Part shown: positions 1 through 64,000 of the stretch, in pieces
Layout of the letters: each line of letters starts with the position of its first letter
How positions within the stretch are numbered: position 1 is the first letter of the stretch
Assembly: GCA_934643405.1 (NCBI GenBank)
Contig: CAKUCL010000006.1
Coordinates: 2,714 to 66,713, forward strand
DNA length: 64,000 nucleotides
Direction of reading: 5' to 3'
Source: an uncultured Actinoplanes sp.
GTDB taxonomy: Bacteria > Actinomycetota > Actinomycetes > Mycobacteriales > Micromonosporaceae
The notes under the pieces: generated by a model
The model's database searches: none
Seen by the model: only the letters and a program-made list of their open reading frames with translations
Told to the model about the DNA's origin: nothing
Program-made: the position numbers and the translations under genes

Positions 1-29
1 GGCCCCGGCGAAAAGGCAACGGCGAACCG

Positions 30-788
30 ATGAGCGGCACCTTCGCGCCGGCTCCTGGCCGAGCACCGATGCGGTCGGTGCTGCGCAGCCAGGTCCGGAT
101 GGAACTGACCTTGACGGCCCGCCGTGGCGAGGCCGTCGTGCTCGCGATGGGCGTCCCGTTGCTCGTCCTGCTGGGCGCCGGTCTGACCCACGCGACCAAC
201 GTGCCCGGCGGCGACCGGCTGGCGTTCGTCGTGCCGGGCGTCCTGGCGCTGACCGTGATGTCGACGGCGTTCACCGGGCAGGCGATCACCACCGGTTACG
301 AGCGCAGCTACGGGGTGCTCAAGCGTCTGGGTGCCTCGCCGCTGACCCGCCCCGGCCTGCTGTTCGCCAAGATCGCCGCGGTGCTGGCGTTGATCGTCGT
401 CCAGCTGGTGGTGCTGGCCGCGGTGGGTGTGGCCGTCGGCTGGCGGCCGCACGCGGGCCAGTTGCTGCCGGCCGCCGGGGTGACCGTGCTGGCCGCCGCG
501 GCGTACAGCGGGCTGGCGTTGCTGCTGGCCAGCGTGTTACGACCGGAGACGACGACCGCGGCCGCGACGTTCATCTACGTGCTGATGCTCGCCGCCGGCG
601 GGATCATGTTCGCCGCTCCCGACCTGGGCACGGCGGGGTGGTTCATCCTGCCGCTGGCGGCGCACGCCGAGGCGTTGCGGGCGACGCTTTCGCACGACGC
701 CCCGATCCCCGGCGCGATCTGGTTGAGCCTGGGCGCGTGGGCCGTGGTCTTCGTGACCGCGGCAGCGCGCAAGTTCCGCTGGGAGTGA
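30..788 (+). CDS. ABC-2 type transporter permease
   Basis: 252-aa ORF, multi-helix hydrophobic protein with high GC3. The ATG at 30 overlaps a TGA (31-33) that closes a truncated upstream ORF (ATGA coupling), as expected for an ATPase-permease pair. Confidence 0.7.
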   Translation: MSGTFAPAPGRAPMRSVLRSQVRMELTLTARRGEAVVLAMGVPLLVLLGAGLTHATNVPGGDRLAFVVPGVLALTVMSTAFTGQAITTGYERSYGVLKRLGASPLTRPGLLFAKIAAVLALIVVQLVVLAAVGVAVGWRPHAGQLLPAAGVTVLAAAAYSGLALLLASVLRPETTTAAATFIYVLMLAAGGIMFAAPDLGTAGWFILPLAAHAEALRATLSHDAPIPGAIWLSLGAWAVVFVTAAARKFRWE

Positions 789-801
789 CCGGCGCCGGTC
801 T

Positions 802-1419
802 TCAGAGCAGACCGTTCTCCATCGCTGTCGTCACCGCCGCCGTGCGGTCGGTGACGTCCAGCTTGGTGAAGATGCGCAGGAGATGCGTCTTCACGGTCGC
901 CTCGGAGATGAACAGCTCCCGGCCGATCTCGGCGTTCGTCAGGCCCCTCGCCACCAGGCGCAGCACCTCCGACTCGCGCGCCGACAACGCCGGCAGGGCG
1001 GGCATCCGCACCTGCCGGACCAGGGTGGACGCCACGCTCGGGGCGAGCACCGTCTCCCCGCGAGCCGCCGCCCGGACCGCCCCGGCCAGCTCGCCCGGGG
1101 ACGCGTCCTTGAGCAGGTAACCCGAAGCGCCCGCCTCGATCGCCCGGAGGATGTCGCGGTCGGCCTCGTAGGTGGTGAGGACCACGACGCGGACGCCGGG
1201 AACCTTGGAGAGCAGCGACTCGGTCGCGGAGACACCGTCGCCGCCGGGCATGCGCAGGTCCATCAGGACGATGTCGGGGCGTTCCGCCCGGGCCAGCTCG
1301 ACGCCGGACGGGCCGGACGACGCCTCGCCCACCACGGTGAGGTCGGGCTCGGCGTCGAGCATGCCGCGCAGCCCGTGCCGGACCACCGGGTGGTCGTCCA
1401 CCAGCAGGATCCGGATCAT
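802..1419 (-). CDS. NarL/LuxR-family two-component response regulator
   Basis: Receiver domain ([10 protein letters not shown]...VLMDLRMP) plus C-terminal LuxR HTH ([35 protein letters not shown]). The start overlaps the kinase stop (ATGA). Confidence 0.9.
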
Positions 1420-2546
1420 GCCGGCACCTCCAGTTCGATCGTCGTGCCCATGTCGGCGTGGGACCGTACGGTCAGGACGCCGTTGACCTGCTCCGCCCGT
1501 GCCCGCATGCCGCTGAGCCCGTAGCCGTCGGACGAACCGGCCGGGAAACCGCAGCCGTCGTCGCGGACGACCAGGCGGACGTTCGCCGGGGTGTAGGCGA
1601 TGAGCACCGCCGCCTCCCGCGCGCGGGCGTGCCGCCGCACGTTGGTCAGCGCCTCCTGCGCCGCGCGCAGCACCACGACCTCGACCGGCGTGGGGAGGTT
1701 CCGCTCGTCGCCGGACACGCGGAAGGTGGCGGGCGTGCCGGTCTCCTCGGTGAACCGGGCGGCCTGACGGCGTACGGAGTCGGGAAGTGAGCCCGAGGCC
1801 AGCGCCGAGGGTGAGAGAGCCGCGACGAGTGCCCGGGCCTCCGCGAGGTTCTCCTTCGCGGTACGGACGGCGAGCGCGAGCCGTTCGTCCCGCAGCTCGG
1901 GGTCGGCCGCCTGGAGCAGCGTGATGATGCTGGTGAAGCCCTGGGCGAGGGTGTCATGGATCTCGCCGGCGAGGCGGGCCCGCTCGGCCGCCGCCGACAG
2001 CCGCGCCACCTGGGCGCGGCTCGACTCCAGCTCGTCGATGAGTTGCGCGCGTTCCTCGCTCTGGGTGAGCACCCGCATGATCCAGAACCCGAGCCAGATG
2101 CCGGCGGACGCCGAGATCACCGCGATGACCAGTTGCACGCGGACCGCCGCGAGGCCGTCGGGGGCGGCCGCCACCACCGGAACCAGGTTGATCACGACGA
2201 CCATCACCATGGCGGTGCGCAATCGCACCATCTGGAAGCACAGCGGCGTGAGGGCGAACAGCAGCCAGGTGCTGAACGGGTCGGCCAGCACGGCGACGGC
2301 GAACAGGACGACCTGGCCGGTCAGCACGATCAGCGACGCGGTGCCGTCGAGGTTGCGCGCGATCAGGCGGCGGCCGGCGGCGAGGTGCAGGAGGACCATG
2401 ATCCCGATCGCGCCGGCGGCCAGACCACGTCGCCAGGGCGCCGGCTCGGTGGCCAGAAGCGTCGCGGCCGCCAGCGCGACCGCGACCACCCCGAAATACG
2501 CGTCCCACCACCAGTTCGGCCCGCTCAGCGATCGCGGTCGGACCAT
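1416..2546 (-). CDS. Sensor histidine kinase (HisKA_3 / NarX-DesK type)
   Basis: H-box [10 protein letters not shown], ATPase boxes ([17 protein letters not shown]) and an N-terminal multi-TM region. The ORF-track extension to 2906 runs through the upstream permease gene, so I trimmed the start to ATG 2546 ([14 protein letters not shown]). Confidence 0.8.
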
Positions 2547-3334
2547 CGGAACGTCACCAGGCACAGCACCAATCCGATCACAGACCAGGCGCCGAGCACC
2601 AAGGCCGTACGTCCGAGCTCCCATTGGCCGGCCACCTCGAAGCCTCTCATCGAGTCGGGCAGGAACACGTACCGGAAGCCCTGCGCCATCCACTTCACCG
2701 GGAAGACCGACGCCACCGTGGTCAGCCACGCGGGCAGCTGGTTCGGCGGGTAGATGAACACGCCCGAGATGAACTGCAGCGCCACCACCGGCACGTTCAG
2801 GATCGCGCCGGCCGTGCGGGCGTGCCGCACCAGCGCGCTCACCGCGATGCCGAGCAGCGAACACGCCGCCACCGACAGCACGAACAGCCAGAGGAACGTC
2901 AGCCAACGACCCGCGCCCGGCAGCGACATGCCGAAGACGACCACACCCACGCCCACCAGGACGACGACCTCGGCCACGCTCAGCATCAGGACCAGGATCA
3001 ACTTCCCGGTCACGTACGCCGTCGAAGTGATCGGTGTGCCGTGCAACCGTTTGAGCGTGCCGTCCTCCCGGTCCATCGCCAGACCCGAGCCCATCGTGAC
3101 GAAGGCCGTGGAGAGGATCCCGTACGCGATCATGCTGGCTGAGAAGACGTGGCTGGCGCTCACCCCCGGCTGGTTGTAGTCGTCCTTGAAGATCGTGCCG
3201 AAGAGCAGCAACAGCATGGCCGGGAACGCGAACGTGAACACCACGGCCGTGCGGTCACGCAGGAACTGCAGCATCTCGACCCGGCCGCGGCTCATCCCGC
3301 TCGCGAGGGTGCTGGGCAGAACGGCGGCGCTCAT
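2525..3334 (-). CDS. ABC-2 type transporter permease
   Basis: 269-aa polytopic membrane ORF directly downstream of the ATPase, with a 4-nt overlap. Confidence 0.8.
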   Translation of the reverse strand: MSAAVLPSTLASGMSRGRVEMLQFLRDRTAVVFTFAFPAMLLLLFGTIFKDDYNQPGVSASHVFSASMIAYGILSTAFVTMGSGLAMDREDGTLKRLHGTPITSTAYVTGKLILVLMLSVAEVVVLVGVGVVVFGMSLPGAGRWLTFLWLFVLSVAACSLLGIAVSALVRHARTAGAILNVPVVALQFISGVFIYPPNQLPAWLTTVASVFPVKWMAQGFRYVFLPDSMRGFEVAGQWELGRTALVLGAWSVIGLVLCLVTFRWSDRDR

Positions 3335-4167
3335 CGGTTCGCCCCGATCAGGCCGAGGTAGGTGTCCTCGAGGGTGGGGCGGGTGACGGTCAGCGTCGAC
3401 AGGTCGGCGTCCTCGGCGACCAGCTTGCGGATCAGCTCGGTGGGGTCGGCGACCCGTTCGGTACGGCGTAGCCCGTCCTGCCCCCAGCTCACCGTGGCCC
3501 CCGCTTGGCCGCGCCCGCCCAGCGTGGCCGGCGTCCCCTCGGCCAGGATGCGGCCCGCCGCGATCACCGCGAGCCGGTCGGCCAGGGCTTCGGCCTCGTC
3601 CAGGTAGTGCGTGGTCAGCAGGATCGTGGTGCCCTCGGCGGCCAGGGCCCGGATCAGGTCCCAGAAGAGCCGGCGCGCCTCCGGGTCGAACCCGGTGGTC
3701 GGCTCGTCGAGGAAGAGCAGCTCCGGCCGGCCGACGATGCCCAGCGCGACGTCGACCCCGCGGCGCTGGCCCCCGGACAGCTGCCGGATGCGGCTGTGGC
3801 GCTTCCCGGTGAGCCCGACCAGCTCGATGACCTCGTCGGTGGGGCGCGGATCCGGATACAGCCCGCCGATGTGCCGGACCATCTCGGCGACGGTGAGCTC
3901 GGCGGCGTCGTCCGTGTCCTGCAGGACGATGCCGATCCGGGCCCGCCAGGCGCGCCCGGCGGTACCCGGATCCGCACCGAGCACACTGACGTCGCCCCCG
4001 TCGCGACGCCGGTGCCCTTCCAGGATCTCGGTGGTCGTGGTCTTGCCCGCACCGTTCGGCCCGAGCAGCGCGAAGACCTCCCCGCGCGAGATCGACAGGT
4101 CGATGCCCCGGACAGCGTCATGTCCCCGATACGTCTTGCGGAGCCCCTTGACCTCGATCGCTGTCAT
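3331..4167 (-). CDS. ABC transporter ATP-binding protein
   Basis: Walker A GPNGAGKTT, signature LSGGQRR, Walker B LLFLDEPT. Start placed at the internal ATG (MTAIEVKGLRKTY); the ORF track starts at 4221. Confidence 0.9.
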   Translation of the reverse strand: MTAIEVKGLRKTYRGHDAVRGIDLSISRGEVFALLGPNGAGKTTTTEILEGHRRRDGGDVSVLGADPGTAGRAWRARIGIVLQDTDDAAELTVAEMVRHIGGLYPDPRPTDEVIELVGLTGKRHSRIRQLSGGQRRGVDVALGIVGRPELLFLDEPTTGFDPEARRLFWDLIRALAAEGTTILLTTHYLDEAEALADRLAVIAAGRILAEGTPATLGGRGQAGATVSWGQDGLRRTERVADPTELIRKLVAEDADLSTLTVTRPTLEDTYLGLIGANR

Positions 4168-4397
4168 GCGTCGATGGTGTCGCGAAAGCCCCGTCCCGCG
4201 GGACGACTGCACGGCCGTCATCCGCTGTCAACCGTTCGGTGGACAGACCCCCGCGACGGCCGCGCCGGTTCCGCGCCGCCGGGAACCTCGTCGCCTGCCG
4301 CGGTGTCGGGCTCACAGGGAGTGCGAAGGGTCCGCACAGGTCAGGGTTAGGCGGGTGTCGCACGATTCGTTGAGGGCTCAACGAAAGGAGGCGGCTG

Positions 4398-4652
4398 ATG
4401 GAGCGGGACATCGGGTTGCGGCGTACGGCGTTGCTCACCGGGGCGCTGGTGGCGGCCGGCGTGGCGGGGACGGTGGCGGCGGCGGTCGCGGCGCACGCGG
4501 CCGACTCGGCGGACGCCCCGGCGGTGCCGGCGCCCGCCGGTAGCGACAGCGGCGGCGACACGTCGGGTGGCGCGTCCGGCACCACGGATCAACTGCCCGG
4601 GCTGTCGAGCGCGGATGACGGTGGCGGGCAAGCGACGTCGGGAGGCTCGTGA
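4398..4652 (+). CDS. Small secreted Gly/Ser/Asp-rich protein with a C-terminal flavinylation-like motif
   Basis: Strong RBS (AAAGGAGG) 6-7 nt upstream of the ATG. Signal peptide with RR (GLRRTALLTGALVAAG...AAHA). The mature part is about 50 aa, looks disordered, and ends in QATSGGS. The stop lies 1 nt before the apbE ATG. Confidence 0.55.
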   Translation: MERDIGLRRTALLTGALVAAGVAGTVAAAVAAHAADSADAPAVPAPAGSDSGGDTSGGASGTTDQLPGLSSADDGGGQATSGGS

Positions 4653-4653
4653 G

Positions 4654-5553
4654 ATGCCGCTCGTCGAGACGCTGCCGATCACCGCGGACACAGCACAGTG
4701 GACGGTCTGGGGCACGACGGCCCGGATCGTGGTCACCGATCCGGGCCGGCTGGCCGAGGCGGTGGCGCTGGTGCGCGGCGAGCTGGCCGCGGTGGACGCG
4801 GCGTGCAGCCGTTTCCGCGCCGATTCGGAGCTCAGGAAAGCCGGCCGCGCGCGGGGCCGCCCGGTCCGGGTCAGCCCGCTGCTGGCCACACTGGTGGAGG
4901 TGGCGTTGAAGGCCGCGGCGGAGACCGGCGGCGATGTCGACCCCACGGTGGGCGCCATCATGTGCGACCTGGGATACGACCGGGATTACCGGGAGATCGC
5001 GGGCGCGGGATCCGATGTTCGCCTCTACCCTGCGCCCGACTGGCGAGCCGTCACGCTCGACGGGCGGCTGTTGACCGTCCCCGGCGGTGTCCTGCTCGAC
5101 CTCGGCGCGACGGCCAAAGCCCTGACCGCGGACCGCGCGGCCGGCCGCATCGCCGACCGGCTGGGCATCGGCGCCCTCGTGGCGCTGGGCGGCGACATAG
5201 CCACCGCCGGCCCCGGCCCGGCCGGCGGCTGGCGCGTCCGGGTCCAGGACCGGCCGGGCGACCCCCACTGCACCGTCGCGCTCCCGGCCGGCGCGGCGCT
5301 GGCGACCTCCAGCACCGCCTCCCGCACCTGGGGCGCGAACCTGCACCACATCGTCGACCCCCGCACCGGCAACCCGGCCCGAGCCGTCTGGCGCACCGTC
5401 TCGGTGGCCGCCTGCAGCTGCGTCCGGGCCAACACCCTCAGCACCGCCGCCATAGTTCGCGGCCACCGGGCCGTGGATCTGCTCCGCAACACCCCGAGCC
5501 GCCTGGTCACCCCGGCCCTCGACGTCCTGCGGCTGGGCGGGTGGCCGGCATGA
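4654..5553 (+). CDS. apbE: FAD:protein FMN transferase (ApbE family)
   Basis: Full-length ApbE-like sequence (e.g. ALVALGGDIATAG, HHIVDPRTG). The ATG at 4654 is in frame inside the longer track ORF 4567..5553. Confidence 0.85.
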   Translation: MPLVETLPITADTAQWTVWGTTARIVVTDPGRLAEAVALVRGELAAVDAACSRFRADSELRKAGRARGRPVRVSPLLATLVEVALKAAAETGGDVDPTVGAIMCDLGYDRDYREIAGAGSDVRLYPAPDWRAVTLDGRLLTVPGGVLLDLGATAKALTADRAAGRIADRLGIGALVALGGDIATAGPGPAGGWRVRVQDRPGDPHCTVALPAGAALATSSTASRTWGANLHHIVDPRTGNPARAVWRTVSVAACSCVRANTLSTAAIVRGHRAVDLLRNTPSRLVTPALDVLRLGGWPA

Positions 5554-6122
5554 CCGACGCCCTCTGGTACTTCGGCCGCGGCAGCGGGCTCGTCTCCCTG
5601 GTCCTGCTCACCGCCGTGGTCATCCTCGGCATCGCCGCGCGATCGGGCCGCACGCCGTTCGGGCTTCCCCGCTTCGCGGTCAACCTGCTGCACCGCAACG
5701 CGGCGCTGACCGCGGTCGTCTTCCTGGCCGGGCACGTGCTCAGCCTGCTCTTCGACCCCTACGCCCAGCTGCGCGTCTTCGACCTGGTGCTGCCGTTCGC
5801 CGGCAACTACCGCCCGTTCTGGCAGGGCCTGGGCACGCTGGCCGTCGACCTGGTCGCCGCGATCGTGATCACCAGCCTGCTGCGGCACCGGATCGGCGCG
5901 CGGGCCTGGCGGCTCGTCCACCGGCTCGCCTATCTCTGCTGGCCGGTCGCGCTGCTGCACGGCCTCGGCACCGGCACCGACACCGGCACCTGGTGGCTCC
6001 GGACCGTCACCCTGCTCTGCGCCGTCACCGTGTGCGCCGCCGTCGCCTGGCGCCTCGCTCCGGGCTTCACCCGCAACCGGCGACGGCACGTGGCGCCCCG
6101 ACTGCTCGAGGAGGTCCGATGA
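5550..6122 (+). CDS. Ferric-reductase-like / MsrQ-like transmembrane di-heme-type protein
   Basis: 190-aa protein starting MTDALWYFGRGSGLVSLVLL. It has about 5-6 TM helices with conserved His in helices (HRNAALTAVVFLAGHV; HRLAYLCWPVALLHG). ATGA overlaps with both neighbours. Confidence 0.7.
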   Translation: MTDALWYFGRGSGLVSLVLLTAVVILGIAARSGRTPFGLPRFAVNLLHRNAALTAVVFLAGHVLSLLFDPYAQLRVFDLVLPFAGNYRPFWQGLGTLAVDLVAAIVITSLLRHRIGARAWRLVHRLAYLCWPVALLHGLGTGTDTGTWWLRTVTLLCAVTVCAAVAWRLAPGFTRNRRRHVAPRLLEEVR

Positions 6123-7273
6123 CCGGCGTCACGGGGACCGGCACGCGGCACCGCCTGCTGGACGGCGCCGACCGGGAGATGCCCGATCTCGGCCGGGACC
6201 AGATCATCGGCCTGGCCCGCGATGCCGGCCTCACCGGCCGCGGCGGCGCCGGCTTCCCGATGTGGCGCAAACTGGCGGCCGTCGTGGTGAGCGGCCGCCC
6301 GGCCGTCGTCATCGCCAACGGCGCCGAGGGTGAGCCGGCCAGCGCCAAGGACCGCACCCTCATGGCGCGCCAGCCCCACCTCGTCCTCGACGGGCTCCAG
6401 CTGGTTGCCCGCGCCTGCGGTGCGAGCGTCTCCCACGTGTACGGGACAAGGCCCGCGCTCGCCTCGATGGCCGAAGCGCTGACGCTCCGCCACGACGCGA
6501 TCCCGGTCCGCCTCGCGCCCGCCCCCGACGCGTTCGTGGCGGGGGAGGAGTCGGCCGCGGCGTCCGCCGTGGCGGGCCGGGGTGCGATCCCCCGGGACAA
6601 GCTGGTCCGGGTCACCGCCACCGGAACGCTGGTGCAGAACGTCGAGACGCTGGCCCACCTGGCGATGATCGCCCGCCACGGCGCCGACTGGTTCCGCCGG
6701 CGCGGCACCAGCGACGAGCCGGGAACGTTTTTGGCGACCATCGGCGGCTCGGTGGCCGCGCCCGGCGTCGTCGAGGCCGGCTACGGCGTGCCCCTGGGTG
6801 ACCTGATCGCCGCCGCCGGCGGCCCGGCGTCGCCGCTGTCCGCGGTGCTGATCGGCGGCTACCACGGCGGCTGGGTGCCCGCCGACCCGTCGCTTCCGGT
6901 CAGCCGTGCGGGTCTCGCGCCGTTCGGGGCCACGCCCGGCGCCGGCGTCGTGGTCGCGTTGCCCGCGCACGTCTGCGGTCTGCGCGAGACGGCCCGGATC
7001 GCGAACTACCTGGCGGGCGAGGTGACCGGCCAATGTGGACCATGCCGCAACGGCCTGCCGCGACTGGCCGGGACGCTCACCGACCTGGCAGATCACCGGA
7101 TCCGGCCCGGACTGACCGCCGAGGTGGAACGGCTGGCCGCGCTGGTGACCGGTCGCGGCGCCTGCCGGCATCCGGACGGCACCGCGCGGCTGATCGCGAG
7201 CGCGATGCGCACGTTCGCGGCCGACGTGACCGCCCACCTGAGCGGCCGATGCCTCACGGAGGTGGCGCGATGA
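6118..7273 (+). CDS. NuoF-like NADH-binding Fe-S flavoprotein
   Basis: GRGGAGFPMWRKL (NuoF-type nucleotide/FMN site) and a C-terminal Cys cluster (GQCGPCRNG ... GRGACRHPDG). Start at the ATGA overlap with the preceding gene. Confidence 0.8.
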
Positions 7274-7506
7274 CCGCCCGGCGGCTGCACGTCGACTGGA
7301 CCGCGTGCGACGGCCGGGGACTTTGCGCCGAGCTGCTGCCCGAGTTGCTCACCGCGGACGAGTGGGGCTTCCCGGTGTCGCGCGCCGACGGCGTACCGGA
7401 GGAACTGGAATCCGCCGCACGTCGCGCCGTGGACCGTTGCCCCGCGCTCGCCCTGCGCCTGGTGCCGCGGGGTTCCCCGGCGCCGGGGAACCCCGCGGCC
7501 CGGTGA
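7270..7506 (+). CDS. Small ferredoxin
   Basis: 78 aa with CDGRGLCAELLPE...DRCPALAL, the actinobacterial single-cluster ferredoxin pattern. ATGA overlap with the nuoF-like gene. Confidence 0.6.
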   Translation: MTARRLHVDWTACDGRGLCAELLPELLTADEWGFPVSRADGVPEELESAARRAVDRCPALALRLVPRGSPAPGNPAAR

Positions 7507-7507
7507 G

Positions 7508-8866
7508 TCAGCGCAGGCCCAACGCCCGCTTCATGGTGAAGAACAGGTCCGTCTGGTTGGTCACGCCGAGCACGTTGGCCGCCTGCGGGCCACCCGCCGC
7601 GATCCGCACCTCGGTGCCGGTGTGCTGCTGCGAACCGGTGATGTCCGAGGTGGCGAACGAGATGATCATGTTGGCGTTGTCCGCGGTGACCAGCGTGGCG
7701 GTGTAGCCCAGCGTGGTCCCCTCGACGATCTGGCTGGTGTGGCCGTGGTCGGCGGTGACGACGACCAGCGTGTCCGGGTGCGAGCGCTGGTAGTCGAGCA
7801 CCTTCTTGATCGCCGCGTCGAAGGCGACGGTCTCACCGATCTGGCCGCACGGGTTGGCCGCGTGGTCCTGCTTGTCGATCGAGGCGCCCTCGATCTGCAG
7901 GAAGAAGCCCTTCTTGCTGGTACGGGTCTGCTCGTCCAGCACGTCGAGAGCCTTGGTGGCCATGTCCGCCAGGTGCGGCTGGCTCGCCGAGCGGGCGGTG
8001 TTGACCGCGCACCTGGCCGGGGCCGTCCCGGTGCGGGCCGGGGCCGGGCCCACCCACTCCAGATCCATGTTGTTCTTGGCGAAGGCGCCCAGGATCGGCT
8101 GGTTCGGCTTGGCCGCGGCCAGCCCGGCCGCGTCGGTGACGATCTGGTAGCCGGCGACCTGCGCCTGCTGCGTCACGGTCAGGCCTTTGTACTTGCCGGC
8201 CTTCACGGTCTGGTCGAAGAACTGCTTGCCGCCGCCCAGCAGGACGTCCGGCCTGGTCTGCACGAGCTGCTCGGCGATCGAGCCGGCGCCGCCGTTGACC
8301 TTGTCGTTGACCGCGCAGGTGGCCATCGCGTCCGGGCCCTTGCAGTCGCGGCTGATCACGTGCGAGCCGAGCACGGCCGGGGTGGCGTCCTGCAGCTCCG
8401 CGGTGGTCACGTCGCCGGTCCGGTAACCGGCGGCCTGAGCCAGCTCGAGGATTGTCGGCACGGGCTTCTCGTCCGGCAGCACCGAGATCGCGCCGTTGTA
8501 GGTCTTGTGCCCGGTCGCCCAGCCGGTGCCGGACGCCGCCGAGTCGGTCACGTACTCCGGCTTCGACGGGTCGGCCTTCTGCACGGCGTAGGTCGTGTAC
8601 GCGCCGGTCAGCGGAAGCGTGTCCATGGCCAGCCGCCCGTTCGCGCCGACCTGGTAGTTGCGGGCGATGGTGATCTCGCTGTCGCCCATGCCGTCACCGA
8701 TGAGCAGGATGACGTTGCGGGCCTTGCCACCCTTGATCGCCTGCTTGGCGGCCTGGGTACGGTCCTGGTGCGCGTCGGCGGCCAGGGCGACCGAGGGCAC
8801 CGCGACCGCGGCGGCCGCGGCGATCGCCAGGGCGAGGCGCCCACGCCGGGAACGCAGAGCATTCAT
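7508..8866 (-). CDS. Alkaline phosphatase (PhoA family), secreted
   Basis: GDGMGDS metal site and TDSAASGT nucleophile motif. Signal peptide MNALRSRRGRLALAIAAAAAVAVPSVALA. The track ORF extends to 8911; I prefer the internal ATG. Confidence 0.9.
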   Translation of the reverse strand: MNALRSRRGRLALAIAAAAAVAVPSVALAADAHQDRTQAAKQAIKGGKARNVILLIGDGMGDSEITIARNYQVGANGRLAMDTLPLTGAYTTYAVQKADPSKPEYVTDSAASGTGWATGHKTYNGAISVLPDEKPVPTILELAQAAGYRTGDVTTAELQDATPAVLGSHVISRDCKGPDAMATCAVNDKVNGGAGSIAEQLVQTRPDVLLGGGKQFFDQTVKAGKYKGLTVTQQAQVAGYQIVTDAAGLAAAKPNQPILGAFAKNNMDLEWVGPAPARTGTAPARCAVNTARSASQPHLADMATKALDVLDEQTRTSKKGFFLQIEGASIDKQDHAANPCGQIGETVAFDAAIKKVLDYQRSHPDTLVVVTADHGHTSQIVEGTTLGYTATLVTADNANMIISFATSDITGSQQHTGTEVRIAAGGPQAANVLGVTNQTDLFFTMKRALGLR

Positions 8867-9269
8867 GAAGGCGTACTCCAATGTCCGAGGACGGGTCGTC
8901 AAGCACGCCATTAGCCCGAGAACAACAAACGATGGACACCGTTTGACGCATCGGCGAACTCTGCGACCCGATGTCCGTTTCGGCGGGCCGGAAGACTCCC
9001 TCCGGCCGGCGCCGGTGGCTAGCAGAAGCCGACGGGCGGCGGCGCAGAATCCGCGATCCCGATTCCTCAGGCTTTTGATCGCCTAGCTTCGAGAGGTTGC
9101 GCTCGGCATGCCTCCGGGGCCCTGGGGCCCGATTTACGCCCAATAAAGCGTTCCGCCGATAAAGGACCTATAAGCCGGTTAGATTACGGATGGCGCAGCC
9201 TCCTGCCGGATTCTTTCCGGTGTCTGCGCCGGTCCGCCGGCCCAGCCGGCGCTCCCGAGCCGCCCCCTG

Positions 9270-9362
9270 TAGGTGCGGTACCCGAACAGGCAAACCCGTC
9301 GCGAGATGGGGACGCAAAGCCAGGGGCCTCCCCGCCGGAGGTAGCCCAGCCGCCGAAGGAGT
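9270..9362 (+). promoter_or_regulatory. c-di-GMP-I (GEMM-I) riboswitch
   Basis: ACAGGCAAACC-CGUC-GCGA(GNRA loop)-GAUG-GGGACGCAAAGCC ... CCGGAGGUAGC matches the conserved GEMM-I core (ACAGGGCAAACC...GAAA...GGGACGCAAAGCC...GGUAGGUAGC of V. cholerae Vc2). The 3' edge abuts or overlaps the SD GAAGGAG (9355-9361) of the ORF starting at 9372. Confidence 0.75.
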
Positions 9363-9371
9363 TAGGAAGAC

Positions 9372-12263
9372 ATGCGCTATCCAGAAGCCCATGCGGCCAC
9401 GAGCGGCTCGGTTCCGTTCACGCTGCGTGGCCCGAAATCCGTGCGGGTGGCACTGACCGCCGCACTCGCGGGCGCGATAGGTCTCGTGCCCGCACTCTTC
9501 GTAGCGTCACCGGCCATGGCCGCGCCGACGGCAGCCGACGACCTCAGCTGGACCGCCAGCTCCACGACGGTCAACGAGGGTGACACCGCGTCGCTCGAGC
9601 TGAACTGGACGGGCACCGGAACGAACGGGTCGACGGTATCGACGGCCCTGACCTACAGCACCGCGGACGGTTCGGCCAACCAGGGTTCCGACTACACCGC
9701 TGTGTCCGCGGCGCCGATCACCTTCACCGGTGGCAAGGCGACGCTCTCGGTCAAGGCCCTGACCGACAATTCGGACGAGCCTTCGCCCGAGACGGTCTCG
9801 GTGAAGGTGTACGACTCCGCGGCGCCGTCGACCGTCCTGGCGACGGGAACGATCAACATCACGGACATCGACGCCGAGCCGACCTACACCTTCACCGCCG
9901 ACAAGACGTCGGTCGCGGAGGACGGCGGCCCGGTCACCGTCACGGCGACGCTGGGCGCGAAGTCGGGCAAGACGGTGACGATCCCGTACTACACCGGCGA
10001 CGTGTCGGCGAAGGCCGGTCAGGACTACGGGAACACCAGCGGCAACCTGGTCTTCAACCCGGGCGATCTGACCAAGACCTTCACCGTCGCGATCACCAAC
10101 GACGACCTGTACGAGGGTGAGAACCAGACCTTCACGATCAACGCCAGCCCCACGGCCGGCGTCGCGGCCACCGCCGCGCCGATCACGGTCACCATCACCG
10201 ACAACGACCCGATGCCGAAGGTGTCGATCGGCAACGCGTCGGCCGTCAACGAGGGCTCCAACCTGCAGTTCCCGGTAACCGCCGTGGGCAAGGCCGAGAA
10301 GGACATCACGGTCAAGTACACGACGGCGGACGCCACCACGCCGGCCACGAACCACAACGCGGCCACCGCTCCCGCCGACTACACGGCGGTCTCGGCGGGC
10401 ACGGTGACGATCCCGGCGGGCACCCTCGGCCCGGTGAACGCCTCGGTGATCACGAAGGCGGACAACCTCGACGAGCTGGCGGAGGACCTCACGGTCACGC
10501 TGTCCACTCCGTCGTCGAACGCGTCCATCGACACCACGGCGGTCACGGCGACCGGTGTCATCAACGACTACGGCAGCTCCTACCCGGTGGCGAGCCTGAC
10601 CACCGCCTCCAAGAAGGTGGACGAGGGCAGCGACGGGTCGCACCCGGTGACGTTCACGGTCCAGCTGAACGCCGCCTCCGGTCGCTCGCAGTCCGTCGAC
10701 TGGACGGCCGCGGCGAACAGCTCGGCGTCGGCGACCTCGCCGGCCGACTTCAAGGCCACGACCGGCACGGTCACCTTCGCCCCGGGCGAGCTGACCAAGT
10801 CCTTCACGGTCGACGTGGTCGGGGACAAGATCGACGAGTACCCGGACGAGACCTTCACCATCACCCTGGCGACGACCACCGGCAGCACGGTCACGACCAG
10901 TGGTAACGCCCAGGGCAACATCACGATCACCGACGACGACGCGGCGCCGACCGTGACCCTCGCCGACGTGAGCCAGGCCGAGGGCGACTACAACTCGGTT
11001 GCCCTGTTCACGGTCAAGCTGTCGAACCCGTCGGACGTCAACACGACGTACGACATCACGACCACCGACGTGACCGCCGACTCGGACGCGACCGGTGCCG
11101 GCGCGGCGTCCAACACGGCCGGCGTGGGCAACAGCGACTACAACCTGGCGGGCGCGCTCGTCACGATCCCGGCCGGCAGCACCACGGGCTACGCGTTCGT
11201 GGTCGTCAACGGTGACGACGTCTACGAGACCGCGGAGACCGCCACCATCACGGCGACTCCGAACCAGAACAAGACCCGGCTGGCCAAGCCGGACGCCGTC
11301 AAGGCCACGCTCACGCTGACCAACGACGACGACGCTCCGGTCTTCACCATCCTGTCCGACAAGGGCAAGGAGGGCGACACCCTCGCGGCCAAGGCCGTCG
11401 TGACCGGCGTCGCGCAGGACAACGGGTACGTGAACGTCAGCTTCATGGGTGGTCGTTACGAGGGCAGCGTCGCTGCCACCGAGGACGACTACAAGGTGCC
11501 GGACACCAAGTCGTACACCGTCTACGGCGGCACCAAGGAAGGCACGTACTACGACCTCGGCAACGTCGTGCTGAACAAGGACGAGTACAAGGAGCCCGCG
11601 GAGACGATCATCGTTTCCGGCACCAGCTTCGGCGGCTCGCCCGTGGTCAAGAACGGCGTGCTCACCATCGAGGCGAACGAGGGCGGCAAGCCCGACGAGC
11701 CCGGCGAGCCGAGCGAGCACTACGCGCCCACCATCGAGGCGCCGTACAAGGTCGTCGGTGCGGTGGCCGTGCCGATCAAGGGCAAGGCCGAGGCCGGTGC
11801 CACGGTCGAGCTCTGGGGCGCGCCGGTCGGCGAGGACTCCGACCTGAAGTGGATCGCCAACACCAAGGCGGACAAGGACGGTTACTACTGGTTCTCGCGT
11901 TGGATCAACGAGGGCTACCGCTTCGTGACGCAGTCCTACGAGAAGAACTCCAAGGAAGTCAAGGTCTGGGTGGAGCAGGACCCGTACTTCACGGCCGTCT
12001 CCTACTCGAAGGGCTACCTGACCCTGACCGTGCAGGGCAACCCAAAGGGTGCCAAGCAGGCGGTGATCATCCAGCGCTGGTACGACGGCAAGTGGGTCAA
12101 CGTCACCGGCTGGAAGGGCTACACGGGCAGCAACTACCAGTGGAAGGCCACGGTGAAGGCGGCCTCGAAGTCGTACTGGACGCTGCGGGCCTTCGTTGCC
12201 GGCTACACGCCGGACGGCCTGCTGCCGGGCTACTCGGACGCCAAGAAGGTCACCATCAAGTAA
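9372..12263 (+). CDS. Secreted multi-Calx-beta-domain surface protein with C-terminal Ig-like region
   Basis: Signal peptide (ALFVASPAMAAP). About 6 tandem ~100-aa Calx-beta-like units, each with NEGD/EG...(G)SDY...F..G...K.F.V....D...E..E.F. The C-terminal ~200 aa are beta-rich. Confidence 0.85.
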   Translation: MRYPEAHAATSGSVPFTLRGPKSVRVALTAALAGAIGLVPALFVASPAMAAPTAADDLSWTASSTTVNEGDTASLELNWTGTGTNGSTVSTALTYSTADGSANQGSDYTAVSAAPITFTGGKATLSVKALTDNSDEPSPETVSVKVYDSAAPSTVLATGTINITDIDAEPTYTFTADKTSVAEDGGPVTVTATLGAKSGKTVTIPYYTGDVSAKAGQDYGNTSGNLVFNPGDLTKTFTVAITNDDLYEGENQTFTINASPTAGVAATAAPITVTITDNDPMPKVSIGNASAVNEGSNLQFPVTAVGKAEKDITVKYTTADATTPATNHNAATAPADYTAVSAGTVTIPAGTLGPVNASVITKADNLDELAEDLTVTLSTPSSNASIDTTAVTATGVINDYGSSYPVASLTTASKKVDEGSDGSHPVTFTVQLNAASGRSQSVDWTAAANSSASATSPADFKATTGTVTFAPGELTKSFTVDVVGDKIDEYPDETFTITLATTTGSTVTTSGNAQGNITITDDDAAPTVTLADVSQAEGDYNSVALFTVKLSNPSDVNTTYDITTTDVTADSDATGAGAASNTAGVGNSDYNLAGALVTIPAGSTTGYAFVVVNGDDVYETAETATITATPNQNKTRLAKPDAVKATLTLTNDDDAPVFTILSDKGKEGDTLAAKAVVTGVAQDNGYVNVSFMGGRYEGSVAATEDDYKVPDTKSYTVYGGTKEGTYYDLGNVVLNKDEYKEPAETIIVSGTSFGGSPVVKNGVLTIEANEGGKPDEPGEPSEHYAPTIEAPYKVVGAVAVPIKGKAEAGATVELWGAPVGEDSDLKWIANTKADKDGYYWFSRWINEGYRFVTQSYEKNSKEVKVWVEQDPYFTAVSYSKGYLTLTVQGNPKGAKQAVIIQRWYDGKWVNVTGWKGYTGSNYQWKATVKAASKSYWTLRAFVAGYTPDGLLPGYSDAKKVTIK

Positions 12264-12284
12264 GCACCACCTGACCCGACGAAG

Positions 12285-12316
12285 GCGGGGGCGGCCCAGG
12301 CATGGGCCGCCCCCGT
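12285..12316. terminator. Bidirectional stem-loop terminator between convergent genes
   Basis: GCGGGGGCGGCCC-aggcat-GGGCCGCCCCCGT: a 12-13 bp GC stem located between stop 12263 (+) and stop 12330 (-). Confidence 0.6.
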
Positions 12317-12329
12317 CGCCCTGTCCGTG

Positions 12330-14504
12330 CTAGGCCGGTGTGGTGGTCCTCGGCTGAGGCAACAGGGCCGCCATCCGCCCGGCGTCCACCGGGCGGCCGA
12401 ACAGGAAGCCCTGGCCGTGGTCGATGCCCAGGCGCCGCAACGTCTCCCATTGCTCACCGGTCTCGATGCCCTCGGCCACCGTCTGCATCTTCAGGGCCGC
12501 ACCCAGGCCCGCGACGGCGTCGACCAGCGCCACGTCGTCCTCGTCGATGTGCACCTCGTCCACGAACGTCTTGTCGATCTTGATGACGTCCACCGGGAGC
12601 TGCTTGAGGTAGCTGAGCGACGAATATCCCGTACCGAAATCGTCGATCGCCAGGCGGACTCCGAGCCGCCGCAGCGCGTGCAACGTCTCCTTCGCCGACT
12701 GGATGTCGGCCATCAGCATCGACTCGGTGATCTCCAGGGTGAGCGACGCGGCGTCCAGGCCCGCGTCCGCCAGCGCCGCCGCGACGTCGTCGACCAGTCC
12801 GGCGTACTGGAACTGCCGGGCCGAGAGGTTGACGTTGACCTTCAGCGACGCGGCCGCCGGTGCCGCCCGGCGCCAGGACGCCAGCTGCGCGCACGCCTGC
12901 CGCAGCACCCACCGGCCGAGCGGCACGATGAGGCCGTTCGCCTCGGCCGCCGCGATGAAGTGATGCGGCCCGAGCAGGCCGTCGCGCGGATGCTGCCAGC
13001 GGACCAGCGCCTCCACCGAGGTGAGCAGCTGGGTCTGCATGTCGACCACCGGCTGGTAGAGGACGACGAATTCCTCGCGCTCCAGCGCCCGCTCGAGATC
13101 GGCCCGCAGCTGCGCCTCGTGGAGCACCGACGCGGTCATGGTCGGGTCGAACAGGGCGTAACCGTTGCGGCCGGCCCGCTTCGCCGCGTACATCGCCAGG
13201 TCGGCGTTGCCGAGCAACTGCTCGGCGCCGAGGCCGTCCTCACCGGGGGCGATGCCGATGCTCAACGAACAGGTCAGATCGCGGCTGCCCAGGCGGATCG
13301 GCGCGTGCGCGGCGCCGAGCAGGCGTTCGGCGAGCCCGGCGGCGTCGTCCGGGGAGACGCCGTGCATCAGGATCGCGAACTCGTCGCCGCCGAGCCGGGC
13401 CAGCAGGTCCTGCTCGCGCACCTGGCCGCGCAGCCGCTCGGCGATCGTGCGCAGCAGCTCGTCGCCGGCGCTGTGCCCGAGGTTGTCGTTGACCAGCTTG
13501 AAGTCGTCCAGGTCGAGAAGTACGACGGTGATCGGCTGGGATGAGGAGGCGGCCAGCGCGTCGTTGAACCGAGCCCGGTTGGGCAGCCCGGTCAGCGCGT
13601 CGGTGAAGGCCTGCCGGCTCAGCTCTTCCTCGAGCTCGCGGCGCTGGCCGATGTCGCGCAGGCTGATCACCGCGGAGCGCAGATCCGGGTCGTCGATCCA
13701 GTTGGTGCCCATCATGTCGACGTAGACCCAGCCGCCGGTGGACGCAAGCCGCGTCTCGACGCGCGCGCTCTCCCCGGTCGGCAGCGCCAGCAGATCGGTC
13801 AGGAAGCCGGAGATCTGGCCGGGCAGGTCCCGGGCGTGGGAACCGAGCAGGCGTTGCACCGACGGGCTGACGTACTTGAGGCTGCCGTCCGCGCCGATCG
13901 CCACGACCGCGTCCGCCGACGCCTCGAGCAGGGCGGCGGCGCGACCTTCGGCCTTGCGCCGGCGGGCGTCCAGGCGCCGGCGACCCTGCGCGCTGACCGC
14001 GGTCAGCACGACCACACAGATCATCATCGCGGTCAGGGTGAGCGTCGAGATCGTCCCGGCGCGGGTCTGCACGGTGAGCAGGTACCCGTACCCGAGAACC
14101 GCGACGAGGCCGAGCAGCACCACGACCCGGGGCGACCACAGCGCCGCCGCGGTGATCAGCAGCAGCACCGCCGCGGGCAGGTACAGCATCGCGCCGCGCG
14201 GATCGGCGACCCCGAACAGCAGCATCACCGGCATCTCGGCGAACCACCAGATCAACAGCTTCCCGCGTACGCCGTCGCGGCGCACCAGGCGAGCCCAGGG
14301 CAACCGCACCAGGGCCGCCTGGGCGACCACCGCCACCATGACCGGGACCAGCCACCAGCGGTCGGCCGGCGGCCACAACATCGTGATGCGCAGGCCACCG
14401 ATCGCGGTGACCGCGGCGGCCACGATCGCGCCCAGCCGGATCTGGCGGGCCCAGTAGTCCGTCGTGTGATCATCCATGTCGCCTCGCCGCACGGGCTGCC
14501 TCAT
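12330..14504 (-). CDS. Membrane-anchored PAS-GGDEF-EAL protein (diguanylate cyclase/phosphodiesterase)
   Basis: N-terminal multi-TM region and a PAS-like segment. Intact GGDEF (RLGGDEFAIL) with an I-site RxxD (REQD) five residues upstream. Intact EAL (VEALVRW) and DDFGTGYSSL. The start could be 14504 or 14477. Confidence 0.9.
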   Translation of the reverse strand: MRQPVRRGDMDDHTTDYWARQIRLGAIVAAAVTAIGGLRITMLWPPADRWWLVPVMVAVVAQAALVRLPWARLVRRDGVRGKLLIWWFAEMPVMLLFGVADPRGAMLYLPAAVLLLITAAALWSPRVVVLLGLVAVLGYGYLLTVQTRAGTISTLTLTAMMICVVVLTAVSAQGRRRLDARRRKAEGRAAALLEASADAVVAIGADGSLKYVSPSVQRLLGSHARDLPGQISGFLTDLLALPTGESARVETRLASTGGWVYVDMMGTNWIDDPDLRSAVISLRDIGQRRELEEELSRQAFTDALTGLPNRARFNDALAASSSQPITVVLLDLDDFKLVNDNLGHSAGDELLRTIAERLRGQVREQDLLARLGGDEFAILMHGVSPDDAAGLAERLLGAAHAPIRLGSRDLTCSLSIGIAPGEDGLGAEQLLGNADLAMYAAKRAGRNGYALFDPTMTASVLHEAQLRADLERALEREEFVVLYQPVVDMQTQLLTSVEALVRWQHPRDGLLGPHHFIAAAEANGLIVPLGRWVLRQACAQLASWRRAAPAAASLKVNVNLSARQFQYAGLVDDVAAALADAGLDAASLTLEITESMLMADIQSAKETLHALRRLGVRLAIDDFGTGYSSLSYLKQLPVDVIKIDKTFVDEVHIDEDDVALVDAVAGLGAALKMQTVAEGIETGEQWETLRRLGIDHGQGFLFGRPVDAGRMAALLPQPRTTTPA

Positions 14505-14545
14505 CGGCGCGGGCCCCGCCGACCTGAGGGAGCCGGGGCACCCAT

Positions 14546-14580
14546 GACAAATGTCAGTGGCTGAGTGAGTGCTCGCTCAG
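14546..14580. promoter_or_regulatory. Two palindromes (candidate TetR operator) in the divergent intergenic region
   Basis: TGACAaaTGTCA (14546-14557) and CTGAGTGAGtgCTCGCTCAG (14561-14580; 16 of 20 positions, i.e. 8 of 10 base pairs, are self-complementary). Both lie immediately at or upstream of the tetR start region. Confidence 0.3.
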
Positions 14581-15227
14581 TTAGGGTTCTCGCCGTGGAG
14601 AACGTGGAGAACAGGCGCCGGCGGGTGCCCGCCCTCGCTCCCGAGGAGCGGCGCGAGGCATTGATCGCGGCGACCATCCCGCTGCTGCACGAGCACGGTC
14701 TGGACGTCAGCACCCGCCAGATCGCGGCCGCCGCGGGGGTCGCCGAGGGAACCATCTTCGGCGTCTTCGAGACCAAGACGTCGCTGGTCGTGTGCTCGGT
14801 GGTCAAGGCGCTCGACCCGGAGGGCACGCTCGGCGCCCTGGCCGCGATCGACCGGTCGCTGCCGCTGCGCGAGCGGCTGGTGCGGGCCGCGGAGCTGGTG
14901 CATGCCCGCTTCGCGGAGAACGCGCATCTGATGAACGCCGCCCGCAAGATGATCATCGCGGGCCTCGGCGATCCGCAGGCGCGCGAGCGGATGGCGTCGA
15001 CCCGGGAGCGGTTGCAGGCCGCGATCGCCGCGGTGATCGAACCGGACGCGGCCGCTCTGCGTCAGTCGCCCGGCCAGGCGGCCCGGTTGCTCCTGTTGTT
15101 CTGCGGCGCCAACACGTTCGGGCCGTTCGGCGACCCGGACGGATTCAACGGCGAGGAGGCGGTCTCGCTGCTGCTCGACGGACTACTCAAGCGAAACGAC
15201 GATCGGGGGGGTCAGCCGAGGTGCTGA
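14565..15227 (+). CDS. TetR-family transcriptional regulator
   Basis: N-terminal HTH (STRQIAAAAGVAEGTIFGVFETKTSL). The start is uncertain: GTG at 14565, 14595, 14604 or 14625. The stop overlaps the downstream GTG start. Confidence 0.85.
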   Translation: MSARSVRVLAVENVENRRRRVPALAPEERREALIAATIPLLHEHGLDVSTRQIAAAAGVAEGTIFGVFETKTSLVVCSVVKALDPEGTLGALAAIDRSLPLRERLVRAAELVHARFAENAHLMNAARKMIIAGLGDPQARERMASTRERLQAAIAAVIEPDAAALRQSPGQAARLLLLFCGANTFGPFGDPDGFNGEEAVSLLLDGLLKRNDDRGGQPRC

Positions 15228-16957
15228 TTCGACTGTTACGCGGCCACCTGGGGCCGTACCGGAGAGCGATCGGACTGGTCGTGCTGTTCCAGTTCATCCA
15301 GACCCTGGCCACGCTCTACCTGCCCACGCTCAACGCCGACATCATCGACAACGGCGTGATCAAGGGCGACACCATGTACGTGATGCGCATCGGTGGCGCC
15401 ATGCTGGCCGTCACCGTCCTGCAGATCGCCGCGCAGATCGTGGCGGTCTACTACGGCGCCCGTACGGCGATGGCCGTGGGCCGCGACGTCCGAGGCTCCA
15501 TCTTCGAGCGCGTGCAGGACTTCTCGGCCCGTGAGGTGGGCCAGTTCGGGGCGCCGTCGCTGATCACCCGGACGACCAACGACGTGCAGCAGATCCAGAT
15601 GCTGGTGCTGCTCACCTTCACGCTGATGGTCTCCGCCCCGATCATGTGCGTGGGCGGCGTCGTGCTGGCCCTGCGCCAGGACGTGCCGCTGTCCGGGCTG
15701 CTGCTGGTCATCGTGCCGGTCCTGGTCACCACGGTCGGCCTGATCATCGTCCGGATGCGGCCGCTGTTCCGCTCGATGCAGAAGCGGATCGACAAGATCA
15801 ACCGGATCATGCGCGAGCAGATCAGCGGCATCCGGGTCATCCGCGCGTTCGTCCGCGACGACCGGGAGCAGGAGCGGTACCACGGCGCGAACGAGGAGCT
15901 CACCGACGTCTCGCTGCGGGCCGGCCGGCTCATGGCGATGATGTTCCCGACCGTGATGCTGATCGTGAACCTGTCCAGCATCCTGGTGCTCTGGTTCGGC
16001 GGTCACCGGATCGACGCGGGCGCCATGCAGGTCGGCGCGCTGACCGCGTTCCTGAGCTACCTGATGCAGATCCTCATGTCGATCATGATGGCCACGTTCA
16101 TGTTCGTGATGATCCCGCGGGCCGAGGTGTGCGCCGAGCGGATCGAGGAGGTGCTCAACACCGAGCCCAGCGTCGCGCCCCCGGTCGCGCCGGTGACCAC
16201 GCTGAGCCGGCACGGCCACCTCGAGCTGCGCGACGTGTCGTTCCGGTACCCGGGCGCCGAGGCTCCGGTGATCAGCGACATCGAGCTCATCGCCCGGCCG
16301 CGCGAGGTCACCGCGATCATCGGCAGCACGGGCAGCGGCAAGACCACCCTGCTGAACCTGATCCCGCGGCTGTTCGACCCGACCGGCGGCCGGGTGCTGG
16401 TCGACGGCGTGGACGTCCGCGACCTGGACCAGGACCTGCTGTCCCGGACGGTCGGCCTGGTCCCGCAACGGCCCTACCTGTTCAGCGGCACGATCGGGTC
16501 GAACCTGCGGTACGGCAACCCGGACGCGACCGACGAGCAGCTGTGGGAGGCGCTCGAGGTGGCCCAGGCCCGCGACTTCGTGGAGCGGATGGAGGGCGGG
16601 CTGGACGCGCCGATCGCCCAGGGCGGCACGAACGTGTCCGGCGGCCAGCGGCAGCGGCTCGCGATCGCCCGGGTGCTGGTGCACCGGCCGGAGATCTACC
16701 TGTTCGACGACTCGTTCTCGGCGCTGGACTACGCCACCGACGCGGCGCTGCGCTCGGCCCTGACCAGCTACATCGCCGACGCCACCGTGGTGATCGTGGC
16801 GCAGCGGGTCAGCACGATCCGCGACGCCGACCGGATCGTGGTGCTGGACGACGGCAAGGTCGTCGGGGTCGGCAACCACGCCGAGCTGATGGCCGGCAAC
16901 GTCACGTACCGGGAGATCGTCCTGTCCCAGCTCACCGAGCAGGAGGCCGCCGCATGA
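15221..16957 (+). CDS. ABC exporter, fused permease/ATPase (heterodimer subunit 1)
   Basis: 6-TM domain, then Walker A GSTGSGKTT, signature VSGGQRQR, Walker B IYLFDDS. GTG start in frame within track ORF 14792..16957. Confidence 0.9.
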   Translation: MLIRLLRGHLGPYRRAIGLVVLFQFIQTLATLYLPTLNADIIDNGVIKGDTMYVMRIGGAMLAVTVLQIAAQIVAVYYGARTAMAVGRDVRGSIFERVQDFSAREVGQFGAPSLITRTTNDVQQIQMLVLLTFTLMVSAPIMCVGGVVLALRQDVPLSGLLLVIVPVLVTTVGLIIVRMRPLFRSMQKRIDKINRIMREQISGIRVIRAFVRDDREQERYHGANEELTDVSLRAGRLMAMMFPTVMLIVNLSSILVLWFGGHRIDAGAMQVGALTAFLSYLMQILMSIMMATFMFVMIPRAEVCAERIEEVLNTEPSVAPPVAPVTTLSRHGHLELRDVSFRYPGAEAPVISDIELIARPREVTAIIGSTGSGKTTLLNLIPRLFDPTGGRVLVDGVDVRDLDQDLLSRTVGLVPQRPYLFSGTIGSNLRYGNPDATDEQLWEALEVAQARDFVERMEGGLDAPIAQGGTNVSGGQRQRLAIARVLVHRPEIYLFDDSFSALDYATDAALRSALTSYIADATVVIVAQRVSTIRDADRIVVLDDGKVVGVGNHAELMAGNVTYREIVLSQLTEQEAAA

Positions 16958-18912
16958 CCGCGCCCGCACGAAGGCCCGCCGGGCCGATGGGTGGCGGGCC
17001 GGCCGCCCGGATGATGATGGGTGGCGCGCCCACCGAGAAGCTGCAGGACTTCAGGGGCTCGCTCAAGCGCCTGCTCGGCCTGCTCAAGCCGCACCGGCTG
17101 CTGGTCGCGGTGATCCTGCTGTTCGGCGTGTGCAGCGTCTTCCTGTCCGTGCTCGGACCGCGGCTGCTCGGCCACGCCACCGACATCATCTTCGCCGGCG
17201 TGATCGGCCGATCGGTCGCGCCTTCCGTGACCAAGGCCGAAGCGGTCGAGGCGCTGCGGGCCCAGGGCCAGAACACCAAGGCCGACCTGCTCAACGCGGT
17301 CGACTTCACGCCCGGCCAGGGCATCGACTTCACCCGGCTCGGCCACCTGCTGGCCTGGATCGCCCTGGTCTACCTGGTCGCCTGGCTGTTCGGGGTGTTC
17401 CAGGGCCGGCTGACCGCGCGGGTCGTGCAGCTCGCCGTGTTCCGGCTGCGCACCCAGGTCGAGGAGAAACTGTCCCGGCTGCCGCTGTCCTACTTCGACC
17501 AGCAACCGCGCGGTGAGGTGCTCAGCCGCGCGACCAACGACACCGACAACATCGCGCAGACGCTGCAACAGACCTTCGCCCAGATGGTCACCGCCCTTCT
17601 GACGATCATCGGCGTACTGGGAGCGATGTTCTGGATCTCGCCCCTGCTGGCGCTGATCGCGGTGCTCACCGTGCCGGTGTCGATCCTGCTCACCACCCGG
17701 ATCGGCAAGAAGTCGCAGCCGAACTTCGTGGCCCAGTGGGCGACCACCGGCAAGCTCAACGGGCACATCGAGGAGATGTTCACCGGGCACTCGCTGGTCA
17801 AGGTGTTCGGCCGGCAGCGCGAGGCGGTGGACATCTTCCGGGAGCACAACGACAAGCTGTTCGCGTCGAGCTTCCGGGCGCAGTTCATCTCCGGGCTGAT
17901 CCAGCCGGCCATGATGTTCATCAGCAACCTGAACTACGTGCTGGTGGCGGTGGTCGGCGGCCTGCGGGTGGCGTCCGGTGCGCTGACGCTGGGCGAGGTG
18001 CAGGCGTTCATCCAGTACTCGCGCCAGTTCAGCCAGCCGCTCACCCAGGTCGCTTCGATGGCCAACCTCATTCAATCCGGGGTGGCGTCGGCCGAGCGGG
18101 TGTTCGCGCTGCTCGACGCGCCGGAGCAGAGTCCCGAGCCGCCCCCGGTCGACCTGGGCCGGGTCCGCGGCCGGATCACGTTCGAGGACGTCTCGTTCCG
18201 GTACCTGCCGGACAAGCCGCTGATCGAGCACCTGTCCCTGTCGGTCGAGCCGGGCCAGACCGTGGCGATCGTCGGCCCCACCGGCGCCGGCAAGACCACT
18301 CTGGTGAACCTGCTGATGCGCTTCTACGACGTGGACTCGGGCCGGATCACGCTGGACGGCGTGGACATCAAGACGATGCCGCGCGCCCAGCTGCGCGAGG
18401 AGATCGGCATGGTGCTGCAGGACACGTGGCTGTTCGGCGGCAGCATCGCGGACAACATCGCGTACGGCGCGGACAGCTTCGACATGGACGACGTGCAGCG
18501 GGCGGCCGACGCGGCGCACGTGGACGCCTTCTGCCGCACGCTGCCCGACGGCTACGACACGGTGATCGACGAGGAGGGCTCGAACGTCAGCGCCGGCCAG
18601 AAGCAGCTGATCACCATCGCCCGGGCGTTCCTGGCCGAACCGAGCATCCTGATCCTGGACGAGGCGACCAGCTCGGTCGACACCCGCACCGAGGTGCTGA
18701 TCCAGCGCGCGATGAACAGACTGCGCTCCGGACGCACCAGCTTCGTGATCGCCCACCGCCTCTCCACGATCCGCGACGCCGACGTGATCCTGGTCATGGA
18801 GGAGGGTTCGATCGTCGAGCAGGGCACCCACGACGAGCTGATCGCCGCGGGCGGCGCCTACGCCCGGTTGTATTCCGCCCAGTTCGCCCAGGCGGTGGCC
18901 GAGGTCGACTGA
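16954..18912 (+). CDS. ABC exporter, fused permease/ATPase (heterodimer subunit 2)
   Basis: ATGA overlap with subunit 1. Walker A GPTGAGKTT, signature VSAGQKQL, Walker B ILILDEAT. Confidence 0.9.
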   Translation: MTAPARRPAGPMGGGPAARMMMGGAPTEKLQDFRGSLKRLLGLLKPHRLLVAVILLFGVCSVFLSVLGPRLLGHATDIIFAGVIGRSVAPSVTKAEAVEALRAQGQNTKADLLNAVDFTPGQGIDFTRLGHLLAWIALVYLVAWLFGVFQGRLTARVVQLAVFRLRTQVEEKLSRLPLSYFDQQPRGEVLSRATNDTDNIAQTLQQTFAQMVTALLTIIGVLGAMFWISPLLALIAVLTVPVSILLTTRIGKKSQPNFVAQWATTGKLNGHIEEMFTGHSLVKVFGRQREAVDIFREHNDKLFASSFRAQFISGLIQPAMMFISNLNYVLVAVVGGLRVASGALTLGEVQAFIQYSRQFSQPLTQVASMANLIQSGVASAERVFALLDAPEQSPEPPPVDLGRVRGRITFEDVSFRYLPDKPLIEHLSLSVEPGQTVAIVGPTGAGKTTLVNLLMRFYDVDSGRITLDGVDIKTMPRAQLREEIGMVLQDTWLFGGSIADNIAYGADSFDMDDVQRAADAAHVDAFCRTLPDGYDTVIDEEGSNVSAGQKQLITIARAFLAEPSILILDEATSSVDTRTEVLIQRAMNRLRSGRTSFVIAHRLSTIRDADVILVMEEGSIVEQGTHDELIAAGGAYARLYSAQFAQAVAEVD

Positions 18913-18916
18913 CACA

Positions 18917-18950
18917 CAGGTGCGCCGGGCCGTCTCGCCCGGCGCACCTG
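18917..18950. terminator. Bidirectional stem-loop terminator
   Basis: Perfect 14-bp inverted repeat CAGGTGCGCCGGGC-cgtctc-GCCCGGCGCACCTG between convergent stops 18912 and 18961. Confidence 0.65.
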
Positions 18951-18960
18951 CCTCGGCGGC

Positions 18961-20613
18961 TCAGTGCGGCTCGCCCCCCGGGCTGTAGGCCTTGAGGAAC
19001 CGGTCGCGGAACTCGTTCATCGGCCAGACCGGCGCGTCGTGGGCCGGGGTCAGGCCGTCGGTCCAGCCCCAGCTCTTGATCCGGTCGAGCACCTTCGGGT
19101 CCTTCGCGACGATCGAGATCGGCACGTCCTTGCTGGCGTTCTGCCCCACCACGACCGAGGCCGGCTGGTGGTCGCCGAGGAACACCATGACCAGGTTGTC
19201 GTCGCCGTACTTCTGGACGTACGAGATCAGGCTGTCCACCGAGTAGGCGATCGACTTCGCGTACGCCTCCTTGACCTTGTGCCCGTCCTTCCAGAGCGCC
19301 TGGGTGCTCTGCGCGCCGGCGGTCATCGGCCCGTACACCGAACCGTCGCCCACCTGCTCCCACGGCAGCGTCTGCGGGATCGGGTTCCACGGCGTGTGGC
19401 TGGACGTCAGCGTGATCTCGGCCAGCAGCGGGCCGCGCCTCTTGCTGTACTCGAGCTCCTGGAAGCGCTGCATGACGAACTGGTCGGGCATCGGCGACCA
19501 GCTCATCGTCGGCCCGTGGTAGCCCAGCGTGTGCGAGTCCCACACCTGGTCGTAGCCGTAGAACTGTCCCTCCGGCCACGCGTACGTGACGCCGGGCTCG
19601 ACTCCGACCGTACGGAAACCCGCCCTGCCGAAGGCCCTGGTGAGCGTGAGCCGATCGCTGGAGACGACGCTGCGGTAGCGCTGCTGGCTGTCGATCCAGA
19701 GGCCGGTGAGGAAGGTGGAGTGGGCGAGCCAGCTGCCGCCGCCCGCCGTGGAGGAGGTCAGGAAGCCGGTCCTGGCGGCGAAGCCCTTTGCCTTGAGCTT
19801 GTCCTGGTCGGCGCGCAGCTGATCGAGCACCTGGCCGTTGAACTCGGGGTTCTCCACCGCGTCCCGGCCGTAGCTCTCCACGAAACCGACGATCACGTCC
19901 TTGCCGCGCAGCGCGGTGAGCAGCTGGTCGTCCGGCAGGTTCCGGTACGCGTCGACCTGCACCTCGGCCTCGAAGCGCTTACGGTCCTGGATGTCCTGCG
20001 GCACCTTGAGCGCGGTGTCGCGGGCCAGGTCGGCGGCCGCCTGGGAGGCGACCGGGATGCCGCCGACGATCTGCACGCCCAGCACGGTCAGCACCACCCA
20101 GGCGCTGCTCAGCGCGAAGACGGTGTGCCGGGTCGGTTCGGCGTGGGCGGCGAGGATGCGGGTCAGTCTGCGTACGGCGAGGGTCGTGAACGTGACGAGC
20201 GCGGCGGAGAGCAGGATGGCCGCGGCGGCGACGCCGATCGCGCCCGCCTTGCCGAACGAGCCCTCCAGGAAGCGGTAGCCGTCGCTGAACAGGACCCAGT
20301 CGTTGACCGGGTCGAACTCGCGGGCGAGCACCGCGAAGAACCCCATGTCGACCAGCTTCACCACGGTGAGCAGGCCGAGCGCGAAGCCGAGGACCGAGGC
20401 CACGATCATGCGCGCGCGCCCGCGCAGCACGAGCAGGACGGCGACCGCGACGAGCGCCTCGAGGGGGATCCGGACCAGCGCGTTCACCACCGGATTGCCG
20501 GGTGGCAGCCGGGTGATCTGGTCGGGCAGGACGAGCTCGAGAAAGACCAGCAGGCTCGCGAGCGTGGTCACCACTACGCCGCCGACACGGCGTAGTTGTT
20601 TCCGTGTTGTCAC
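18961..20613 (-). CDS. Membrane-anchored sulfatase/LtaS-like (alkaline-phosphatase superfamily) protein
   Basis: About 5 N-terminal TM helices followed by a soluble domain with sulfatase-family features (FLTSSTAGGGSWLAHSTFLTGLW, VFLGDHQP). Confidence 0.7.
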   Translation of the reverse strand: MTTRKQLRRVGGVVVTTLASLLVFLELVLPDQITRLPPGNPVVNALVRIPLEALVAVAVLLVLRGRARMIVASVLGFALGLLTVVKLVDMGFFAVLAREFDPVNDWVLFSDGYRFLEGSFGKAGAIGVAAAAILLSAALVTFTTLAVRRLTRILAAHAEPTRHTVFALSSAWVVLTVLGVQIVGGIPVASQAAADLARDTALKVPQDIQDRKRFEAEVQVDAYRNLPDDQLLTALRGKDVIVGFVESYGRDAVENPEFNGQVLDQLRADQDKLKAKGFAARTGFLTSSTAGGGSWLAHSTFLTGLWIDSQQRYRSVVSSDRLTLTRAFGRAGFRTVGVEPGVTYAWPEGQFYGYDQVWDSHTLGYHGPTMSWSPMPDQFVMQRFQELEYSKRRGPLLAEITLTSSHTPWNPIPQTLPWEQVGDGSVYGPMTAGAQSTQALWKDGHKVKEAYAKSIAYSVDSLISYVQKYGDDNLVMVFLGDHQPASVVVGQNASKDVPISIVAKDPKVLDRIKSWGWTDGLTPAHDAPVWPMNEFRDRFLKAYSPGGEPH

Positions 20614-20683
20614 TGAGAGTTCCTAACCGCCGTGGCTTTCCTACCATCAGGTACACGGCGACCGCGCGGGTTCGGTTCATCGA

Positions 20684-21625
20684 TCAGAGGAGCGTCACCA
20701 CCACTTTCCCACGAACCTCGCCGGTGGCCAGGTAATCCAGGGCCGCGGCGGTGTCCGCCAGCGGGAACACCCGATCGAGTACGGGTGTGACCGACCCGTC
20801 GGCGAGAAGCCCGGCGATGGTGTCCAGCTCCTCACGCTTCGTGATCGACATCAGCGACACCAGCCGTTGCCCGATGAGCGGCGACAGCGACACGGCCCGC
20901 ATCTGGCGGTCGAAGCCCTGCAGCAGGCGGCCGGGCCCGCCCTCCCCGCCGACCAGCACCGCGGTGCCGTTCGGGGTGAGGTGCGCGCGCAGGGTGCGCA
21001 GCGGCCGTCGTCCGGCGGTGTCGATGATGGCGTCGTACCGCCCGCAGACCTCGAGGCCCGCGCCCAGGCCGCGTACGAGGTCGCTCTTGGCGTCCCGGGC
21101 CACACCGGTGACCTCGGCCCCCCGGTGTCGGGCCAGCTGCACGGCGAAGGTGCCGACCCCGCCGCCCGCTCCGAGGATCAGCACCCGCAGGCCGGGCGCG
21201 AGGCGGGCTTCGCGGACAGCGTGCAGCGCGGTGACGGCCGAGATCGGGCAGGCCGCCGCCTGCTCGTGCGAGATGCCGGACGGCTTCCTGGCGATCTTGG
21301 TGACCTTGGCGCGCGTCTTCTCCGCGAACGTCCCCTCACCGATCCCGAAAACCTCGTCCCCGACCGCGTACGCCGTGACCCGCTCGCCGATCCGCTCGAC
21401 GACCCCGCTCATCTCCGCCCCGCGCACCGCGGTCCTCGGCCGGCGCAACCCGGACCCGAGCCGGGCCACCAGCGGCATCCCGGTCAGGTGGTGCCACACG
21501 CCCCGGTCCACCCCGGCCGCGCAGACCCGGACCAGCACCTCATCCTCGGCGAGGGCCGGTTCGTCGATCTCCGCGAGCCGCAGCACGCCGGCATCCCCGT
21601 ACACGTCCTGCACGACGGCCTTCAC
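20684..21625 (-). CDS. Zn-dependent/quinone oxidoreductase-type NAD(P)-dependent dehydrogenase (MDR superfamily)
   Basis: VKAVVQDVYG... start with SD GAAGGAGA upstream. Rossmann motif ILGAGGGVGTFAVQLA. The track ORF's long N-terminal extension is rejected. Confidence 0.85.
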   Translation of the reverse strand: MKAVVQDVYGDAGVLRLAEIDEPALAEDEVLVRVCAAGVDRGVWHHLTGMPLVARLGSGLRRPRTAVRGAEMSGVVERIGERVTAYAVGDEVFGIGEGTFAEKTRAKVTKIARKPSGISHEQAAACPISAVTALHAVREARLAPGLRVLILGAGGGVGTFAVQLARHRGAEVTGVARDAKSDLVRGLGAGLEVCGRYDAIIDTAGRRPLRTLRAHLTPNGTAVLVGGEGGPGRLLQGFDRQMRAVSLSPLIGQRLVSLMSITKREELDTIAGLLADGSVTPVLDRVFPLADTAAALDYLATGEVRGKVVVTLL

Positions 21626-21852
21626 GCGTTGTCTCCTTCGTCCGGGTATCCGAACACTTCGTCGAGGGGCACCCGGAAGATCCGGGCGATCTGGAACGCC
21701 ACCTCGAGCGAGGGCGAGTACCGCCCCTGCTCGATGGCGATGACGGTCTGCCGGGTGATGCCGAGCCGCCGGGCCAGCTCGGCCTGGGTCATGTCGTCCG
21801 ACGCCTGCCGAAGCACCCGGATCCGGTTGGTGATCCGGGTCGGCTTCACCAT
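21622..21852 (-). CDS. XRE-family HTH transcriptional regulator (small, ~76 aa)
   Basis: MTQAELARRLGITRQTVIAIEQGRYSPSLEVAFQIARIF. Overlaps both neighbouring genes by a few nt. Confidence 0.85.
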   Translation of the reverse strand: MVKPTRITNRIRVLRQASDDMTQAELARRLGITRQTVIAIEQGRYSPSLEVAFQIARIFRVPLDEVFGYPDEGDNA

Positions 21853-22295
21853 GCGTGCCGCCGGGGCAGCCCGTACCGATAGGCGACGATCCTCGCGGTC
21901 GAGCCGAGGACCGCCGAGAGCACGAAGCCGAGGTAGAGCACGTTGGCGATCCACGACGAGCGCACCTCGAACAGCGCGAGGGCCAGCGCCACCACGCCGC
22001 CGGCGGTGATCGTGGAGCCGCCGACGTGGTCGCCGAAGCGCGCGATCTCGCGATCCCGCTCGTCCTTGGGCTCGCGCGGGCTCCGGACGGTGAGGGCGAT
22101 GTGCAGCACGATGCTGACGACGACGGCACCCCCGACGGACCAGAGCATCGCCGCGACGTAGGGGACGCCGCCGCCGAGGACCGCCGCGAGATAGCTCACG
22201 CAGGCCACGACACTGACCGGCCCGAGGACCCAGGCCCGTTTCTCTTCGCTGGTCATGCGCTCACGGTAGAACCTCGTGTCAAAAATGTTTGACAT
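21846..22295 (-). CDS. DUF2178-like small membrane protein (usual partner of the small XRE regulator)
   Basis: 149 aa with 4 predicted TM helices. Conserved gene order with the 76-aa XRE gene. Confidence 0.65.
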   Translation of the reverse strand: MSNIFDTRFYRERMTSEEKRAWVLGPVSVVACVSYLAAVLGGGVPYVAAMLWSVGGAVVVSIVLHIALTVRSPREPKDERDREIARFGDHVGGSTITAGGVVALALALFEVRSSWIANVLYLGFVLSAVLGSTARIVAYRYGLPRRHAW

Positions 22296-22622
22296 CGGTC
22301 CCTCGCTCGCCGCTGTCGCCGCCCGCGGAAGTGGTTCCGGGGAGGGTTCGGGCGGCTTCCGTCAAGGCCGCCGCCGCGCTGTGCGAACAGGGTGGTGTTC
22401 GCGCGCGCTGCGCCCACCTGCCGCCGTCCGCGAGGATGGCGATGAGCTGGTAACGCTCGGAGACTCCGATGTGGACGCCGACGGAAAGCAGACGACGCCG
22501 TCGCCGTCGTTCTCGTGCTCGACCACCGTTCGATCGATGTGCGTAAATCAGCTCGGGGTGCTCTGACCTACCGGCGAAGAAATTCAGCCGACCGATGACG
22601 GGTTCGCGGCTACGCTGCCCGG

Positions 22623-23162
22623 ATGTACAAGGTCGATCTGGGCGGCGGCGCCGAGCTGCGCCCGCTGGAGCCGTGGCAGGCGGACGAATTCCTCGCGCAC
22701 ATGGACCGCGCCCGCGCGACCGTCGATCCCTGGATCCCGTGGGCGAGCGTCAGCACCGACCTGGACTCGGCCCGCCGGACCCTGCAGCGGTACGCCGACA
22801 AGCAGGCCCGCGACGAGGGCCGCATCTACGGCATCTGGCTCGACGGCGTGCTCGTCGGCGGCACCATGTTCGTCGGCTTCGACGTCGCTTCCGGCAACTG
22901 CGAGGTCGGCTGCTGGCTGGAACCGGCGGCGACCGGCCGTGGCCTGATCACCGCGGCGGTCCGGCTGCTCATCGACTGGGCGCTGGTCACCCGCGGCCTG
23001 CACCGCGTCGAGTGGCACTGCCGCACGGACAACGTGGCGAGCTCCAATGTGGCCCGTCGGCTCGGCATGACCCGGGACGGCACGATGCGCCAGTCGTACC
23101 CGTGGAAGGGCGTCCGGCACGACACCGAGATCTGGGCCGTCCTCGCGCCGGAGTGGAAGTGA
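22623..23162 (+). CDS. GNAT N-acetyltransferase (RimJ/RimL-like)
   Basis: 179 aa, GNAT core (CEVGCWLEPAATGRGLITAAVRLLIDWAL...HRVEWHCRTDNVASSNVARRLGM). Confidence 0.85.
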   Translation: MYKVDLGGGAELRPLEPWQADEFLAHMDRARATVDPWIPWASVSTDLDSARRTLQRYADKQARDEGRIYGIWLDGVLVGGTMFVGFDVASGNCEVGCWLEPAATGRGLITAAVRLLIDWALVTRGLHRVEWHCRTDNVASSNVARRLGMTRDGTMRQSYPWKGVRHDTEIWAVLAPEWK

Positions 23163-23568
23163 CGGTGAGGTGCCGGGCATGACTCCCGCGCGGCATTAGG
23201 CGATCGGCGAAGCACCGAGCCGACGACGCCACGCCACCGGCGTGGGGAGTTACCGTGCTGTCCGCACGCTCTGGCCTCGATCACCCTGCGCGCCAAGGCC
23301 CGGCTGTGCGGTCTGCTGGCCGTGATCGTGGTCGCCGGCACCTCCACCGGCATCGCCCACCGCGCCCTTCTCGTGGTCGCCTACCCGACCGCGGACGACG
23401 TGGTCGCCCCCGCCGAGTGCACCGAGGCCGGCACGTGGGTCACCTAGGCCGACAACGCCGGGTACGCGGCCGGGCGACCCTGGCCGGCACGATCGTCGAC
23501 GGGGCGCGCACCGGCCCGGCGTTCCTGGCCGGCGCCGCGCTGCCGGGCGTGACCGCTTTAATGAGCGC

Positions 23569-24282
23569 GTGCTCTCCGAACCGCAGCTGACCCACCGCAT
23601 CGAGGACGACCGCCAGGTGCCACTGCTCGTGTGGCGCCTGGCGGCGCCGGCGCTGGCGATCTCGTCGGCCGTGCTGGGCGGTGGCATCGGCCCCTGCGCC
23701 TGGATGGTCAACGCGACCGTCCCGATGTCCTACGACCGCCCCGATCCGGCCGCCCACCTCGCCGAGATCGCGGCCGGCCTCGACCTGCGCGGTCCCGGCG
23801 TGGGCCTGATGACCGGCGTGGACGTCGCCGACGTGGTCTCGGCGGAGCAGGACGGCGTCCGCCTGTGGGCGACGGTAGGCCTGGGCGCTCCCATCCAGGC
23901 CGCCCCCGCATCGTGCGGGGATTCCCGCCACCAGGGGCGGCCGGAATCCCCGCACGAGGGTGGGCACGTGGGGACGATCAACGTGGTGGCGTGGGTGCCG
24001 GAGCGGCTCAGCGCGGCAGCGCTGGTCAACGCGGTCGCCACGATCACCGAGGCGAAGACGCAGGCCGTACGGGATCTGGGACTCGCCGCCACCGGGACGG
24101 CCACCGACGCGGTCTGTGTGGTCTGCCCGCCCAGCGGGCCGGTCGCCGAGTACGGCGGGCCGCGGTCGCGGTGGGGCGAGCCGCTGGCCCGGGCCACCCA
24201 CCGGGCGGTGCTGGCCGGCGGCGAGGTCAATCTCTCCGGCATCCAGTCGTGGTCGGAGCGCGCCGGGCTCAGTGGTAGGTGA
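23569..24282 (+). CDS. cbiZ: Adenosylcobinamide amidohydrolase (CbiZ family)
   Basis: Family-typical segments (AISSAVLGGGIG, WMVNATVPMSY, GTINVVAWVPERLSAAALVNAVATITEAKTQAV, ATGTATDAV). GTG start. Confidence 0.7.
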   Translation: MLSEPQLTHRIEDDRQVPLLVWRLAAPALAISSAVLGGGIGPCAWMVNATVPMSYDRPDPAAHLAEIAAGLDLRGPGVGLMTGVDVADVVSAEQDGVRLWATVGLGAPIQAAPASCGDSRHQGRPESPHEGGHVGTINVVAWVPERLSAAALVNAVATITEAKTQAVRDLGLAATGTATDAVCVVCPPSGPVAEYGGPRSRWGEPLARATHRAVLAGGEVNLSGIQSWSERAGLSGR

Positions 24283-24853
24283 GCTCCCCGGCCTCGATCG
24301 GCGCGGCCACCTGGTTCTCCGGCGGGGCCAGCGGGCAGAGCCACGCGTCGTCGTACGCGCAGGAGGGGTTGTAGAGGTAGTTGAAGTCGAGCCGCACGCG
24401 CCCGTCCCCGAGCGGCACGACCCCCCGGCCGTGCGTGCCCTTCACCGTGTCGGTCAGGTAGCGGCCCCCGCCGTACGAACCCTTGCCCGCCGTCCCGTCG
24501 CGCACCGGCAGGAACAGACCGCCGCCGTAGGCGCTGATCCACCAGAGCGACAACTCCCCGTACGGCGTTTCCAGGATCCCGGCCCGCCGGTAGTGCACGA
24601 CGCCGTCCTCGCCGCCGGTGTCGATGTCGATCTCGCCGTCCGCCGGGCGCAACGTCACCTCGGCGATCGCCTCGTCGTTCGGCGGGAAGTACCGCAGGCC
24701 GGTGAACGCGGCCCGCTCGGCGGCCGGGATGGCGGACTGCGGGTGGGTGCCGAACAGCACGTCACGCCGGGCACGGAACTCCTTGAGGCCGGTGTCCTCG
24801 AGGTACATCCGGGCGACGGCGGCGCGGTAGTCGGTCAGCTCGAGTGCGTCCAT
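24269..24853 (-). CDS. DUF1684 domain protein
   Basis: 194 aa from ATG 24853 (MDALELTDYRAAV). C-terminal YNPSCAYDDAWLCPLAPPEN is typical of DUF1684. The track ORF continues upstream out of any sensible protein. Confidence 0.8.
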   Translation of the reverse strand: MDALELTDYRAAVARMYLEDTGLKEFRARRDVLFGTHPQSAIPAAERAAFTGLRYFPPNDEAIAEVTLRPADGEIDIDTGGEDGVVHYRRAGILETPYGELSLWWISAYGGGLFLPVRDGTAGKGSYGGGRYLTDTVKGTHGRGVVPLGDGRVRLDFNYLYNPSCAYDDAWLCPLAPPENQVAAPIEAGELTYH

Positions 24854-24879
24854 GACGAAGACGCTAGCCGCGGAACGGA

Positions 24880-25914
24880 TCAGGCGGGGTAGGCAGTGGC
24901 CTCCGTCGCTTTCAGCGACGCCCAGAGCACGCGTCCCGGTTCCAGGCCGAGCTGCACCGCGGCGGCCGGGGTGACGTCGGCCGCGACCGGCAGCGGGCCG
25001 GCCAGCTCGACCCGTAGCGCGTCGCCGTGCCGGGCCACCGCCGTGACCGTCGCCTGCCAGGTGTTGCGCGGGCTGCCCGACGGCCGGGTGGCGTACAACG
25101 CGACCGCGGACGGCGGGAACGCCACGAACACGTCCCCGTCCACCGGGCTCGCGGTGACCAGCACGAACCCGTCCGGCAGCGTCACCGACGTGCCGGTGGC
25201 GCGCCCCCGGTACAGGTTCAGGCCGACCAGGCGGGCCACGTAGTCGGTCCGCGGCCGGGCGGTGATCGTCGCGGCGTCGCCGGTCTGCACGATCCGGCCG
25301 TCCTCGATGATCACCAGCCGGTCGGCCAGCATCAGCGCGTCCAGCGGGTCGTGGGTGACCAGCACGGTCGCGCCGGCGAACGACGACAGGTGACCGCGCA
25401 ACCGGGCCCGGGTGTCCAGCCGGGTGCGGGCGTCGAGCGCGGCCAGCGGCTCGTCCAGCAGCAGCAGTTTCGGCTCGGCGGCCAGCGCCCGGGCAAGGGC
25501 CACCCGCTGGGCCTGGCCGCCGGACAGCTGGCGCGGCTTCTTCCGTACATGATCCGCAAGCCCGACCCGGTCGAGCCAGGACCGAGCCTGTTCCCGGGCC
25601 TGCCGGCGCGGGACGTGCCGGCAGCGCGGGCCGAACGCGACGTTGTCCAGCGCGGTGAGATGCGGGAACAGCAGATAGTCCTGGAACACCACGCCGATGC
25701 GGCGCCGCTCGGGCGGCTCGTCGTCGAGCCGGGCGCCGTCCAGCGTGACGTGCCCGTCGGCGAGCGGGACCAGCCCGGCCAGCGCCCGCAACGCGGTGGT
25801 CTTGCCCGCACCGTTCGGCCCGAGCAGCGCCACCACCTCGCCGGGCTGGGCGGTCAGCGTGACGTCGAGGGTGAATCCCACCCGCCGCACCACGATCCGC
25901 GCGTCCAGGCTCAT
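24880..25914 (-). CDS. modC: Molybdate ABC transporter ATP-binding protein
   Basis: Walker A GPNGAGKTT, LSGGQAQRVALARAL and a C-terminal TOBE-like domain. ATGA overlap with modB. Confidence 0.85.
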   Translation of the reverse strand: MSLDARIVVRRVGFTLDVTLTAQPGEVVALLGPNGAGKTTALRALAGLVPLADGHVTLDGARLDDEPPERRRIGVVFQDYLLFPHLTALDNVAFGPRCRHVPRRQAREQARSWLDRVGLADHVRKKPRQLSGGQAQRVALARALAAEPKLLLLDEPLAALDARTRLDTRARLRGHLSSFAGATVLVTHDPLDALMLADRLVIIEDGRIVQTGDAATITARPRTDYVARLVGLNLYRGRATGTSVTLPDGFVLVTASPVDGDVFVAFPPSAVALYATRPSGSPRNTWQATVTAVARHGDALRVELAGPLPVAADVTPAAAVQLGLEPGRVLWASLKATEATAYPA

Positions 25915-26699
25915 GGCGACACCCACCTGTCCCGCAGCGCCGCCAGGATCGCCACCGACACCACGAGCAGCACCAGGCTGAGCACGATGGCGGCGTCCAC
26001 GTCCTGCTCCAGGGCGAGATAGACGGCGAGAGGCATGGTTTGCGTACGGCCGGGGAAGTTGCCGGCAAACGTGATCGTCGCCCCGAACTCACCCAGCGCC
26101 CGCGCCCAGCAGAGCACCGCACCGGCCGCCACGCCGGGCCCGATCAGCGGCAACGTGACCCGCCGGAACGCGGTCCACCGGGTCGCGCCCAACGTGGCCG
26201 CCGCCTCCTCGTACCGGGGGTCCGCCCCGCGCAACGCCCCCTCCACGCTGATCACCAGGAACGGCATCGCCACGAACGCCTCGGCGAGCACCACCCCGGC
26301 CGTGGTGAACGGCAGTGTCACCCCGAACGCCGAGTCGAGCCACTCGCCGACCAGCCCCCGCCGGCCGAACACCAGCAGCAGCGCGACGCCACCGACCACC
26401 GGCGGCAGCACCAGCGGCACGGTGACCAGCGCGCGCACGAACCGCCGGCCGGGGAACTCGACGCGCGCCAGCAGCCAGGCCAGCGGCACCCCGAGGACCA
26501 GGCAGACCACGGTGGCGAGGGTCGCCGTCAGCAACGACAGGCGCAACGCGGCCAGGATGCCCGGCTCGGTCAGCCGCTGCGGCAGGGTCGGCCACGGCGC
26601 CCGGATCAGCAGGCCGGCCAGCGGGAGCACGAGAAAGGCCAGCCCGGCGATCGCGGGGATCGCCAGGGCCGGTGGGATCTTTCCGGACGGGCGTCTCAG
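25911..26699 (-). CDS. modB: Molybdate ABC transporter permease
   Basis: ModB-like throughout (PLVLPPVVGG, EAA-loop EEAAATLGATRWTAFRRVTLP, GEFGATITFAGN). There is no ATG/GTG/TTG near the modA stop. The candidate starts are a CTG overlapping the modA stop (CTGA) at 26699, or GTG at 26630. Confidence 0.8.
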   Translation of the reverse strand: MRRPSGKIPPALAIPAIAGLAFLVLPLAGLLIRAPWPTLPQRLTEPGILAALRLSLLTATLATVVCLVLGVPLAWLLARVEFPGRRFVRALVTVPLVLPPVVGGVALLLVFGRRGLVGEWLDSAFGVTLPFTTAGVVLAEAFVAMPFLVISVEGALRGADPRYEEAAATLGATRWTAFRRVTLPLIGPGVAAGAVLCWARALGEFGATITFAGNFPGRTQTMPLAVYLALEQDVDAAIVLSLVLLVVSVAILAALRDRWVSP

Positions 26700-27472
26700 G
26701 GCTTCTGAAACCCTGCGTCGGTGAGCACCGTCAGGGCGGGTCCACCGCGCACGAACGCGACGAACGCGGCCGCGGCCGCCGGGTTGCCCGCGTTCTTCAG
26801 CGCGACGATGAGGTAGTCGTTGACCGCGCCGGCCGACTCGGGGAACTCGATGCCCTCGACGTCGCCGGCCGCCGCCCTCGTGTCGGTGCGGTAGACCAGG
26901 GCCGCGTCCACCTCGCCCAGCCGCACCTTGGACAGGGCCGCCTTGACGTCCTGCTCCTGGGTCACCGGGGTGAGCCGGACATTCGCCGCGGCCAGGGCCT
27001 TCTTCGCGGCCGCGCCGCACGGCACCTGCTCGGCGCAGAGCGCGACCTTGACGCCCGGCCGGGTGAGATCGGCCAGGGTCCGGACGCCGCCCGGGTTGCC
27101 CGTGGGCACGGCGATGACCAGCTGGTTCCGCACGAAGACCACGGGCTCGCCGTCGGCCTCGCCGGCGTCGGTCACGGCCTTCATGGTGGCCGGGCTGGCG
27201 GCGGCGAACACGTCGGCGGGCGCGCCCGCGGTGATCTGCTGGGCCAGGCCGGAGCTTCCCCCGTACGAGAAGGTCACCTCCACGCCGGGGTGGCCGGCCT
27301 CGAAGTCGTGGCCGATCCGGTCGAACGACCCGGTGAGCGACGCCGCCGCCAGGACGGTCAGCCTCCCGGAGATTCCCTGCCCGGCTGCCTCCGGTGCGCC
27401 GCCTCGGTCATCGCCGCAGGCCGCGGTCGCCACCACGGCGGCGATCGCCAGACCGGCCACGACCTTGTTCAT
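26696..27472 (-). CDS. modA: Molybdate ABC transporter substrate-binding lipoprotein
   Basis: Lipobox (VVATAAC-G) and ModA-like sequence (LTVLAAASL, VFAAASP, ALVYRTD). Confidence 0.9.
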   Translation of the reverse strand: MNKVVAGLAIAAVVATAACGDDRGGAPEAAGQGISGRLTVLAAASLTGSFDRIGHDFEAGHPGVEVTFSYGGSSGLAQQITAGAPADVFAAASPATMKAVTDAGEADGEPVVFVRNQLVIAVPTGNPGGVRTLADLTRPGVKVALCAEQVPCGAAAKKALAAANVRLTPVTQEQDVKAALSKVRLGEVDAALVYRTDTRAAAGDVEGIEFPESAGAVNDYLIVALKNAGNPAAAAAFVAFVRGGPALTVLTDAGFQKP

Positions 27473-27867
27473 CAGTCGTCCCCTCGCTCCACCACGACGG
27501 TGGTCGACTTGATCACGGCGATGGCGGTGGACCCGACCTCCAGTCCCAGCTCGCCGACCGCCTCGCTGCTCATCAGCGAGACCACCCGGAACGGGCCGGC
27601 CTGGATGTCGACCTGCGCCATCACGGCGTCGCGGGTGATCGCGGTGACGATGCCGCGCAGGCGATTGCGGGCCGACGAGCGGCGGGAGCCGGGATCCGGC
27701 TCGTCGGCCAGCGACCGGGCGAACCCGGCGAGGTCGGCGCCCCCGATCGTGCGATGCCCGTGATCGTCGCGCGCGGCCGCCAGCCGGCCCGCGTCGATCC
27801 AGCGGCGCACGGTGTCCACGCTGACCCCGAGCAGCTCCGCCGCCTCGCCCATGCGGTACGTCGTCAC
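27472..27867 (-). CDS. HTH (MerR/excisionase-type) plus TOBE/Mop domain regulator (molybdate-responsive, ModE-like role)
   Basis: MGEAAELLGVSVDTVRRWIDAGRL HTH, followed by a TOBE-like NRLRGIVTAITRDAVMAQVDIQAG...AVIKSTTVVV. Its stop overlaps the modA start. Confidence 0.8.
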   Translation of the reverse strand: MTTYRMGEAAELLGVSVDTVRRWIDAGRLAAARDDHGHRTIGGADLAGFARSLADEPDPGSRRSSARNRLRGIVTAITRDAVMAQVDIQAGPFRVVSLMSSEAVGELGLEVGSTAIAVIKSTTVVVERGDD

Positions 27868-27904
27868 GATCTCACCCTAGGGCCGCAGCTGCCACGAATG
27901 GCAT

Positions 27905-28939
27905 GTGTTCTGCCTCGCAGCTGCGCACCCGTTGCCCTTTCCGGGCTCGCACCGGCATGCTGGGGAGGTGCCGGACCGGACAGCGGAGGTCACCTCGTTT
28001 CTCGTCGAGGTGCTCGCGCCGCATGCCCCGCTCACGGTGATCGTGGACGGGGGCGACCACGGCGCGGCCGCGGCTTTCGCCGCCCGGCTGGCCGCCGCGT
28101 TCCCGCCGTCGGCCCGGGCCTGGGCGGTGGACGCCGTGGTCGGCCTGACCGGTTTCCCCGGCGGCGCCCGCGACTCGGCGCTCGACGTGCTGGAACCGGC
28201 CGCCGATCACGTGATCGTCCACCTGCGCACCGGTCCGCGCGGCCGGCTCGGCGAGGGGGAGAGGCGCGCCCAGGTGGTGATCGACCACCAGGATCCCCGA
28301 TGGCCGGTGATCCGGCACGTGCATCCGCGGCTCGCCGCGCCCGAGCAGTGGTACCTGGCCGAGAGCCGCGCGTTCTTCGAGATCCGTGCCGAGGCCTGGG
28401 ACGACAAATTCGGCGAGGACCTTCCCGCGTACGGTCGTGCCGTCGAGGCGGCTGGACTGTCGCCCGGCGAGACGGTGATCGACGTCGGCTGCGGCACCGG
28501 ACGCGCGCTCCCGGTGCTGGCCGCGGCGGCCGCACCGGGCGGCCGGGTGATCGGCCTGGACCTGACCCCGCGCATGCTGGCGGAGGCCCGCCGCAAGGGC
28601 CGCGACGCCGCCGCGACCCTGCTCATGGGCGACGCCCACCACCTGCCGATCGCCGGCTCGGTGGCGGACGTGGTCTTCGCGGCCGGCCTGCTCCAGCACC
28701 TGCCCGACGCGGCCGCGGGCCTGGCCGAGCTGGCTCGGATCGCCCGCGCCGGCGCCCGCCTGGTCCTGTTCCACCCGTCCGGCCGGGCGGCGCTGGCGGC
28801 CCGCCACGGCCGCACCCTCGGCGCCGGCGAGCCGCTGAACCGTCCGATCCTGGCGGACCTGCTGGCCGGCGCCGGTTGGCAGATGACCCACTACGAGGAC
28901 CCGGACGACCACTTCCTCGCCCTGGCCGTCCGCCGCTGA
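27905..28939 (+). CDS. Class I SAM-dependent methyltransferase with an N-terminal extension
   Basis: Motif I VIDVGCGTG and post-I GLDLTPRML. The start is uncertain (ATG 27905 or GTG about 27968). Confidence 0.7.
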   Translation: MFCLAAAHPLPFPGSHRHAGEVPDRTAEVTSFLVEVLAPHAPLTVIVDGGDHGAAAAFAARLAAAFPPSARAWAVDAVVGLTGFPGGARDSALDVLEPAADHVIVHLRTGPRGRLGEGERRAQVVIDHQDPRWPVIRHVHPRLAAPEQWYLAESRAFFEIRAEAWDDKFGEDLPAYGRAVEAAGLSPGETVIDVGCGTGRALPVLAAAAAPGGRVIGLDLTPRMLAEARRKGRDAAATLLMGDAHHLPIAGSVADVVFAAGLLQHLPDAAAGLAELARIARAGARLVLFHPSGRAALAARHGRTLGAGEPLNRPILADLLAGAGWQMTHYEDPDDHFLALAVRR

Positions 28940-29046
28940 CAGACCCCGCGTCTCAGCTGTTCTTGCGGGCGGCCCTTCGGCGCGAGGGAGGTTGCCGCCC
29001 AATGCCCGCACCGCCCCGGAGGACCAGCGCGTTCGACGGTTGGCGG

Positions 29047-29457
29047 TTAACCGGCGAGCAGTTGGACCGGGATGTTGCCGCGTGTGGCGTGGGAGTACGG
29101 GCATACCTGGTGGGTGGCCTGGATCAGTTCGCGGCCGGCTTCCCGGGGAAGATGGTCCGGCAGGTTCGTCCGCAGGGCCACTTCGAGACGGAAGCCGCCC
29201 TGCCCGTTCGGGACGAGGCCGACCTCGGCGGTGACCGACATGCCGGAGACGTCGATCTTCTTCTTCTGTGCCACCAGCTGCATGGAGGTGGCGAAACAGG
29301 CGGCGTAGCCGGCCGCGAACAGCTGCTCGGGGTTGGTGCCGTCGCCGGTGCCGCCCAGTTCCTTCTGGCGCGCGAGCGTGACGTCCAGCTTGCCGTCCGA
29401 GCTGAAGGCGCGGCCGTCGCGGCCGGTGGCGGTCGCGACGGCGGTGTAGTGGTTCAT
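29047..29457 (-). CDS. ohr: Organic hydroperoxide resistance protein (Ohr/OsmC family)
   Basis: 136 aa from the internal ATG (MNHYTAV). Both conserved Cys contexts are present (AACFATS and VCPYSHA). Confidence 0.9.
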   Translation of the reverse strand: MNHYTAVATATGRDGRAFSSDGKLDVTLARQKELGGTGDGTNPEQLFAAGYAACFATSMQLVAQKKKIDVSGMSVTAEVGLVPNGQGGFRLEVALRTNLPDHLPREAGRELIQATHQVCPYSHATRGNIPVQLLAG

Positions 29458-29596
29458 GTCCTGCCCTCGGTGATAGACGAATGGATCGGTTGACTGCATC
29501 GACCGTATGGACGCCAAGGACCGCTTTCCATGGCTCACGGTCTTCCTTCTATGTCTGATCGTCTCGCGCAGTCACATCAGGCAATACGATCTGGAG

Positions 29597-30511
29597 ATGG
29601 ATGTACTCAGTGACGCCATCCGCGTCATGCGCACGGGGCGCCCACATTCCGCCGAGATCCGCAAGCGTGTCCCGTGGGCGGTGCGGGCCGAGTCGTTCTC
29701 CGGAGCCGGCTTTCACGTTGTGCTGGAAGGGACGTGCTGGCTGATCCCGTCGAAGGGCGCGCCGATCCCGCTGGGTGCCGGTGATGTGGTGTGCCTGCCG
29801 CACGGCTGTGGGCACGCTTTGGCCGATAGCCTCTCCAGGCCACTGGCGGGCGCTCCCTCGGCCGCCCTGCCGGAGGTGGCGTCCAGCGCCGACGAAGGCG
29901 AGGGTGCGGCCACGATCTTGTTGTGCGGCGCCTACACGCTTGACCAGACCCGGCCGCATCCGCTGTTCCAGGAGTTGCCCGAGGTGATACATCTGCCGGC
30001 TCGCCTCGGCCACCGCTCGCCGCTGCACGTTGCTGTGAACCTGCTCGGCGACGAGATCGCCAACCCCGATCACGGAACCGAAGCCGTCGTCTCGGCGCTG
30101 CTGGACATGATGCTGCTCTATATCCTGCGGGCCTGGCTCGCCAAGCAGACCGAAGGCGGTCCGTCGGCCGGATGGGCTGCGGCGCTGGACGATTCCGCGA
30201 TCACCACGGCATTGCGCCACATCCATCAGGAACCTGCCCGGCAGTGGACGGTCGAAGCGCTGGGCGCGACGGCCGGGCTGTCGCGGGCGGCCTTCTCCCG
30301 CCGGTTCACCGCACTGGTCGGCAAACCGCCGCTCGGCTACCTGACCTGGTGGCGGATGACCCTGGCAGCGCGACTGCTGCGCGACAGCGGAAAATCGGTG
30401 CAGGCTATAGCCCAGGACGCCGGATACGGCTCGGAATTCGCCTTCGCCAAAGCGTTCAAACGGGAGCACGGCTTGGCGCCCGGCCAGTACCGCCGACAGT
30501 CCCGAAGGTAA
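29597..30511 (+). CDS. AraC-family regulator with N-terminal cupin
   Basis: Cupin-like (GFHVVLEGTCWL...GDVVCLPHGCGH) plus C-terminal AraC HTH pair (LSRAAFSRRFTALVGKPPLGYLTWWRM...GYGSEFAFAKAFKREHG). Confidence 0.85.
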   Translation: MDVLSDAIRVMRTGRPHSAEIRKRVPWAVRAESFSGAGFHVVLEGTCWLIPSKGAPIPLGAGDVVCLPHGCGHALADSLSRPLAGAPSAALPEVASSADEGEGAATILLCGAYTLDQTRPHPLFQELPEVIHLPARLGHRSPLHVAVNLLGDEIANPDHGTEAVVSALLDMMLLYILRAWLAKQTEGGPSAGWAAALDDSAITTALRHIHQEPARQWTVEALGATAGLSRAAFSRRFTALVGKPPLGYLTWWRMTLAARLLRDSGKSVQAIAQDAGYGSEFAFAKAFKREHGLAPGQYRRQSRR

Positions 30512-30804
30512 TTCGATTCCGCCGGTCTCCGCGCGCGGATCGAGACGCAGGCGAGGTATCCGAACATGCCGGCGGTTGTCCACTTCGGACCGGTTCCCGG
30601 GTGCGCGCAGCCACAGCTACAGTCAGAGCCGCTGCGGTTCGTGCCGTGGCAGTCGAGCGCCTGCGGCGCCGTTTGCGCCGTGTCAAACAGGTGGGGAGGG
30701 GTGCGCTCGTGACCCTGGTCGACCTCGACGAGCCCATGCCAGCGGCCTCGGACCCGGACGTGTGGGGCGGGTCGTCGAGCGATGAGGACCGTGAGCATGC
30801 CCGC

Positions 30805-30954
30805 GTCGTCAGACCCGCGATGGCGTACAAGGCGATCGAAGCCGCGCGGCAGGGGTGGCGGACGGTCACCGCACCGCAGTCGGCCACGGTGATCCGCGCC
30901 GGCGCCGTGTTCGCCGGGGGTCAGCTGGTCGAACGACCCGGGCACGCGGCATGA
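30805..30954 (+). pseudogene. C-terminal remnant of an IS256-family (mutator-type) transposase
   Basis: AMAYKAIEAARQGWRTVTAPQSATVIRAGAVFAGGQLVERP resembles the conserved IS256 transposase tail (..KLIE.AQ.RWR.VNAPHLVALVRAGA.F..G.LVERP). No upstream transposase body is present. Confidence 0.5.
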
Positions 30955-31403
30955 CCAGTATCGGCCTGCGGCCGGCCACCCACGCCGACAGCGACCGCTG
31001 CTACCAGCTGCACCGGGCCGCGATGCGCGGTTATGTCGAGGCGATCTGGGGCTGGGACGAAGCCGACCAGCAGGCATTCCACCACCGCGGCTTCAACCCC
31101 GACCACACTCGGATCATCACGGTCGACGGTCACGACGCCGGGCTGCTGATTGTCGACTACCGACCCGACCAGATCTACCTCGGCCGCATCGAGATCCACC
31201 CCGACTTCCAAGGCCACGGCATCGGCAGCCGGCTCATAGGCCGGCTGCTGCGCGAGGCCGCCGACCGTGGCCAAGCCGTGGAGCTGGACGTCCTGACCGT
31301 CAACCACCGGGCCCACGCCCTCTACCAACGGCTCGGCTTCCACGAGACCCAACGCCACGGCCCGGACAACATCAAGATCCGGATGCGCGCTGAACCTCAC
31401 TGA
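30951..31403 (+). CDS. GNAT N-acetyltransferase
   Basis: 150 aa (IEIHPDFQGHGIGSRLIGRLLREAADRGQAVELDVLTVNHRAHALYQRLGF). ATGA overlap with the transposase remnant ORF. Confidence 0.8.
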   Translation: MTSIGLRPATHADSDRCYQLHRAAMRGYVEAIWGWDEADQQAFHHRGFNPDHTRIITVDGHDAGLLIVDYRPDQIYLGRIEIHPDFQGHGIGSRLIGRLLREAADRGQAVELDVLTVNHRAHALYQRLGFHETQRHGPDNIKIRMRAEPH

Positions 31404-31419
31404 GTGTTTGAGGTGTTGA

Positions 31420-31620
31420 TCAGGTCCGGGTGAAGGTGCGGCGGAGTTGGCGCCGGGCGGGTTGACCGCGGGTGATCCGGCGGAGCATGCGTTGATGGCG
31501 GCCCATCGGATGAGTGCGTCGGAGACCTGCGGGTGGCGTTCGTAGTCGCGGGCCAGTCGGCGGTGTGCGGCGAACACCGTCGGCAAGACCGCCCCGCTCT
31601 GCGAGTCGAGACCCCGGCCG
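31420..31620 (-). pseudogene. Frameshifted C-terminal remnant of an IS4/IS5-superfamily DDE transposase
   Basis: PTVFAAHRRLARDYERHPQVSDALIRWAAIN matches the (F.W...RRL.RDYE......A.I.WA.I) tail motif. It then shifts by 1 nt into ..RMLRRITRGQPARR..*. Confidence 0.45.
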
Positions 31621-31806
31621 ATGGCTCGGGCTCACGGCCTTGCGCCACCCGGGCCTCGACCGCAGCGCGGCGAGCGGTTTCTCCGTGACGCCGGCGTCGC
31701 CGGCCGGCTCGGCGGCCCCGACGGTCGAGGCGCCGAGGCCGGTGGCGACCACCGCGGCGATGTCCAGCGGCGTCAAAATGCGCTGGGTCGGGGGCTGCGC
31801 ACGCGG

Positions 31807-32610
31807 TCAGACGGTCAGTGGTCGTTGCAGGGTCAGGTCGTGGTCGGCGAACGCGCGGTAGCGGCGCAGCGCCAGGAACAGCCAGCCGAGGCTGATCACG
31901 GCGAGGATGATGAACGCCACCAGGCCCTGGAACGTGTCCCAGGCGGTGTGCAGGACGACCGCGCCGATGAAGGTGGCGATGAACTCGACGACGTGCTTGC
32001 CGGTCGGGGTGGCGATCATCGCCCACAGCGCGCCGGCGGTCAGGCCGGTCCACGCGGTGTGCCCGGCCGGTGAGGTCAGCCCGCGCACGAACAGCGTCTC
32101 CTCGACCGCGCCGATGTTGCCGTTCGACGAGATCAGTGCGGTGAACGCGTAGCCCATCGTCTCCAGCGCGGCGAAGCCCATGCCGGAGGCGACCCCGATG
32201 ACCAGGCCGTCGGACGGCAGCCGGCGCTCGTGCCGGGCCATGATCGTGAAGAGGAGGATCACCGGGACGATCAGCTTGGCGCTCTCCTCGATGATCGCGA
32301 CCAGGATCATCGGGAGCATCCCCAGACCGCGCAGCGTGTTGTATTCGAGGGTGCCGGCCACGACCGTACCGATCACGCCGCCGAAGAAGGCCGCGACGAC
32401 CAACGCCGCACCCGGAACCTGCCAGCGCCCGGTGCGGGCCCGGGCGAAGGTGAGGAAGGCCAGGGGAACCACCGTCGCGCCCAGCAGGATCAGCGACGGG
32501 ACGAAGTTGGGGTTCTGCGTGTGGATCAGAGTCCGCAGCACGATGACATAGAGAACCAGGCCGGTGATCAGGACACCGAGCCACGCCCACCGGCGAGAGC
32601 TGTCGCGCAT
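31807..32610 (-). CDS. PrsW-family intramembrane metalloprotease
   Basis: Polytopic protein with signature EESAK and HTAWD motifs. Confidence 0.85.
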   Translation of the reverse strand: MRDSSRRWAWLGVLITGLVLYVIVLRTLIHTQNPNFVPSLILLGATVVPLAFLTFARARTGRWQVPGAALVVAAFFGGVIGTVVAGTLEYNTLRGLGMLPMILVAIIEESAKLIVPVILLFTIMARHERRLPSDGLVIGVASGMGFAALETMGYAFTALISSNGNIGAVEETLFVRGLTSPAGHTAWTGLTAGALWAMIATPTGKHVVEFIATFIGAVVLHTAWDTFQGLVAFIILAVISLGWLFLALRRYRAFADHDLTLQRPLTV

Positions 32611-32670
32611 GGTCGAAGTCTTTGACCATTGCGCACTCTCGTCAATCCGTGACGAGGCCCACGCCGAGAG

Positions 32671-33966
32671 TCAGCCGAAGAGGCCGAGGTTCACGGCATC
32701 CGCGACGGCCCGCATGCCTCGGTCGTTCGGGTGCAGGTGATCGCCCGAGTCGACGTCTTCCCGGTAGCGCGCCGGGCCGTCCGGGTCATGCGTCGCGCCG
32801 TCCTGGTCGATCACACCGTCGCAGCCGCTCGAACCGCTGCGGATGAAGGCGTTGATCTGGTCCCGTCCGCTCTGGCCGCGCTCGGTCCAGTAGTCGGCGC
32901 CCTCGAACGGCGTCAGCGTCGAGCAGTAGAACGCGATCCCGGCGGCGTGGGCGCGGCCGATCAGCTGCCGCATCGAATCGATCAACCGGGTGGCCGGGGG
33001 CGGGTCCGCGCCGCCGAGATCGTTCAGCGGATCGTCCGAGAAGATCACCCAGCGGACCCCGGGCTGGGCGAGAACGTCGCGGTCGAAGCGTTTCAGGGCG
33101 CTTTCGCCGTTGCTGTCCTTCATCAGCTCGTTGCCGCTGATGCCGGCATTGAGGACCCCGACCGTACGGCCCCCGCCGCTCAGCCGCCGCGACAGCAGGT
33201 CGGGCCAGCGGCCGTCGGTGCCGAACGTCGACCCGACGCCGTCGGTGATCGAGGCTCCGAGCGTCACGACCGCCCCGGTGGCCGCCGGGTTGAGCACGTC
33301 CACGCCGGTCAGGAACGAGTAGGAGGTGCTTCTGCGCGCGCCGCTGAGCCGGGCCGCGCCGCTCTGGTCCCCGGCGGCGACATAGTTGTTCCGGTTGGCG
33401 AAGACGTGCTGGGTGGCCGGCCCGGTGTCCTCCGGCAGGTAGAGACTGATCGTCAGGTCACCGTCGGCGGGCACCGCGAACGCGACCGGATCGCTGGTGA
33501 TCGACCCGCCGGCCGGGATGCCGGCCGTGCCGGCGCCGCCGAAGGTCACCACCCGATCGGTACTTTTCCTGATCTTCCCGTCCCCGGCGTCCACGGCGAC
33601 GTGCGCGCTGCCCACGGCGAGCGCCCCGGCGCCGTACAGATTGGTGATCCGCACCCGGACCTGCGAGCCGCCGACGCTGGTGTGGACGATCTGTCGCAGG
33701 GTCTGGCGCCGGAAGACGGTTTCACCCGGCTGCATGGCCGCCGCCCAGGTCCCCACCCAGCCGCCCGTCTCATCACATTTTGTCCCCGCGCGGGAGGCGG
33801 TCGGAGAGCAGCCGGAGGCGGAGGAGGCGGCGGCGGGGGAGCCGGCGGCGGGCTCCGCAGCGGGTTCGCGGGTGGCGGAGCGGCGGGTCAGCATCAGGAC
33901 GACCGTGCCGAGAACGACCAGAACGGCCAGCGCCGCCGCGAGTGTGACCTGTCTGCCCCGTGTCAT
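32671..33966 (-). CDS. Secreted/membrane-anchored SGNH (GDSL-like) hydrolase
   Basis: ATG 33966 (MTRGRQVTLAAALAVLVV signal/anchor). SGNH blocks LGASITDG, NAGISGN, SGDHLHPN. The long track extension to 34761 is antisense to the MFS gene and is rejected. Confidence 0.8.
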   Translation of the reverse strand: MTRGRQVTLAAALAVLVVLGTVVLMLTRRSATREPAAEPAAGSPAAASSASGCSPTASRAGTKCDETGGWVGTWAAAMQPGETVFRRQTLRQIVHTSVGGSQVRVRITNLYGAGALAVGSAHVAVDAGDGKIRKSTDRVVTFGGAGTAGIPAGGSITSDPVAFAVPADGDLTISLYLPEDTGPATQHVFANRNNYVAAGDQSGAARLSGARRSTSYSFLTGVDVLNPAATGAVVTLGASITDGVGSTFGTDGRWPDLLSRRLSGGGRTVGVLNAGISGNELMKDSNGESALKRFDRDVLAQPGVRWVIFSDDPLNDLGGADPPPATRLIDSMRQLIGRAHAAGIAFYCSTLTPFEGADYWTERGQSGRDQINAFIRSGSSGCDGVIDQDGATHDPDGPARYREDVDSGDHLHPNDRGMRAVADAVNLGLFG

Positions 33967-34016
33967 TGGATCATGTGTACCCGGCGATTCTGTGAAACGC
34001 CTGGTCAACGGCTTGA

Positions 34017-35348
34017 TCAATGGGCCACGGCCACCGCGGGGGCGGTCGTGTCGGCGGGGAGCTGCCGGGGGCGCACCACCAGCCACAGCACGACGTTCGC
34101 GGCGAGCATGCCGAGCACCACCACCGCGGCCATGGCGTTCGCACCGACACCGAACGCGCCGACCAGCGGAGCCGCGAGAGCGCCCACGCCGAACTGGGTC
34201 GCGCCGAGCAGGGCCGCCGCGGTGCCGGCCGCCTCGCCGTGCCGGGACAGCGCCAATGCCGGCGCGTTCGGCATCGCCAGGCCGACCGTGGCCAGCGCCG
34301 CCCAGAGCGGGATCAGGATGCCGGCCAGGCCGCCGAACCCGGTCTGCGCGTCGGCCAGCAGCACACCGCCGGCGACCAGGCCGGCCAGCAGCGCCACGGC
34401 CAGGATGTGCTGCGGCGGGAAGCGGCGCAGCAACCGCACGTTGAGCTGGGTGGCCGCGATCAGTCCGACGGCCCCTCCGGCGAAGACGTACGCGAACTGT
34501 TGCTCGCTCATCCCGAACTCCTCCTGGAAGACGAAGGAGGAGCCGCTCACGTAGGCGAACAGGGCCGCCATCGCCAGGCCGCCGACCAGGATCAGCCCGA
34601 CGTAGACGCGATCGGTGAACAACCGGCCGTAGTCGCGGACCGTGCCGGCCACGCCGCCGCTGCGCCGCCGGTCCCGCGGCAGCGTCTCGGGCAGGGACAG
34701 CGCGGTCGCCGTCATGATCGCGACGCCGACCACGGTGAGCACCACGAAGACGCCGCGCCACGAGCTCCAGTTCAGCACCAGGCCGCCGATCGTCGGGGCC
34801 AGGATCGGCGCCACCCCGATGACCAGCATCAGGCGGGAGAGCAGCTTCGCGGCGGCCAGCCCGGAGAAGAGGTCACGCACCACGGCCATGGCGACCACGG
34901 CGGCCGCGGCGGCGCCCAGGCCCTGCAGGACGCGCAGTGTGCCGAGGGTGGTGAGGTTCGGCGCGAGCACGCAGAGGACGGATGCCAGCACGTGCACGGC
35001 GACGCCGGCCAGTAGCGGGAGCCGCCGCCCGACCGCGTCGGAGAGCGGTCCGACCAGCAGCTGCCCGAGGCCCAGGCCGACCAGGGTGCCGGTCAGCGTG
35101 AGCTGCACGGCCGCCGCGCCTGCGTGCAGATCGACGGCGATCGTGGGCAGCGACGGCAGGTACATGTCGATGGTCAGCGGGCCGAGCGCGGAGAGGAAGC
35201 CGAGGACGAGGGCCATCCGCAGGCGGCGCGCCGCGGACAGCGGCTGCGCCGGAGCGGGGTCCCCGGGTAAGGAATCGATGGCGGGAAGGATGTCAGCTGT
35301 GGGGGCAGACTCGCGCACGAAGAAGCACAAGGGCCCCCGTGCCAGCAT
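34017..35348 (-). CDS. MFS drug-resistance transporter (Bcr/CflA subfamily)
   Basis: 12-TM profile with N-terminal LGFLSALGPLTIDMYLPSLP typical of Bcr/CflA. Exact start uncertain. Confidence 0.85.
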   Translation of the reverse strand: MLARGPLCFFVRESAPTADILPAIDSLPGDPAPAQPLSAARRLRMALVLGFLSALGPLTIDMYLPSLPTIAVDLHAGAAAVQLTLTGTLVGLGLGQLLVGPLSDAVGRRLPLLAGVAVHVLASVLCVLAPNLTTLGTLRVLQGLGAAAAAVVAMAVVRDLFSGLAAAKLLSRLMLVIGVAPILAPTIGGLVLNWSSWRGVFVVLTVVGVAIMTATALSLPETLPRDRRRSGGVAGTVRDYGRLFTDRVYVGLILVGGLAMAALFAYVSGSSFVFQEEFGMSEQQFAYVFAGGAVGLIAATQLNVRLLRRFPPQHILAVALLAGLVAGGVLLADAQTGFGGLAGILIPLWAALATVGLAMPNAPALALSRHGEAAGTAAALLGATQFGVGALAAPLVGAFGVGANAMAAVVVLGMLAANVVLWLVVRPRQLPADTTAPAVAVAH

Positions 35349-35369
35349 GATTCCGCAGCGTAATGGTGG

Positions 35370-35650
35370 TCACACGGAAAGTGCCGTGACCGACTCCATC
35401 AGCTTCCGGCCGGTGGCGACCTCGTACAGCCGCAGCTGGTAGGTGGCCTGGCGCATCGACACCTTGTCCGGTTCCGGGTCGGCGTAGCTGCACTTCTTCA
35501 CCTCGGCGCCGGAGCTCACCAGGTCGACGCAGGCGACCAGCTGCACCTTGGCCGGGTCCCGCGGTAGTACCACTGGTCGCAGACGCGGGCGAGATCGTCG
35601 GCCCCGCGCACCGGGTGCGACAGGGCATGGGCGCCTGGGCCGGCGGCGGG
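35370..35650 (-). pseudogene. Frameshifted remnant of an unknown protein gene
   Basis: A GC3-rich frame encodes ..ADDLARVCDQWYY. This switches by 1 nt near 35560-35575 into ..DPAKVQLVACVDLVSSGAEVKKCSYADPEPDKVSMRQATYQLRLYEVATGRKLMESVTALSV*. No credible N-terminus or signal is present. Confidence 0.3.
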
Positions 35651-35776
35651 CGAGAGGGGCGGCCCGACTTGCCCGCGGCACCTACGTGTGCTCCGTCGCC
35701 TGTGCTCGCGGTCACGGCCCGGGTCGTGCAAGGCTGGTGACTTCCGTGGTCCGCGAGCGAGTGATGAGGACATGGC

Positions 35777-36946
35777 ATGGGCATGGTCAAGGTCGTCGGG
35801 TTGGTGCTGCATCCGCGGCGCGACTGCGGCGCGGCGATCGACGCGATCGTGTCCTGGGCGGCACGGCGCGGGGTGACCGTGCTGGGCCTCCACGACGAGA
35901 TCACCCGGATCGACTGTGAGGCGGTCGCGGTCAGCCAGGAGGAGATGATCGAGCGGGCCGGCCTGCTGGTCAGCCTCGGCGGTGACGGCACCATGCTGCG
36001 CACGATGCGGCTGGTCGAGGGCCGCAAGACGCCGGTGCTCGGGGTCAACGTGGGCCGGCTGGGCTTCCTCGCCGAGGTGGACCTGCCGGACCTGCCGGAG
36101 GCGCTGTCCGCGATCGACGAGCACAAGTTCACCATCGAGCCGCGCACCGCCGTCCGCACGCTGCTGCCGGACGGCAGGGACGTCTCGGCGTTCAACGACA
36201 TCGCTCTGGTCCGGGTGCCCGGCGACGGCCTGGCCGCGGTCGGCATCTCGGTCGAGAGCAAGAACTTCGTCAACTACGCGGCCGACGCGGTCATCGTGGC
36301 CACCCCCACCGGTTCGACGGCGTATTCGTTCTCGGCCGGCGGCCCGATCGTCTCACCCAACGTGGAGGGCCTGATCGTCACCGCCGCGGCCGCGCACTCC
36401 TCGTTCAACCGGCCGCTGATGCTGGCCCTGCAGGAGCGACTCGAACTCGACGTGCTGCCCACCAGCGGCCGACTCGCCATTGAGGTGGACGGCATCATCG
36501 AGGGCTACGCGGGCCCCGACGACCGGCTGACCATCGAACCGATCCCGGCCGCCGCCCAGGTGATCCGGCTCGGCAACACGTCGTTCTACGAGCGGGCCCG
36601 CCGCAAGCTGCGGGTCGAGGGCAGCGCCCAGGTCGGCGTGCCCGACTCGTCCGAGGCGACCGTGGTCGACAGCTTCGAGCGCCAGCGCTACGAGGTGCTC
36701 ATCGGCGGCGAGGTGGCCGGCGTGCTGCACTACCGCCGGTATCCCTCGCACATCGAGCTCATGCACACCGAGGTCGAACAGTCCTTCTCCGGCCGGGGGC
36801 TGGCCAGCCGGCTCGCCTCCGCGGCCCTGGACGACGCCCGCACCCGGGCGACCCCCGTCGTCGTCACCTGTCCCTTCGTCATCGGATTCCTGGACCGCCA
36901 CCCCGAGTACACCGACCTGCTGGCCGACCCCAACTCAACAAGCTGA
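35777..36946 (+). CDS. nadK: NAD kinase fused to a C-terminal YjdJ-type GNAT-fold domain
   Basis: NADK motifs LVSLGGDGTMLR, NDIALV, ATPTGSTAYSFSAGGPIV. The last ~95 aa (YEVLIGGEVAGVLHYRR..IELMHTEVEQSFSGRGLASRLASAALDDAR...VVVTCPFVIGFLDRHPEY) look like the stand-alone YjdJ-like GNAT proteins. Confidence 0.85.
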   Translation: MGMVKVVGLVLHPRRDCGAAIDAIVSWAARRGVTVLGLHDEITRIDCEAVAVSQEEMIERAGLLVSLGGDGTMLRTMRLVEGRKTPVLGVNVGRLGFLAEVDLPDLPEALSAIDEHKFTIEPRTAVRTLLPDGRDVSAFNDIALVRVPGDGLAAVGISVESKNFVNYAADAVIVATPTGSTAYSFSAGGPIVSPNVEGLIVTAAAAHSSFNRPLMLALQERLELDVLPTSGRLAIEVDGIIEGYAGPDDRLTIEPIPAAAQVIRLGNTSFYERARRKLRVEGSAQVGVPDSSEATVVDSFERQRYEVLIGGEVAGVLHYRRYPSHIELMHTEVEQSFSGRGLASRLASAALDDARTRATPVVVTCPFVIGFLDRHPEYTDLLADPNSTS

Positions 36947-36957
36947 GGTAAGAACCC

Positions 36958-38616
36958 ATGGGCCACCCCGCGATCCTGACCGTCGACGATGACCCTTCGG
37001 TCTCCCGGGCGATCGCCCGGGACCTGCGCCGCAAGTACGGAGAGCAGTACCGCATCCTGCGCGCCTCCTCGGCCGCCGAGGCCCTCGAGGCGCTGCGCGA
37101 GATCAAGCTTCGTGGCGCGCGCGTCGCCGTCATGCTGGCCGACTACCGGATGCCGCAGATGAACGGCATCGAGTTCCTGGAACAGGCGATGGACCTGTTC
37201 CCCCACGCGCGGCGGGCGCTGCTCACCGCGTACGCCGACACCGACGCGGCGATCCAGGCGATCAACGTGGTCGACGTGGACCACTACCTGCTCAAGCCGT
37301 GGGACCCGCCGGAGGAGAAGCTCTACCCGGTGATCGACGCGCTGCTCGACGCCTGGGAGGCGACCGGCGACCGCGAGCTGGAGGACATCCGGGTCGTCGG
37401 GCACCGGTGGAGCGAGCCGTCGTACCAGATCCGGGACTTCCTGGCGCGCAACCTGGTGCCGTACAAGTGGCTGGGCGCCGACGAGCCGGAGGGCCGCCGC
37501 CTGCTCGACGCGGCCGGCATGGGTCCCGAGTCGATCCCGCTGGTGGTGACCGCGGACGGGCGGGCGCTGGCGCACCCGACCACCACCGAGGTGGCCGAGG
37601 CGGCCGGGTTGTCCACCGCGCCCGGCCGCGACTTCTACGACCTGATCATCGTGGGCGGCGGCCCGGCCGGGCTCGGCGCCGCGGTCTACGGCGCCTCCGA
37701 GGGGCTCAGGACGCTGCTGGTCGAGCGCACCGCGGTGGGCGGCCAGGCCGGGCAGAGCTCGCGCATCGAGAACTACCTGGGCTTCCCCGACGGCATCTCC
37801 GGCGCGCAGCTGACCGACCGGGCCCGCCGCCAGGCCGGCAAGTTCTCCGCCGAGGTGCTCAACACCCGCGAGGTGACCGGGCTGCGGCCGGACGGCTCGG
37901 CCCGCACGCTGACGTTCGCCGACGGCGGGGAGGTGTCCGCGCACGCCGTGGTGCTCGCGACCGGCGTCGCGTACCGCCCGCTGGCGGCGGAGGGCGTCGC
38001 CGAGCTGACCGGCTCGGGCGTCTACTACGGCTCGGCGGCGACCGAGGGGCCGGCCTGCGCGGGCGCGGACGTCTACATCGTCGGCGGCGCGAACTCCGCC
38101 GGGCAGGCCGCGCTGTTCTTCTCCCGCTACGCCAAATCGGTCACTCTGCTCGTACGGGGCGACGCGCTCGAATCGTCGATGTCGTACTACCTGATCCAGC
38201 AGCTGAACAGGACTTCGAACATCAACGTCCGCACCCGGTGCGAGGTGATCCGCGCGCAGGGCGACGGGCACCTGCAGGCCATCACCATCTGCGACAGCAA
38301 GAACAACCACGAGGTCACGGTCGAGTGCGGGGCACTGTTCGTGTTCATCGGCGCCGAACCCCGTACGGACTGGTTGGGAGACGCCGTGGCCCGCGACGAA
38401 CGCGGCTTCGTCTACACCGGGCCCGATCTTCTGTTGAACGGATCACGTCCGAAGGGATGGGATCGGGAGCGCGATCCGTTCTACCTGGAGTGCAGTGTTC
38501 CCGGCATCTTCGCCGCCGGCGACGTCCGGGCCAACTCGGTCAAACGGGTGGCCTCGGCGGTCGGCGAGGGCGCGATGGCCGTCACGCTGGTCCATCGTTA
38601 CCTGGAGGGGCAGTAA
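36958..38616 (+). CDS. Response-regulator receiver fused to a Cys-less Grx-like linker and a thioredoxin-reductase-like FAD/NAD(P) flavoprotein
   Basis: REC (TVDDDPSV..MLADYRMPQMNG..YLLKPW). FAD site IIVGGGPAGLGAAVYGASEG, NAD(P) site VYIVGGANSAGQAALFF, GIFAAGDVR. No CxxC is present at the TrxR redox-site position. Confidence 0.85.
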   Translation: MGHPAILTVDDDPSVSRAIARDLRRKYGEQYRILRASSAAEALEALREIKLRGARVAVMLADYRMPQMNGIEFLEQAMDLFPHARRALLTAYADTDAAIQAINVVDVDHYLLKPWDPPEEKLYPVIDALLDAWEATGDRELEDIRVVGHRWSEPSYQIRDFLARNLVPYKWLGADEPEGRRLLDAAGMGPESIPLVVTADGRALAHPTTTEVAEAAGLSTAPGRDFYDLIIVGGGPAGLGAAVYGASEGLRTLLVERTAVGGQAGQSSRIENYLGFPDGISGAQLTDRARRQAGKFSAEVLNTREVTGLRPDGSARTLTFADGGEVSAHAVVLATGVAYRPLAAEGVAELTGSGVYYGSAATEGPACAGADVYIVGGANSAGQAALFFSRYAKSVTLLVRGDALESSMSYYLIQQLNRTSNINVRTRCEVIRAQGDGHLQAITICDSKNNHEVTVECGALFVFIGAEPRTDWLGDAVARDERGFVYTGPDLLLNGSRPKGWDRERDPFYLECSVPGIFAAGDVRANSVKRVASAVGEGAMAVTLVHRYLEGQ

Positions 38617-38619
38617 CCC

Positions 38620-40086
38620 ATGAGTGACACCGACGAGGTCCGGCTCGTTCCCTGCGAACCCGGCCGGTTGAAACCCGACGAGCTGCGCACACTGTTCCTG
38701 TTCGAGAAGCTGACCGATGAGCAGCTTCAGTGGATCTCCGAGCACGGCTGCACCATGCACATGCCGGCCGGTGGCATGGTGGTCCGCGAGGGTGATCCCG
38801 CGGAGCAGTTCTTCGTCCTGCTCAGCGGCACCATCGCGCTGTACCGCCGGGTCGGCCAGGACGACGTCCAGACCACCCGCACCGAGCAGCGCGGCGTGTA
38901 CATGGGCGCCACCCAGGCATATCTGCGCGACGACGGCGTCCCGCGCAGCTACATGGCCAGCATGCGGGCGCTCGACGACTCCGACTTCTTCGTGCTCTCC
39001 GCCGCGGACTTCGGCCACCTCATGCGCGAGTGGTTCCCGATGGCGATCCACCTGCTCGAGGGCCTCACCCTCGGGATGCGGGACCGGGCCGCGGCCATCA
39101 ACACCCGGCAGCGGCTCGCCGCGCTCGGCGCCCTGTCCGCAGGCCTCATGCACGAGCTGAACAACCCGGCCGCGGCCGCCTCCCGGGCCACCGCCTCGCT
39201 GCGCCAGCGGGTCGCCGGCATGCGCCACAAGCTGGGCATGCTCGCCGCCGGCAAGGTGCCGCCGGACCGTCTGGTGGCGCTGGTCGAGCTCCAGGAGGAG
39301 GTCATCGAGCGGGCCGCGAAGGCCGCGCCGCTGACCGCCATGGAGACCGCCGACCGCGAGGACGAGCTCGGCGAGTGGATGGAGGAGCGCAACGTCACCG
39401 GCGGCTGGGACCTGGCCGCGGTCTTCGCCCAGGGCGGACTCGACCTGGAGTGCCTCAACCAGATCGAGACCAAGGTCGGCTCCCCCGAACTGCTCGACCA
39501 GGCGATCCACTGGATCGGCTACGCGCTGGAGACCGAGCAGCTGATGAGCGACATCGAGGACGCCACCGGCCGGGTGTCGTCGCTGGTGAGCGCGGCCAAG
39601 CAGTACTCGCAGATGGACCGCGCCGCGCACCAGTGGATCGACGTGCACGGCGGTCTGGACAGCACGCTGGTGATGCTGACCCACAAGATCGGCAGCGGGG
39701 TCAAGGTGGTCAAGGAGTACGACCGGTCGCTGCCGCAGATCCCGGCCCACCCGGCCGAGCTGAACCAGGTCTGGACGAACCTCATCGACAACGCGGTGCA
39801 GGCGATGAACGGCGTGGGCACGCTGACCATCCGCACGTCCCGCGACGACGACAACGTGGTGGTCACCATCGAGGACACCGGGCCGGGCATCCCGCCGGAG
39901 CTGAAGAAGCGCGTCTTCGAGCCGTTCTTCACCACCAAGCCGGTGGGCGAGGGGACCGGCCTGGGTCTGGACATCTCCTACCGGATCGTGGTCAACGGCC
40001 ACGGCGGCGACATCTCCGTGGAGTCGACGCCGGGTGACACCAGGTTCAAGGTGTCGCTGCCGTTGTCGGAGCCGGCTTCGGCCTAG
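38620..40086 (+). CDS. Soluble cyclic-nucleotide-binding-domain histidine kinase
   Basis: N-terminal cNMP-binding-like beta-barrel (LFEKLTDEQL...VVREGDPAEQFFVLLSG...PRSYMASMRAL). H-box HELNNPAAA. N/G boxes NLIDNAVQAM, DTGPGIPPE, GTGLGLDIS. No TM segments. Confidence 0.85.
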   Translation: MSDTDEVRLVPCEPGRLKPDELRTLFLFEKLTDEQLQWISEHGCTMHMPAGGMVVREGDPAEQFFVLLSGTIALYRRVGQDDVQTTRTEQRGVYMGATQAYLRDDGVPRSYMASMRALDDSDFFVLSAADFGHLMREWFPMAIHLLEGLTLGMRDRAAAINTRQRLAALGALSAGLMHELNNPAAAASRATASLRQRVAGMRHKLGMLAAGKVPPDRLVALVELQEEVIERAAKAAPLTAMETADREDELGEWMEERNVTGGWDLAAVFAQGGLDLECLNQIETKVGSPELLDQAIHWIGYALETEQLMSDIEDATGRVSSLVSAAKQYSQMDRAAHQWIDVHGGLDSTLVMLTHKIGSGVKVVKEYDRSLPQIPAHPAELNQVWTNLIDNAVQAMNGVGTLTIRTSRDDDNVVVTIEDTGPGIPPELKKRVFEPFFTTKPVGEGTGLGLDISYRIVVNGHGGDISVESTPGDTRFKVSLPLSEPASA

Positions 40087-41092
40087 GGTCTGGCGACCGG
40101 GATCCCGGTGGTGCGGAGGCGAAGATGTTCAGCCCGAGGCTCCGGGAGAGGAAGGCGGCGGCGCGCTGCCCGCGGATGCTGTTGCCGGCCGGGTCGAGCA
40201 GCGGTGAATAGCTGCCGATCCCGGCCTTGCCGGGCGAGATCGTCACGAGGCCGCCCGCGACCCCCGACTTGCCCGGCAGCCCGATCTCGTACAGCCACTC
40301 CCCGGATCGCTCGTAGAGGCCGCTCGCGGCGAGCATCGCCAGCGTGTCGCGGGCGACCTCGGCCGAGACGACCCGCTCCCGTGTCACCGGGTTGACGCCG
40401 CCGTCGGCGAGCGTCGCTCCCATCACGGCGAGGTCGTGCGCGGTCACCAGCAGGGAGCACTGCCTGGTGTAGACATCGACCAGGCCGAGCGGATCGAGGG
40501 AGATTCGCCCGTAGCTCTCCAGCAGCCGGGCGATCGCGTGGTTGCGCTGGTTGGTCCGGGCCTCCGACCGGCGGACCACGTCATCCACCTCGAGGTCGTG
40601 CCCGGCGAACCGGGACAGCCCGGCGGCGAGGTATTTCCACTGCTCGTCGAAGGTGCTGCCGGGGATCAGCGCGGTCGTCGCCAGCGCGCCCGCGTTCACC
40701 ATGGGGTTCATGGGATGCCCGGCGTTGATCTCGATGGCCATCACCGAGTCGAAGGCCAGGCCGGTGTTGTTCACCCCGACGCGATCGAGTACCGCGTCGT
40801 GCCCGATCGCGTCGCACACCAGCGCGAAGACGAAAGCCTTCGAGATGGACTGGATCGAGAAACGCACCTCGGCGTCGCCGGCATCGTGGACGCCGCCGCC
40901 GACCTCGACCACCGCGAGCCCGAACGATGCCGGATCGGCCTCGGCGAGCACCGGGATGTAGTCGGCCACCGCGCCGCCGCCCACCAGGCGGTTGCGTTCG
41001 TACGCCGCCTGCGTCAGCGCCTCGACGTCCGCCCACGGGGGAAGCCGTCCGGTGGACACCTGCTGGTCAGCGTCGTTGACCTGGAATCCCAT
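40046..41092 (-). CDS. glsA: Glutaminase A
   Basis: Serine-beta-lactamase-like glutaminase signature (SIQSISKAFVF, NPMVNAGA, GKSGVAGG). Its 3' end overlaps the convergent kinase gene by 41 nt. Confidence 0.9.
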   Translation of the reverse strand: MGFQVNDADQQVSTGRLPPWADVEALTQAAYERNRLVGGGAVADYIPVLAEADPASFGLAVVEVGGGVHDAGDAEVRFSIQSISKAFVFALVCDAIGHDAVLDRVGVNNTGLAFDSVMAIEINAGHPMNPMVNAGALATTALIPGSTFDEQWKYLAAGLSRFAGHDLEVDDVVRRSEARTNQRNHAIARLLESYGRISLDPLGLVDVYTRQCSLLVTAHDLAVMGATLADGGVNPVTRERVVSAEVARDTLAMLAASGLYERSGEWLYEIGLPGKSGVAGGLVTISPGKAGIGSYSPLLDPAGNSIRGQRAAAFLSRSLGLNIFASAPPGSRSPDPRPKPAPTTAATP

Positions 41093-41208
41093 CGGATACC
41101 CCGGCTCGCCCGGATCGCCCCATGCCGGACGATCACCTGGGGCTCAGCCTAGGCACGTCGGCGGCAGCGCGGATCCCGCGCAGAGGATGAGACCGCACGG
41201 GGCTCGGC

Positions 41209-42072
41209 CTAGTTCTCGGCCACCGCGAGCCGGCCGTTGCGCTGGCTGCTCCGCACCCCCGAGGGCATGTCCAGCGCGGCGGCGGTGGTGAGCAGGTCGT
41301 TGTCGGCGCGCACGGTGAAGCCGTGGCGGGCGAGCAGGCCGGCCATCTCCTCGGGGCTCCAGGCCGAGCGCCAGGGCTCGGCCGCCCACGGGTTGTGCTT
41401 GAGGACCGGCCCGAGCAGCCGCCGCACGACCGCGCCGGTCACCGAGGGCGCCTGGTAGTTCACGATCAGCCGGCTGTGCGGGGCCGAGCGCGCGGCGACC
41501 TCGGCGACCGTGGTCTCGACCTCGTCCGGCGTCAGATACGGCACGACGCCCTCCCAGACCCAGGTGGTCGGGATCGTCGCGTCGTGGCCGGCCTCGGCGA
41601 GCGCGTCGGACAGCTTGTCCTGGCCGAAGTCGACCGGCACGTAGCGTGGCGCTCTCTCCGCCGGCAGCGCGGTGGCGCGATCACGTTTCTCCCGCTGCGA
41701 GGCCGGTTGGTCGACCTCGAACGTCGTCTTTCCGGACAACGCCGGCAGCCGCCACGCGCGGCCGTCCAGGCCGGCCCCGAGGATCACGACCTGGGGCGCG
41801 TCGTGCTCGGTGACGGCGTCGTCGATGGCCAGCGTGCGGGGGACCAGCAACGTGGCGCCAGCTTTGATCATTTCGTACGTCATCCGCTCGCTCATGCCCT
41901 TCGGCGGCGACTCCGACCGTACGCGAAAGACCTGCTCCTGCTCGTCGGGCCGCAGCAACGGAAGCGCCGTCGGATCGGCGAACCGCCCCTTCGCGATCCG
42001 CTCATGCGCCACCGCCCGCCCCTGACAGACGATCACGGCCGTACGGCTGGCACTCTGCTCGGTCATCGCCAT
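41209..42072 (-). CDS. Class I SAM-dependent O-methyltransferase (leucine-carboxyl-MTase-like family)
   Basis: SRTAVIVCQGRA..., VVILGAGLDGRAWRL, WVWEGVVPYL are typical of the actinobacterial family. Confidence 0.8.
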   Translation of the reverse strand: MAMTEQSASRTAVIVCQGRAVAHERIAKGRFADPTALPLLRPDEQEQVFRVRSESPPKGMSERMTYEMIKAGATLLVPRTLAIDDAVTEHDAPQVVILGAGLDGRAWRLPALSGKTTFEVDQPASQREKRDRATALPAERAPRYVPVDFGQDKLSDALAEAGHDATIPTTWVWEGVVPYLTPDEVETTVAEVAARSAPHSRLIVNYQAPSVTGAVVRRLLGPVLKHNPWAAEPWRSAWSPEEMAGLLARHGFTVRADNDLLTTAAALDMPSGVRSSQRNGRLAVAEN

Positions 42073-42096
42073 CGCCTCCGGGCGGCGCCCGGCCGG

Positions 42097-42600
42097 CTAA
42101 CGGAGCAGGCCGCGCACGTACGCGGCCTGCCCCACGTGCTGGGCGTCGTCGTCGATGACGCTCACCAGCCGTACGCCCAAGGTGACCGGGGGATCCCACG
42201 CCTCGTCGACCACCCGGTCCAGGTCGTCGGCCGTCAGGCCGCGCACGTAGCGCATCGTGCGCTCGTGCACGGCGTGGTAGTAGTCCTCCAGGGCCCGCGC
42301 GCTCTCCGGCCGCAGCGTCGCGACCTGCGCGGGCGAATGACCGTACCCGGTGTCGTCCGGGTCGGCCTTGAGACCGAACCGTGCCGCCCAGGCGCCGGTG
42401 ACGTAGATCTGCTCCTCGTCGAGCAGTTCGGACAGGTGGCCGTCCTGCACCCGGGTCAGGTGCCAGACCAGCCAGCCGATCGGGTTGGCGCCGTCGGCCG
42501 GGGCCCAGCGCAGCTGCTCGGGGGAGAGGCCACGAACCGCGTGGTGCACGTTGGCGGGGAGCCGTTCGAAGCCGTCGATGAGGATGTTCTTGGCGTCCAT
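42097..42600 (-). CDS. DinB-family (mycothiol-transferase-like) protein
   Basis: 167 aa with four-helix DinB pattern (NPIGWLVWHLTRVQD ... DDAQHVGQAAYVRG). Confidence 0.8.
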   Translation of the reverse strand: MDAKNILIDGFERLPANVHHAVRGLSPEQLRWAPADGANPIGWLVWHLTRVQDGHLSELLDEEQIYVTGAWAARFGLKADPDDTGYGHSPAQVATLRPESARALEDYYHAVHERTMRYVRGLTADDLDRVVDEAWDPPVTLGVRLVSVIDDDAQHVGQAAYVRGLLR

Positions 42601-42609
42601 GCCTCGTGT

Positions 42610-43371
42610 CTACTCCGATCCGGTGCCGGACGGGGCCTGGGCGCCCCGAGTAGGCGGAACCTCCTCGAGGCCGGAACCGCCGTCGCCGCTGGTGTCCCCG
42701 CCGGTGTCGCCTTCGGTAGCCGGCGGCGTCGTCTGCTCCGGAGCCTCGCTCGGGGTCTCCGACGTCGGGGCCTCGGTCGGTTCGGTGGTGCTGGACGGGC
42801 TCGGCGACTCCGACGGCGTCGCGCCCGGTTCCTCACTCGGCTCCTCCGACGGCGATGGCGAGTCCGACGGCGTGACGGCCGGCTTGTCGTTCTTCTTCTC
42901 GCCGTCGCCACGCAACAGGCTGCCCACCGTCGTGGTGCCGCTGCTCCTGTTGCCGACAGCGTCCGCCACCGACTTGTGCGAGATCAGCTCGACGGCCGTC
43001 AGCAAGCCCATCGCCAGCACGAACAGGGCCCCGGCCACGGCTGCGACCCGGCCCCAGCGGATGTTGCGCGGAGGGGCCGGCGGTTCGTCCGACGGCGACT
43101 CCTCCTCGGCGGCCGCGACCGGTGGCGTACCCACCGCGGCCGGCGCCGTCACGAACGTCGATTTGATCTTCTGGCTGCCTCGGTTGATCCAGCGCTGGTA
43201 GATCTCCGTGCCGACGGATCCGACGATGCTTGCCACCGCCGCGCCGACCAGGGTGCCCGCCACTCCGAGGAAGGAACCGACCACCGCGGCCGACACCGCG
43301 GCGAGGGTTCCAGCAATGGTCTTGGGGATGTCGATACCGGACCAGATCCGCTCCGGTGCGCGCTCGGTCAT
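42610..43371 (-). CDS. Membrane protein with a Pro/Ser/Glu/Thr-rich low-complexity tail
   Basis: Two or three TM helices, then a PSDSPSPSEEPSEEPGATPSESPSPSS tail. Good GC3. Confidence 0.55.
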   Translation of the reverse strand: MTERAPERIWSGIDIPKTIAGTLAAVSAAVVGSFLGVAGTLVGAAVASIVGSVGTEIYQRWINRGSQKIKSTFVTAPAAVGTPPVAAAEEESPSDEPPAPPRNIRWGRVAAVAGALFVLAMGLLTAVELISHKSVADAVGNRSSGTTTVGSLLRGDGEKKNDKPAVTPSDSPSPSEEPSEEPGATPSESPSPSSTTEPTEAPTSETPSEAPEQTTPPATEGDTGGDTSGDGGSGLEEVPPTRGAQAPSGTGSE

Positions 43372-43405
43372 GTCCTCCTCTGCCTCTTACCAATAGAAGG
43401 GGGAG

Positions 43406-44779
43406 TTACTTGGCCTTTACCGGCCTCCGGCGGGTCAAAACCCGCCGTTCCGCGAGGATCTCCCGGACGGGACGCACCACGACGCCCTCGTCGGCCATCC
43501 GCCGCCGGGCCTGCCTGCGGGTTCGCAAGATCCCGGCAACTCCGACGGCGAAGATGAGATATTGCACAGCCATCGCGATTTTGAAGTCGTGGATGTCGTA
43601 GTCCGAACGACCGCCGGTGCGCGCGTCCAGGATCAGGCCGATCAGCTCGATCGTGACCAGCGAGGCGACGAAGCCCCCCACGTTGACCACACCGGTGGCG
43701 GTGCCCAGCCGGTTCGGCGGGTTGAACGTCCGCGCGTAGTCGAAGCCGATCATCGAGCCCGGTCCGCCGATGCCGAGCGCGCAGATCAGCACCACCAGCA
43801 CCGGCAGCGGCGCGTGCCCCGGCCAGGCCAGCACCAGGCCCCAGGCGGCCGCGTTGGCGCCGACCACGCCGAGCACCAGCCACGACCGGCGCAGCGGATG
43901 CCGCTGCACCAGCACCCCGATCAGCGGACCGGCTGCCATGCCGATCAGCACGAACAGGGTGAGCAGGGCGCTCGCCGTGCGCCGGGGCAGTCCCTCGCCC
44001 GCGATCAGGAACGGGAATCCCCACATCAGCGCGAAGACCGTACCGGTGAACTGGGTGGTGAAATGCGACCAGAGGCCGAGGCGGGTGCCGGGATGCCGCC
44101 AGGCGCCCGCGAGATCGGTGCCCACCTGGCGCAGGGTGACCGGCGGCCCGCTGCTGATCCGGTGCTCCGGGGTGTCGCGCAGCGCGGCGAAGGCGGCCAC
44201 CGCCACGAAGACGCCGACCCCCGCGGTGGCGAGGAAGGCGCTGGTCCAGCCGCGTGCGGCGAGAACGGCGGCCAGCGGTACGGCGCTGAGCACCTGCCCG
44301 GCCTGCCCGACCAGCCCGGTGAGCTGCGTCAGGATCGGCACGCGCCGGCCCGGGAACCACTGCGGCACCAGTCTCAGCACGCTGATGAACGTCATCGCGT
44401 CCCCGGCGCCGACCAGCACACGGGCCAGGACCGCACCCTCCACGCCGGTCGCGACGGCCATCAACGCCTGCCCGCTCGCCATGATCAGGCCACCGGCGAC
44501 GATCAGGCGCAGCGAACCGAACCGGTCCAGCAGCAGCCCGACCGGCACCTGAAGGCCCGCGTAGACGAGCAGCTGGAGCACGGCGAACGAGGCGAGCGCG
44601 CCCGCGCCGACGTGGAAACGATCCTGGGCGTCCAGCCCGGCGACACCGAGCGACGTGCGGTGCAGAACGGCGGTCGTGTACGCGGCGAGGCCGACGGCCC
44701 ATACCGCCCAGGCCCGGGCTCCGGGTCGCAGGGCCATGTGCCGCCTTTCCGCTCGCGTGCTCGCTAGGACGTTTTCCAC
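43406..44779 (-). CDS. MFS transporter
   Basis: 12-14 TM profile (GLLLDRFG motif). The start may be the internal ATG (MALRPG). Confidence 0.85.
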   Translation of the reverse strand: MENVLASTRAERRHMALRPGARAWAVWAVGLAAYTTAVLHRTSLGVAGLDAQDRFHVGAGALASFAVLQLLVYAGLQVPVGLLLDRFGSLRLIVAGGLIMASGQALMAVATGVEGAVLARVLVGAGDAMTFISVLRLVPQWFPGRRVPILTQLTGLVGQAGQVLSAVPLAAVLAARGWTSAFLATAGVGVFVAVAAFAALRDTPEHRISSGPPVTLRQVGTDLAGAWRHPGTRLGLWSHFTTQFTGTVFALMWGFPFLIAGEGLPRRTASALLTLFVLIGMAAGPLIGVLVQRHPLRRSWLVLGVVGANAAAWGLVLAWPGHAPLPVLVVLICALGIGGPGSMIGFDYARTFNPPNRLGTATGVVNVGGFVASLVTIELIGLILDARTGGRSDYDIHDFKIAMAVQYLIFAVGVAGILRTRRQARRRMADEGVVVRPVREILAERRVLTRRRPVKAK

Positions 44780-44883
44780 CTTTCTCCGAAGAAGGTGAAG
44801 GTCACAACCGAATACGGCCTACGCCACACGTGCGTCCGGTCACTGTGCGATTCCTTCCGTACACTCCGAGGGTCTGCAGAGGT

Positions 44884-45786
44884 ATGGAAACCGGGATGCT
44901 GATCGACGCCTTCGAGCGCGAACGCCGCGGCCTGCTCGCCCACGCGTACCGCATGCTCGGCTCGCATCACGAGGCCGAGGACGCGGTGCAGGACACCTAC
45001 GTGCGGGCCCAGCGTGGGTGGGACAAATTCCAAGAGCGCTCCTCGGTACGGACGTGGCTGTACCGCATAGCCACCAACACCTGCCTGACCGCCCTCGACG
45101 GCCGCGGCCGCCGCGCGCTGCCGTCCGGCCTCGGCCCGCCGAGCAGCGACCCGGCCGAGCCGCCGTCCCCGCTCGGCCCCGAGGCGTGGATCTCCCCGCT
45201 GCCGTCGGACCCGGCCGAGGTGGTGACGGCCCGCGAGGGGGTACGGCTGGCGTTCGTGGCCGGCCTGCAGCACCTGCCGCCCCGGCAGCGTGCCGTGCTG
45301 CTGCTGCGCGAGGTGCTGGCGTTCTCCGCCGCCGAGACCGGTGCGATGCTCGGGCTGTCCGTGCCGGCCGTGAAAAGCGCGTTGCAGCGGGCGCGCGCCC
45401 GCCTCGACGAGGTGGCCCCGGCCCGCGACGACGTCCTGGAACCCACCGACCCGCGGGCACGCTCCCAGCTGGACCGCTACATGGCCGCCTGGGAGGCCGC
45501 CGACGCCGACGCGTTCAGCCGCCTGCTGCGCGACGACGCCGCGATCGAGCCGGTGGGTTCGCGGGTGTGGTTCGCCGGCCGCGCCACGTGCCTGGCCTTC
45601 GCCACCCCGTCGATGGGCGCGCCGGGCGACTGGCGGATGGTCCCCGCCGTGGTCAACGACCAGCCCGCGGCGGCCGCCTGGTGGCACGGCACCCCGTTCG
45701 GCCTGGCCGTCCTGACCCCGACCGCCACCGGCGTCGCAGCGGTGACACTGTTCCCCGACCCGGAGCTGACCAAGCCGTACGGCTGA
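44884..45786 (+). CDS. ECF sigma factor with C-terminal SnoaL-like extension (SigJ/ECF41-like)
   Basis: Region 2 (EDAVQDTYVRAQRGW..WLYRIATNTCL), region 4 (LPPRQRAVLLLREVLAFSAAETGAMLGLSVPAVKSALQRAR) and a ~120-aa C-terminal domain. No adjacent anti-sigma gene. Confidence 0.85.
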   Translation: METGMLIDAFERERRGLLAHAYRMLGSHHEAEDAVQDTYVRAQRGWDKFQERSSVRTWLYRIATNTCLTALDGRGRRALPSGLGPPSSDPAEPPSPLGPEAWISPLPSDPAEVVTAREGVRLAFVAGLQHLPPRQRAVLLLREVLAFSAAETGAMLGLSVPAVKSALQRARARLDEVAPARDDVLEPTDPRARSQLDRYMAAWEAADADAFSRLLRDDAAIEPVGSRVWFAGRATCLAFATPSMGAPGDWRMVPAVVNDQPAAAAWWHGTPFGLAVLTPTATGVAAVTLFPDPELTKPYG

Positions 45787-45795
45787 CCCCGCGGC

Positions 45796-46086
45796 TTGCG
45801 TGGGGATCGCCGCCGTTCGAGGCTGCGCGCACCGGGTTGCGTGGGGACTGCCGCCGTTGGCGGCGGCGCGCGCCCGGGTTGTGTGGGGATTGCCGCCGTT
45901 GGGGGCGGCGTAGTTCCCCACGCTGGGGGTGCTTCGCGTTGTGTGGGGAGTGCGGCCGTTGGGGGCGGCGCGCGTCGGGTTGTGTGGGGAGTGCGGCCGT
46001 TGGGGGCGGCGTAGGTTCCCACGCTGGGGGCGCTTGGCGTTGTGTGGGGAGTGCGGCCGTTGGGGGCGGCGTAACTCCCCACGCTT
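45796..46086. repeat. Tandem array (6 units) of a nested-hairpin REP-like element, family variant A
   Basis: Units start at 45796, 45837, 45879, 45939, 45980 and 46040 (TTGYGTGGGGA...). Full units (60 nt) read GTGGGGA-tt-GCCGCC-gttggg-GGCGGC-gtagt-TCCCCAC-gctgggg. Three units are 41-42 nt truncations lacking the closing TCCCCAC arm. Confidence 0.8.
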
Positions 46087-46144
46087 GGATGGGCTCTGTC
46101 CACAGGGGGGTCCGGCGGGGCCGCGGTCTTGGCAAGGTGGCTCG

Positions 46145-47092
46145 ATGCTGACTTTGCCGGGCCGCGATGCCGACGAGTTCGAGTGGGTTCGTTTCGAACA
46201 AGCCGGAGTGCTGACGACCGCTCAGGCCCAGGAGCTGATCGGGCGCTCGGCCGTCCGCCGGCACCTCGACGGCGGCCGCTGGCGTCGCATCTGCCGGGAC
46301 GTCGTGTCCACACACAACGGGCCGCTCACCGCCGACCAGCGTCTGTGGGTGGCGGTGCTCGTGGCCGGGCGGGACGCCGTGCTGGCGGGAAGTACGGCGC
46401 TGCGGGTGTTCGGGGTGCGGGGCATCCGGGAGGAGCGGCTTCACATACTCATCCCGGCGCAACGGAACCGGTCGGTCCGTCTGCCTCGGCTGCCCGGCGA
46501 CATGTCAGCGGTGCGGATCGTCCGGACTCGAACACTTCCTCCCGAGCATCTCCAGATCGGGCGTCCACCCCGGACCACTGCCGCTCGTGCGGCCGTCGAC
46601 GCGGCGATCTGGGCGGGCAACGCCGGGGAGGCGCGCGCGATCCTTGCGGCCGTGTGCCAGCAGCGAGCCGTGACGGCTGACGAGATCTTCGAGGTGCTGG
46701 CCGCGCGGCGCCGAGTACCCAGATCGGCGTTGATCCGAGCCACGATGCTGGACGTCGCGGGCGGGGCCGCCGCGCTGTCGGAGATCAACTTTCTGCGGAT
46801 GTGCCGCCGTTTCGGGCTACCGGAACCCGATCGCCAAGTACGCCGGGACGACACCCAGGGCCGGGCAAGATATCTCGATGTCTATGGGAAGCGCTGGCAG
46901 GTGCATGTCGAGGTGGACGGATCCCATCACATGGATGCCGAGCACTGGGTTGCCGACATGGTTCGTCAGAACGACATCTGGATCAAAGGTGACCGGATTC
47001 TGCGTTTTCCGGCGCAGATGGTCCGTCAAGAGCCGGCGCGGGTCGCACGGCAACTGCAAGCCGCGCTGGAGTCGGCGGGCTGGCGCGCGTGA
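46145..47092 (+). CDS. DUF559 / Vsr-like endonuclease-fold protein with an AbiEi-like N-terminal region
   Basis: 315 aa from ATG 46145. C-terminal YLDVYGKRWQVHVEVDGSHH...ILRFP is typical of DUF559. The track ORF start (45929) lies inside the repeat array and is rejected. Confidence 0.75.
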   Translation: MLTLPGRDADEFEWVRFEQAGVLTTAQAQELIGRSAVRRHLDGGRWRRICRDVVSTHNGPLTADQRLWVAVLVAGRDAVLAGSTALRVFGVRGIREERLHILIPAQRNRSVRLPRLPGDMSAVRIVRTRTLPPEHLQIGRPPRTTAARAAVDAAIWAGNAGEARAILAAVCQQRAVTADEIFEVLAARRRVPRSALIRATMLDVAGGAAALSEINFLRMCRRFGLPEPDRQVRRDDTQGRARYLDVYGKRWQVHVEVDGSHHMDAEHWVADMVRQNDIWIKGDRILRFPAQMVRQEPARVARQLQAALESAGWRA

Positions 47093-47104
47093 CCCACGCC
47101 CGGC

Positions 47105-47265
47105 TCCTGGCGGAGGGCGACGGGGGAAAGGCGGCGGGCGATGGGCGGCGGGCGGCGGGCAAGGAAAGGAGGGCGATGGGCGGAAGGCGAGGGGCGGAGG
47201 GCGAGGGGTGAGGGGCGGAGGGCAAGGAACGGAGGGCGAGGGGCGAAGGGCGGAGGGGCGAGCGC
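47105..47265 (+). repeat. G-tract-rich purine microsatellite (G-quadruplex-prone)
   Basis: About 160 nt composed almost only of G, A and isolated C (GGCGAGGGGCGGAGGGCGAGGGGTGAGGGGCGGAGGGCAAGG...). It has about 17 runs of three or more G and lies between convergent stops 47092 and 47303. Confidence 0.7.
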
Positions 47266-47302
47266 GTGAAGTGTGCCGCGCGAGGGGGTGCGGGGCGGCG
47301 GG

Positions 47303-48376
47303 TCAAGCCTTCCAGACGTCCTGGTTCGCCTCGTACATCTCGCGCAGGATCGCCGGGACGTCGTAGGTGAGCTTCCAGTCCGGGTAGTGCTCCTCGAAGC
47401 GGGCGGTGCTGCTGATCCACCACTGGTGGTCGCCGGTGCGGGCCTGGTCGACGTACTCGGTCCGCGCCTCGATGCCGGTGATCTCCGAGGCGATCTTGAA
47501 GGCTTCGATGTGGCTGCAGTTCGAGAAGCGCCCGCCGCCCATGTTGTAGACCTCGGCGACCCGGGGTGCGCGGAAGAACGCCTCGAACGCCGAGACCAGG
47601 TCGTGCGAGTGGATGGCGTCGCGGACCATCTTGCCCTTGTAGCCGAAAATCTTGTACGTCCGCTGCTCCATCACACAGCGCATCACGTACGCCAGGAAGC
47701 CGTGCAGTTCCGCGGCCGAGTGACCCGGCCCGGTCAGCGTGCCGCCCCGGAACACCGCGGTCGGCATGTCGAAGTACCGCCCGTACTCCTGGACCATCAC
47801 GTCGGCCGCCACCTTGCTGGCGCCGAACACCGAGTGCGTGCTCTGGTCGATCGACATCGTCTCGTCGATCCCGCCGTACCACTTGTGGTCGGCCGGCAGC
47901 TCCCAGCGGGTCTCCTGCTCGATCAGCGGCAACGAGTTCGGCAGGTCGCCGTAGACCTTGTTGGTCGAGGTGAAGATGAACGGCGCGCCGGCGCTGTGCT
48001 GCCGGACGGCCTCGAGCATGTTCAGCGTGCCGCCGGCGTTGACGTCGAAGTCGGTGAACGGCTCGCGGGCGGCCCAGTCGTGCGACGGCTGAGCGGCGCA
48101 GTGGATCACCAGACCGACGTCCTTACCCAGCTTCGCGAACAGCGCGTTCAGCCCGTCGCGGTCGCGGATGTCCAGGTCATGGTGGGTGTACCGGGCGCCG
48201 GCCTCCTTCTTGAGCCGGTCCAGGTTCCACTTGGTGGAGCCGTCCGAACCGAAGAAGTAGCCGCGCATGTCGTTGTCGACACCGACCACGTCCATGCCGA
48301 GCCCGGCGAAGTGCCGGACCGACTCCGAACCGATCAGGCCGGCCGAGCCGGTGACCACGACGACACTGCTCATCAA
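47303..48376 (-). CDS. NAD-dependent epimerase/dehydratase (CDP-paratose-2-epimerase-like extended SDR)
   Basis: TGSAGLIGS Rossmann motif and FTSTNKVYG. The expected YxxxK is FGASK (Phe in place of Tyr). Confidence 0.85.
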
Positions 48377-48568
48377 GACCTCCGCGGAAGGTGGGGCGGA
48401 ACGGGGCCGAGGTTACAGGGCGTGCGCACCCGGCCGGTCCGGTGGTCGCCGTGTCGAACTGATCATGCTTGGCGCGAGCCCGAAATGGGCACGTCACAGG
48501 ATCGGCACATCCCACCGTGAGGGTGCGTCGACAGGCACATCGCTGAACTGAGGACATGGGCGGTCTGA

Positions 48569-51145
48569 ATGACGGAGTCTCTTCGGGTCACGGCGGACGA
48601 CACCGCCACGGGACCGGACCTCACGCTCGGCGTGGAAGAGGAACTGCATGTGGTCGACCTGGTGACCCGGGAACTGGTGCCGCGCGCACCGGAGATCCTG
48701 GCCCGGCTCGACCCGCAACACTTCTCCGCCGAGTTGCACCGCTCGGTGGTGGAGACGAACACCCCGGTGTCCGGCACGCTGGACGGCCTGCGCGACGGGA
48801 TCGTGGCCCGGCGGCGGCGCGCGATCGAGGTCGCCGAGTCGCTGGGGCTGGGCCTGGTGGCGGCCGGGACCGTCCCGCTGGTCGATCTGGAGTCACTCCC
48901 GGTGACGCCGACGTCGCGCTACCGGCGGATGCTCGACGACTACCAGCTGCTCGCCCGGGAACAGCTGATCTGCGGCGCCCAGGTGCACGTCGGCGTGCCC
49001 GACCGGGACGAGGCGGTCGCGGTCGCCCAGCGGATCACGCCGGTGCTGCCGGTGCTGCTCGCGATCTCGGCCAGCTCGCCGTACTGGATGGGTGAGGACT
49101 CCGGCTACGCCAGCGTGCGCTCGCTGGTCTGGCTGCGCTGGCCCACGGCCGGCGACCCGGGCGTGCTGAACTCGGCGGCCGAGCACGACGAGCTGGTCGC
49201 GGATCTGCTCGCCTCGGGCACGATCACCGATCCGAAGATGGTCTATTTCGACGTACGGCCGTCGGCGCACCTGCCGACCGTGGAGCTGCGGGTCACCGAC
49301 TCGAGCCCGGACGCGGACACGGTCGTGCTGCTCGCGGGCCTGTTCCGCGCGCTCGTGCTGCGCGCCCGCCAGGACCACCGCGCCGGACTCCCCGCGCCAC
49401 GCACCAGGCCACCGCTGCACCGGGCGGCGATGTGGCGGGCCGCGCGGTCGGGACTCGAGGGCGACCTGCTCGACCTGCCGCGTTCGCCGGAGCCGGTGCC
49501 GGCCGCGGTCGCGGTGGAACGGCTCGTCGACGAGCTGCGGCCGCAGCTGGAGGAGCTGGGTGACTGGGAGCAGGTGTTCGACCTGTCGGTGCGGGCGCTC
49601 AGCCGGGGCAGCTCGGCCGCTCGTCAGCGCCGGGCCCTGGCGCGCCGCGGCCGCATCTCCGACGTGGTGGATCTGGTGGTCGCCGACACCCGGGGCGGCG
49701 CGACCGGGATCGGTCCGGAGGGCCAGTCGGTGCCGGCCGGTCTCTTCCCGTACGCGACCGACGGCGACGAGGCTTTCCCGGACGGCGAGGTGGCCGCGCC
49801 GTACGCGGGAATCCTGGAGGTGCTGCAATCGCTGGGCTCCGGTGGCTTGCGCCGCCGCGAGGACGCGCGGGACGACGAGCAGCGCTCCCGGGGCATCACC
49901 TTCAGCGTGGCGGGCGAGGCGGCCACCCGGCTGTTCCCGTTCGACCTGGTGCCGCGGATCGTCCCGGCCGCCGACTGGAGCCGGCTGCGCGACGGGCTCA
50001 CCCAGCGGGTCCGGGCGCTGAATCTCTTCATCGCGGACGTGTACGGCGAGCGGGCCGCGGTGAAGGACGGCGTGATCCCGGAGTGGGTGATCGACGGGTC
50101 GCCGGAGCTGCGGCCCAGCGGCGCGCTGGTCTCGCACGCCGGGGTGCGCGCCCAGGTGGCCGGCGTCGACCTGGTGCGCGACGCGGACGGCCGCTGGTGC
50201 GTGCTGGAGGACAACCTGCGGGTGCCGTCCGGGATCGCCTACGCCATGCAGAACCGCCGGCTCACCGAGAGCGTGCTGCCCGAGCTGCCGGAACCCGACG
50301 GGCTGATCTCGGTGGAGAACACCCCGAAGCTGCTGCGGCGCGCGTTGCTCGACGCGGCCCGCCCGGCCGCCGGCGACGACCCGAAGCTGGTGGTGCTGAG
50401 CCAGGGACCGGAGGATTCGGCCTGGTTCGAGCACCGGATGCTGGCCGAGGAGATGGGTGTGCCGGTGGTCCGCAGCACCGAGCTGTTCGTCGAGGACCAC
50501 CGGGTGTACCGGCTGCGCGACGGCAAGCGCTACCCGGTCGACGTCGTCTACCTGCGGATGGACGAGGACACGCTGGTGCACGCGCCGGGCGCGGACGGGA
50601 TGCCGCTCGGCGCCTCGCTGGTCGGTGCACTGCACGCCGACACGGTGGTGCTGGCCAACGCGCTGGGCAACGGGATCGGCGACGACAAGTCGGTCTACGC
50701 GTACGTGCACCGGCTGATCGAGTACTACCTGGGCGAGAAGCCCCTGCTCGCCGACGTGCCGACGTATCTGTGCGGCATCCCGGAGCAGCGGGCCGAGGTG
50801 CTGGACCGGCTGTCCGAACTGGTCTGCAAACCCGTCGACGGGTACGGCGGGGACCGCATCGTGATCGGCCCGCACGCCTCGCCCGCGGACCTCGACGCGG
50901 TCCGCCGCCAGATCCGGGCGGCGCCGCACCGCTGGGTCGCCCAGGAGGTGGTGTGCCTGTCCACCCATCCGGTCTTCGACGGCCACCAGCTCGGCCCGCG
51001 CCACGTCGACCTGCGCGCCTTCGTGTTCAGCGGCGCCGGGAGTGTCGTCGCGCCGGCCGCGCTGACCCGGGTGGCGCCGGCCGGCAGCATGATCGTCAAT
51101 TCTTCGCGAGGCGGCGGCTCCAAGGACACGTGGCTGCTCTCCTGA
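48569..51145 (+). CDS. Fusion: GCS2/YbdK-type carboxylate-amine ligase plus circularly permuted type-2 ATP-grasp
   Basis: N-terminal ~375 aa are YbdK-like (LTLGVEEELHVVD, GAQVHVGVPD, YFDVRPS). C-terminal ~460 aa are CP-ATP-grasp-2-like (FDLVPRIVPAADWSRLRDGLTQRVRALNLFIADVYG, VLANALGNGIGDDKSVY). Confidence 0.85.
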   Translation: MTESLRVTADDTATGPDLTLGVEEELHVVDLVTRELVPRAPEILARLDPQHFSAELHRSVVETNTPVSGTLDGLRDGIVARRRRAIEVAESLGLGLVAAGTVPLVDLESLPVTPTSRYRRMLDDYQLLAREQLICGAQVHVGVPDRDEAVAVAQRITPVLPVLLAISASSPYWMGEDSGYASVRSLVWLRWPTAGDPGVLNSAAEHDELVADLLASGTITDPKMVYFDVRPSAHLPTVELRVTDSSPDADTVVLLAGLFRALVLRARQDHRAGLPAPRTRPPLHRAAMWRAARSGLEGDLLDLPRSPEPVPAAVAVERLVDELRPQLEELGDWEQVFDLSVRALSRGSSAARQRRALARRGRISDVVDLVVADTRGGATGIGPEGQSVPAGLFPYATDGDEAFPDGEVAAPYAGILEVLQSLGSGGLRRREDARDDEQRSRGITFSVAGEAATRLFPFDLVPRIVPAADWSRLRDGLTQRVRALNLFIADVYGERAAVKDGVIPEWVIDGSPELRPSGALVSHAGVRAQVAGVDLVRDADGRWCVLEDNLRVPSGIAYAMQNRRLTESVLPELPEPDGLISVENTPKLLRRALLDAARPAAGDDPKLVVLSQGPEDSAWFEHRMLAEEMGVPVVRSTELFVEDHRVYRLRDGKRYPVDVVYLRMDEDTLVHAPGADGMPLGASLVGALHADTVVLANALGNGIGDDKSVYAYVHRLIEYYLGEKPLLADVPTYLCGIPEQRAEVLDRLSELVCKPVDGYGGDRIVIGPHASPADLDAVRRQIRAAPHRWVAQEVVCLSTHPVFDGHQLGPRHVDLRAFVFSGAGSVVAPAALTRVAPAGSMIVNSSRGGGSKDTWLLS

Positions 51146-51166
51146 CCAGTTGTGGAGGTTCTCCTC

Positions 51167-52939
51167 ATGTGCGGCATCGCCGGTGAGCTTCGATTCGACG
51201 GACGCGCGGCGGACGAGGAAGCGGTGCGGCGGATGCTGCCCCGCCTGGCCTCGCGCGGACCGGACGGCGAGGGCGTGTTCAGCCGCGCCCGGGTCGCCTT
51301 CGGCCACCGGCGCTTGAAGATCATCGACCTGTCCGACGCGGGCGGGCAGCCGATGACCGACGACGAGCTCGGGCTCACCCTCGTCTTCAACGGCTGCATC
51401 TACAACTACCAGCAGCTTCGCGACGAGCTCCGCGGGTACGGCTACCGGTTCTCCTCCACCTCGGACACCGAGGTGATTCTGAAGGCCTACCACCGCTGGG
51501 GTCCGGACTGCGTGACGCGGTTTCTCGGCATGTTCGCGTTCGCGATCGTCTCTCATCAGGACGGGACGGTCATGCTGGCCCGCGACCGGCTCGGGATCAA
51601 GCCGTTGTACCTGGCCGAGACCCCGGGGCGGCTACGGTTCGCCTCGACGCTGCCGGCGCTGCTCGCGGCGGGCGACGTCGACACGTCGCTGGACAAGGTC
51701 GCGCTCCAGCACTACATGACGTTCCACTCGGTGGTCCCGGCCCCGAGGACCATCCTTGCGGGCGTACGGAAGTTGCCGCCCGCCACCGTGCGGATCCTGC
51801 GCGCCGACGGATCGTCGCAGGAGCGCGTCTACTGGGAGGCGTCGTTCACCCGCGACCGGGACGTCCCCGCGGCGGAGTGGCCGGCGCTGATCCACTCGGC
51901 CCTGGCGCGCGCGGTGGAGCGGCGGATGGTCGCGGACGTGCCGGTCGGGGTGCTGCTGTCCGGCGGGATCGACTCCAGCTACATCGTGGCCCTGCTCGCG
52001 GCCCAGGGGCAGCGCGGGCTCACCACGTTCAGCATCGGGTTCGAGGCGGCCGGCGGGGAGAGCGGCGACGAGTTCGCGTACTCGGACATCATCGCGAAGC
52101 AGTTCGACACCGAGCACCACCAGATCCGGATCGGCCGGGACCGCTTCCTGCCGGCGGTGGACCGGACGGTCGCGGCCATGAGCGAGCCGATGGTGTCGCA
52201 CGACTGCATCGCGTTCAACCTGCTCAGCGAGGACGTGTCGAAGCACGTCAAGGTCGTGCAGTCCGGGCAGGGCGCGGACGAGATCCTGGCCGGGTACAGC
52301 TGGTACCCGCCGCTGGTCGACGTGCCCCGTGATCAGGCCGTCGATGCCTACGCCGCGGAGTTCTTCGACCGTACGCACGCTCGTCTCGCCCGGCAGCTCG
52401 CGCCCGAGTGGCTGGTCGGCCGGGACGTCAGCCGGGAGTTCGTCGAGGCGAGCTTCGCCCGGCCCGGCGCCGGCACCGCGGTCGACGCGGCGTTGCGGCT
52501 GGACTCGCAGGTGATGCTCGTCGACGATCCGGTCAAGCGGGTCGACAACATGACGATGGCGTGGGGGCTGGAGGCTCGCGTACCGTTCCTCGACCACGAG
52601 CTGGTCGAGCTGGCCGCGGCCTGCCCGCCCGAGCTGAAGCTGGCGCACGGCGGCAAGGGGGTGCTCAAGGAGGCGGCCCGCGGCGTCGTGCCGGACGAGG
52701 TGATCGACCGCACCAAGGGCTACTTCCCGGTGCCCGGCATCCGGCACCTGGAGGGGGCGATGCTCGAGAAGGTCCGCGCCGCGCTGTCCGCGCCCGCGGC
52801 CCGCGACCGCGGGTTGTTCCGGCCGGAGTACGTGGACCTCCTGCTGGCCGACCCGAACACGCCCCGCACCACGCTGGGCGCCAACCAGCTGTGGCAGCTG
52901 GCCCTGCTGGAGATGTGGCTTCAAGACAAGGGGATCTGA
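51167..52939 (+). CDS. Glutamine-hydrolysing asparagine-synthase-family amidotransferase (AsnO/AsnB-like)
   Basis: The Ntn start MCGIAG requires Cys2, so the start is ATG 51167, not 51152. PP-loop LLSGGIDSSYIV. Confidence 0.9.
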   Translation: MCGIAGELRFDGRAADEEAVRRMLPRLASRGPDGEGVFSRARVAFGHRRLKIIDLSDAGGQPMTDDELGLTLVFNGCIYNYQQLRDELRGYGYRFSSTSDTEVILKAYHRWGPDCVTRFLGMFAFAIVSHQDGTVMLARDRLGIKPLYLAETPGRLRFASTLPALLAAGDVDTSLDKVALQHYMTFHSVVPAPRTILAGVRKLPPATVRILRADGSSQERVYWEASFTRDRDVPAAEWPALIHSALARAVERRMVADVPVGVLLSGGIDSSYIVALLAAQGQRGLTTFSIGFEAAGGESGDEFAYSDIIAKQFDTEHHQIRIGRDRFLPAVDRTVAAMSEPMVSHDCIAFNLLSEDVSKHVKVVQSGQGADEILAGYSWYPPLVDVPRDQAVDAYAAEFFDRTHARLARQLAPEWLVGRDVSREFVEASFARPGAGTAVDAALRLDSQVMLVDDPVKRVDNMTMAWGLEARVPFLDHELVELAAACPPELKLAHGGKGVLKEAARGVVPDEVIDRTKGYFPVPGIRHLEGAMLEKVRAALSAPAARDRGLFRPEYVDLLLADPNTPRTTLGANQLWQLALLEMWLQDKGI

Positions 52940-52946
52940 GTCGTTC

Positions 52947-54689
52947 ATGGGTGGTGACGTCACCGTTCTGCCGCTGGGCTGGACGAGTCTGACCCTCGCG
53001 TCCGAGGCGTCCGGAAGCTGGTCGCCGACGCTGTCCCCGGACGGCATGCACGCGGCCTACGTGTCCGACCGCAGCGGTCGCCCGCAGGTGTGGGTGCAGC
53101 CGGTCGGCTCGTCGCTGGCGTTCCTGGTGGACACCGGGCCGGCGCCGGTCTCGGCGGTGCAGTGGTCGACCGGCGGCGGGTGGCTGGCCTGTCAGCTGGC
53201 GCCGGGCGGGGCGCCACGGCACGAGGTGTGGCTGGTCCGGCCGGACGGGTCGGGGCTGCATCAGGTGGCCGGCTTCGGCAGCGACACCGCGGACACCATG
53301 CGGTGGCTGCCGGGCCGCTCGCTGCTGGCGGTGACCGAGAACCTGACGACCGCCCTGCTGATCGACCCGGTGGCGAGTTCCCGGACGATCATCACGACCG
53401 GCGAGCTGATCTCGCTGCTCGACGTGAACGCCGACGGGGATCGGGCGCTGCTGCGGGTGGGGCCGCGCGGGGATCGCACGATCGTGCTGCGCGCGTTGCC
53501 GGACGGGCCCGACGAGCCGGTCGCGGTCGGCGAGCAGGCGGTGTTCGGGCCGGACGGCCGGACCGTCTACGCGCGGTCGGAGGACGGCGAGTTCCCGGTG
53601 CTGGTGCGGGACGGTGTTCGGCTCACCCCGGTGGTGGACTCCGAGGTGGAGGCGTTCGCGCTCACCGCCGACGGGCGGCGGGTGGCCGTGCTGTGGAACG
53701 TCCGCGGTGGCCAATCGGAGGTCTCGCTTCTCGCGGAACGATCGCTGCCGTTGCCGGGGCCGGTGGTGAGCGGGCTGACCTGGAGCTTCGACGGGTCGGC
53801 GCTGGCGTTCACGGCCGAGGGGCCGGGGCAGCCCCATGGCGTGTGGGTCTACACGGACGCCGGCGGCCTGGTGGCGGTCTCGGCGGATCCGGCCGCGGCC
53901 GACGCCGTACGGCCGAGCCTGGAGGCCTTCGCGGCGCACGACGGGCTCACGTTGACCGGGTGGTTGTTCCGGCCGCGGACGCCCGGGCCGCACCCGGCGG
54001 TGGTGTGGCTGCACGGCGGGCCGGAGGCGCAGGAGAGGCCGGGGCACGGCCCGCTGTTCCAGTCGCTGGTGGCGCGGGGCATCGCGGTCTTCGCGCCGAA
54101 CGTGCGGGGGTCGTCGGGCTTCGGGCGCACATTCGTCAACGCGGACAATCTGGGCTTGCGGTACGGCGCGGTCGAGGACGTGCGATCATCCGTTCGGTAC
54201 CTGGTCAATGGGGGTATCGCCGACACATCGCGCGTCGGGTGCATGGGTCGTTCCTACGGCGGATACTTGACGTTGGCCGCGTTGACCTCCTTCCCCGACC
54301 TGTTCGCGGTCGGGATCGACGTCTGCGGCATGTCCAACTTTTTCACCTTTTATGAGCACACGGAGCCGTGGATCGCGGCGGCGGCCGTGTCGAAGTACGG
54401 GGACCCGATCGCCGACAGGGATCTGCTGGCCGATCTGTCCCCGATCAACCGCATCGACCGGCTGAAGGCTCCGCTGCTGATAGTCCACGGCGAGAACGAC
54501 AGCAACGTGCCGGTGATCGAGGCCGAGCAGGTGGCGCGGGCCCTCGCCGCCCGGGGCGTCGAGCACCGATACCTGCTCTTCCCCGACGAGGGCCACGAGC
54601 TGCTGCACCGGTCCAGCCGAGCCGACTACCTGCGCGAGACAGTCGACTGGCTGACCACCCACCTCCTGCCGCCCCCGCACCGCCCGTAG
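52947..54689 (+). CDS. S9-family serine peptidase (beta-propeller plus alpha/beta hydrolase)
   Basis: GRSYGG nucleophile elbow, HGENDSNV (Asp), FPDEGHEL (His). N-terminal propeller-like repeats. Confidence 0.9.
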   Translation: MGGDVTVLPLGWTSLTLASEASGSWSPTLSPDGMHAAYVSDRSGRPQVWVQPVGSSLAFLVDTGPAPVSAVQWSTGGGWLACQLAPGGAPRHEVWLVRPDGSGLHQVAGFGSDTADTMRWLPGRSLLAVTENLTTALLIDPVASSRTIITTGELISLLDVNADGDRALLRVGPRGDRTIVLRALPDGPDEPVAVGEQAVFGPDGRTVYARSEDGEFPVLVRDGVRLTPVVDSEVEAFALTADGRRVAVLWNVRGGQSEVSLLAERSLPLPGPVVSGLTWSFDGSALAFTAEGPGQPHGVWVYTDAGGLVAVSADPAAADAVRPSLEAFAAHDGLTLTGWLFRPRTPGPHPAVVWLHGGPEAQERPGHGPLFQSLVARGIAVFAPNVRGSSGFGRTFVNADNLGLRYGAVEDVRSSVRYLVNGGIADTSRVGCMGRSYGGYLTLAALTSFPDLFAVGIDVCGMSNFFTFYEHTEPWIAAAAVSKYGDPIADRDLLADLSPINRIDRLKAPLLIVHGENDSNVPVIEAEQVARALAARGVEHRYLLFPDEGHELLHRSSRADYLRETVDWLTTHLLPPPHRP

Positions 54690-54691
54690 AC

Positions 54692-54866
54692 CCCACCGTC
54701 GCGTGGGGATGTACGCCGCCCTGGCGGGCGGAAGTCCCCACGCTGCGGCAACCCACCGTCGTGTGGGGATGTACGCCGTCCTGGCGGGCGGGAGTCCCCA
54801 CGCTGCGGCGGCCCACCGTCGTGTGGGGATGTGCGCCGCCCTGGACGGCGGGAATCCCCACGCTGC
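54692..54866. repeat. Tandem array (3 x 60 nt) of a nested-hairpin REP-like element, family variant B
   Basis: Units at 54692, 54752 and 54812: CCCACCGTCGYGTGGGGA-tgtacg-CCGCCC-tggc-GGGCGG-aag-TCCCCAC-gctgcggc. The array exactly fills the spacer between convergent stops 54689 (+) and 54866 (-). Confidence 0.85.
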
Positions 54867-55684
54867 TAGCGGTCGGCTGTCAGCACGTCGGCCAAGGGGG
54901 TGGCGGGATGGCCGGTCAGGCGCGGGACGTCCGGGCTGACCCGGGCCAGCTCACCGACCGCGATCGCGGTGTAGGTGGTCACCCACGCGTCGACCTGCCA
55001 GGCCGGCACGTCGTAGCCGGCCCGGGACGCGTACGCCTCCGGGACCGTCTCGGCGTGGTAGCTCACCTCGCGCCCGGTCGCCGCCGCGATGATCTCGGCG
55101 GCCTCGGCCAGGGACACCGCCGCGGGCCCGGTCAGGTCGTACGTGCGGGCCACGTGCGGCGCCGGGTCGCGCAGCACGGCCACGGCGGCGTCGGCGATGT
55201 CGTCCTGGGCGACCACCGCGGCACGCCCGTCACCGGCCGGGCCGCGGATCACGCCGTCCGCGCCGACCATCATCGGCAGGAAGTCCGCGTACAGGTTGTC
55301 CCGCAGGAACGTGAACGCCAGCCCGCTGCGCCGGATGTGCTGCTCGGTGTGCCAGTGGTCGCGGGCCAGCGTGAACGTCGCATCCGCGGCCGCCCCCGCG
55401 AACGACGTGTAGACCACCTGCCGTACGCCCGCCTCCACCGCGGCGTCCACGAACGAGCGATGCCGGTCGACCCGGTCCGGTGTCTCGGCCGCGGAGACCA
55501 TCAGGACGGTCTCGGCGCCGTCCAGCGCCCGCCGCATCGCCTCCCGGTCGCCGTACTCGGCGACCGCGGCCTCCACGTCGGAAGGCACCTTCGCCGGGTC
55601 GCGGTACAGCAGCCGCACCCGCCCGTCGAGCCGCTGCGCCACCCGCCTGCCGAGCCGCCCGCTCGCGCCGGACACCACGATCAT
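54866..55684 (-). CDS. NmrA-like / NAD(P)H-binding SDR-fold protein
   Basis: MIVVSGASGRLG Rossmann start. ATGA overlap with the upstream amidohydrolase gene. Confidence 0.8.
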   Translation of the reverse strand: MIVVSGASGRLGRRVAQRLDGRVRLLYRDPAKVPSDVEAAVAEYGDREAMRRALDGAETVLMVSAAETPDRVDRHRSFVDAAVEAGVRQVVYTSFAGAAADATFTLARDHWHTEQHIRRSGLAFTFLRDNLYADFLPMMVGADGVIRGPAGDGRAAVVAQDDIADAAVAVLRDPAPHVARTYDLTGPAAVSLAEAAEIIAAATGREVSYHAETVPEAYASRAGYDVPAWQVDAWVTTYTAIAVGELARVSPDVPRLTGHPATPLADVLTADR

Positions 55685-56664
55685 GCCGAACCTCCTGGAA
55701 ACAACACCCGAACCGTCGCCATGACGTCGGCGAACACGACCGGCGAGAGGTCGAGCCCGCCCGGTATCCAGCTCACCCCGTCGTCGGTCATCGCCACCAG
55801 GATCTCCTCCGGGGTGAGCCCGGCGCTCTGCAACGCCCGGATCTCCCGCGGATTCACCGTCGGCGGAAGCGGCCCGTTCCCCAGATCCGTCCCGTAGCGC
55901 ACGCGTCCGCCGTACTCGAGAAAGCGCCGCAGGTTTCCGATCGCCGTGGTCTGTTCCCGCGTGGGCGAGCCCCACCCGTGGATGTCCAGCGTGCTGATCC
56001 ACTGCATCCGCTCGGCGCAGACCCGCACCAGCCCGGGATCCAGCGGTTCGGTCCAGGGAGTGTGGGCCAGGATGTCGGCGCCGCTTTCGTACGCGACAAC
56101 GACCGTCCCCGGCCCTTCGGCGTGCACCACCACGGGAAGCCCCAGTTCATGAGCCGCCCGCACCACGGCGGTCATCGTGGGCAGGTCCATCCGCGGGCCG
56201 CCGGCGTGCGCGGTCATCTTGATCAGCGTCGCTCCGCCCGCGGCCGCCGCGCCCACGGCCTCGCTCGCCTCGGCGGCCGAGCCGATCGTCCGCCAGCTGC
56301 CCGGTGCGGCCCACGACCGGTCACTCGGGTAGCCCCCGGGGGCGGTGAGGAACGGTCCGGCGTAGCGGACGCCGGGGAACCCCGGGCGTCCCACGAGACC
56401 GGCCACACGGGACGGGACGCTGCCCAGGTCCCAGACGCCGGCGATCCCGCCCGCCCGCAGCACGGCCAGGTCGGTCAGTCCGGAGTGGACGTGCGCGTCG
56501 AGGATGCCGGGCAGCAGCGTGCCGGGGAACTGCCGTCGCCTCGCCCCCTCGGGGATGTCGTCCAGCGGCACCGGATCGGCCCGGCCGTCCGACCACCGCA
56601 GCGCCTCCCCGGTGCGCAGCCGGCCGTCCCACCAGAGCGACCCGGAGAGCAGGAACTCCGTCAC
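55681..56664 (-). CDS. Amidohydrolase-superfamily metal-dependent hydrolase
   Basis: GILDAHVHSG metal-binding motif and VVVHAEG. 4-nt overlaps with both kynU and the NmrA-like gene. Confidence 0.8.
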   Translation of the reverse strand: MTEFLLSGSLWWDGRLRTGEALRWSDGRADPVPLDDIPEGARRRQFPGTLLPGILDAHVHSGLTDLAVLRAGGIAGVWDLGSVPSRVAGLVGRPGFPGVRYAGPFLTAPGGYPSDRSWAAPGSWRTIGSAAEASEAVGAAAAGGATLIKMTAHAGGPRMDLPTMTAVVRAAHELGLPVVVHAEGPGTVVVAYESGADILAHTPWTEPLDPGLVRVCAERMQWISTLDIHGWGSPTREQTTAIGNLRRFLEYGGRVRYGTDLGNGPLPPTVNPREIRALQSAGLTPEEILVAMTDDGVSWIPGGLDLSPVVFADVMATVRVLFPGGSA

Positions 56665-57881
56665 TTCAGCAGGTCACGCAGCACCGACAGGCCGCGGTGC
56701 ACCTCGACGAAGCTGGTGCTCAGCGGGGCCGGACCGATCCGCAGCCCGTCGGGGCGGCGGTAGTCCGGGATCACCCCGGCGTCCCACAGCCGGTCCAGGA
56801 GGCCGGCGAAACCGGCCCGCTTCAGGGTCACGTGACCGCCGCGCCTCTCCGGTTCGCGCGGACTGACGATCTCCACCCCCAGCTCCTTGAGCCAGGAGTC
56901 CGCCAGCTCTACGGCGTACGAAGTAATTTGAACTGATTTCTCGCGGATTTTGGCCATGGTGGCGGCCTCGAGCACGTCCAGGTTCGCGTGCAACGGCACC
57001 ATGGCGAGGATCGGCGGCGTCCCGGAGAGCAGCGCCCGCGACCCCTTGGCCGGCTCGAAACCCGGGCCCATCTCGAACGACGACCGGTGGCCCATCCAGC
57101 CCCAGATCGGCTGTCGCAGGTCACCCTGCAGGCTCGCGTTCAGATAGGCGAACGCGGGCGCACCGGGACCGCCGTTCAGGTACTTGTACGTGCATCCGAC
57201 CGCGAGATCGACGCCCCACTCGTCCAGCTCGATCGGCACCGAGCCGGCCGAATGGCACAGGTCCCACATCGCCAGCGCGCCGGCCTCGTGCGCGATCCGG
57301 GTGATCTCCGGGACGTCGGCGAGCCAGCCCGACCGGTACGCGACGTGGCTGAACAGCACCAGCGCGGTGCGGTCGTCGACGACCTCGGCCACCTGCTCGG
57401 GCCGCACGCCCTCGACCGGGTCGGTGGTGATCCAGACCAGCTCCAGGTTCCGCTCGGCGGCGATGCCCTCCAGCACGTATCGGTCGGTGGGGAAGTTGTC
57501 GGTGTCCAGCACCACCCGGTTGCGTCCGGGCCGGGCATCCACCGCCGCCCGCGCCAGCTTGTAGATCAGCACGGTGGTCGAGTCGCCGATCACCGTCTGC
57601 CCGGATTTCGCGCCGAGCGCCAGGTCACCGAGCCGGTCGCCGAGGGTCAGCGGCCACTCCATCCACTCGTCGGTCCAGCCACGGATCAGCCGGCCCGCCC
57701 ACTGCCGGCGGATGAACTGGTCCATCAGCTCGGCGGTCGCGGCGAGCGGCCGGCCCAGCGAGTTGCCGTCCAGGTAGGAGATGACGTCGGCGTCGTCCGG
57801 GGTGATGAACCGGTCGCGGAACTCCGCCAGCGGGTCGGCGGCGTCCAGCGCGTCGGCGCGGGCCAGCAGGTCGTCGGTCAA
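56661..57881 (-). CDS. kynU: Kynureninase
   Basis: PLP-dependent kynureninase-like throughout (YLDGNSLG, CTYKYLNGGPGAPAF, RIGPAPLSTSF). Confidence 0.9.
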   Translation of the reverse strand: MTDDLLARADALDAADPLAEFRDRFITPDDADVISYLDGNSLGRPLAATAELMDQFIRRQWAGRLIRGWTDEWMEWPLTLGDRLGDLALGAKSGQTVIGDSTTVLIYKLARAAVDARPGRNRVVLDTDNFPTDRYVLEGIAAERNLELVWITTDPVEGVRPEQVAEVVDDRTALVLFSHVAYRSGWLADVPEITRIAHEAGALAMWDLCHSAGSVPIELDEWGVDLAVGCTYKYLNGGPGAPAFAYLNASLQGDLRQPIWGWMGHRSSFEMGPGFEPAKGSRALLSGTPPILAMVPLHANLDVLEAATMAKIREKSVQITSYAVELADSWLKELGVEIVSPREPERRGGHVTLKRAGFAGLLDRLWDAGVIPDYRRPDGLRIGPAPLSTSFVEVHRGLSVLRDLLK

Positions 57882-58732
57882 CTGACGGCTCCGATCTCGG
57901 TGCGTACGGCGTACAGCTCGGGGAAGAAGGTGAGGTCCAGGGCCTTGCGCAGGAAGGACACGCCGCTCGAGCCGCCGGTGCCGCGCTTGAACCCGATGAT
58001 CCGTTCCACCGTCTTCATGTGCCGGAACCGCCAGAACTGGAAGTTCTCCTCCAGATCGACAAGTTCCTCACAGGCCTCGTACGCCTCCCAGTAGCGCTCC
58101 GGGTTCTCGTAGATGCGCTGGAAGACGGGCACCAGGTCGGGGTTGAACGTCCACGGCAGGCGGACGTCGCGCTGGAGCAGCTCGACCGGCACGTGGTGGC
58201 CGTGGCGGGCCAGGTACCGCAGGAACTCGTCGTAGACGGTCGGCGCCTCGTACGCCTCGGTCAGCATGTCCCTGGCCGCCGGGTCGTCGTCGAAGATCTT
58301 CAGCATGTCCCGGTGCTTGTTGCCGAGGCTGAACTCGACCGCCCGGTACTGGTACGACTGGAAGCCGGATGAGGTGCCCAGGAAGCTGCGGAACTCCGAG
58401 TACTCGCTCGGGGTCAGCGTGGCCAGCACCGACCACTGCTCGGTCAGCGTGCGCTGGATGTGCTTGACCCGGGCGAGGCCCTTGAGCGCCGGCCGCAGGT
58501 CGTCCTTGGCGAGCAGCCGCTGCACCGACCGCAGCTCGTGCAGCACCAGCTTGAACCACAGCTCGGTGGTCTGGTGCTGGACGATGAACAGCAGCTCGTC
58601 ATGGTGTTCCGGGACGCTCACCGGATGCTGGGCGTCCAGGATCTCGTCGAGGTGCAGATACTTGCCGTACGAGAGATTGACCTTGAAATCGCGGACTATC
58701 GCGTCCTCGAGCGGCCGTTGCTCCGCGGACAT
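57878..58732 (-). CDS. kynA: Tryptophan 2,3-dioxygenase
   Basis: 284 aa from ATG 58732. LSYGKYLHLDEIL, HDELLFIVQHQTTELWFK, SGFQSYQYR, GTGGSSG are TDO hallmarks. Confidence 0.9.
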   Translation of the reverse strand: MSAEQRPLEDAIVRDFKVNLSYGKYLHLDEILDAQHPVSVPEHHDELLFIVQHQTTELWFKLVLHELRSVQRLLAKDDLRPALKGLARVKHIQRTLTEQWSVLATLTPSEYSEFRSFLGTSSGFQSYQYRAVEFSLGNKHRDMLKIFDDDPAARDMLTEAYEAPTVYDEFLRYLARHGHHVPVELLQRDVRLPWTFNPDLVPVFQRIYENPERYWEAYEACEELVDLEENFQFWRFRHMKTVERIIGFKRGTGGSSGVSFLRKALDLTFFPELYAVRTEIGAVS

Positions 58733-58776
58733 GGTGTTCCTCCTCAGGTATTCCTCCTTGAGGAGATCACACCTGG

Positions 58777-59202
58777 TCAGATGTTGGCGAGGGACCCATC
58801 GGTAAGGATCGGTCCCCAGTACATCCACTGACCGTCGTGCCGCACGAACCGGCTGCGCTCCACCACGTCGCCGGGCTTGCCGTGGTCGCGGTAGTGGGCC
58901 CGGAACTCGACAACCCCCTCGGCGTCGAACATCCCGCCGCCGCTGGTCTCGAGGATGTCCAGCCCCACCCAGCTCAGATGCGGGTCGGGCTCGATCTCGG
59001 CGGGACGCGTCGCCGGGTGCCAGGAGCTCAGCACGAAGGCGTCGTCGTCGATCGCGAACGCCGAGTACCGCGAGCGCATGAGCGCCTCGGCCGTGGCCGG
59101 CGGCTGACCATGATGCGCGGGTTCGCAGCACTCGGTGTAAGAAAGCCCACGCCCGCAGGGGCAGGCAGCGTCCGCCTTGAGTTTCGTCTTGGTTCGAGCC
59201 AT
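58777..59202 (-). CDS. YchJ-family (SEC-C motif) protein
   Basis: 141 aa from ATG 59202. N-terminal CPCGRGLSYTECC and an NTF2-like body (LMRSRYSAF). Confidence 0.85.
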   Translation of the reverse strand: MARTKTKLKADAACPCGRGLSYTECCEPAHHGQPPATAEALMRSRYSAFAIDDDAFVLSSWHPATRPAEIEPDPHLSWVGLDILETSGGGMFDAEGVVEFRAHYRDHGKPGDVVERSRFVRHDGQWMYWGPILTDGSLANI

Positions 59203-59840
59203 GCCGTCGATTGTCCCAGGTCGCCAGCTACCGCGAGGGAGGCTTCGCCGTTGCCGCCGCCCGCATCGGTCTGGGCGGCCGGCATGGTGGTCGGGCTTTC
59301 TCATGCTGGGACGGTCGGGGCCGGGGTGCCGATCACGGCTGGGGGGCGCTTCTATGCCGTGATCGGTCACCCGGTCCCCGCCCTCGCGGGGGGTGTCCTG
59401 GGTCGCTGACGGCTGGGCGCATGGCCGGGGCTTGTCGTTCACCTTCTGCGGGAAGGGGGTGGCTGCCGCGCTGTGGTCGTGGCGGGCGGCTTGATCACCC
59501 GGGCCGGCCTGGGTGGTGGGTCAAGCGAGCGCACCGTGCCGCTTGCGCTCAGTTGGTCGCCGCTGGGCGGCGGGTCACCCTGTTTGCCTTCGCGTCTGGC
59601 TCCGGCCTTGCCTCAACGCGTCCGGCTACGGGCTTCCCCACGCGTCCGGCTCCTGCCTTGCCTTTGCTTGCGGCCATGCCTTGGCGCACCCGGGACATCC
59701 GCTGCGACACCACTACGCCCCGGTTCCGGCTTCGGCCTCGGGCGCCGATCTTGCTTGGGGCCGATCGTGCCCGCGGCGCCGATCGTGCCTGGGCGCCGAC
59801 CGGGCCCGGCCCGGTGGCTTCGCCTCCGGCCTCTGACCGC

Positions 59841-60013
59841 GGTCCGGGTGTTGCCTTTGGTCCGGGTGTTGCTTCCGGTCCGGGTCGTATCCTCCGTCCC
59901 GGTCCGGGTCTTGTCTCCGGTCCGGGTCTTGTCGTCGGTCCGGGGTCAGAGTCTTGCCATCAGTCCAGGTCTCGTCCCCGGTCCTGGTCTGGGTCGGGGT
60001 CTTGTGTTGCGGG
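59841..60013. repeat. Degenerate 18-nt tandem repeat (about 9 units), non-coding
   Basis: GGTCCGGGTSTTGYCNYC repeated at 59841, 59859, 59877 (24 nt), 59901, 59919, 59937, 59963, 59981 and 59999. The tract is A-poor on the + strand. Confidence 0.65.
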
Positions 60014-60353
60014 AGCCTGCTGGGCTCGGGGATCGGCGTGTGGGGGCCTGGTGGGCTCCCGGTGATTGGAAGCCTCGGTGGGGTGAGGACCGCGCCGCGC
60101 GGCGGGGTGCGCGGGGCCGGGCGCCACAAGAGGTCGTGGCGTTATGGAAACGTGGTGTAAGGCGGTGACGGGGCCGTCGTTGCGGAACGTGATGACTTAA
60201 TCGCTTCATCGCGCTCCTCTGGGACGGAGTGTGCACCACCGTGGGGACTCACCAGAGTGCGAGATGACTGGGACGACACCGGCGGCTGCAAAGGTTGGCG
60301 CGCTGCCACGGCCGTACCGCAAACCGCTGTTCTCTTTTTGCGCGATCTTGCCG

Positions 60354-60359
60354 TAGGAT
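60354..60359 (+). promoter_or_regulatory. Candidate -10 hexamer (TAGGAT) giving a leaderless lacI-family transcript
   Basis: TAGGAT ends 6 nt before the GTG start at 60366. No SD is present, and no good -35 was seen. Confidence 0.3.
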
Positions 60360-60365
60360 CTGCAC

Positions 60366-61370
60366 GTGACGAAGCGTCTGGCCGAAGTGGCCAAGAAGGC
60401 GGGCGTCAGCGAGGCGACGGTCAGCCGGGTGCTCAACGGACGCAGCGGCGTCTCCGAGTCCACCCGCGCGTCCGTGCTGACGGCGCTCGATGTCCTGGGT
60501 TATGAGCGGCCCACCAAGCTGCGCGGTGAGCGCGGCCGGCTGGTCGGTCTGGTGCTGCCCGAGCTGCAGAACCCGATCTTTCCGGCGCTCGCCGAGGTGG
60601 TGACCGCCTCGCTGGCGCAGCGCGGTTTCACCCCGGCGCTGTGTGCGCGCACGATCGGCGGCGTTCCCGAGCGGGACTACATCGAGATGCTGCTCGACCA
60701 TCAGGTCTCCGGCGTGGTCTTCGCCGGCGGCTCGTACGCGCTGGCCGAGGCGGAGCACGGGCACTACCGCGCGCTGACCGATCGCCGCATGCCGGTGGTC
60801 ATGGTCAACGCGGGGGTCGACGACCTGGGTTTCCCGCACATCTCCACCGACGACGCCGTCGCGGTCGAGCAGGCGTACGGGCACCTGAGGTCGCTGGGGC
60901 ACGAGCGCATCGGCATGGTCATGGGGCCGGAGGATCACATGCCGTCGCGGCGCAAGCTGGGCGCGCTGGCCCGCATCGCCGGGCCGGAGGGGGAGAGCTG
61001 GTTCGTCGAGCGCACCAGCTTCTCGATGGAGAGCGCGCGGCTGGCCGCCGGCAAGCTGATCGAGCGCGGCGTGACCGGCATGATCTGCGCGTCCGACGTG
61101 CTGGCGCTGGGCTCGATCCGCGCGGCCCGCCGCCTCGGGCTGGAGGTGCCGCAGGACGTGTCGGTCGTGGGCTTCGACGACTCGGCGCTGATGACCTGCA
61201 CCGACCCGCCGCTGACCACGGTGCGGCAGCCGATCGAGATGATGGGGCAGGCCGCCGTCGACCTGCTGGTCAATCAGATCGAGGGCAGCGGCGTCGCGCC
61301 CGACGAGCTGCTCTTCGAGCCCGAGCTGGTGGTGCGCGGCTCCACCGCGCCGGCGCGGCAGCGGGACTGA
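60366..61370 (+). CDS. LacI-family transcriptional regulator
   Basis: HTH LAEVAKKAGVSEATVSRVLNG plus a periplasmic-binding-fold core. Confidence 0.9.
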   Translation: MTKRLAEVAKKAGVSEATVSRVLNGRSGVSESTRASVLTALDVLGYERPTKLRGERGRLVGLVLPELQNPIFPALAEVVTASLAQRGFTPALCARTIGGVPERDYIEMLLDHQVSGVVFAGGSYALAEAEHGHYRALTDRRMPVVMVNAGVDDLGFPHISTDDAVAVEQAYGHLRSLGHERIGMVMGPEDHMPSRRKLGALARIAGPEGESWFVERTSFSMESARLAAGKLIERGVTGMICASDVLALGSIRAARRLGLEVPQDVSVVGFDDSALMTCTDPPLTTVRQPIEMMGQAAVDLLVNQIEGSGVAPDELLFEPELVVRGSTAPARQRD

Positions 61371-61456
61371 GGCAACGAAAGAAGAGCGGGCTGCGGGACT
61401 GAGGCAACGAAAGAAGGGCGGGCAGCGGAACTGAGGCAAGGAAAGAAGGGCGGGCC
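61361..61456 (+). repeat. 3 x 32-nt direct tandem repeat spanning the lacI-family stop codon
   Basis: GCGGGACTGAGGCAACGAAAGAAGRGCGGGCN at 61361, 61393 and 61425 (2-4 mismatches). Copy 1 contains the real stop TGA (61368-61370). Confidence 0.85.
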
Positions 61457-61475
61457 AGTGGGCTCGCCCTTCTTT
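61442..61475 (+). terminator. Stem-loop terminator after the lacI-family gene
   Basis: AAAGAAGGGCGGGCC-agtg-GGCTCGCCCTTCTTT, about 15 bp. Only the third repeat copy has the complementary arm. Confidence 0.55.
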
Positions 61476-61511
61476 GTGTCCCAAAAATCCGCTACTTCAG
61501 TCGTGTCTTTT

Positions 61512-61532
61512 CAAGGAACGATCGAAACCTTG
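61512..61532. promoter_or_regulatory. Candidate LacI-family operator
   Basis: Imperfect palindrome CAAGGaaCGATCGaaaCCTTG in the AT-richer leader upstream of the sugar-binding-protein gene. Confidence 0.35.
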
Positions 61533-61653
61533 CCGAAATGAGTCGGCGTCGTTACAGTGACCTCACTCACTCCCGGCCGCGCACGAGGCCGTTGTCACCA
61601 CCGAATATCAATCGAATGCCATGGATACAACCCGTTCCCGAAGGGATGGACAG

Positions 61654-63033
61654 ATGTCCGTACCGCAGTACCGGAAGGTTGCGGCGCTGGCGCTCGTGAC
61701 CGGCCTCGGGCTCAGCAGCCTGGCGGCCTGCTCGACCAAGGGCGACGACTCGAGCGAGGCCGGCGGCAAGACGACGATCACCGTCGACTGCCAGCCGGTC
61801 GGCGCGCAGAAGGAGCTGCTGGCGAACTGGAACGCGGATGTCGCGGAGTTCCAGAAGCAGAACCCCGACATCACCATCAAGAGCGTCAGCGTCGGCGAGC
61901 AGTGCAACAACCCGCCGGACTTCACCGCCCGCCTCGCCGGCGGCACGATGACCGACGTCTTCTACGGCTACATGACCGACCTTCAGCAGGTGCTGGACTC
62001 CGGTCAGGCGATGGACATCACCCAGTACGTCAACAAGGACACCGTCTCGACCTGGGACAGCGTCGACCCGGCGCTCAAGTCGGTCTTCACCGAGGACGGC
62101 AAGCTGTACGCCGTACCGGTCAAGAATTATTCGATGGGCCTGGTCTACAACAAGACCCTGTTCCAGAAGGCCGGGCTGGACGTCGCCAACCCGCCGAAGA
62201 CGTGGCCCGAGGTCCGCGCCGCGGCCAAGAAGATCGCCGCGCTGGGCGGCGGCGTCGCGGGGTACGCCGACTACAGCGCCGGCAACACCGGCGGCTGGCA
62301 CTTCACCTCCGAGCTGTATTCGCTGGGTGGGCGGGTCCTCAGCGAGGACGGCAAGAAGGCCACGTTCAACTCGCCCGAGGGCAAGCAGGTCCTGCAGAAC
62401 CTCAAGGACATGCGGTACGGCGACAACAGCATGGGCAGCCGCCAGCTGCTGCAGTGGGGCGACCTGCTGACCAACGCGGCGGCCGGCAAGGTCGGCATGT
62501 TCATCGGCGCGCCGGACACCACCCAGGCGATCGTCAGCCAGTTCCAGGGCAAGTACGAGGACTGGGCGATGGGCCCGCTGCCCGGCCAGGACGGCGTCGC
62601 CAAGGGCACGCTCGGCGGCGGCGAGGGCTACTTCTTCAAGAAGGGCCTCAGCGCCGAGCAGGTCAAGGCCGGTCTGAAGTGGATCGCGTACGAGAAGCTC
62701 ACCCCGGGCAAGGGCCAGTTCGATTACGTACGGGCGAAGCCGCAGAACTACCCGGTCGGCCTGCCCCAGCCGCTGCTGTTCGCGGCCGGCACCGAGGCGC
62801 AGAAGCAGGAGGTCGAGCTGCGCAAGGCCAACGCGAACGTGGACACCGCGAACTACGCGCTGTTCGAGCAGAACCCGGTCCCGATCGTCGGCGAGCCGCG
62901 GAACGCGCAGGCCATCTACGCGGTTCTCGACTCGGCGATGTCCGGCGTGCTGACCAACCCCAACGCCAACATCGACGAGCTGCTCAAGACCGCCGAGGGC
63001 AAGGTCAACCAGCTCCAGGCGACCGGTAGCTGA
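61654..63033 (+). CDS. Sugar ABC transporter substrate-binding lipoprotein (family 1 SBP)
   Basis: Lipobox LSSLAAC-S and typical SBP_bac_1 sequence. The track ORF starts at 61621; the internal ATG (MSVPQYRKV) is preferred. Confidence 0.9.
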   Translation: MSVPQYRKVAALALVTGLGLSSLAACSTKGDDSSEAGGKTTITVDCQPVGAQKELLANWNADVAEFQKQNPDITIKSVSVGEQCNNPPDFTARLAGGTMTDVFYGYMTDLQQVLDSGQAMDITQYVNKDTVSTWDSVDPALKSVFTEDGKLYAVPVKNYSMGLVYNKTLFQKAGLDVANPPKTWPEVRAAAKKIAALGGGVAGYADYSAGNTGGWHFTSELYSLGGRVLSEDGKKATFNSPEGKQVLQNLKDMRYGDNSMGSRQLLQWGDLLTNAAAGKVGMFIGAPDTTQAIVSQFQGKYEDWAMGPLPGQDGVAKGTLGGGEGYFFKKGLSAEQVKAGLKWIAYEKLTPGKGQFDYVRAKPQNYPVGLPQPLLFAAGTEAQKQEVELRKANANVDTANYALFEQNPVPIVGEPRNAQAIYAVLDSAMSGVLTNPNANIDELLKTAEGKVNQLQATGS

Positions 63034-63041
63034 TCACCCGA

Positions 63042-63071
63042 GTGCGGGAGCCGGGCCACCGGCTCCCGCAC
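63042..63071 (+). other. Intercistronic stem-loop between the SBP and permease genes
   Basis: Perfect 13-bp inverted repeat GTGCGGGAGCCGG-gcca-CCGGCTCCCGCAC, 9 nt after the stop. Confidence 0.5.
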
Positions 63072-63100
63072 CTGCAAACCTGGAGTTTTCCTTGGCGATC

Positions 63101-64000
63101 ATGACCGCCCCGGGCGTCACCAGGCAGTCCGCACCGGATTCCGCCGCCGGCCGGGCGAGCGGCGGCCTCGGCCGCAAGGTCCGCGACAACCTCACCGGCC
63201 ACGCGTTCCTGATCGGGGCGGTCTTCTGCTTCGCCCTGTTCATGTGGTTCCCGATGATCCGCGGCATCGTGATGAGCTTCCAGCGCACCCGCCGCGGCGA
63301 GACCTCCTGGGTGGGCTGGGACAACTACATCCGCATCGTCGCCGACCCCAGCTTCTGGATCGCCTGGCGGAACACGTTCCTCTTCACGGTTCTCGCGCTG
63401 GTGATCGGCTACGCGGTCCCGTTCTTCGTGGCGATCCTGCTCAACGAGCTGCGCCACGCCAAGGGATATCTGCGGATCCTGGTCTACCTGCCGGTGATGC
63501 TGCCGCCCGCGTCGGCGCTGTTCCTGTTCAAGTTCTACGCGTACGACCCGAGCGACGCCGGCCTGTTCAACGCGATCCTCAAGGCGCTGCACCTGCCCAC
63601 CTCGGAGTGGATGCAGTCGCCGCACATGACGATCCCGGCCATGGTCATCGCGTCGACCTGGATGAACATGGGCGGCGCGGTCCTGATCTATCTGGCCTCC
63701 CTGCAGAACATCCCCGGCGAGCTGTACGAGGCGGCGGAGCTGGACGGCGCCGGGATCTGGCGCCGCATCTGGAACGTGACGATCCCGCAGACCCGGCTGA
63801 TCCTCGCGCTGCTGGCCATGCTGCAGATCGTCGCCACCATGCAGCTGTTCATCGAGCCGCTGATCCTGGCCAACGGCGCCGGCACCCAGGACTCGGCGAC
63901 CTCGGTGGCGTACCTGATCTACCAGCACGGCTTCTTCCAGAACGACCTGAACGGCGCCGCGGCGCTCGGCGTGATCATGCTGCTGGTGCTGGCCGCCTTC
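63101..64000 (+). CDS. Sugar ABC transporter permease (MalF/UgpA-like), 3' end truncated by the window
   Basis: My own translation from ATG 63101 stays open to 64000 (MTAPGVTRQS...FLIGAVFCFALFMWFPMIRG... EAA loop YEAAELDGAGIWRRIWNVTIPQ). It is absent from the ORF track because no stop lies in the window. Confidence 0.85.
   Translation, partial: MTAPGVTRQSAPDSAAGRASGGLGRKVRDNLTGHAFLIGAVFCFALFMWFPMIRGIVMSFQRTRRGETSWVGWDNYIRIVADPSFWIAWRNTFLFTVLALVIGYAVPFFVAILLNELRHAKGYLRILVYLPVMLPPASALFLFKFYAYDPSDAGLFNAILKALHLPTSEWMQSPHMTIPAMVIASTWMNMGGAVLIYLASLQNIPGELYEAAELDGAGIWRRIWNVTIPQTRLILALLAMLQIVATMQLFIEPLILANGAGTQDSATSVAYLIYQHGFFQNDLNGAAALGVIMLLVLAAF

Follow-up and report, generated by a model that had tools for sequence, protein, structure and literature searches.

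Known TrxB-Type Response Regulators and Related Flavoproteins

Response regulators that join a receiver (REC) domain to a pyridine-nucleotide-disulfide oxidoreductase, and that are encoded next to a classic histidine kinase, are classed as "TrxB" response regulators in P2CS/P2RP, are named "Fused response regulator/thioredoxin-disulfide reductase" in UniRef, and appear in the census by Galperin as "Mycobacterium-like REC + thioredoxin reductase". The class is a database label only; no function, ligand, or activity is reported for it in the literature searched, which also yielded no biochemical or genetic study of any TrxB-type member. For SCO7298 from S. coelicolor (adjacent kinase SCO7297) there are expression data only, which indicate AdpA-independent induction of this gene by polysulfide, as well as induction by acid shock.

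Several flavoproteins resemble the oxidoreductase portion of these regulators. The low-molecular-weight thioredoxin reductase (TrxR) TrxB, represented by TIGR01292, possesses a two-Rossmann FAD/NAD(P)H fold. AhpF contains two thioredoxin folds with a CxxC and an additional CxxC in its NADH domain, and reduces AhpC. The TrxR-like ferredoxin-NADP+ reductases (FNRs) YumC and Chlorobaculum FNR have a TrxR fold that lacks the CxxC, wherein the FAD passes electrons from NAD(P)H to a non-disulfide acceptor.

Organization of the Locus

The locus described here is found in a 64-kb window (the whole stretch of DNA that was analyzed, 64,000 nucleotides) from an uncultured Actinoplanes sp. and comprises the following features:

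ORF1, 35777-36946, + strand: 389 aa, NAD(+)/NADH kinase paralogue with a YjdJ-type GNAT domain
ORF2, 36958-38616, + strand: 552 aa, "TrxB-type" response regulator
ORF3, 38620-40086, + strand: 488 aa, soluble histidine kinase with an N-terminal cNMP-binding-fold sensor
Upstream intergenic region, 35349-35776, + strand: between a divergent MFS transporter gene and ORF1
ORF1-ORF2 junction, 36944-36957, + strand: stop codon, 11-nt spacer, and Shine-Dalgarno (SD)-like GAGG
ORF2-ORF3 junction, 38603-38619, + strand: SD-like GGAGGGG in the end of ORF2, TAA stop, and 3-nt spacer

The three closely packed, same-strand ORFs are separated by gaps of 11 nt (ORF1-ORF2) and 3 nt (ORF2-ORF3) with no terminator-like site at either junction, in agreement with the operon-like layout proposed in an earlier note on this DNA. 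Two terminator-like sites were detected (chance expectation 0.9 ± 1.0), both of which lie within ORF2. A GAGG is located 7 nt upstream of the ORF1 ATG, an SD-like purine run (tGAGGt) within the 3' end of ORF1 overlaps its stop codon, and the GGAGGGG within the 3' end of ORF2 lies ~10 nt before the ORF3 ATG. The upstream intergenic region is presumed to contain the operon promoter and 5' leader; searches of this region returned no match to a sigma-70-type promoter and no Rfam element. A mycothiol-S-transferase/DinB gene is also found near the cassette, both in the 64-kb window and in Nucisporomicrobium.

Profile-HMM scans of the three proteins upheld every domain assignment made previously. ORF2 belongs to the TrxB-type class, with SCO7298 as its presumed orthologue (by database class, not by sequence). 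The earlier note offered the three-gene combination as a candidate undescribed system, but the regulator architecture is already covered by the database entries and census cited above. The accompanying statement that no experimentally assigned function is known for the combination is borne out by the literature and database searches. New relative to the papers searched are the loss of CxxC at two sites, the glutaredoxin-like (Grx-like) domain, and the near-universal kinase partner with a cNMP fold. The locus probably represents an uncharacterized, conserved cytoplasmic TrxB-type two-component system to which an NAD kinase (NADK)-GNAT gene was added in the Actinoplanes lineage.

Conservation of the Regulator-Kinase Pair

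The neighborhood was surveyed in the 80 genomes containing the closest ORF2 relatives, which span seven phyla (Actinomycetota, Cyanobacteriota, Chloroflexota, Acidobacteriota, Pseudomonadota, Bacteroidota, and Dormibacterota). The kinase gene adjoins the regulator gene in 78/80 genomes, where it is downstream on the same strand at 77 loci and immediately upstream at 1 more. Among the 75 measurable junctions, the two genes lie within 100 nt of one another in 71 and ≤20 nt apart in 62, with a 4-nt overlap in 37. The Actinoplanes and cyanobacterial ORF2 homologues share 54-58% identity. ORF2 and ORF3 make up a core two-gene cassette that is maintained in at least seven bacterial phyla. The pairing proposed earlier therefore stands, whereas the triad does not stand as a conserved unit, as an NAD kinase adjoins the pair in only 5/80 genomes. 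A small Cys/His-rich zf-UBP protein is encoded at 27/80 loci and is a more common accessory than the NAD kinase; the Actinoplanes locus described here lacks a zf-UBP gene, and no obvious substrate-related gene is present in the regulator/kinase cassette.

Seven distant members of the flavoprotein family have no kinase neighbor. Six of these have a degenerate receiver (D62 or T90 lost), while in the seventh (P0171) T90 is replaced and Pfam Response_reg is still recognized. An intact receiver thus correlates with the presence of a neighboring kinase. The Grx-like and TrxR-like domains also occur together with other inputs, namely a fused cNMP-fold domain, a pseudo-receiver, or no input domain.

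The TrxB-Type Response Regulator ORF2

ORF2 is composed of three domains, on which the Pfam, profile, and motif searches agree with the earlier description of a receiver, a Cys-less Grx-like linker, and a flavoprotein lacking CxxC:

Receiver, 36967-37317, + strand: residues ~4-120; Pfam Response_reg (6-118)
Glutaredoxin/mycoredoxin-like domain, 37378-37605, + strand: residues ~141-216
TrxR-like two-Rossmann flavoprotein module, 37633-38610, + strand: residues 226-551

The receiver contains DDD10-12, the phospho-acceptor D62 (nt 37141-37143), T90, and K113, and its closest REC families are RpfG/NtrC-like. Of the 80 homologues retrieved along with the cassette, 79-80 preserve each of D10, D11, D62, T90, and K113. 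As this receiver is fused to a TrxR-like module, the output of ORF2 is an enzyme-type rather than a DNA-binding domain, as was suggested previously.

The closest PDB match to a profile of the linker was mycoredoxin-1 (2lqo, E 8.8e-7), whose WCGYC corresponds to WSEPS in ORF2; GST N-terminal domains (including Ser-type) and glutaredoxins ranked next. The fold, the cis-Pro loop, and the Trp preceding the active-site position are common to this linker and to mycoredoxin-1 (Rv3198A) and the glutaredoxins. In ORF2, W151-S-E-P-S155 replaces the WCxxC motif and the cis-Pro-type residue is P194; S152, S155, and P194 are found in 75/80, 68/80, and 80/80 homologues, respectively. The AlphaFold2 model has a beta-alpha-beta-alpha-beta-beta-alpha topology (DSSP) in this region, and together these results point to a Cys-less glutaredoxin fold. 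Because the active-site CGYC of mycoredoxin-1 is S-x-x-S in ORF2, neither dithiol nor monothiol exchange would be possible in this domain.

The flavoprotein module (Pfam Pyr_redox_2, 227-538) contains the FAD motif GGGPAG and the NAD(P)H motif GGANSAG, and both glycine motifs are invariant in ORF2 homologues along with the GGQ...NY.GF block. The AlphaFold2 model of ORF2 (pLDDT 91.6, pTM 0.85) superimposes with TrxRs in the flavin-reducing (FR) conformation (5mh4, 3cty, 3r9u) at TM 0.92-0.95 and rmsd 1.5-2.2 Å (Foldseek). The two-Rossmann FAD/NAD(P)H fold is shared with TrxB at 28-31% identity; the REC and Grx-like domains are extra to ORF2. JGI and some NCBI records name the protein "thioredoxin reductase (NADPH)" or "trxB3", and TrxRs are the best PDB matches to both its sequence and its fold, which would make ORF2 a genuine NADPH-dependent TrxR with a regulatory receiver. 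However, the redox-active CxxC is absent from ORF2 and from all 80 close homologues, where the TrxR Cys positions are occupied by G358 (Gly in 80/80) and T362 (Thr or Ser in 76/80). Additionally, R400 alone is left of the three arginines of the HRRxxxR 2'-phosphate motif, the TIGR01292 score is 216.6 bits versus a cut-off of 343, and the attached Grx-like domain is also devoid of cysteines. With CxxC replaced by SxxS in one domain and by G...T in the other, ORF2 cannot be a thioredoxin-disulfide reductase, and this assignment, which is contradicted by the sequence, is highly implausible. The degenerate 2'-phosphate motif also means that the nucleotide preference of ORF2 cannot be read from its sequence. 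The predicted scaffold is that of an intact flavoenzyme fold from which both thiol motifs have been lost.

The top Foldseek match by E-value for the combined Trx-fold and TrxR-like arrangement is AhpF, which likewise carries its thioredoxin-fold region N-terminal to a TrxR-like flavoprotein and aligns over ~590 columns. In contrast to AhpF, ORF2 has one Grx fold with an SxxS motif, the two proteins align globally with a TM-score of only 0.39-0.41, and the TIGR03140 score is below the cut-off. The YumC-type FNRs share the absence of CxxC from a TrxR fold and serve as the working model for ORF2, although they match it more weakly (E 1e-18 to 1e-12) than true TrxRs (1e-44) and have no REC or Grx-like domains.

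ORF2 may retain some thiol chemistry through C367 (nt 38056-38058), which is the single conserved Cys (77/80) and lies one helical turn past the former CxxC, on the same helix. By analogy to CoA-disulfide reductase and YpdA/Bdr, ORF2 could be a single-cysteine reductase of a low-molecular-weight thiol mixed disulfide or of a persulfide/polysulfide, with the Ser-type Grx-like domain binding the thiol substrate. The matches to Ser-type GST N-terminal domains, the induction of SCO7298 by polysulfide and acid shock, and the nearby mycothiol-S-transferase/DinB gene are consistent with this proposal. However, C367 is found in only 36/132 sequences of the wider family, the phyla in which the family occurs use differing low-molecular-weight thiols, and ORF2 reaches 57 bits with the YpdA model, whose cut-off is 340, making such an activity quite unlikely. 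The loss of all thiol chemistry could also reflect a module that is no longer catalytic and functions as a flavin/NAD(P)H redox sensor or as a protein-binding scaffold, such that the regulator acts through protein-protein contacts (e.g., with the zf-UBP protein encoded at 27/80 loci) or as a phosphate sink. The lack of an obvious substrate-related gene in the cassette fits such a role, but the strong conservation of the nucleotide motifs and of the TrxR active-site surroundings is more typical of an enzyme, and the same module is found without any sensor domain. A non-catalytic role is consequently considered improbable.

The Soluble Histidine Kinase ORF3

ORF3 contains the following regions:

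Sensor, 38674-39090, + strand: residues ~19-157; CNB/CRP-type beta-barrel with a C-helix running into the DHp
DHp region, 39106-39615, + strand: helix 1, inserted domain, and helix 2 (residues 289-332)
DHp insert ("HKmid"), 39262-39477, + strand: residues 215-286; conserved four-helix domain at the hairpin tip
CA (ATP-binding) domain, 39631-40062, + strand: N, G1, and G2 boxes; HATPase_c

The H-box (MHELNNP) is located in DHp helix 1 and contains H178 (nt 39151-39153), which is invariant in 71/71 kinase sequences. The CA domain is recognized as HATPase_c (378-483, E 2.6e-27; Pfam) and matches CckA, ZraS, HK853, and ThkA. The "HKmid" insert was detected by tblastn at nearly all loci and is predicted by AlphaFold2 with a pLDDT of 80-94, while confidence in the DHp is low, which is unsurprising because a dimeric protein was modeled as a monomer. 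The maximum Kyte-Doolittle hydropathy (19-residue window) is 0.86, indicating that ORF3 has no membrane segment. Consequently, the Pfam, H-box/N/G-box, and hydropathy results agree with the earlier view of ORF3 as a kinase without transmembrane segments that has a cNMP-binding-like input.

The sequence does not bear out the earlier term "second-messenger-gated". In that proposal, the three genes form one unit, a phosphorelay gated by cAMP or cGMP, in which ORF3 binds the cyclic nucleotide and phosphorylates ORF2 while ORF1 supplies NADP and may sense acyl-CoA. Pfam cNMP_binding is detected in ORF3 at residues 47-136 (42.7 bits, above the gathering cut-off of 27.5), and the sensor family profile matches PKG, PKA, CRP, and DNR, with E 1e-29 to 1e-20 for the PKG/PKA regulatory domains. 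Additionally, class III nucleotide cyclase genes are found near distant flavoprotein relatives, 5 nt downstream at one locus (L089) and, at another (L092), in an operon that also encodes a zf-UBP protein and a globin. One-component relatives also fuse a cNMP-fold domain to the same Grx-like and TrxR-like module (47-57% identity). However, the phosphate-binding cassette of ORF3 is non-canonical (QRGVYMGATQAYLRDDGVPRSYMASMRA); it reads M-G-A...R-S-Y, with extra residues, where cNMP receptors have [F/L]-G-E...R-[ST]-A. As the Gly-Glu...Arg-[ST]-Ala cassette is missing, gating by cAMP/cGMP lacks sequence support. Neither the kinase family as a whole nor the fused variants conserve the cassette Arg, and in the latter the cNMP-fold domain resembles the sensors of non-actinobacterial kinases (F-G-E-x-P, no cassette Arg). 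In these variants the sensor is fused directly and there is no phosphorelay; the one locus inspected has no kinase neighbor. The best single-sequence PDB match of the ORF3 sensor is DNR (E 7.5e-9), which belongs to the CRP/FNR family but is not a cNMP sensor. Together with the presence of the NAD kinase in so few genomes and of the GNAT fusion in one lineage, these findings make a cyclic-nucleotide-gated three-gene unit unlikely.

Proposed Mechanism

The domain structures of ORF2 and ORF3 suggest a mechanism based on a cytoplasmic two-component system. First, the CNB/CRP-fold sensor of the soluble, dimeric kinase ORF3 would bind a small ligand in the cytosol that is probably neither cAMP nor cGMP, and the C-helix of the sensor would set the autophosphorylation of His178. 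Next, we infer that the phosphoryl group would be transferred from His178 to Asp62 of ORF2, where the receiver may govern how the domains are arranged or the dimer state of the protein. The output would be an AhpF-like module in which the glutaredoxin-fold domain is followed by the TrxR-type FAD/NAD(P)H flavoprotein, and ORF2 would most likely function as a phosphorylation-gated NAD(P)H:acceptor oxidoreductase. Candidate acceptors include a second nicotinamide, a quinone, O2, and a metallo- or haem protein. In this genome, the upstream NADK-GNAT gene would be translationally coupled to the pair, such that NADP(H) synthesis would shift in step with ORF2.

The NAD Kinase-GNAT Fusion ORF1

The N-terminal portion of ORF1 (residues 1-~290) is an NAD kinase domain (Pfam NAD_kinase, E 7e-15; NAD_kinase_C, E 1e-22), which is followed by the domain below:

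GNAT domain (Acetyltransf_CG), 36686-36919, + strand: residues 304-381

The GNAT domain is full-length (78.6 bits, cut-off 30), and a PDB sequence search matched ORF1 to M. tuberculosis PpnK (E 3e-33) as well as to E. coli YjdJ. The catalytic motifs of NAD kinase are also present in ORF1 (GGDGTMLR, NDIA, and TPTGSTAY), which together with the Pfam and YjdJ matches corroborates the fusion recognized earlier. The protein collection contains a sequence identical to ORF1, which is entered as "NAD(+)/NADH kinase [uncultured Actinoplanes sp.]". ORF1 differs from PpnK in falling below the cut-off of every NCBIfam NAD-kinase equivalog (best 173.6 bits versus 299), as expected for a divergent paralogue. 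Acyl-CoA sensing by this YjdJ/NATD1-type GNAT domain is pure conjecture.

The NAD kinase is absent from 75/80 loci, including those in Micromonospora (same family), Streptomyces, Nocardia, Mycobacterium, and all of the non-actinobacterial phyla, indicating that any link to NADP is not intrinsic to the two-component system. NADK-GNAT is a lineage-specific add-on in Actinoplanes and a few relatives, and the locus is a variant of the regulator-kinase pair. While this distribution could reflect chance capture of a functionally unrelated gene in an Actinoplanes ancestor, NADK-GNAT adjoins the pair in 5/5 Actinoplanes-type genomes examined, and Actinoplanes, Paractinoplanes, and Nucisporomicrobium all keep this arrangement. 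Furthermore, paralogues that are 67-69% identical, and thus much closer than the housekeeping PpnK models, are found upstream of the pair in Dactylosporangium and, in Microbispora, 10 nt beyond the 3' end of the kinase gene. Members of this clade thus adjoin the pair in three groups of genera and in two gene orders, at distances of 10-11 nt. Chance capture is therefore considered rather doubtful. In the set of relatives listed, fusion to a GNAT domain is limited to Actinoplanes, Paractinoplanes, and Nucisporomicrobium; the GNAT domain is appended at the exact end point of the Dactylosporangium and Microbispora NADK paralogues.

Layout of the locus

The three genes under study lie on the forward strand of the window, separated by spacers of 11 nt (ORF1–ORF2) and 3 nt (ORF2–ORF3):

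35777-36946, forward strand: ORF1, NAD kinase (NADK)-GNAT fusion, 389 aa
36958-38616, forward strand: ORF2, response regulator with a receiver, a glutaredoxin-like linker and a thioredoxin reductase (TrxR)-like flavoprotein, 552 aa
38620-40086, forward strand: ORF3, histidine kinase, 488 aa

This layout, from which the earlier note started, holds on re-reading of the window. At both junctions a Shine-Dalgarno-like purine run is located within the 3' end of the preceding gene, and no terminator-like hairpin was found at either; the two terminator-like sites returned by the scan are both inside ORF2, and their number is at chance level. The promoter scan of the locus gave no match, and the Rfam scan of 35200-40300 identified no element, two sub-threshold matches to eukaryotic families being dismissed. 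The G+C content of the locus (67–74%) resembles that of its surroundings. The PADLOC defence-system models do not match ORF1, ORF2, ORF3 or the zf-UBP protein of related loci described below.

A response regulator with a thiol-free flavoprotein output

ORF2 consists of a receiver (residues 6–118), a linker of ~100 residues and a TrxR-like flavoprotein (residues 227–549), and is 88–92% identical to proteins of Actinoplanes and Paractinoplanes; a search for its exact sequence gave no match. When one genome per GTDB species was scanned with a degenerate pattern, 589 relatives were obtained, and the 80 closest (49–89% identity to ORF2, with full-length alignments in nearly all cases) formed the comparison set. 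The receiver set D10, D11, D62, T90 and K113 is complete in ORF2; D62, T90 and K113 are kept in all 80 homologues, and D10 and D11 in 79. The first PDB match of the linker profile is mycoredoxin-1 (2lqo, E 8.8e-7), with GST N-terminal domains and glutaredoxins ranking next, and in the AlphaFold2 model of ORF2 (pLDDT 91.6, pTM 0.85) residues 144–215 form a beta-alpha-beta-alpha-beta-beta-alpha arrangement with glutaredoxin topology. The mycoredoxin WCGYC motif is aligned with W151-S-E-P-S155 of the linker. The resulting SxxS is largely maintained (S152 in 75/80 and S155 in 68/80 homologues), and P194 of the cis-Pro loop is present in 80/80.

The flavoprotein carries the dinucleotide motifs GGGPAG (FAD, residues 233–238) and GGANSAG (NAD(P)H, residues 376–382), which are invariant or nearly so in the family. 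The positions of the TrxR cysteines are occupied by G358 and T362, and neither cysteine occurs in any of the 80 homologues. The HRRxxxR motif for the 2'-phosphate reads V-R-G-D-A-L-E, and R400 is its sole conserved Arg (80/80), the second being G/A and the third variable. Foldseek superimposes the flavoprotein module on TrxRs in the flavin-reducing conformation (TM 0.92–0.95, 1.5–2.2 Å) and ranks AhpF top for the arrangement of Trx fold and reductase. Pfam, the profile search, the alignment and the model thus confirm the earlier description of ORF2 as a receiver joined by a Cys-less glutaredoxin-like linker to a CxxC-less flavoprotein.

ORF2 shares the glycine motifs of TrxB (TIGR01292) but lacks its CxxC (CATC), retains only R400 of HRRxxxR and scores 216.6 bits, below the cut-off of 343.45; assignment as a true thioredoxin-disulfide reductase was rejected because the CxxC is missing. 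AhpF (TIGR03140; 165.7 bits, below the cut-off of 502.9) has tandem Trx folds with a CxxC and a further CxxC in the reductase, whereas in ORF2 a lone Grx fold carries SxxS and no CxxC occurs. With glutaredoxin and mycoredoxin the linker shares the fold and the cis-Pro loop but not the CxxC/CxxS active site. PDB matches to TrxR-like ferredoxin-NADP+ reductases (FNRs, YumC type) reach only E 1e-18 to 1e-12, compared with 1e-44 for TrxRs. As both disulfides are gone, disulfide reduction of the thioredoxin or glutaredoxin type is excluded, and on these sequence grounds the annotations ‘thioredoxin reductase (NADPH)’ and ‘trxB3’ are wrong. Single-cysteine chemistry is a less likely alternative. It would proceed via C367 (window 38056-38058), which is located five residues past the second TrxR-cysteine position on the same helix. 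No other cysteine is conserved in the kinase-linked clade (C367 in 77/80); the wider ORF2 family, however, has it in only 36 of 132 members.

A soluble histidine kinase with a cNMP-binding fold

From N- to C-terminus, ORF3 contains a barrel of the cNMP-binding fold, a C-helix, a DHp domain with an insert and a canonical CA domain. The H-box MHELNNP includes H178, which is invariant in the 71 kinase homologues (71/71), and the ATP-binding boxes are NLIDNA (N), DTGPGIP (G1) and GEGTGLGL (G2), with a HATPase_c match at E 2.6e-27. Hydrophobic segments are absent, and Pfam, motifs and hydropathy agree with the earlier assignment as a TM-less histidine kinase having a HELNNP H-box and N/G boxes. The DHp helices are separated by a helical insert of ~75 residues at the DHp tip (residues 215–286, window 39262-39477; four helices, pLDDT 80–94), which tblastn detects in almost every related locus. 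The Pfam HisKA model is silent on ORF3 because this insert splits the DHp. The insert could provide the regulator or zf-UBP with a surface for docking. In the AlphaFold2 monomer model the DHp is of low confidence, and the Foldseek matches of this model confirm the kinase core only.

In the earlier note this kinase was placed in a second-messenger-gated phosphorelay, its only input domain being cyclic-nucleotide-binding-like. The fold itself stands: cNMP_binding (PF00027) scores 42.7 bits against a gathering score of 27.5, the model has beta-strands across residues 44–127 followed by the C-helix, and the sensor family profile matches PKG, PKA, Epac, CRP and DNR. The phosphate-binding cassette does not bear out gating by a cyclic nucleotide. 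In cNMP receptors this cassette has the form Gly-Glu ... Arg-[Ser/Thr]-Ala (PROSITE PS00889); in ORF3 it reads QRGVYMGATQAYLRDDGVPRSYMASMRA (Y-M-G-A ... P-R-S-Y-M-A) and is non-canonical. The Gly-Glu is absent from the actinobacterial kinases, and the Arg is conserved neither across the kinase family nor in variants in which the cNMP fold is fused directly to the flavoprotein module. An F-G-E-x-P motif without the Arg is common to these fused variants and to the cyanobacterial and proteobacterial kinases. The sequence of the ORF3 sensor thus does not establish it as a receptor for cyclic nucleotides. On the other hand, two distant members of the flavoprotein family adjoin class III nucleotide cyclases, and a cyclic nucleotide is accordingly a possible, though unlikely, ligand.

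Two cNMP-fold kinase paralogues are found near one regulator gene in Mycolicibacterium, two cyanobacteria and Caballeronia. The loci with two kinase copies, in the coordinates of each related locus, are L047:9644-12547, L055:12276-15137, L058 and L067:6086-7048.

Conservation of the regulator–kinase pair

By record titles, the 80 loci comprise about 57 from Actinomycetota, 9 from Acidobacteriota, 8 from Cyanobacteriota and 3 from Chloroflexota, the remainder being one each from Caballeronia, Pedobacter and Dormibacterota. Kinases were placed in these loci by tblastn with ORF3 sub-domains. A kinase including the DHp insert follows the regulator on the same strand in 77/80 loci; in the exceptions it is directly upstream (one), 2.6 kb away (one) or absent (one), such that the two genes are adjacent in 78/80. 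The downstream kinase begins within 100 nt of the regulator at 71 of the 75 measurable junctions, within 20 nt at 62 and with a 4-nt start/stop overlap at 37. The pair is present in Streptomyces, Mycobacterium, Nocardia, Nostoc and soil Acidobacteriota, and its proteins are 54–58% identical between Actinoplanes and cyanobacteria. All of the best 150 cluster representatives (50% identity) belong to the ORF2 protein family. The neighborhood seen in the window is therefore conserved beyond this genome as a pair but not as a triad with NADK, which accompanies the pair in 5/80 loci.

Apart from the pair and NADK, clustering of the flanks (stop-to-stop ORFs of at least 90 aa) revealed no conserved gene; the small zf-UBP gene escaped it and surfaced from the called-gene table and targeted tblastn. 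Re-clustering with ORFs of at least 45 aa gave nothing new, shadow frames being dominant in this 70% GC DNA. Clusters of ABC transporter, sigma-70, SDR/hydrolase, MFS and epimerase genes were rejected as partners, as they are generic and lineage-bound.

The architecture has been catalogued before, contrary to the earlier view of an undescribed system. Censuses based on P2CS/P2RP list a ‘TrxB’ response-regulator class, and the Streptomyces coelicolor proteins SCO7298 (regulator) and SCO7297 (kinase), presumed orthologues, appear in a census as an unnamed pair. One thermophilic cyanobacterium has exactly one TrxB-type regulator and one cNMP_binding histidine kinase in a census, and Galperin described a ‘Mycobacterium-like’ fusion of REC and thioredoxin reductase. 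Expression of SCO7298 rises upon acid shock and in response to polysulfide. Searches on REC-TrxR and cNMP-TrxR fusions, SCO7297/SCO7298 and NADK-GNAT fusions returned censuses and expression data only, and the literature covered, which included few subscription journals, yielded no study of the TrxB-type class by biochemical, structural or genetic means. The statement that no function has been assigned experimentally thus agrees with the literature searched. The cassette is a conserved two-component system that is functionally blank and more general than was first thought.

NADK-GNAT and zf-UBP as accessory genes

ORF1 is 100% identical to a database protein named ‘NAD(+)/NADH kinase [uncultured Actinoplanes sp.]’. 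Pfam identifies NAD_kinase, NAD_kinase_C and a full-length Acetyltransf_CG domain (YjdJ-type GNAT, residues 304–381) in it. The latter (PF14542) scores 78.6 bits against a gathering score of 30 and covers profile positions 1–80 of 80, and a PDB search matched YjdJ (5i0c). The NAD kinase motifs GGDGTMLR, NDIA and TPTGSTAY are intact; together, these results verify the earlier assignment of an NAD kinase with an extra YjdJ-type GNAT domain. ORF1 falls below the cut-offs of all NCBIfam NAD-kinase equivalog models by a wide margin (best 173.6 bits against 299) and is therefore a paralogue rather than the housekeeping PpnK. We know of no activity for the YjdJ-type GNAT family, type members included.

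Three of the five loci with NADK beside the pair have the GNAT domain and belong to Actinoplanes or Paractinoplanes. The remaining NADKs lack GNAT and are located upstream of the pair in Dactylosporangium and, starting 10 nt past the kinase stop, downstream of it in Microbispora; they are 67–69% identical to ORF1 and end exactly where the Actinoplanes GNAT begins. Within the 80-locus set, the pair has no NADK neighbor in Micromonospora, Streptomyces, Nocardia, Mycobacterium or any non-actinobacterial locus. All of the best 120 ORF1 relatives contain the GNAT fusion, and those that are named come from Actinoplanes-like genera or unclassified MAGs. NADK-GNAT is a lineage-specific addition to the pair. 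That a single NADK clade recurs in two different gene orders, spaced by 10–11 nt, argues for a functional link that is real but optional, and the rarity of the association places NADK outside the core mechanism. Of the earlier proposal that a co-transcribed NADK is part of the system, the tight spacing holds here, but the association is limited to Actinoplanes and a few relatives.

A more frequent third gene encodes a Cys/His-rich zf-UBP protein (PF02148, about 75–103 aa), found in 27/80 loci, including Chloroflexota and one cyanobacterium. It usually directly follows the kinase gene and is positioned between NADK-GNAT and the regulator in some Actinoplanes-like genomes. Its locations, in the coordinates of the related loci, are:

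L081:7203-7496, zf-UBP gene
L002:4188-4475, zf-UBP gene
L007:1944-2231, zf-UBP gene
L092:7230-7541, zf-UBP gene
L013, L014, L020, L021, L023-L025, L027, L030, L032-L036, L039, L040, L065, about 11100-11460: zf-UBP gene after the kinase
L016, L018, L031, L046, L060, L062, L064, L078: zf-UBP gene, further loci

Nucisporomicrobium has a four-gene version consisting of NADK-GNAT, zf-UBP, regulator and kinase. In the window, tblastn gave no zf-UBP match below E 0.01; the window contains the Actinoplanes-specific NADK-GNAT variant, from which the zf-UBP gene of sister genera has been lost.

Receiver integrity and mobility of the module

A search of 1.84 billion cluster representatives identified the Grx-like and TrxR-like module behind a canonical receiver, a degenerate receiver, a directly fused cNMP-fold domain or no input domain, which shows that the module is a mobile output. 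Many family members (ORF2-family proteins P0127, P0130, P0137, P0141, P0146 and others) carry pseudo-receivers that keep the REC fold with D62 replaced by A/G/S and T90 by V/I. They often have a conserved Trp at position 92. No kinase neighbor was found in the seven members outside the canonical-receiver clade whose neighborhoods were inspected, or at the single cNMP-fused member inspected; one further non-canonical member was uninformative, as the contig end was reached. Kinase genes thus adjoin the regulators whose receiver is intact, the pattern that a genuine His-Asp relay predicts.

In a distant degenerate-receiver branch, a class III adenylate/guanylate cyclase gene begins 5 nt after the flavoprotein gene (L089:1922-3295). 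In a second locus (L092:4001-7541), the flavoprotein gene forms an operon of overlapping genes with those for a truncated globin (Bac_globin, 120 aa), a cyclase and a zf-UBP protein, and a separate gene encoding Acetyltransf_CG alone is located 3 kb upstream. These two loci suggest haem-protein reduction and cNMP synthesis as related themes.

Proposed function

The ORF2 scaffold is under strong purifying selection, with 54–58% identity between Actinoplanes and cyanobacteria and invariant dinucleotide motifs. This conservation favors a catalytic role, in which ORF2 would be an NAD(P)H:acceptor oxidoreductase under the control of receiver phosphorylation; a flavoprotein acting as a non-catalytic sensor or scaffold is a less likely reading. 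In the favored oxidoreductase mechanism, His178 of the kinase would transfer its phosphoryl group to Asp62 of the receiver, and the phosphorylated receiver would gate electron flow from NAD(P)H through the flavoenzyme to a non-disulfide acceptor, probably in the manner of Cys-less TrxR-like ferredoxin reductases or as a transhydrogenase/oxidase.

Among response regulators whose output is an enzyme, the cases of c-di-GMP turnover, methylesterases and phosphatases are well understood. To our knowledge, no response regulator is known to switch a pyridine-nucleotide flavoenzyme. A bolder reading, to which we give a small chance, is that the cassette forms a new functional class of two-component system with a redox rather than a transcriptional output, including the wiring of NADK-GNAT in Actinoplanes. 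The acceptor would then be a second nicotinamide (a regulated transhydrogenase/oxidase) or a haem/metal protein, for which the truncated globin or zf-UBP partners of related operons are candidates. The dedicated NADK-GNAT of Actinoplanes would allow NADP(H) pool size and NADPH use to answer one cytosolic signal, and this variant is the clearest experimental handle on an NADP link. The system is widespread, mis-annotated (the S. coelicolor member is routinely labeled ‘thioredoxin reductase’ or ‘trxB3’) and directly testable. Once the substrate and the kinase signal were known, a sizeable protein family would have an assigned function and a systematic error of annotation would be removed from redox-biology studies; NAD(P)H flux could also prove to be under direct post-translational control.

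Surroundings of the locus

Three neighboring features flank the cassette:

35370-35681, reverse strand: intergenic ORF remnant upstream of ORF1, no Pfam match
40046-41092, reverse strand: convergent glutaminase gene
42097-42600, reverse strand: DinB/mycothiol-S-transferase family gene

Gene callers give just a 58-aa product at the ORF remnant. Its N-terminal half is GC-rich and noise-like, its C-terminal half is protein-like, and gene decay is a possible origin. The glutaminase gene and ORF3 overlap at their 3' ends by 41 nt (40046-40086), with no terminator-like site between the two genes. The DinB-family gene has a counterpart in Nucisporomicrobium (L081:12383-12883); in both genomes it is followed by a 250–253-aa protein of unknown family, and the two genes are located 2–3 kb downstream of the cassette. 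This shared position could reflect local synteny or a thiol-related link.

Follow-up and report, generated by a model that had tools for sequence, protein, structure and literature searches.

A three-gene ligase-AsnO-S9 peptidase cassette in Actinoplanes as a candidate Ngg-independent variant of the NAGGN-type peptide-amide system

Introduction

The closest described relative of the locus analyzed here is the gene trio for N-acetylglutaminylglutamine amide (NAGGN), AsnO-Ngg-M42 (TIGR03104/TIGR03103/TIGR03106), which is known from S. meliloti, P. aeruginosa, Azospirillum and many Micromonospora. Other described systems resemble single parts of the locus. These are GshF/GshAB, in which an N-terminal ligase of the GCL/GS superfamily is fused to a C-terminal ATP-grasp ligase; the CP-ATP-grasp/alpha-E/transglutaminase operons (COG2308-type), which have reportedly been predicted to be peptide-tagging systems; YbdK of E. 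coli and Salmonella; and the acylaminoacyl peptidases of the S9C type.

A first-pass annotation of the window (the whole 64,000-nucleotide stretch from an uncultured Actinoplanes sp.) had picked out three co-directional genes and read them as a possible peptide-amide pathway, by analogy with the NAGGN genes and their peptidase. Our analysis supports this interpretation, with the caveat that the peptidase of the canonical trio belongs to family M42, not S9, and is not always present. We consider it probable (roughly 0.62) that the three genes are one operon, encoding a ligase-type (L-type), Ngg-independent version of a NAGGN-style peptide-amide cassette. The annotation knew of no characterization of this architecture, and we found no paper describing it.

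Results

Organization of the locus

The genes and their surroundings are as follows.

48569-51145, plus strand: bifunctional ligase gene, 858 aa (GCS2/YbdK and circularly permuted type-2 ATP-grasp; Pfam, NCBIfam and PDB matches)
48626-49690, plus strand: GCS2/YbdK-like domain, aa 20-374 (PF04107, NF010041, TIGR02050; alignment with 1R8G/1TT4)
49766-51139, plus strand: circularly permuted ATP-grasp domain, aa 400-857 (PF14403, PF04174; PDB 3N6X)
51167-52939, plus strand: AsnO-type amidotransferase gene, 590 aa, L-type (ligase-linked; TIGR03104, GATase_6/7 and Asn_synthase)
52947-54689, plus strand: S9 serine peptidase gene, 580 aa (PD40 and Peptidase_S9)
48374-48568, plus strand: upstream non-coding region, divergent from the minus-strand epimerase gene, with a conserved motif
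54692-54866, plus strand: tandem repeat, 60-nt unit x 2.9 (Tandem Repeats Finder, RNA fold)
47303-48376, minus strand: upstream neighbor, NAD-epimerase family (by domain family)
54866-56002, minus strand: downstream neighbor, NmrA-like (by domain family)

The three genes run head to tail, and the coordinates and strands bear out the gaps of 21 nt (genes 1 and 2) and 7 nt (genes 2 and 3) given in the first-pass annotation. The listed reading frame of gene 2 begins with GTG at 51152; the biological start codon, an ATG at 51167 with GGAGG in front of it, opens the protein with MCGIAG and yields the 21-nt gap. As both flanking genes lie on the minus strand, the three genes form a self-contained unit.

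The motif A[CT]GGGC[AG]CGTCAC is located at 48485-48497, approximately 84 nt 5' of the fusion start codon, and recurs at the corresponding place, some 85-95 nt before the start codon, in two Actinoplanes loci (L005/L006) and two Micromonospora loci (L007/L008). It may represent a promoter or an operator. A search of the upstream region for a sigma-70 consensus, an Rfam family or a significant RNA fold found none of these. The region also contains a 28-codon ORF (48466-48552). At the other end, the repeat (period 60, 91% matches) occupies the convergent spacer 3' of the peptidase gene. Each of its units is a G+C-rich hairpin, with three copies of the unit found against zero expected by chance, and the RNA fold of the array has an energy of -121 kcal/mol (z = -5.2). 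The array is probably a transcript end or an insulator.

The bifunctional ligase

The composition proposed for gene 1 is borne out by the domain matches. Pfam places GCS2 at aa 20-296 (E 2.6e-55) and CP_ATPgrasp_2 at aa 462-836 (E 3.6e-125). The YbdK-type NCBIfam models span aa 19-374, with NF010041 at 371 bits (cutoff 332) and TIGR02050 also matching, and this domain aligns with the YbdK structures 1R8G and 1TT4. It retains GVEEELH (21-27), QVHVGV (138-143), SASSPY (167-172), DVRPS (228-232) and VELRV (238-242). The circularly permuted ATP-grasp part matches PDB 3N6X over aa 400-857 (E 7.5e-103) and carries LEDNLRVPSG (546-555), GNGIGDDK (700-707), KPVDGYGG (754-761) and SSRGGGSKDTW (845-855). 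None of the four catalytic modules of the cassette has lost its active-site motifs.

At least 120 fusion homologues, among the matches listed, share 82-95% identity at 97-100% length coverage, under the NCBI name [quoted passage not shown], and GCS2 and CP-grasp are a single continuous ORF in 25/26 metagenomic pairs. More than 100 full-length homologues and these pairs show that the fusion is genuine and no product of misassembly, a concern the first-pass annotation had raised. In neighbor-joining trees, all AsnO-linked GCS2 domains fall into one clade, and the AsnO-linked CP-grasp domains into another, apart from 64 stand-alone ones of the alpha-E type.

The amidotransferase and the peptidase

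The second protein, read in the first-pass annotation as a glutamine-dependent member of the asparagine synthase family, has the expected GATase_6/7 and Asn_synthase domains; Cys2 is its N-terminal nucleophile, and SGGIDSS at aa 265-271 forms the PP-loop. The annotation had suggested a comparison with AsnO, which places the protein in that family. TIGR03104 scores 962 bits (cutoff 570), compared to 947 for the canonical Micromonospora AsnO. Aligned over 100% of its length, the protein shares 60% identity with the AsnO of S. meliloti pSymB; with the Azospirillum enzyme it shares 64%. Ligase-linked AsnO is the sister clade of Ngg-linked AsnO, a single split separating the groups perfectly in the neighbor-joining tree (78/100 bootstrap, run on the AsnO split only). 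Between 37 Ngg-linked and 58 ligase-linked sequences, no residue was fixed differently. The lack of a discriminating residue points to an identical or almost identical acceptor in both groups, whose TIGR03104 scores are equal.

The third protein is the predicted S9 serine peptidase, with an N-terminal PD40 beta-propeller and a Peptidase_S9 catalytic domain. Its HGGP motif is at 356-359, and the catalytic residues are S436 (in GRSYGG), D518 and H550. The best PDB matches (5L8S, E 1e-36; 1VE6; 5YZM; 7PX8) are all acylamino-acid-releasing enzymes, and the protein most resembles the acylaminoacyl peptidases (S9C-like). Such peptidases cleave N-acylated residues off short peptides, which fits an N-blocked peptide as the compound of the cassette.

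Conservation and variant arrangements

AsnO adjoins the fusion in 15/15 genomic fusion loci (Actinoplanes, Micromonospora, Pseudonocardia, Mycobacterium, Williamsia and Microlunatus) and the S9 peptidase follows it in 14/15; metagenomic contigs show the same co-occurrence. All-vs-all ORF clustering of the loci returned these three as the only conserved genes. In that clustering no acetyltransferase was present or conserved near any L-type cassette, and no alpha-E or transglutaminase gene was conserved. The three genes might lie side by side incidentally and have unrelated functions. We strongly disfavor this explanation: the linkage holds in at least ten actinobacterial families despite reordered genes, fusions and fissions, the gaps are 21 and 7 nt, and AsnO is co-inherited with its partner type.

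The arrangement itself varies. In Pseudokineococcus the order is AsnO-S9-GCS2-CPgrasp, in separate genes that overlap; Klenkia has AsnO-S9-CPgrasp, Nakamurella AsnO-CPgrasp, and Streptomyces, Embleya and Nonomuraea GCS2-AsnO-S9. The parts that the first-pass annotation had joined into one pathway are co-conserved, but AsnO may be accompanied by either CP-ATP-grasp or GCS2 without the other, so that two ligations are not a universal requirement of the cassette. Cassettes with no linked ligase also exist (L086); the AsnO-S9 pair of Streptomyces sp. NBC_01001 lacks a ligase within 8 kb, and a metagenomic locus (L096) has none in the 2.3 kb upstream. AsnO-S9 being the most constant pair and ligase content so variable (GCS2, CP-grasp, both or none), the pair could be a functional core acting on pre-existing or imported peptides, by trimming and then C-terminal amidation or in salvage, with the ligases optional. 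This is improbable, since none of the 33 well-flanked metagenomic AsnO loci lacks both a ligase and Ngg, some cassettes keep the ligase without the peptidase (L014, L089 and three well-flanked metagenomic loci), and the ligases belong to dedicated, monophyletic subfamilies, which speaks for an obligatory partnership.

The relatives of CP_ATPgrasp_2 in alpha-E/transglutaminase operons also raise the idea that the cassette modifies a ribosomal peptide or tags proteins. Lasso-peptide clusters contain AsnB-like enzymes and S9 peptidases, and the short upstream ORF could be seen as a precursor. We regard this as very improbable. The lasso cyclase model scores 225 (cutoff 525) and the isopeptidase model 75 (cutoff 400), both weak NCBIfam matches. 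The compared loci contain no conserved precursor gene; the upstream ORF is 25-31 codons long in Actinoplanes, with a C-terminus that is not conserved, and has no Micromonospora counterpart. The AsnO glutaminase domain is intact, AsnO as a whole has 60-64% identity to a small-molecule enzyme, and alpha-E and transglutaminase are absent from the cassette loci.

Mutual exclusivity with Ngg and M42

Of 80 AsnO loci in metagenomes, 32 pair AsnO with Ngg (with or without M42) and 34 with GCS2/CP-grasp (with or without S9), and none has both. The 33 well-flanked loci divide into 14 with Ngg and 19 with GCS2/CP-grasp. In the loci examined, the ligase-linked AsnO clade never neighbors Ngg or an M42 peptidase. 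Within Micromonospora, 10 named species have L-type AsnO and about 36 have Ngg, with no shared name, these species lists being samples. The sole actinobacterial detection of NAGGN that we found is in Micromonospora provocatoris (PMC8146288). That strain carries the canonical M42/Ngg system, and NAGGN in such species gives no support to the present cassette because they carry the canonical trio.

The division of AsnO into two clades by partner type could alternatively reflect a distinct peptide amide, not NAGGN, such as a gamma-glutamyl di-/tripeptide amide or a glutathione-amide-type thiol. GCS2 would make gamma-Glu-X, the ATP-grasp would add a third residue as in GshF/GshAB, and AsnO would amidate the C-terminus. 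The N-terminal domain passes NF010041, a model named glutamate--cysteine ligase; the domain order, with an ATP-grasp ligase behind a GCL-superfamily ligase, resembles that of GshF; gshAB is distantly related to the Ngg ATP-grasp; and the cassette has no acetyltransferase. Yet the GCS2 name denotes homology only, no specificity-determining residues separate the AsnO groups, whose TIGR03104 scores are equal, and, both across loci and across named Micromonospora species, the cassettes seem to replace rather than supplement each other. Mycothiol and ergothioneine are already in use in Actinomycetota, which counts against a thiol. On balance, we judge a distinct amide unlikely.

Discussion

The NAGGN-style reading builds directly on how the genes are structured, which domains they encode, their co-conservation, their exclusivity with Ngg/M42 and the place of AsnO in a sister clade; from these we infer the substrates, the sequence of reactions, the product and its physiological role. 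In the proposed pathway, the fusion's two ATP-dependent carboxylate-amine ligases, standing in for Ngg (GNAT and RimK-type ATP-grasp), would build a small glutamine-containing, N-capped di- or tripeptide. The AsnO-type enzyme would then adenylate the C-terminal carboxylate of the peptide and convert it to the amide with ammonia from glutamine hydrolysis at Cys2. The S9C-like peptidase, in place of M42, may degrade or recycle the compound, for example by releasing an N-acylated residue. The most likely product would be NAGGN, formed with no GNAT dedicated to it, or else a very close analogue, with a predicted role as compatible solute or stress protectant. Against this reading, no acetyltransferase that could supply an N-acetyl cap lies near any L-type cassette, and GCS2-family enzymes are usually associated with gamma-glutamyl chemistry, not alpha-peptide bond formation. 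Cassettes with GCS2 alone, CP-grasp alone or no linked ligase mean that a fixed two-ligation scheme cannot hold everywhere.

Comparison with known systems

The likeness to GshF/GshAB in domain order suggests, by analogy, that the fusion may form two amide bonds in succession, each at the expense of ATP, within a single polypeptide. However, its N-terminal domain is of the YbdK/GCS2 type, not GshA, its ATP-grasp is circularly permuted type 2 (PF14403), not D-Ala-D-Ala-ligase-like, and an amidotransferase and a peptidase accompany it. Pfam, NCBIfam and PDB matches revealed no sequence-level relationship between the two. The C-terminal domain is 41-51% identical to the stand-alone proteins of the CP-ATP-grasp/alpha-E/transglutaminase operons and matches 3N6X, a structure of that type. 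As the first-pass annotation had noted, the alpha-E and transglutaminase genes are absent here, whereas a Nocardia locus (L020) has both after a stand-alone CP-ATP-grasp gene, and the AsnO-linked domains form a separate clade. With YbdK (1R8G, 1TT4), the fusion shares the Pfam family, the conserved motifs and about 350 aligned residues, but here the domain is fused to a second ligase within an AsnO cassette and belongs to a dedicated AsnO-linked clade. The acylaminoacyl peptidases (Aeropyrum pernix 1VE6, Sporosarcina 5L8S, mammalian AARE 7PX8; E 1e-36 to 5e-22) are the best solved relatives of the third protein and have the same Ser/Asp/His, HGGP and N-terminal beta-propeller. The alignment is limited to the catalytic domain, and the gene here is dedicated to an AsnO operon.

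With the NAGGN trio, the locus shares an AsnO of the same NCBIfam equivalog and the operon logic of ligase, amidotransferase and peptidase. It differs in that Ngg (GNAT and RimK/cyanophycin-synthetase-like ATP-grasp) is replaced by unrelated GCS2 and circularly permuted ATP-grasp domains, M42 by an S9C-like serine peptidase, in the lack of an acetyltransferase, and in an AsnO from the sister clade that is never beside Ngg. As judged from gene content, the cassette is a widespread actinobacterial alternative to the canonical NAGGN gene trio, with a predicted peptide-amide product.

Architecture of the cassette

The first-pass annotation described three co-directional reading frames with gaps of 21 and 7 nt, and all of them lie on the plus strand exactly where it had placed them. 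The window has a G+C content of ~71%, and the cassette within it comprises:

48569-51145 (+): gene 1, ligase-ligase fusion of 858 aa, with Pfam GCS2 at aa 20-296 and CP_ATPgrasp_2 at aa 462-836
51167-52939 (+): gene 2, AsnO-type amidotransferase, starting MCGIAG from the ATG at 51167, 21 nt past the stop of gene 1
52947-54689 (+): gene 3, S9 peptidase of 580 aa, 7 nt past gene 2

A GGAGG stands 9 nt ahead of the ATG of gene 2. Minus-strand genes border the cassette on either side, one of the NAD-epimerase family upstream and an NmrA-like one downstream. The more distant neighbours (an LCM methyltransferase, a DinB/MST protein, kynureninase and tryptophan dioxygenase) look unrelated to the cassette, which we therefore regard as a self-contained unit. 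The kynureninase-like and tryptophan 2,3-dioxygenase genes, of the kynurenine pathway, adjoin at 56661-59131 (-). Elsewhere, the window holds a histidine kinase gene with a cyclic-nucleotide-binding domain at 38620-40086 (+) and a c-di-GMP-I-GGC riboswitch aptamer (Rfam RF03167) at 9280-9358 (+; 59.5 bits, gathering threshold 59, E 1.6e-11).

Domain matches from Pfam and NCBIfam agree with the earlier reading of gene 1 as an 858-aa fusion of a GCS2/YbdK-type ligase with a circularly permuted type-2 ATP-grasp ligase. The YbdK-type NCBIfam models span aa 19-374, and the GCS2 domain scores above its cutoffs (188 bits against 21 for PF04107, 281 against 176 for TIGR02050, 371 against 332 for NF010041), its motifs aligning to the YbdK structures 1TT4 and 1R8G. 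Among glutamate--cysteine ligase models only a subfamily model passes for this N-terminal domain; none of the equivalog models reaches its cutoff (NF010043, for instance, scores 279 where 409 is required, and EgtA 21 where 371 is required). The ATP-grasp domain covers profile positions 1-374 of 374 in PF14403 (418 bits) and matches 3N6X at E 7.5e-103, an uncharacterised PDB entry labelled 'putative glutathionylspermidine synthase'. The fusion domains retain the motifs that they have in common with YbdK (1R8G, 1TT4) and with 3N6X. The motifs named for the other two proteins were likewise recovered, MCGIAG at residues 1-6 and SGGIDSS at 265-271 of the AsnB-family amidotransferase, and GRS436YGG, D518 and H550 of the peptidase.

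Flanking non-coding sequence

Upstream of the fusion gene, at ~85-95 nt from its start codon, the window shares the motif A[CT]GGGC[AG]CGTCAC with two Actinoplanes and two Micromonospora loci; this motif may be a promoter or operator:

Window: 48485-48497
Actinoplanes L005: 9913-9925
Actinoplanes L006: 9922-9934
Micromonospora L007 and L008: 9770-9782

The upstream region gave no match to a riboswitch or leader RNA in Rfam at E<=1, and its RNA fold did not go beyond that of shuffled sequences (z = 0.23). Neither a sigma-70 promoter nor an intrinsic terminator was detected in the cassette flanks. As a candidate leader peptide or RiPP precursor, an upstream 28-codon reading frame was rejected, since neither its length nor its C-terminus is conserved and Micromonospora lacks it. 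Downstream, 2.9 tandem copies of a 60-nt G+C-rich hairpin unit fill the space where the S9 peptidase and NmrA-like genes converge (54692-54866; units matching at 91%, RNA fold z-score -5.2), and no further copy was found elsewhere in the window. The spacer before the minus-strand epimerase gene carries a G-rich tract of degenerate short repeats (ggcgaggggtgaggggcggagggcaagg...) at 47200-47270.

Conservation and linkage of the cassette genes

Judged from its homologues, the fusion is real and old. Proteins of Actinoplanes, Paractinoplanes and allied Micromonosporaceae match it at 82-95% identity, and at least 120 homologues among the matches listed span 97-100% of its length, under the NCBI label 'carboxylate--amine ligase/circularly permuted type 2 ATP-grasp protein'. 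Among representatives clustered at 50% identity, about nine more full-length fusion clusters turned up, the most distant at 42% identity, and a scan of one genome per species gave 15 full-length loci, in Actinoplanes, Micromonospora, Pseudonocardia, Mycobacterium, Williamsia, Microlunatus and uncultured Actinomycetota. On metagenomic contigs, the GCS2 and ATP-grasp pairs formed one uninterrupted reading frame in 25 of 26 cases. The concern that the fusion is an assembly artefact is answered by these single reading frames together with the full-length homologues.

Searches by tblastn with the window's proteins found AsnO directly after the fusion in 15/15 genomic loci and the S9 peptidase after AsnO in 14/15, so the three genes are co-conserved. 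Two Pseudonocardia loci have an insert of 2.4-3.3 kb between fusion and AsnO. A type III glutamine synthetase, entertained as a conserved glutamine-supply gene, was dismissed, being restricted to one Pseudonocardia MAG (L009, 12647-15064), where it lies between fusion and AsnO on the opposite strand (-). All-against-all clustering of the reading frames of 19 AsnO loci revealed no fourth conserved gene and, in particular, no acetyltransferase. Other genomes carry the same modules in different arrangements.

Gene order at further AsnO loci
Streptomyces fungicidicus, S. viridifaciens, Embleya, Nonomuraea: GCS2-AsnO-S9
Nakamurella sp., Klenkia: AsnO-S9-CPgrasp
Nakamurella deserti: AsnO-CPgrasp
Streptomyces sp. 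NBC_01001: AsnO-S9 only
Pseudokineococcus: AsnO-S9-GCS2-CPgrasp, GCS2 and CP-grasp as separate genes with a 4-nt overlap

The Pseudokineococcus arrangement is a Rosetta-stone counterpart of the fusion. The S. fungicidicus locus (L001) is flanked by an OsmC-family gene (4854-5294, -) and a SpoIIE-family phosphatase gene (11036-13102, -), which at this one locus is suggestive of a stress context.

In neighbour-joining trees, all AsnO-linked ATP-grasp domains, fused and unfused alike, group in a single clade that excludes 64 stand-alone domains. The AsnO-linked GCS2 domains likewise form one clade, whether fused or solo (in Streptomycetaceae and Nonomuraea), and a Rhodococcus GCS2 without AsnO linkage falls outside it. 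A contig from a MAG labelled Nevskia sp. (JAQGNS010000511.1) also holds a fusion-AsnO-S9 cassette; its domains nest among Mycobacterium sequences in both trees, and the contig is probably mis-binned or the product of a recent transfer.

The amidotransferase and its partners

AsnO is the amidotransferase of the osmolyte N-acetylglutaminylglutamine amide (NAGGN), whose synthetase, Ngg, combines GNAT and ATP-grasp modules. The question raised earlier, whether the AsnB-like protein belongs with AsnO, is settled in favor of membership. The protein scores 962 bits over its full length on TIGR03104 ('N-acetylglutaminylglutamine amidotransferase'; cutoff 570), and it shares 60% identity, from end to end, with the AsnO of S. 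meliloti pSymB and 64% with that of Azospirillum. The cysteine after Met1 and the PP-loop SGGxDS, both invariant in the AsnO alignment, are present. In the canonical AsnO-Ngg-M42 order of Azospirillum, Ngg and the M42 peptidase pass TIGR03103 (884 bits for Ngg) and TIGR03106. A tblastn search with this Ngg gave no match in the 64-kb window or in any ligase-linked locus; the M42 peptidase (TIGR03106) was similarly unmatched in both, the window having an S9 enzyme instead.

We then typed the neighbours of 80 AsnO loci, found by scanning metagenomic contigs with the AsnO alignment. Well-flanked loci are those with at least 3 kb upstream and at least 4 kb downstream.

Partners of AsnO on metagenomic contigs (all loci; well-flanked loci)
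Ngg, with or without M42: 32/80 (16 with M42); 14
GCS2 and/or CP-grasp, with or without S9: 34/80; 19
S9 only: 6/80; 0
None: 8/80; 0
Both partner types: 0/80; 0

The S9-only and partnerless loci mostly lie on truncated contigs. Across the 80 loci, M42 with ligases and S9 with Ngg each occurred in 0 cases.

The two sorts of AsnO are separable by descent. A single neighbour-joining split among 110 sequences parts all 37 Ngg-linked from all 58 ligase-linked proteins (78/100 bootstrap), with the S9-only loci all on the ligase side, and mean identity is 67-68% within the groups against 63% between them. No column of the alignment has one fixed residue in the first group and another in the second, and none discriminates at 90%/5% thresholds; relaxed thresholds yielded only three weak C-terminal positions (525, 569 and 571), in an alignment where 173/590 columns are at least 98% conserved overall. 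Nor does the TIGR03104 score separate them (window 962 bits, other ligase-linked proteins 940-954, canonical Micromonospora 947, Azospirillum 1026). The lack of fixed differing residues and the blindness of TIGR03104 to type argue that both lineages would use the same or nearly the same acceptor. The model labels ligase-linked proteins as NAGG amidotransferases even without Ngg (for example, window 51167-52939, L001, L085 and L086).

Both cassette types in Micromonospora

Several papers count 'NAGGN clusters' as part of the Micromonospora core, and calls of such clusters in actinomycete genome-mining papers may mix two different cassettes. Production of NAGGN by Micromonospora provocatoris (PMC8146288) is the sole actinobacterial report that we found. 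It was rejected as support for the fusion cassette, as this strain has the canonical system, with a 'NAGGN system M42 peptidase' in the supplement of that paper. Canonical Ngg is widespread in Micromonospora, M. tulbaghiae and M. chalcea relatives among them, and is abundant in Polymorphospora and Verrucosispora as well; intact AsnO-Ngg-M42 loci are present in this group; both cassette types therefore occur in one family and even in one genus. Ligase-linked AsnO was found in 10 named Micromonospora species (ureilytica, arida, saelicesensis, zamorensis, orduensis, lupini, parva, arborensis, vinacea and profundi) and Ngg in ~36, and these lists, which are samples, have 0 names in common, which suggests a complementary distribution by species. 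No Actinoplanes was among the best 120 Ngg relatives.

Our literature search found no paper describing or testing the fusion-AsnO-S9 architecture. A Frankia study (PMC5563000) reported a cluster in which a peptidase separates asnO from an 'Ngg' that has <15% identity to the true enzyme. This 'Ngg' is probably a circularly permuted ATP-grasp protein of the Nakamurella/Klenkia type, in a ligase-linked cassette; no Frankia was among the best 120 relatives when its identity was sought.

Proposed pathway

The two ligase domains of the fusion would assemble a peptide acid, AsnO would adenylate the C-terminal carboxylate of this peptide and amidate it with glutamine-derived ammonia, and the S9 enzyme would effect turnover of the product. 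Of the two amide bonds in NAGG, one is acetyl-Gln and the other Gln-Gln, and two ATP-dependent ligases could make both; alternatively, one ligase could take N-acetylglutamate or N-acetylglutamine from primary metabolism. In single-ligase cassettes, either the second activity would be supplied in trans or the product would vary.

Acylaminoacyl peptidases (S9C) strip an N-acylated residue off short peptides, and cleavage of this type would suit an N-blocked dipeptide amide. Such enzymes are the top PDB matches of the window's peptidase (5L8S, 1VE6, 5YZM and 7PX8), with the catalytic domain alone aligning. The protein has the Ser-Asp-His triad of S9 enzymes in a GxSxGG context after a beta-propeller (PF00326 at 157 bits, with a PD40 repeat; HGGP 356-359, S436, D518, H550).

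The evidence supports the peptide-amide pathway first proposed for these genes as far as its logic goes. By sequence comparison, the cassette is a widely distributed, uncharacterised NAGGN-type variant with non-homologous ligase and peptidase modules. We tentatively put at roughly 0.3 the probability that it makes NAGGN, or an analogue with an N-cap, by a route independent of a GNAT, the ligases forming the N-acyl and peptide bonds or using N-acetylglutamate or N-acetylglutamine. If true, this would be the first physiological function for the YbdK-type GCS2 and circularly permuted ATP-grasp families, and a clean non-orthologous displacement of Ngg/M42 inside the single genus Micromonospora.

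A large share of Actinomycetota, despite the annotation 'N-acetylglutaminylglutamine amidotransferase', is missing the NAGG dipeptide enzyme and has two unrelated ligases instead; there is therefore either a second route to the same osmolyte or a related amide that has been mislabelled. The cassette couples two large ligase families, as yet without an assigned physiological role, with a partner enzyme that is well understood, which makes the substrates of both families directly testable, and it bears on how soil and plant-associated actinomycetes tolerate osmotic stress and desiccation.

Comparison with known systems

Circularly permuted ATP-grasp genes were said to be found more usually with alpha-E and transglutaminase-like genes, and at the one locus checked (Nocardia L020) both follow the stand-alone gene. 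As the first-pass annotation had it, neither is present in the window neighbourhood, and neither is conserved across the 19 AsnO loci. The window shares with that system the CP_ATPgrasp_2 domain, without its Alpha-E and transglutaminase-like neighbours. With the NAGGN trio, and without an adjacent Ngg or M42 peptidase, it shares the TIGR03104-type AsnO.
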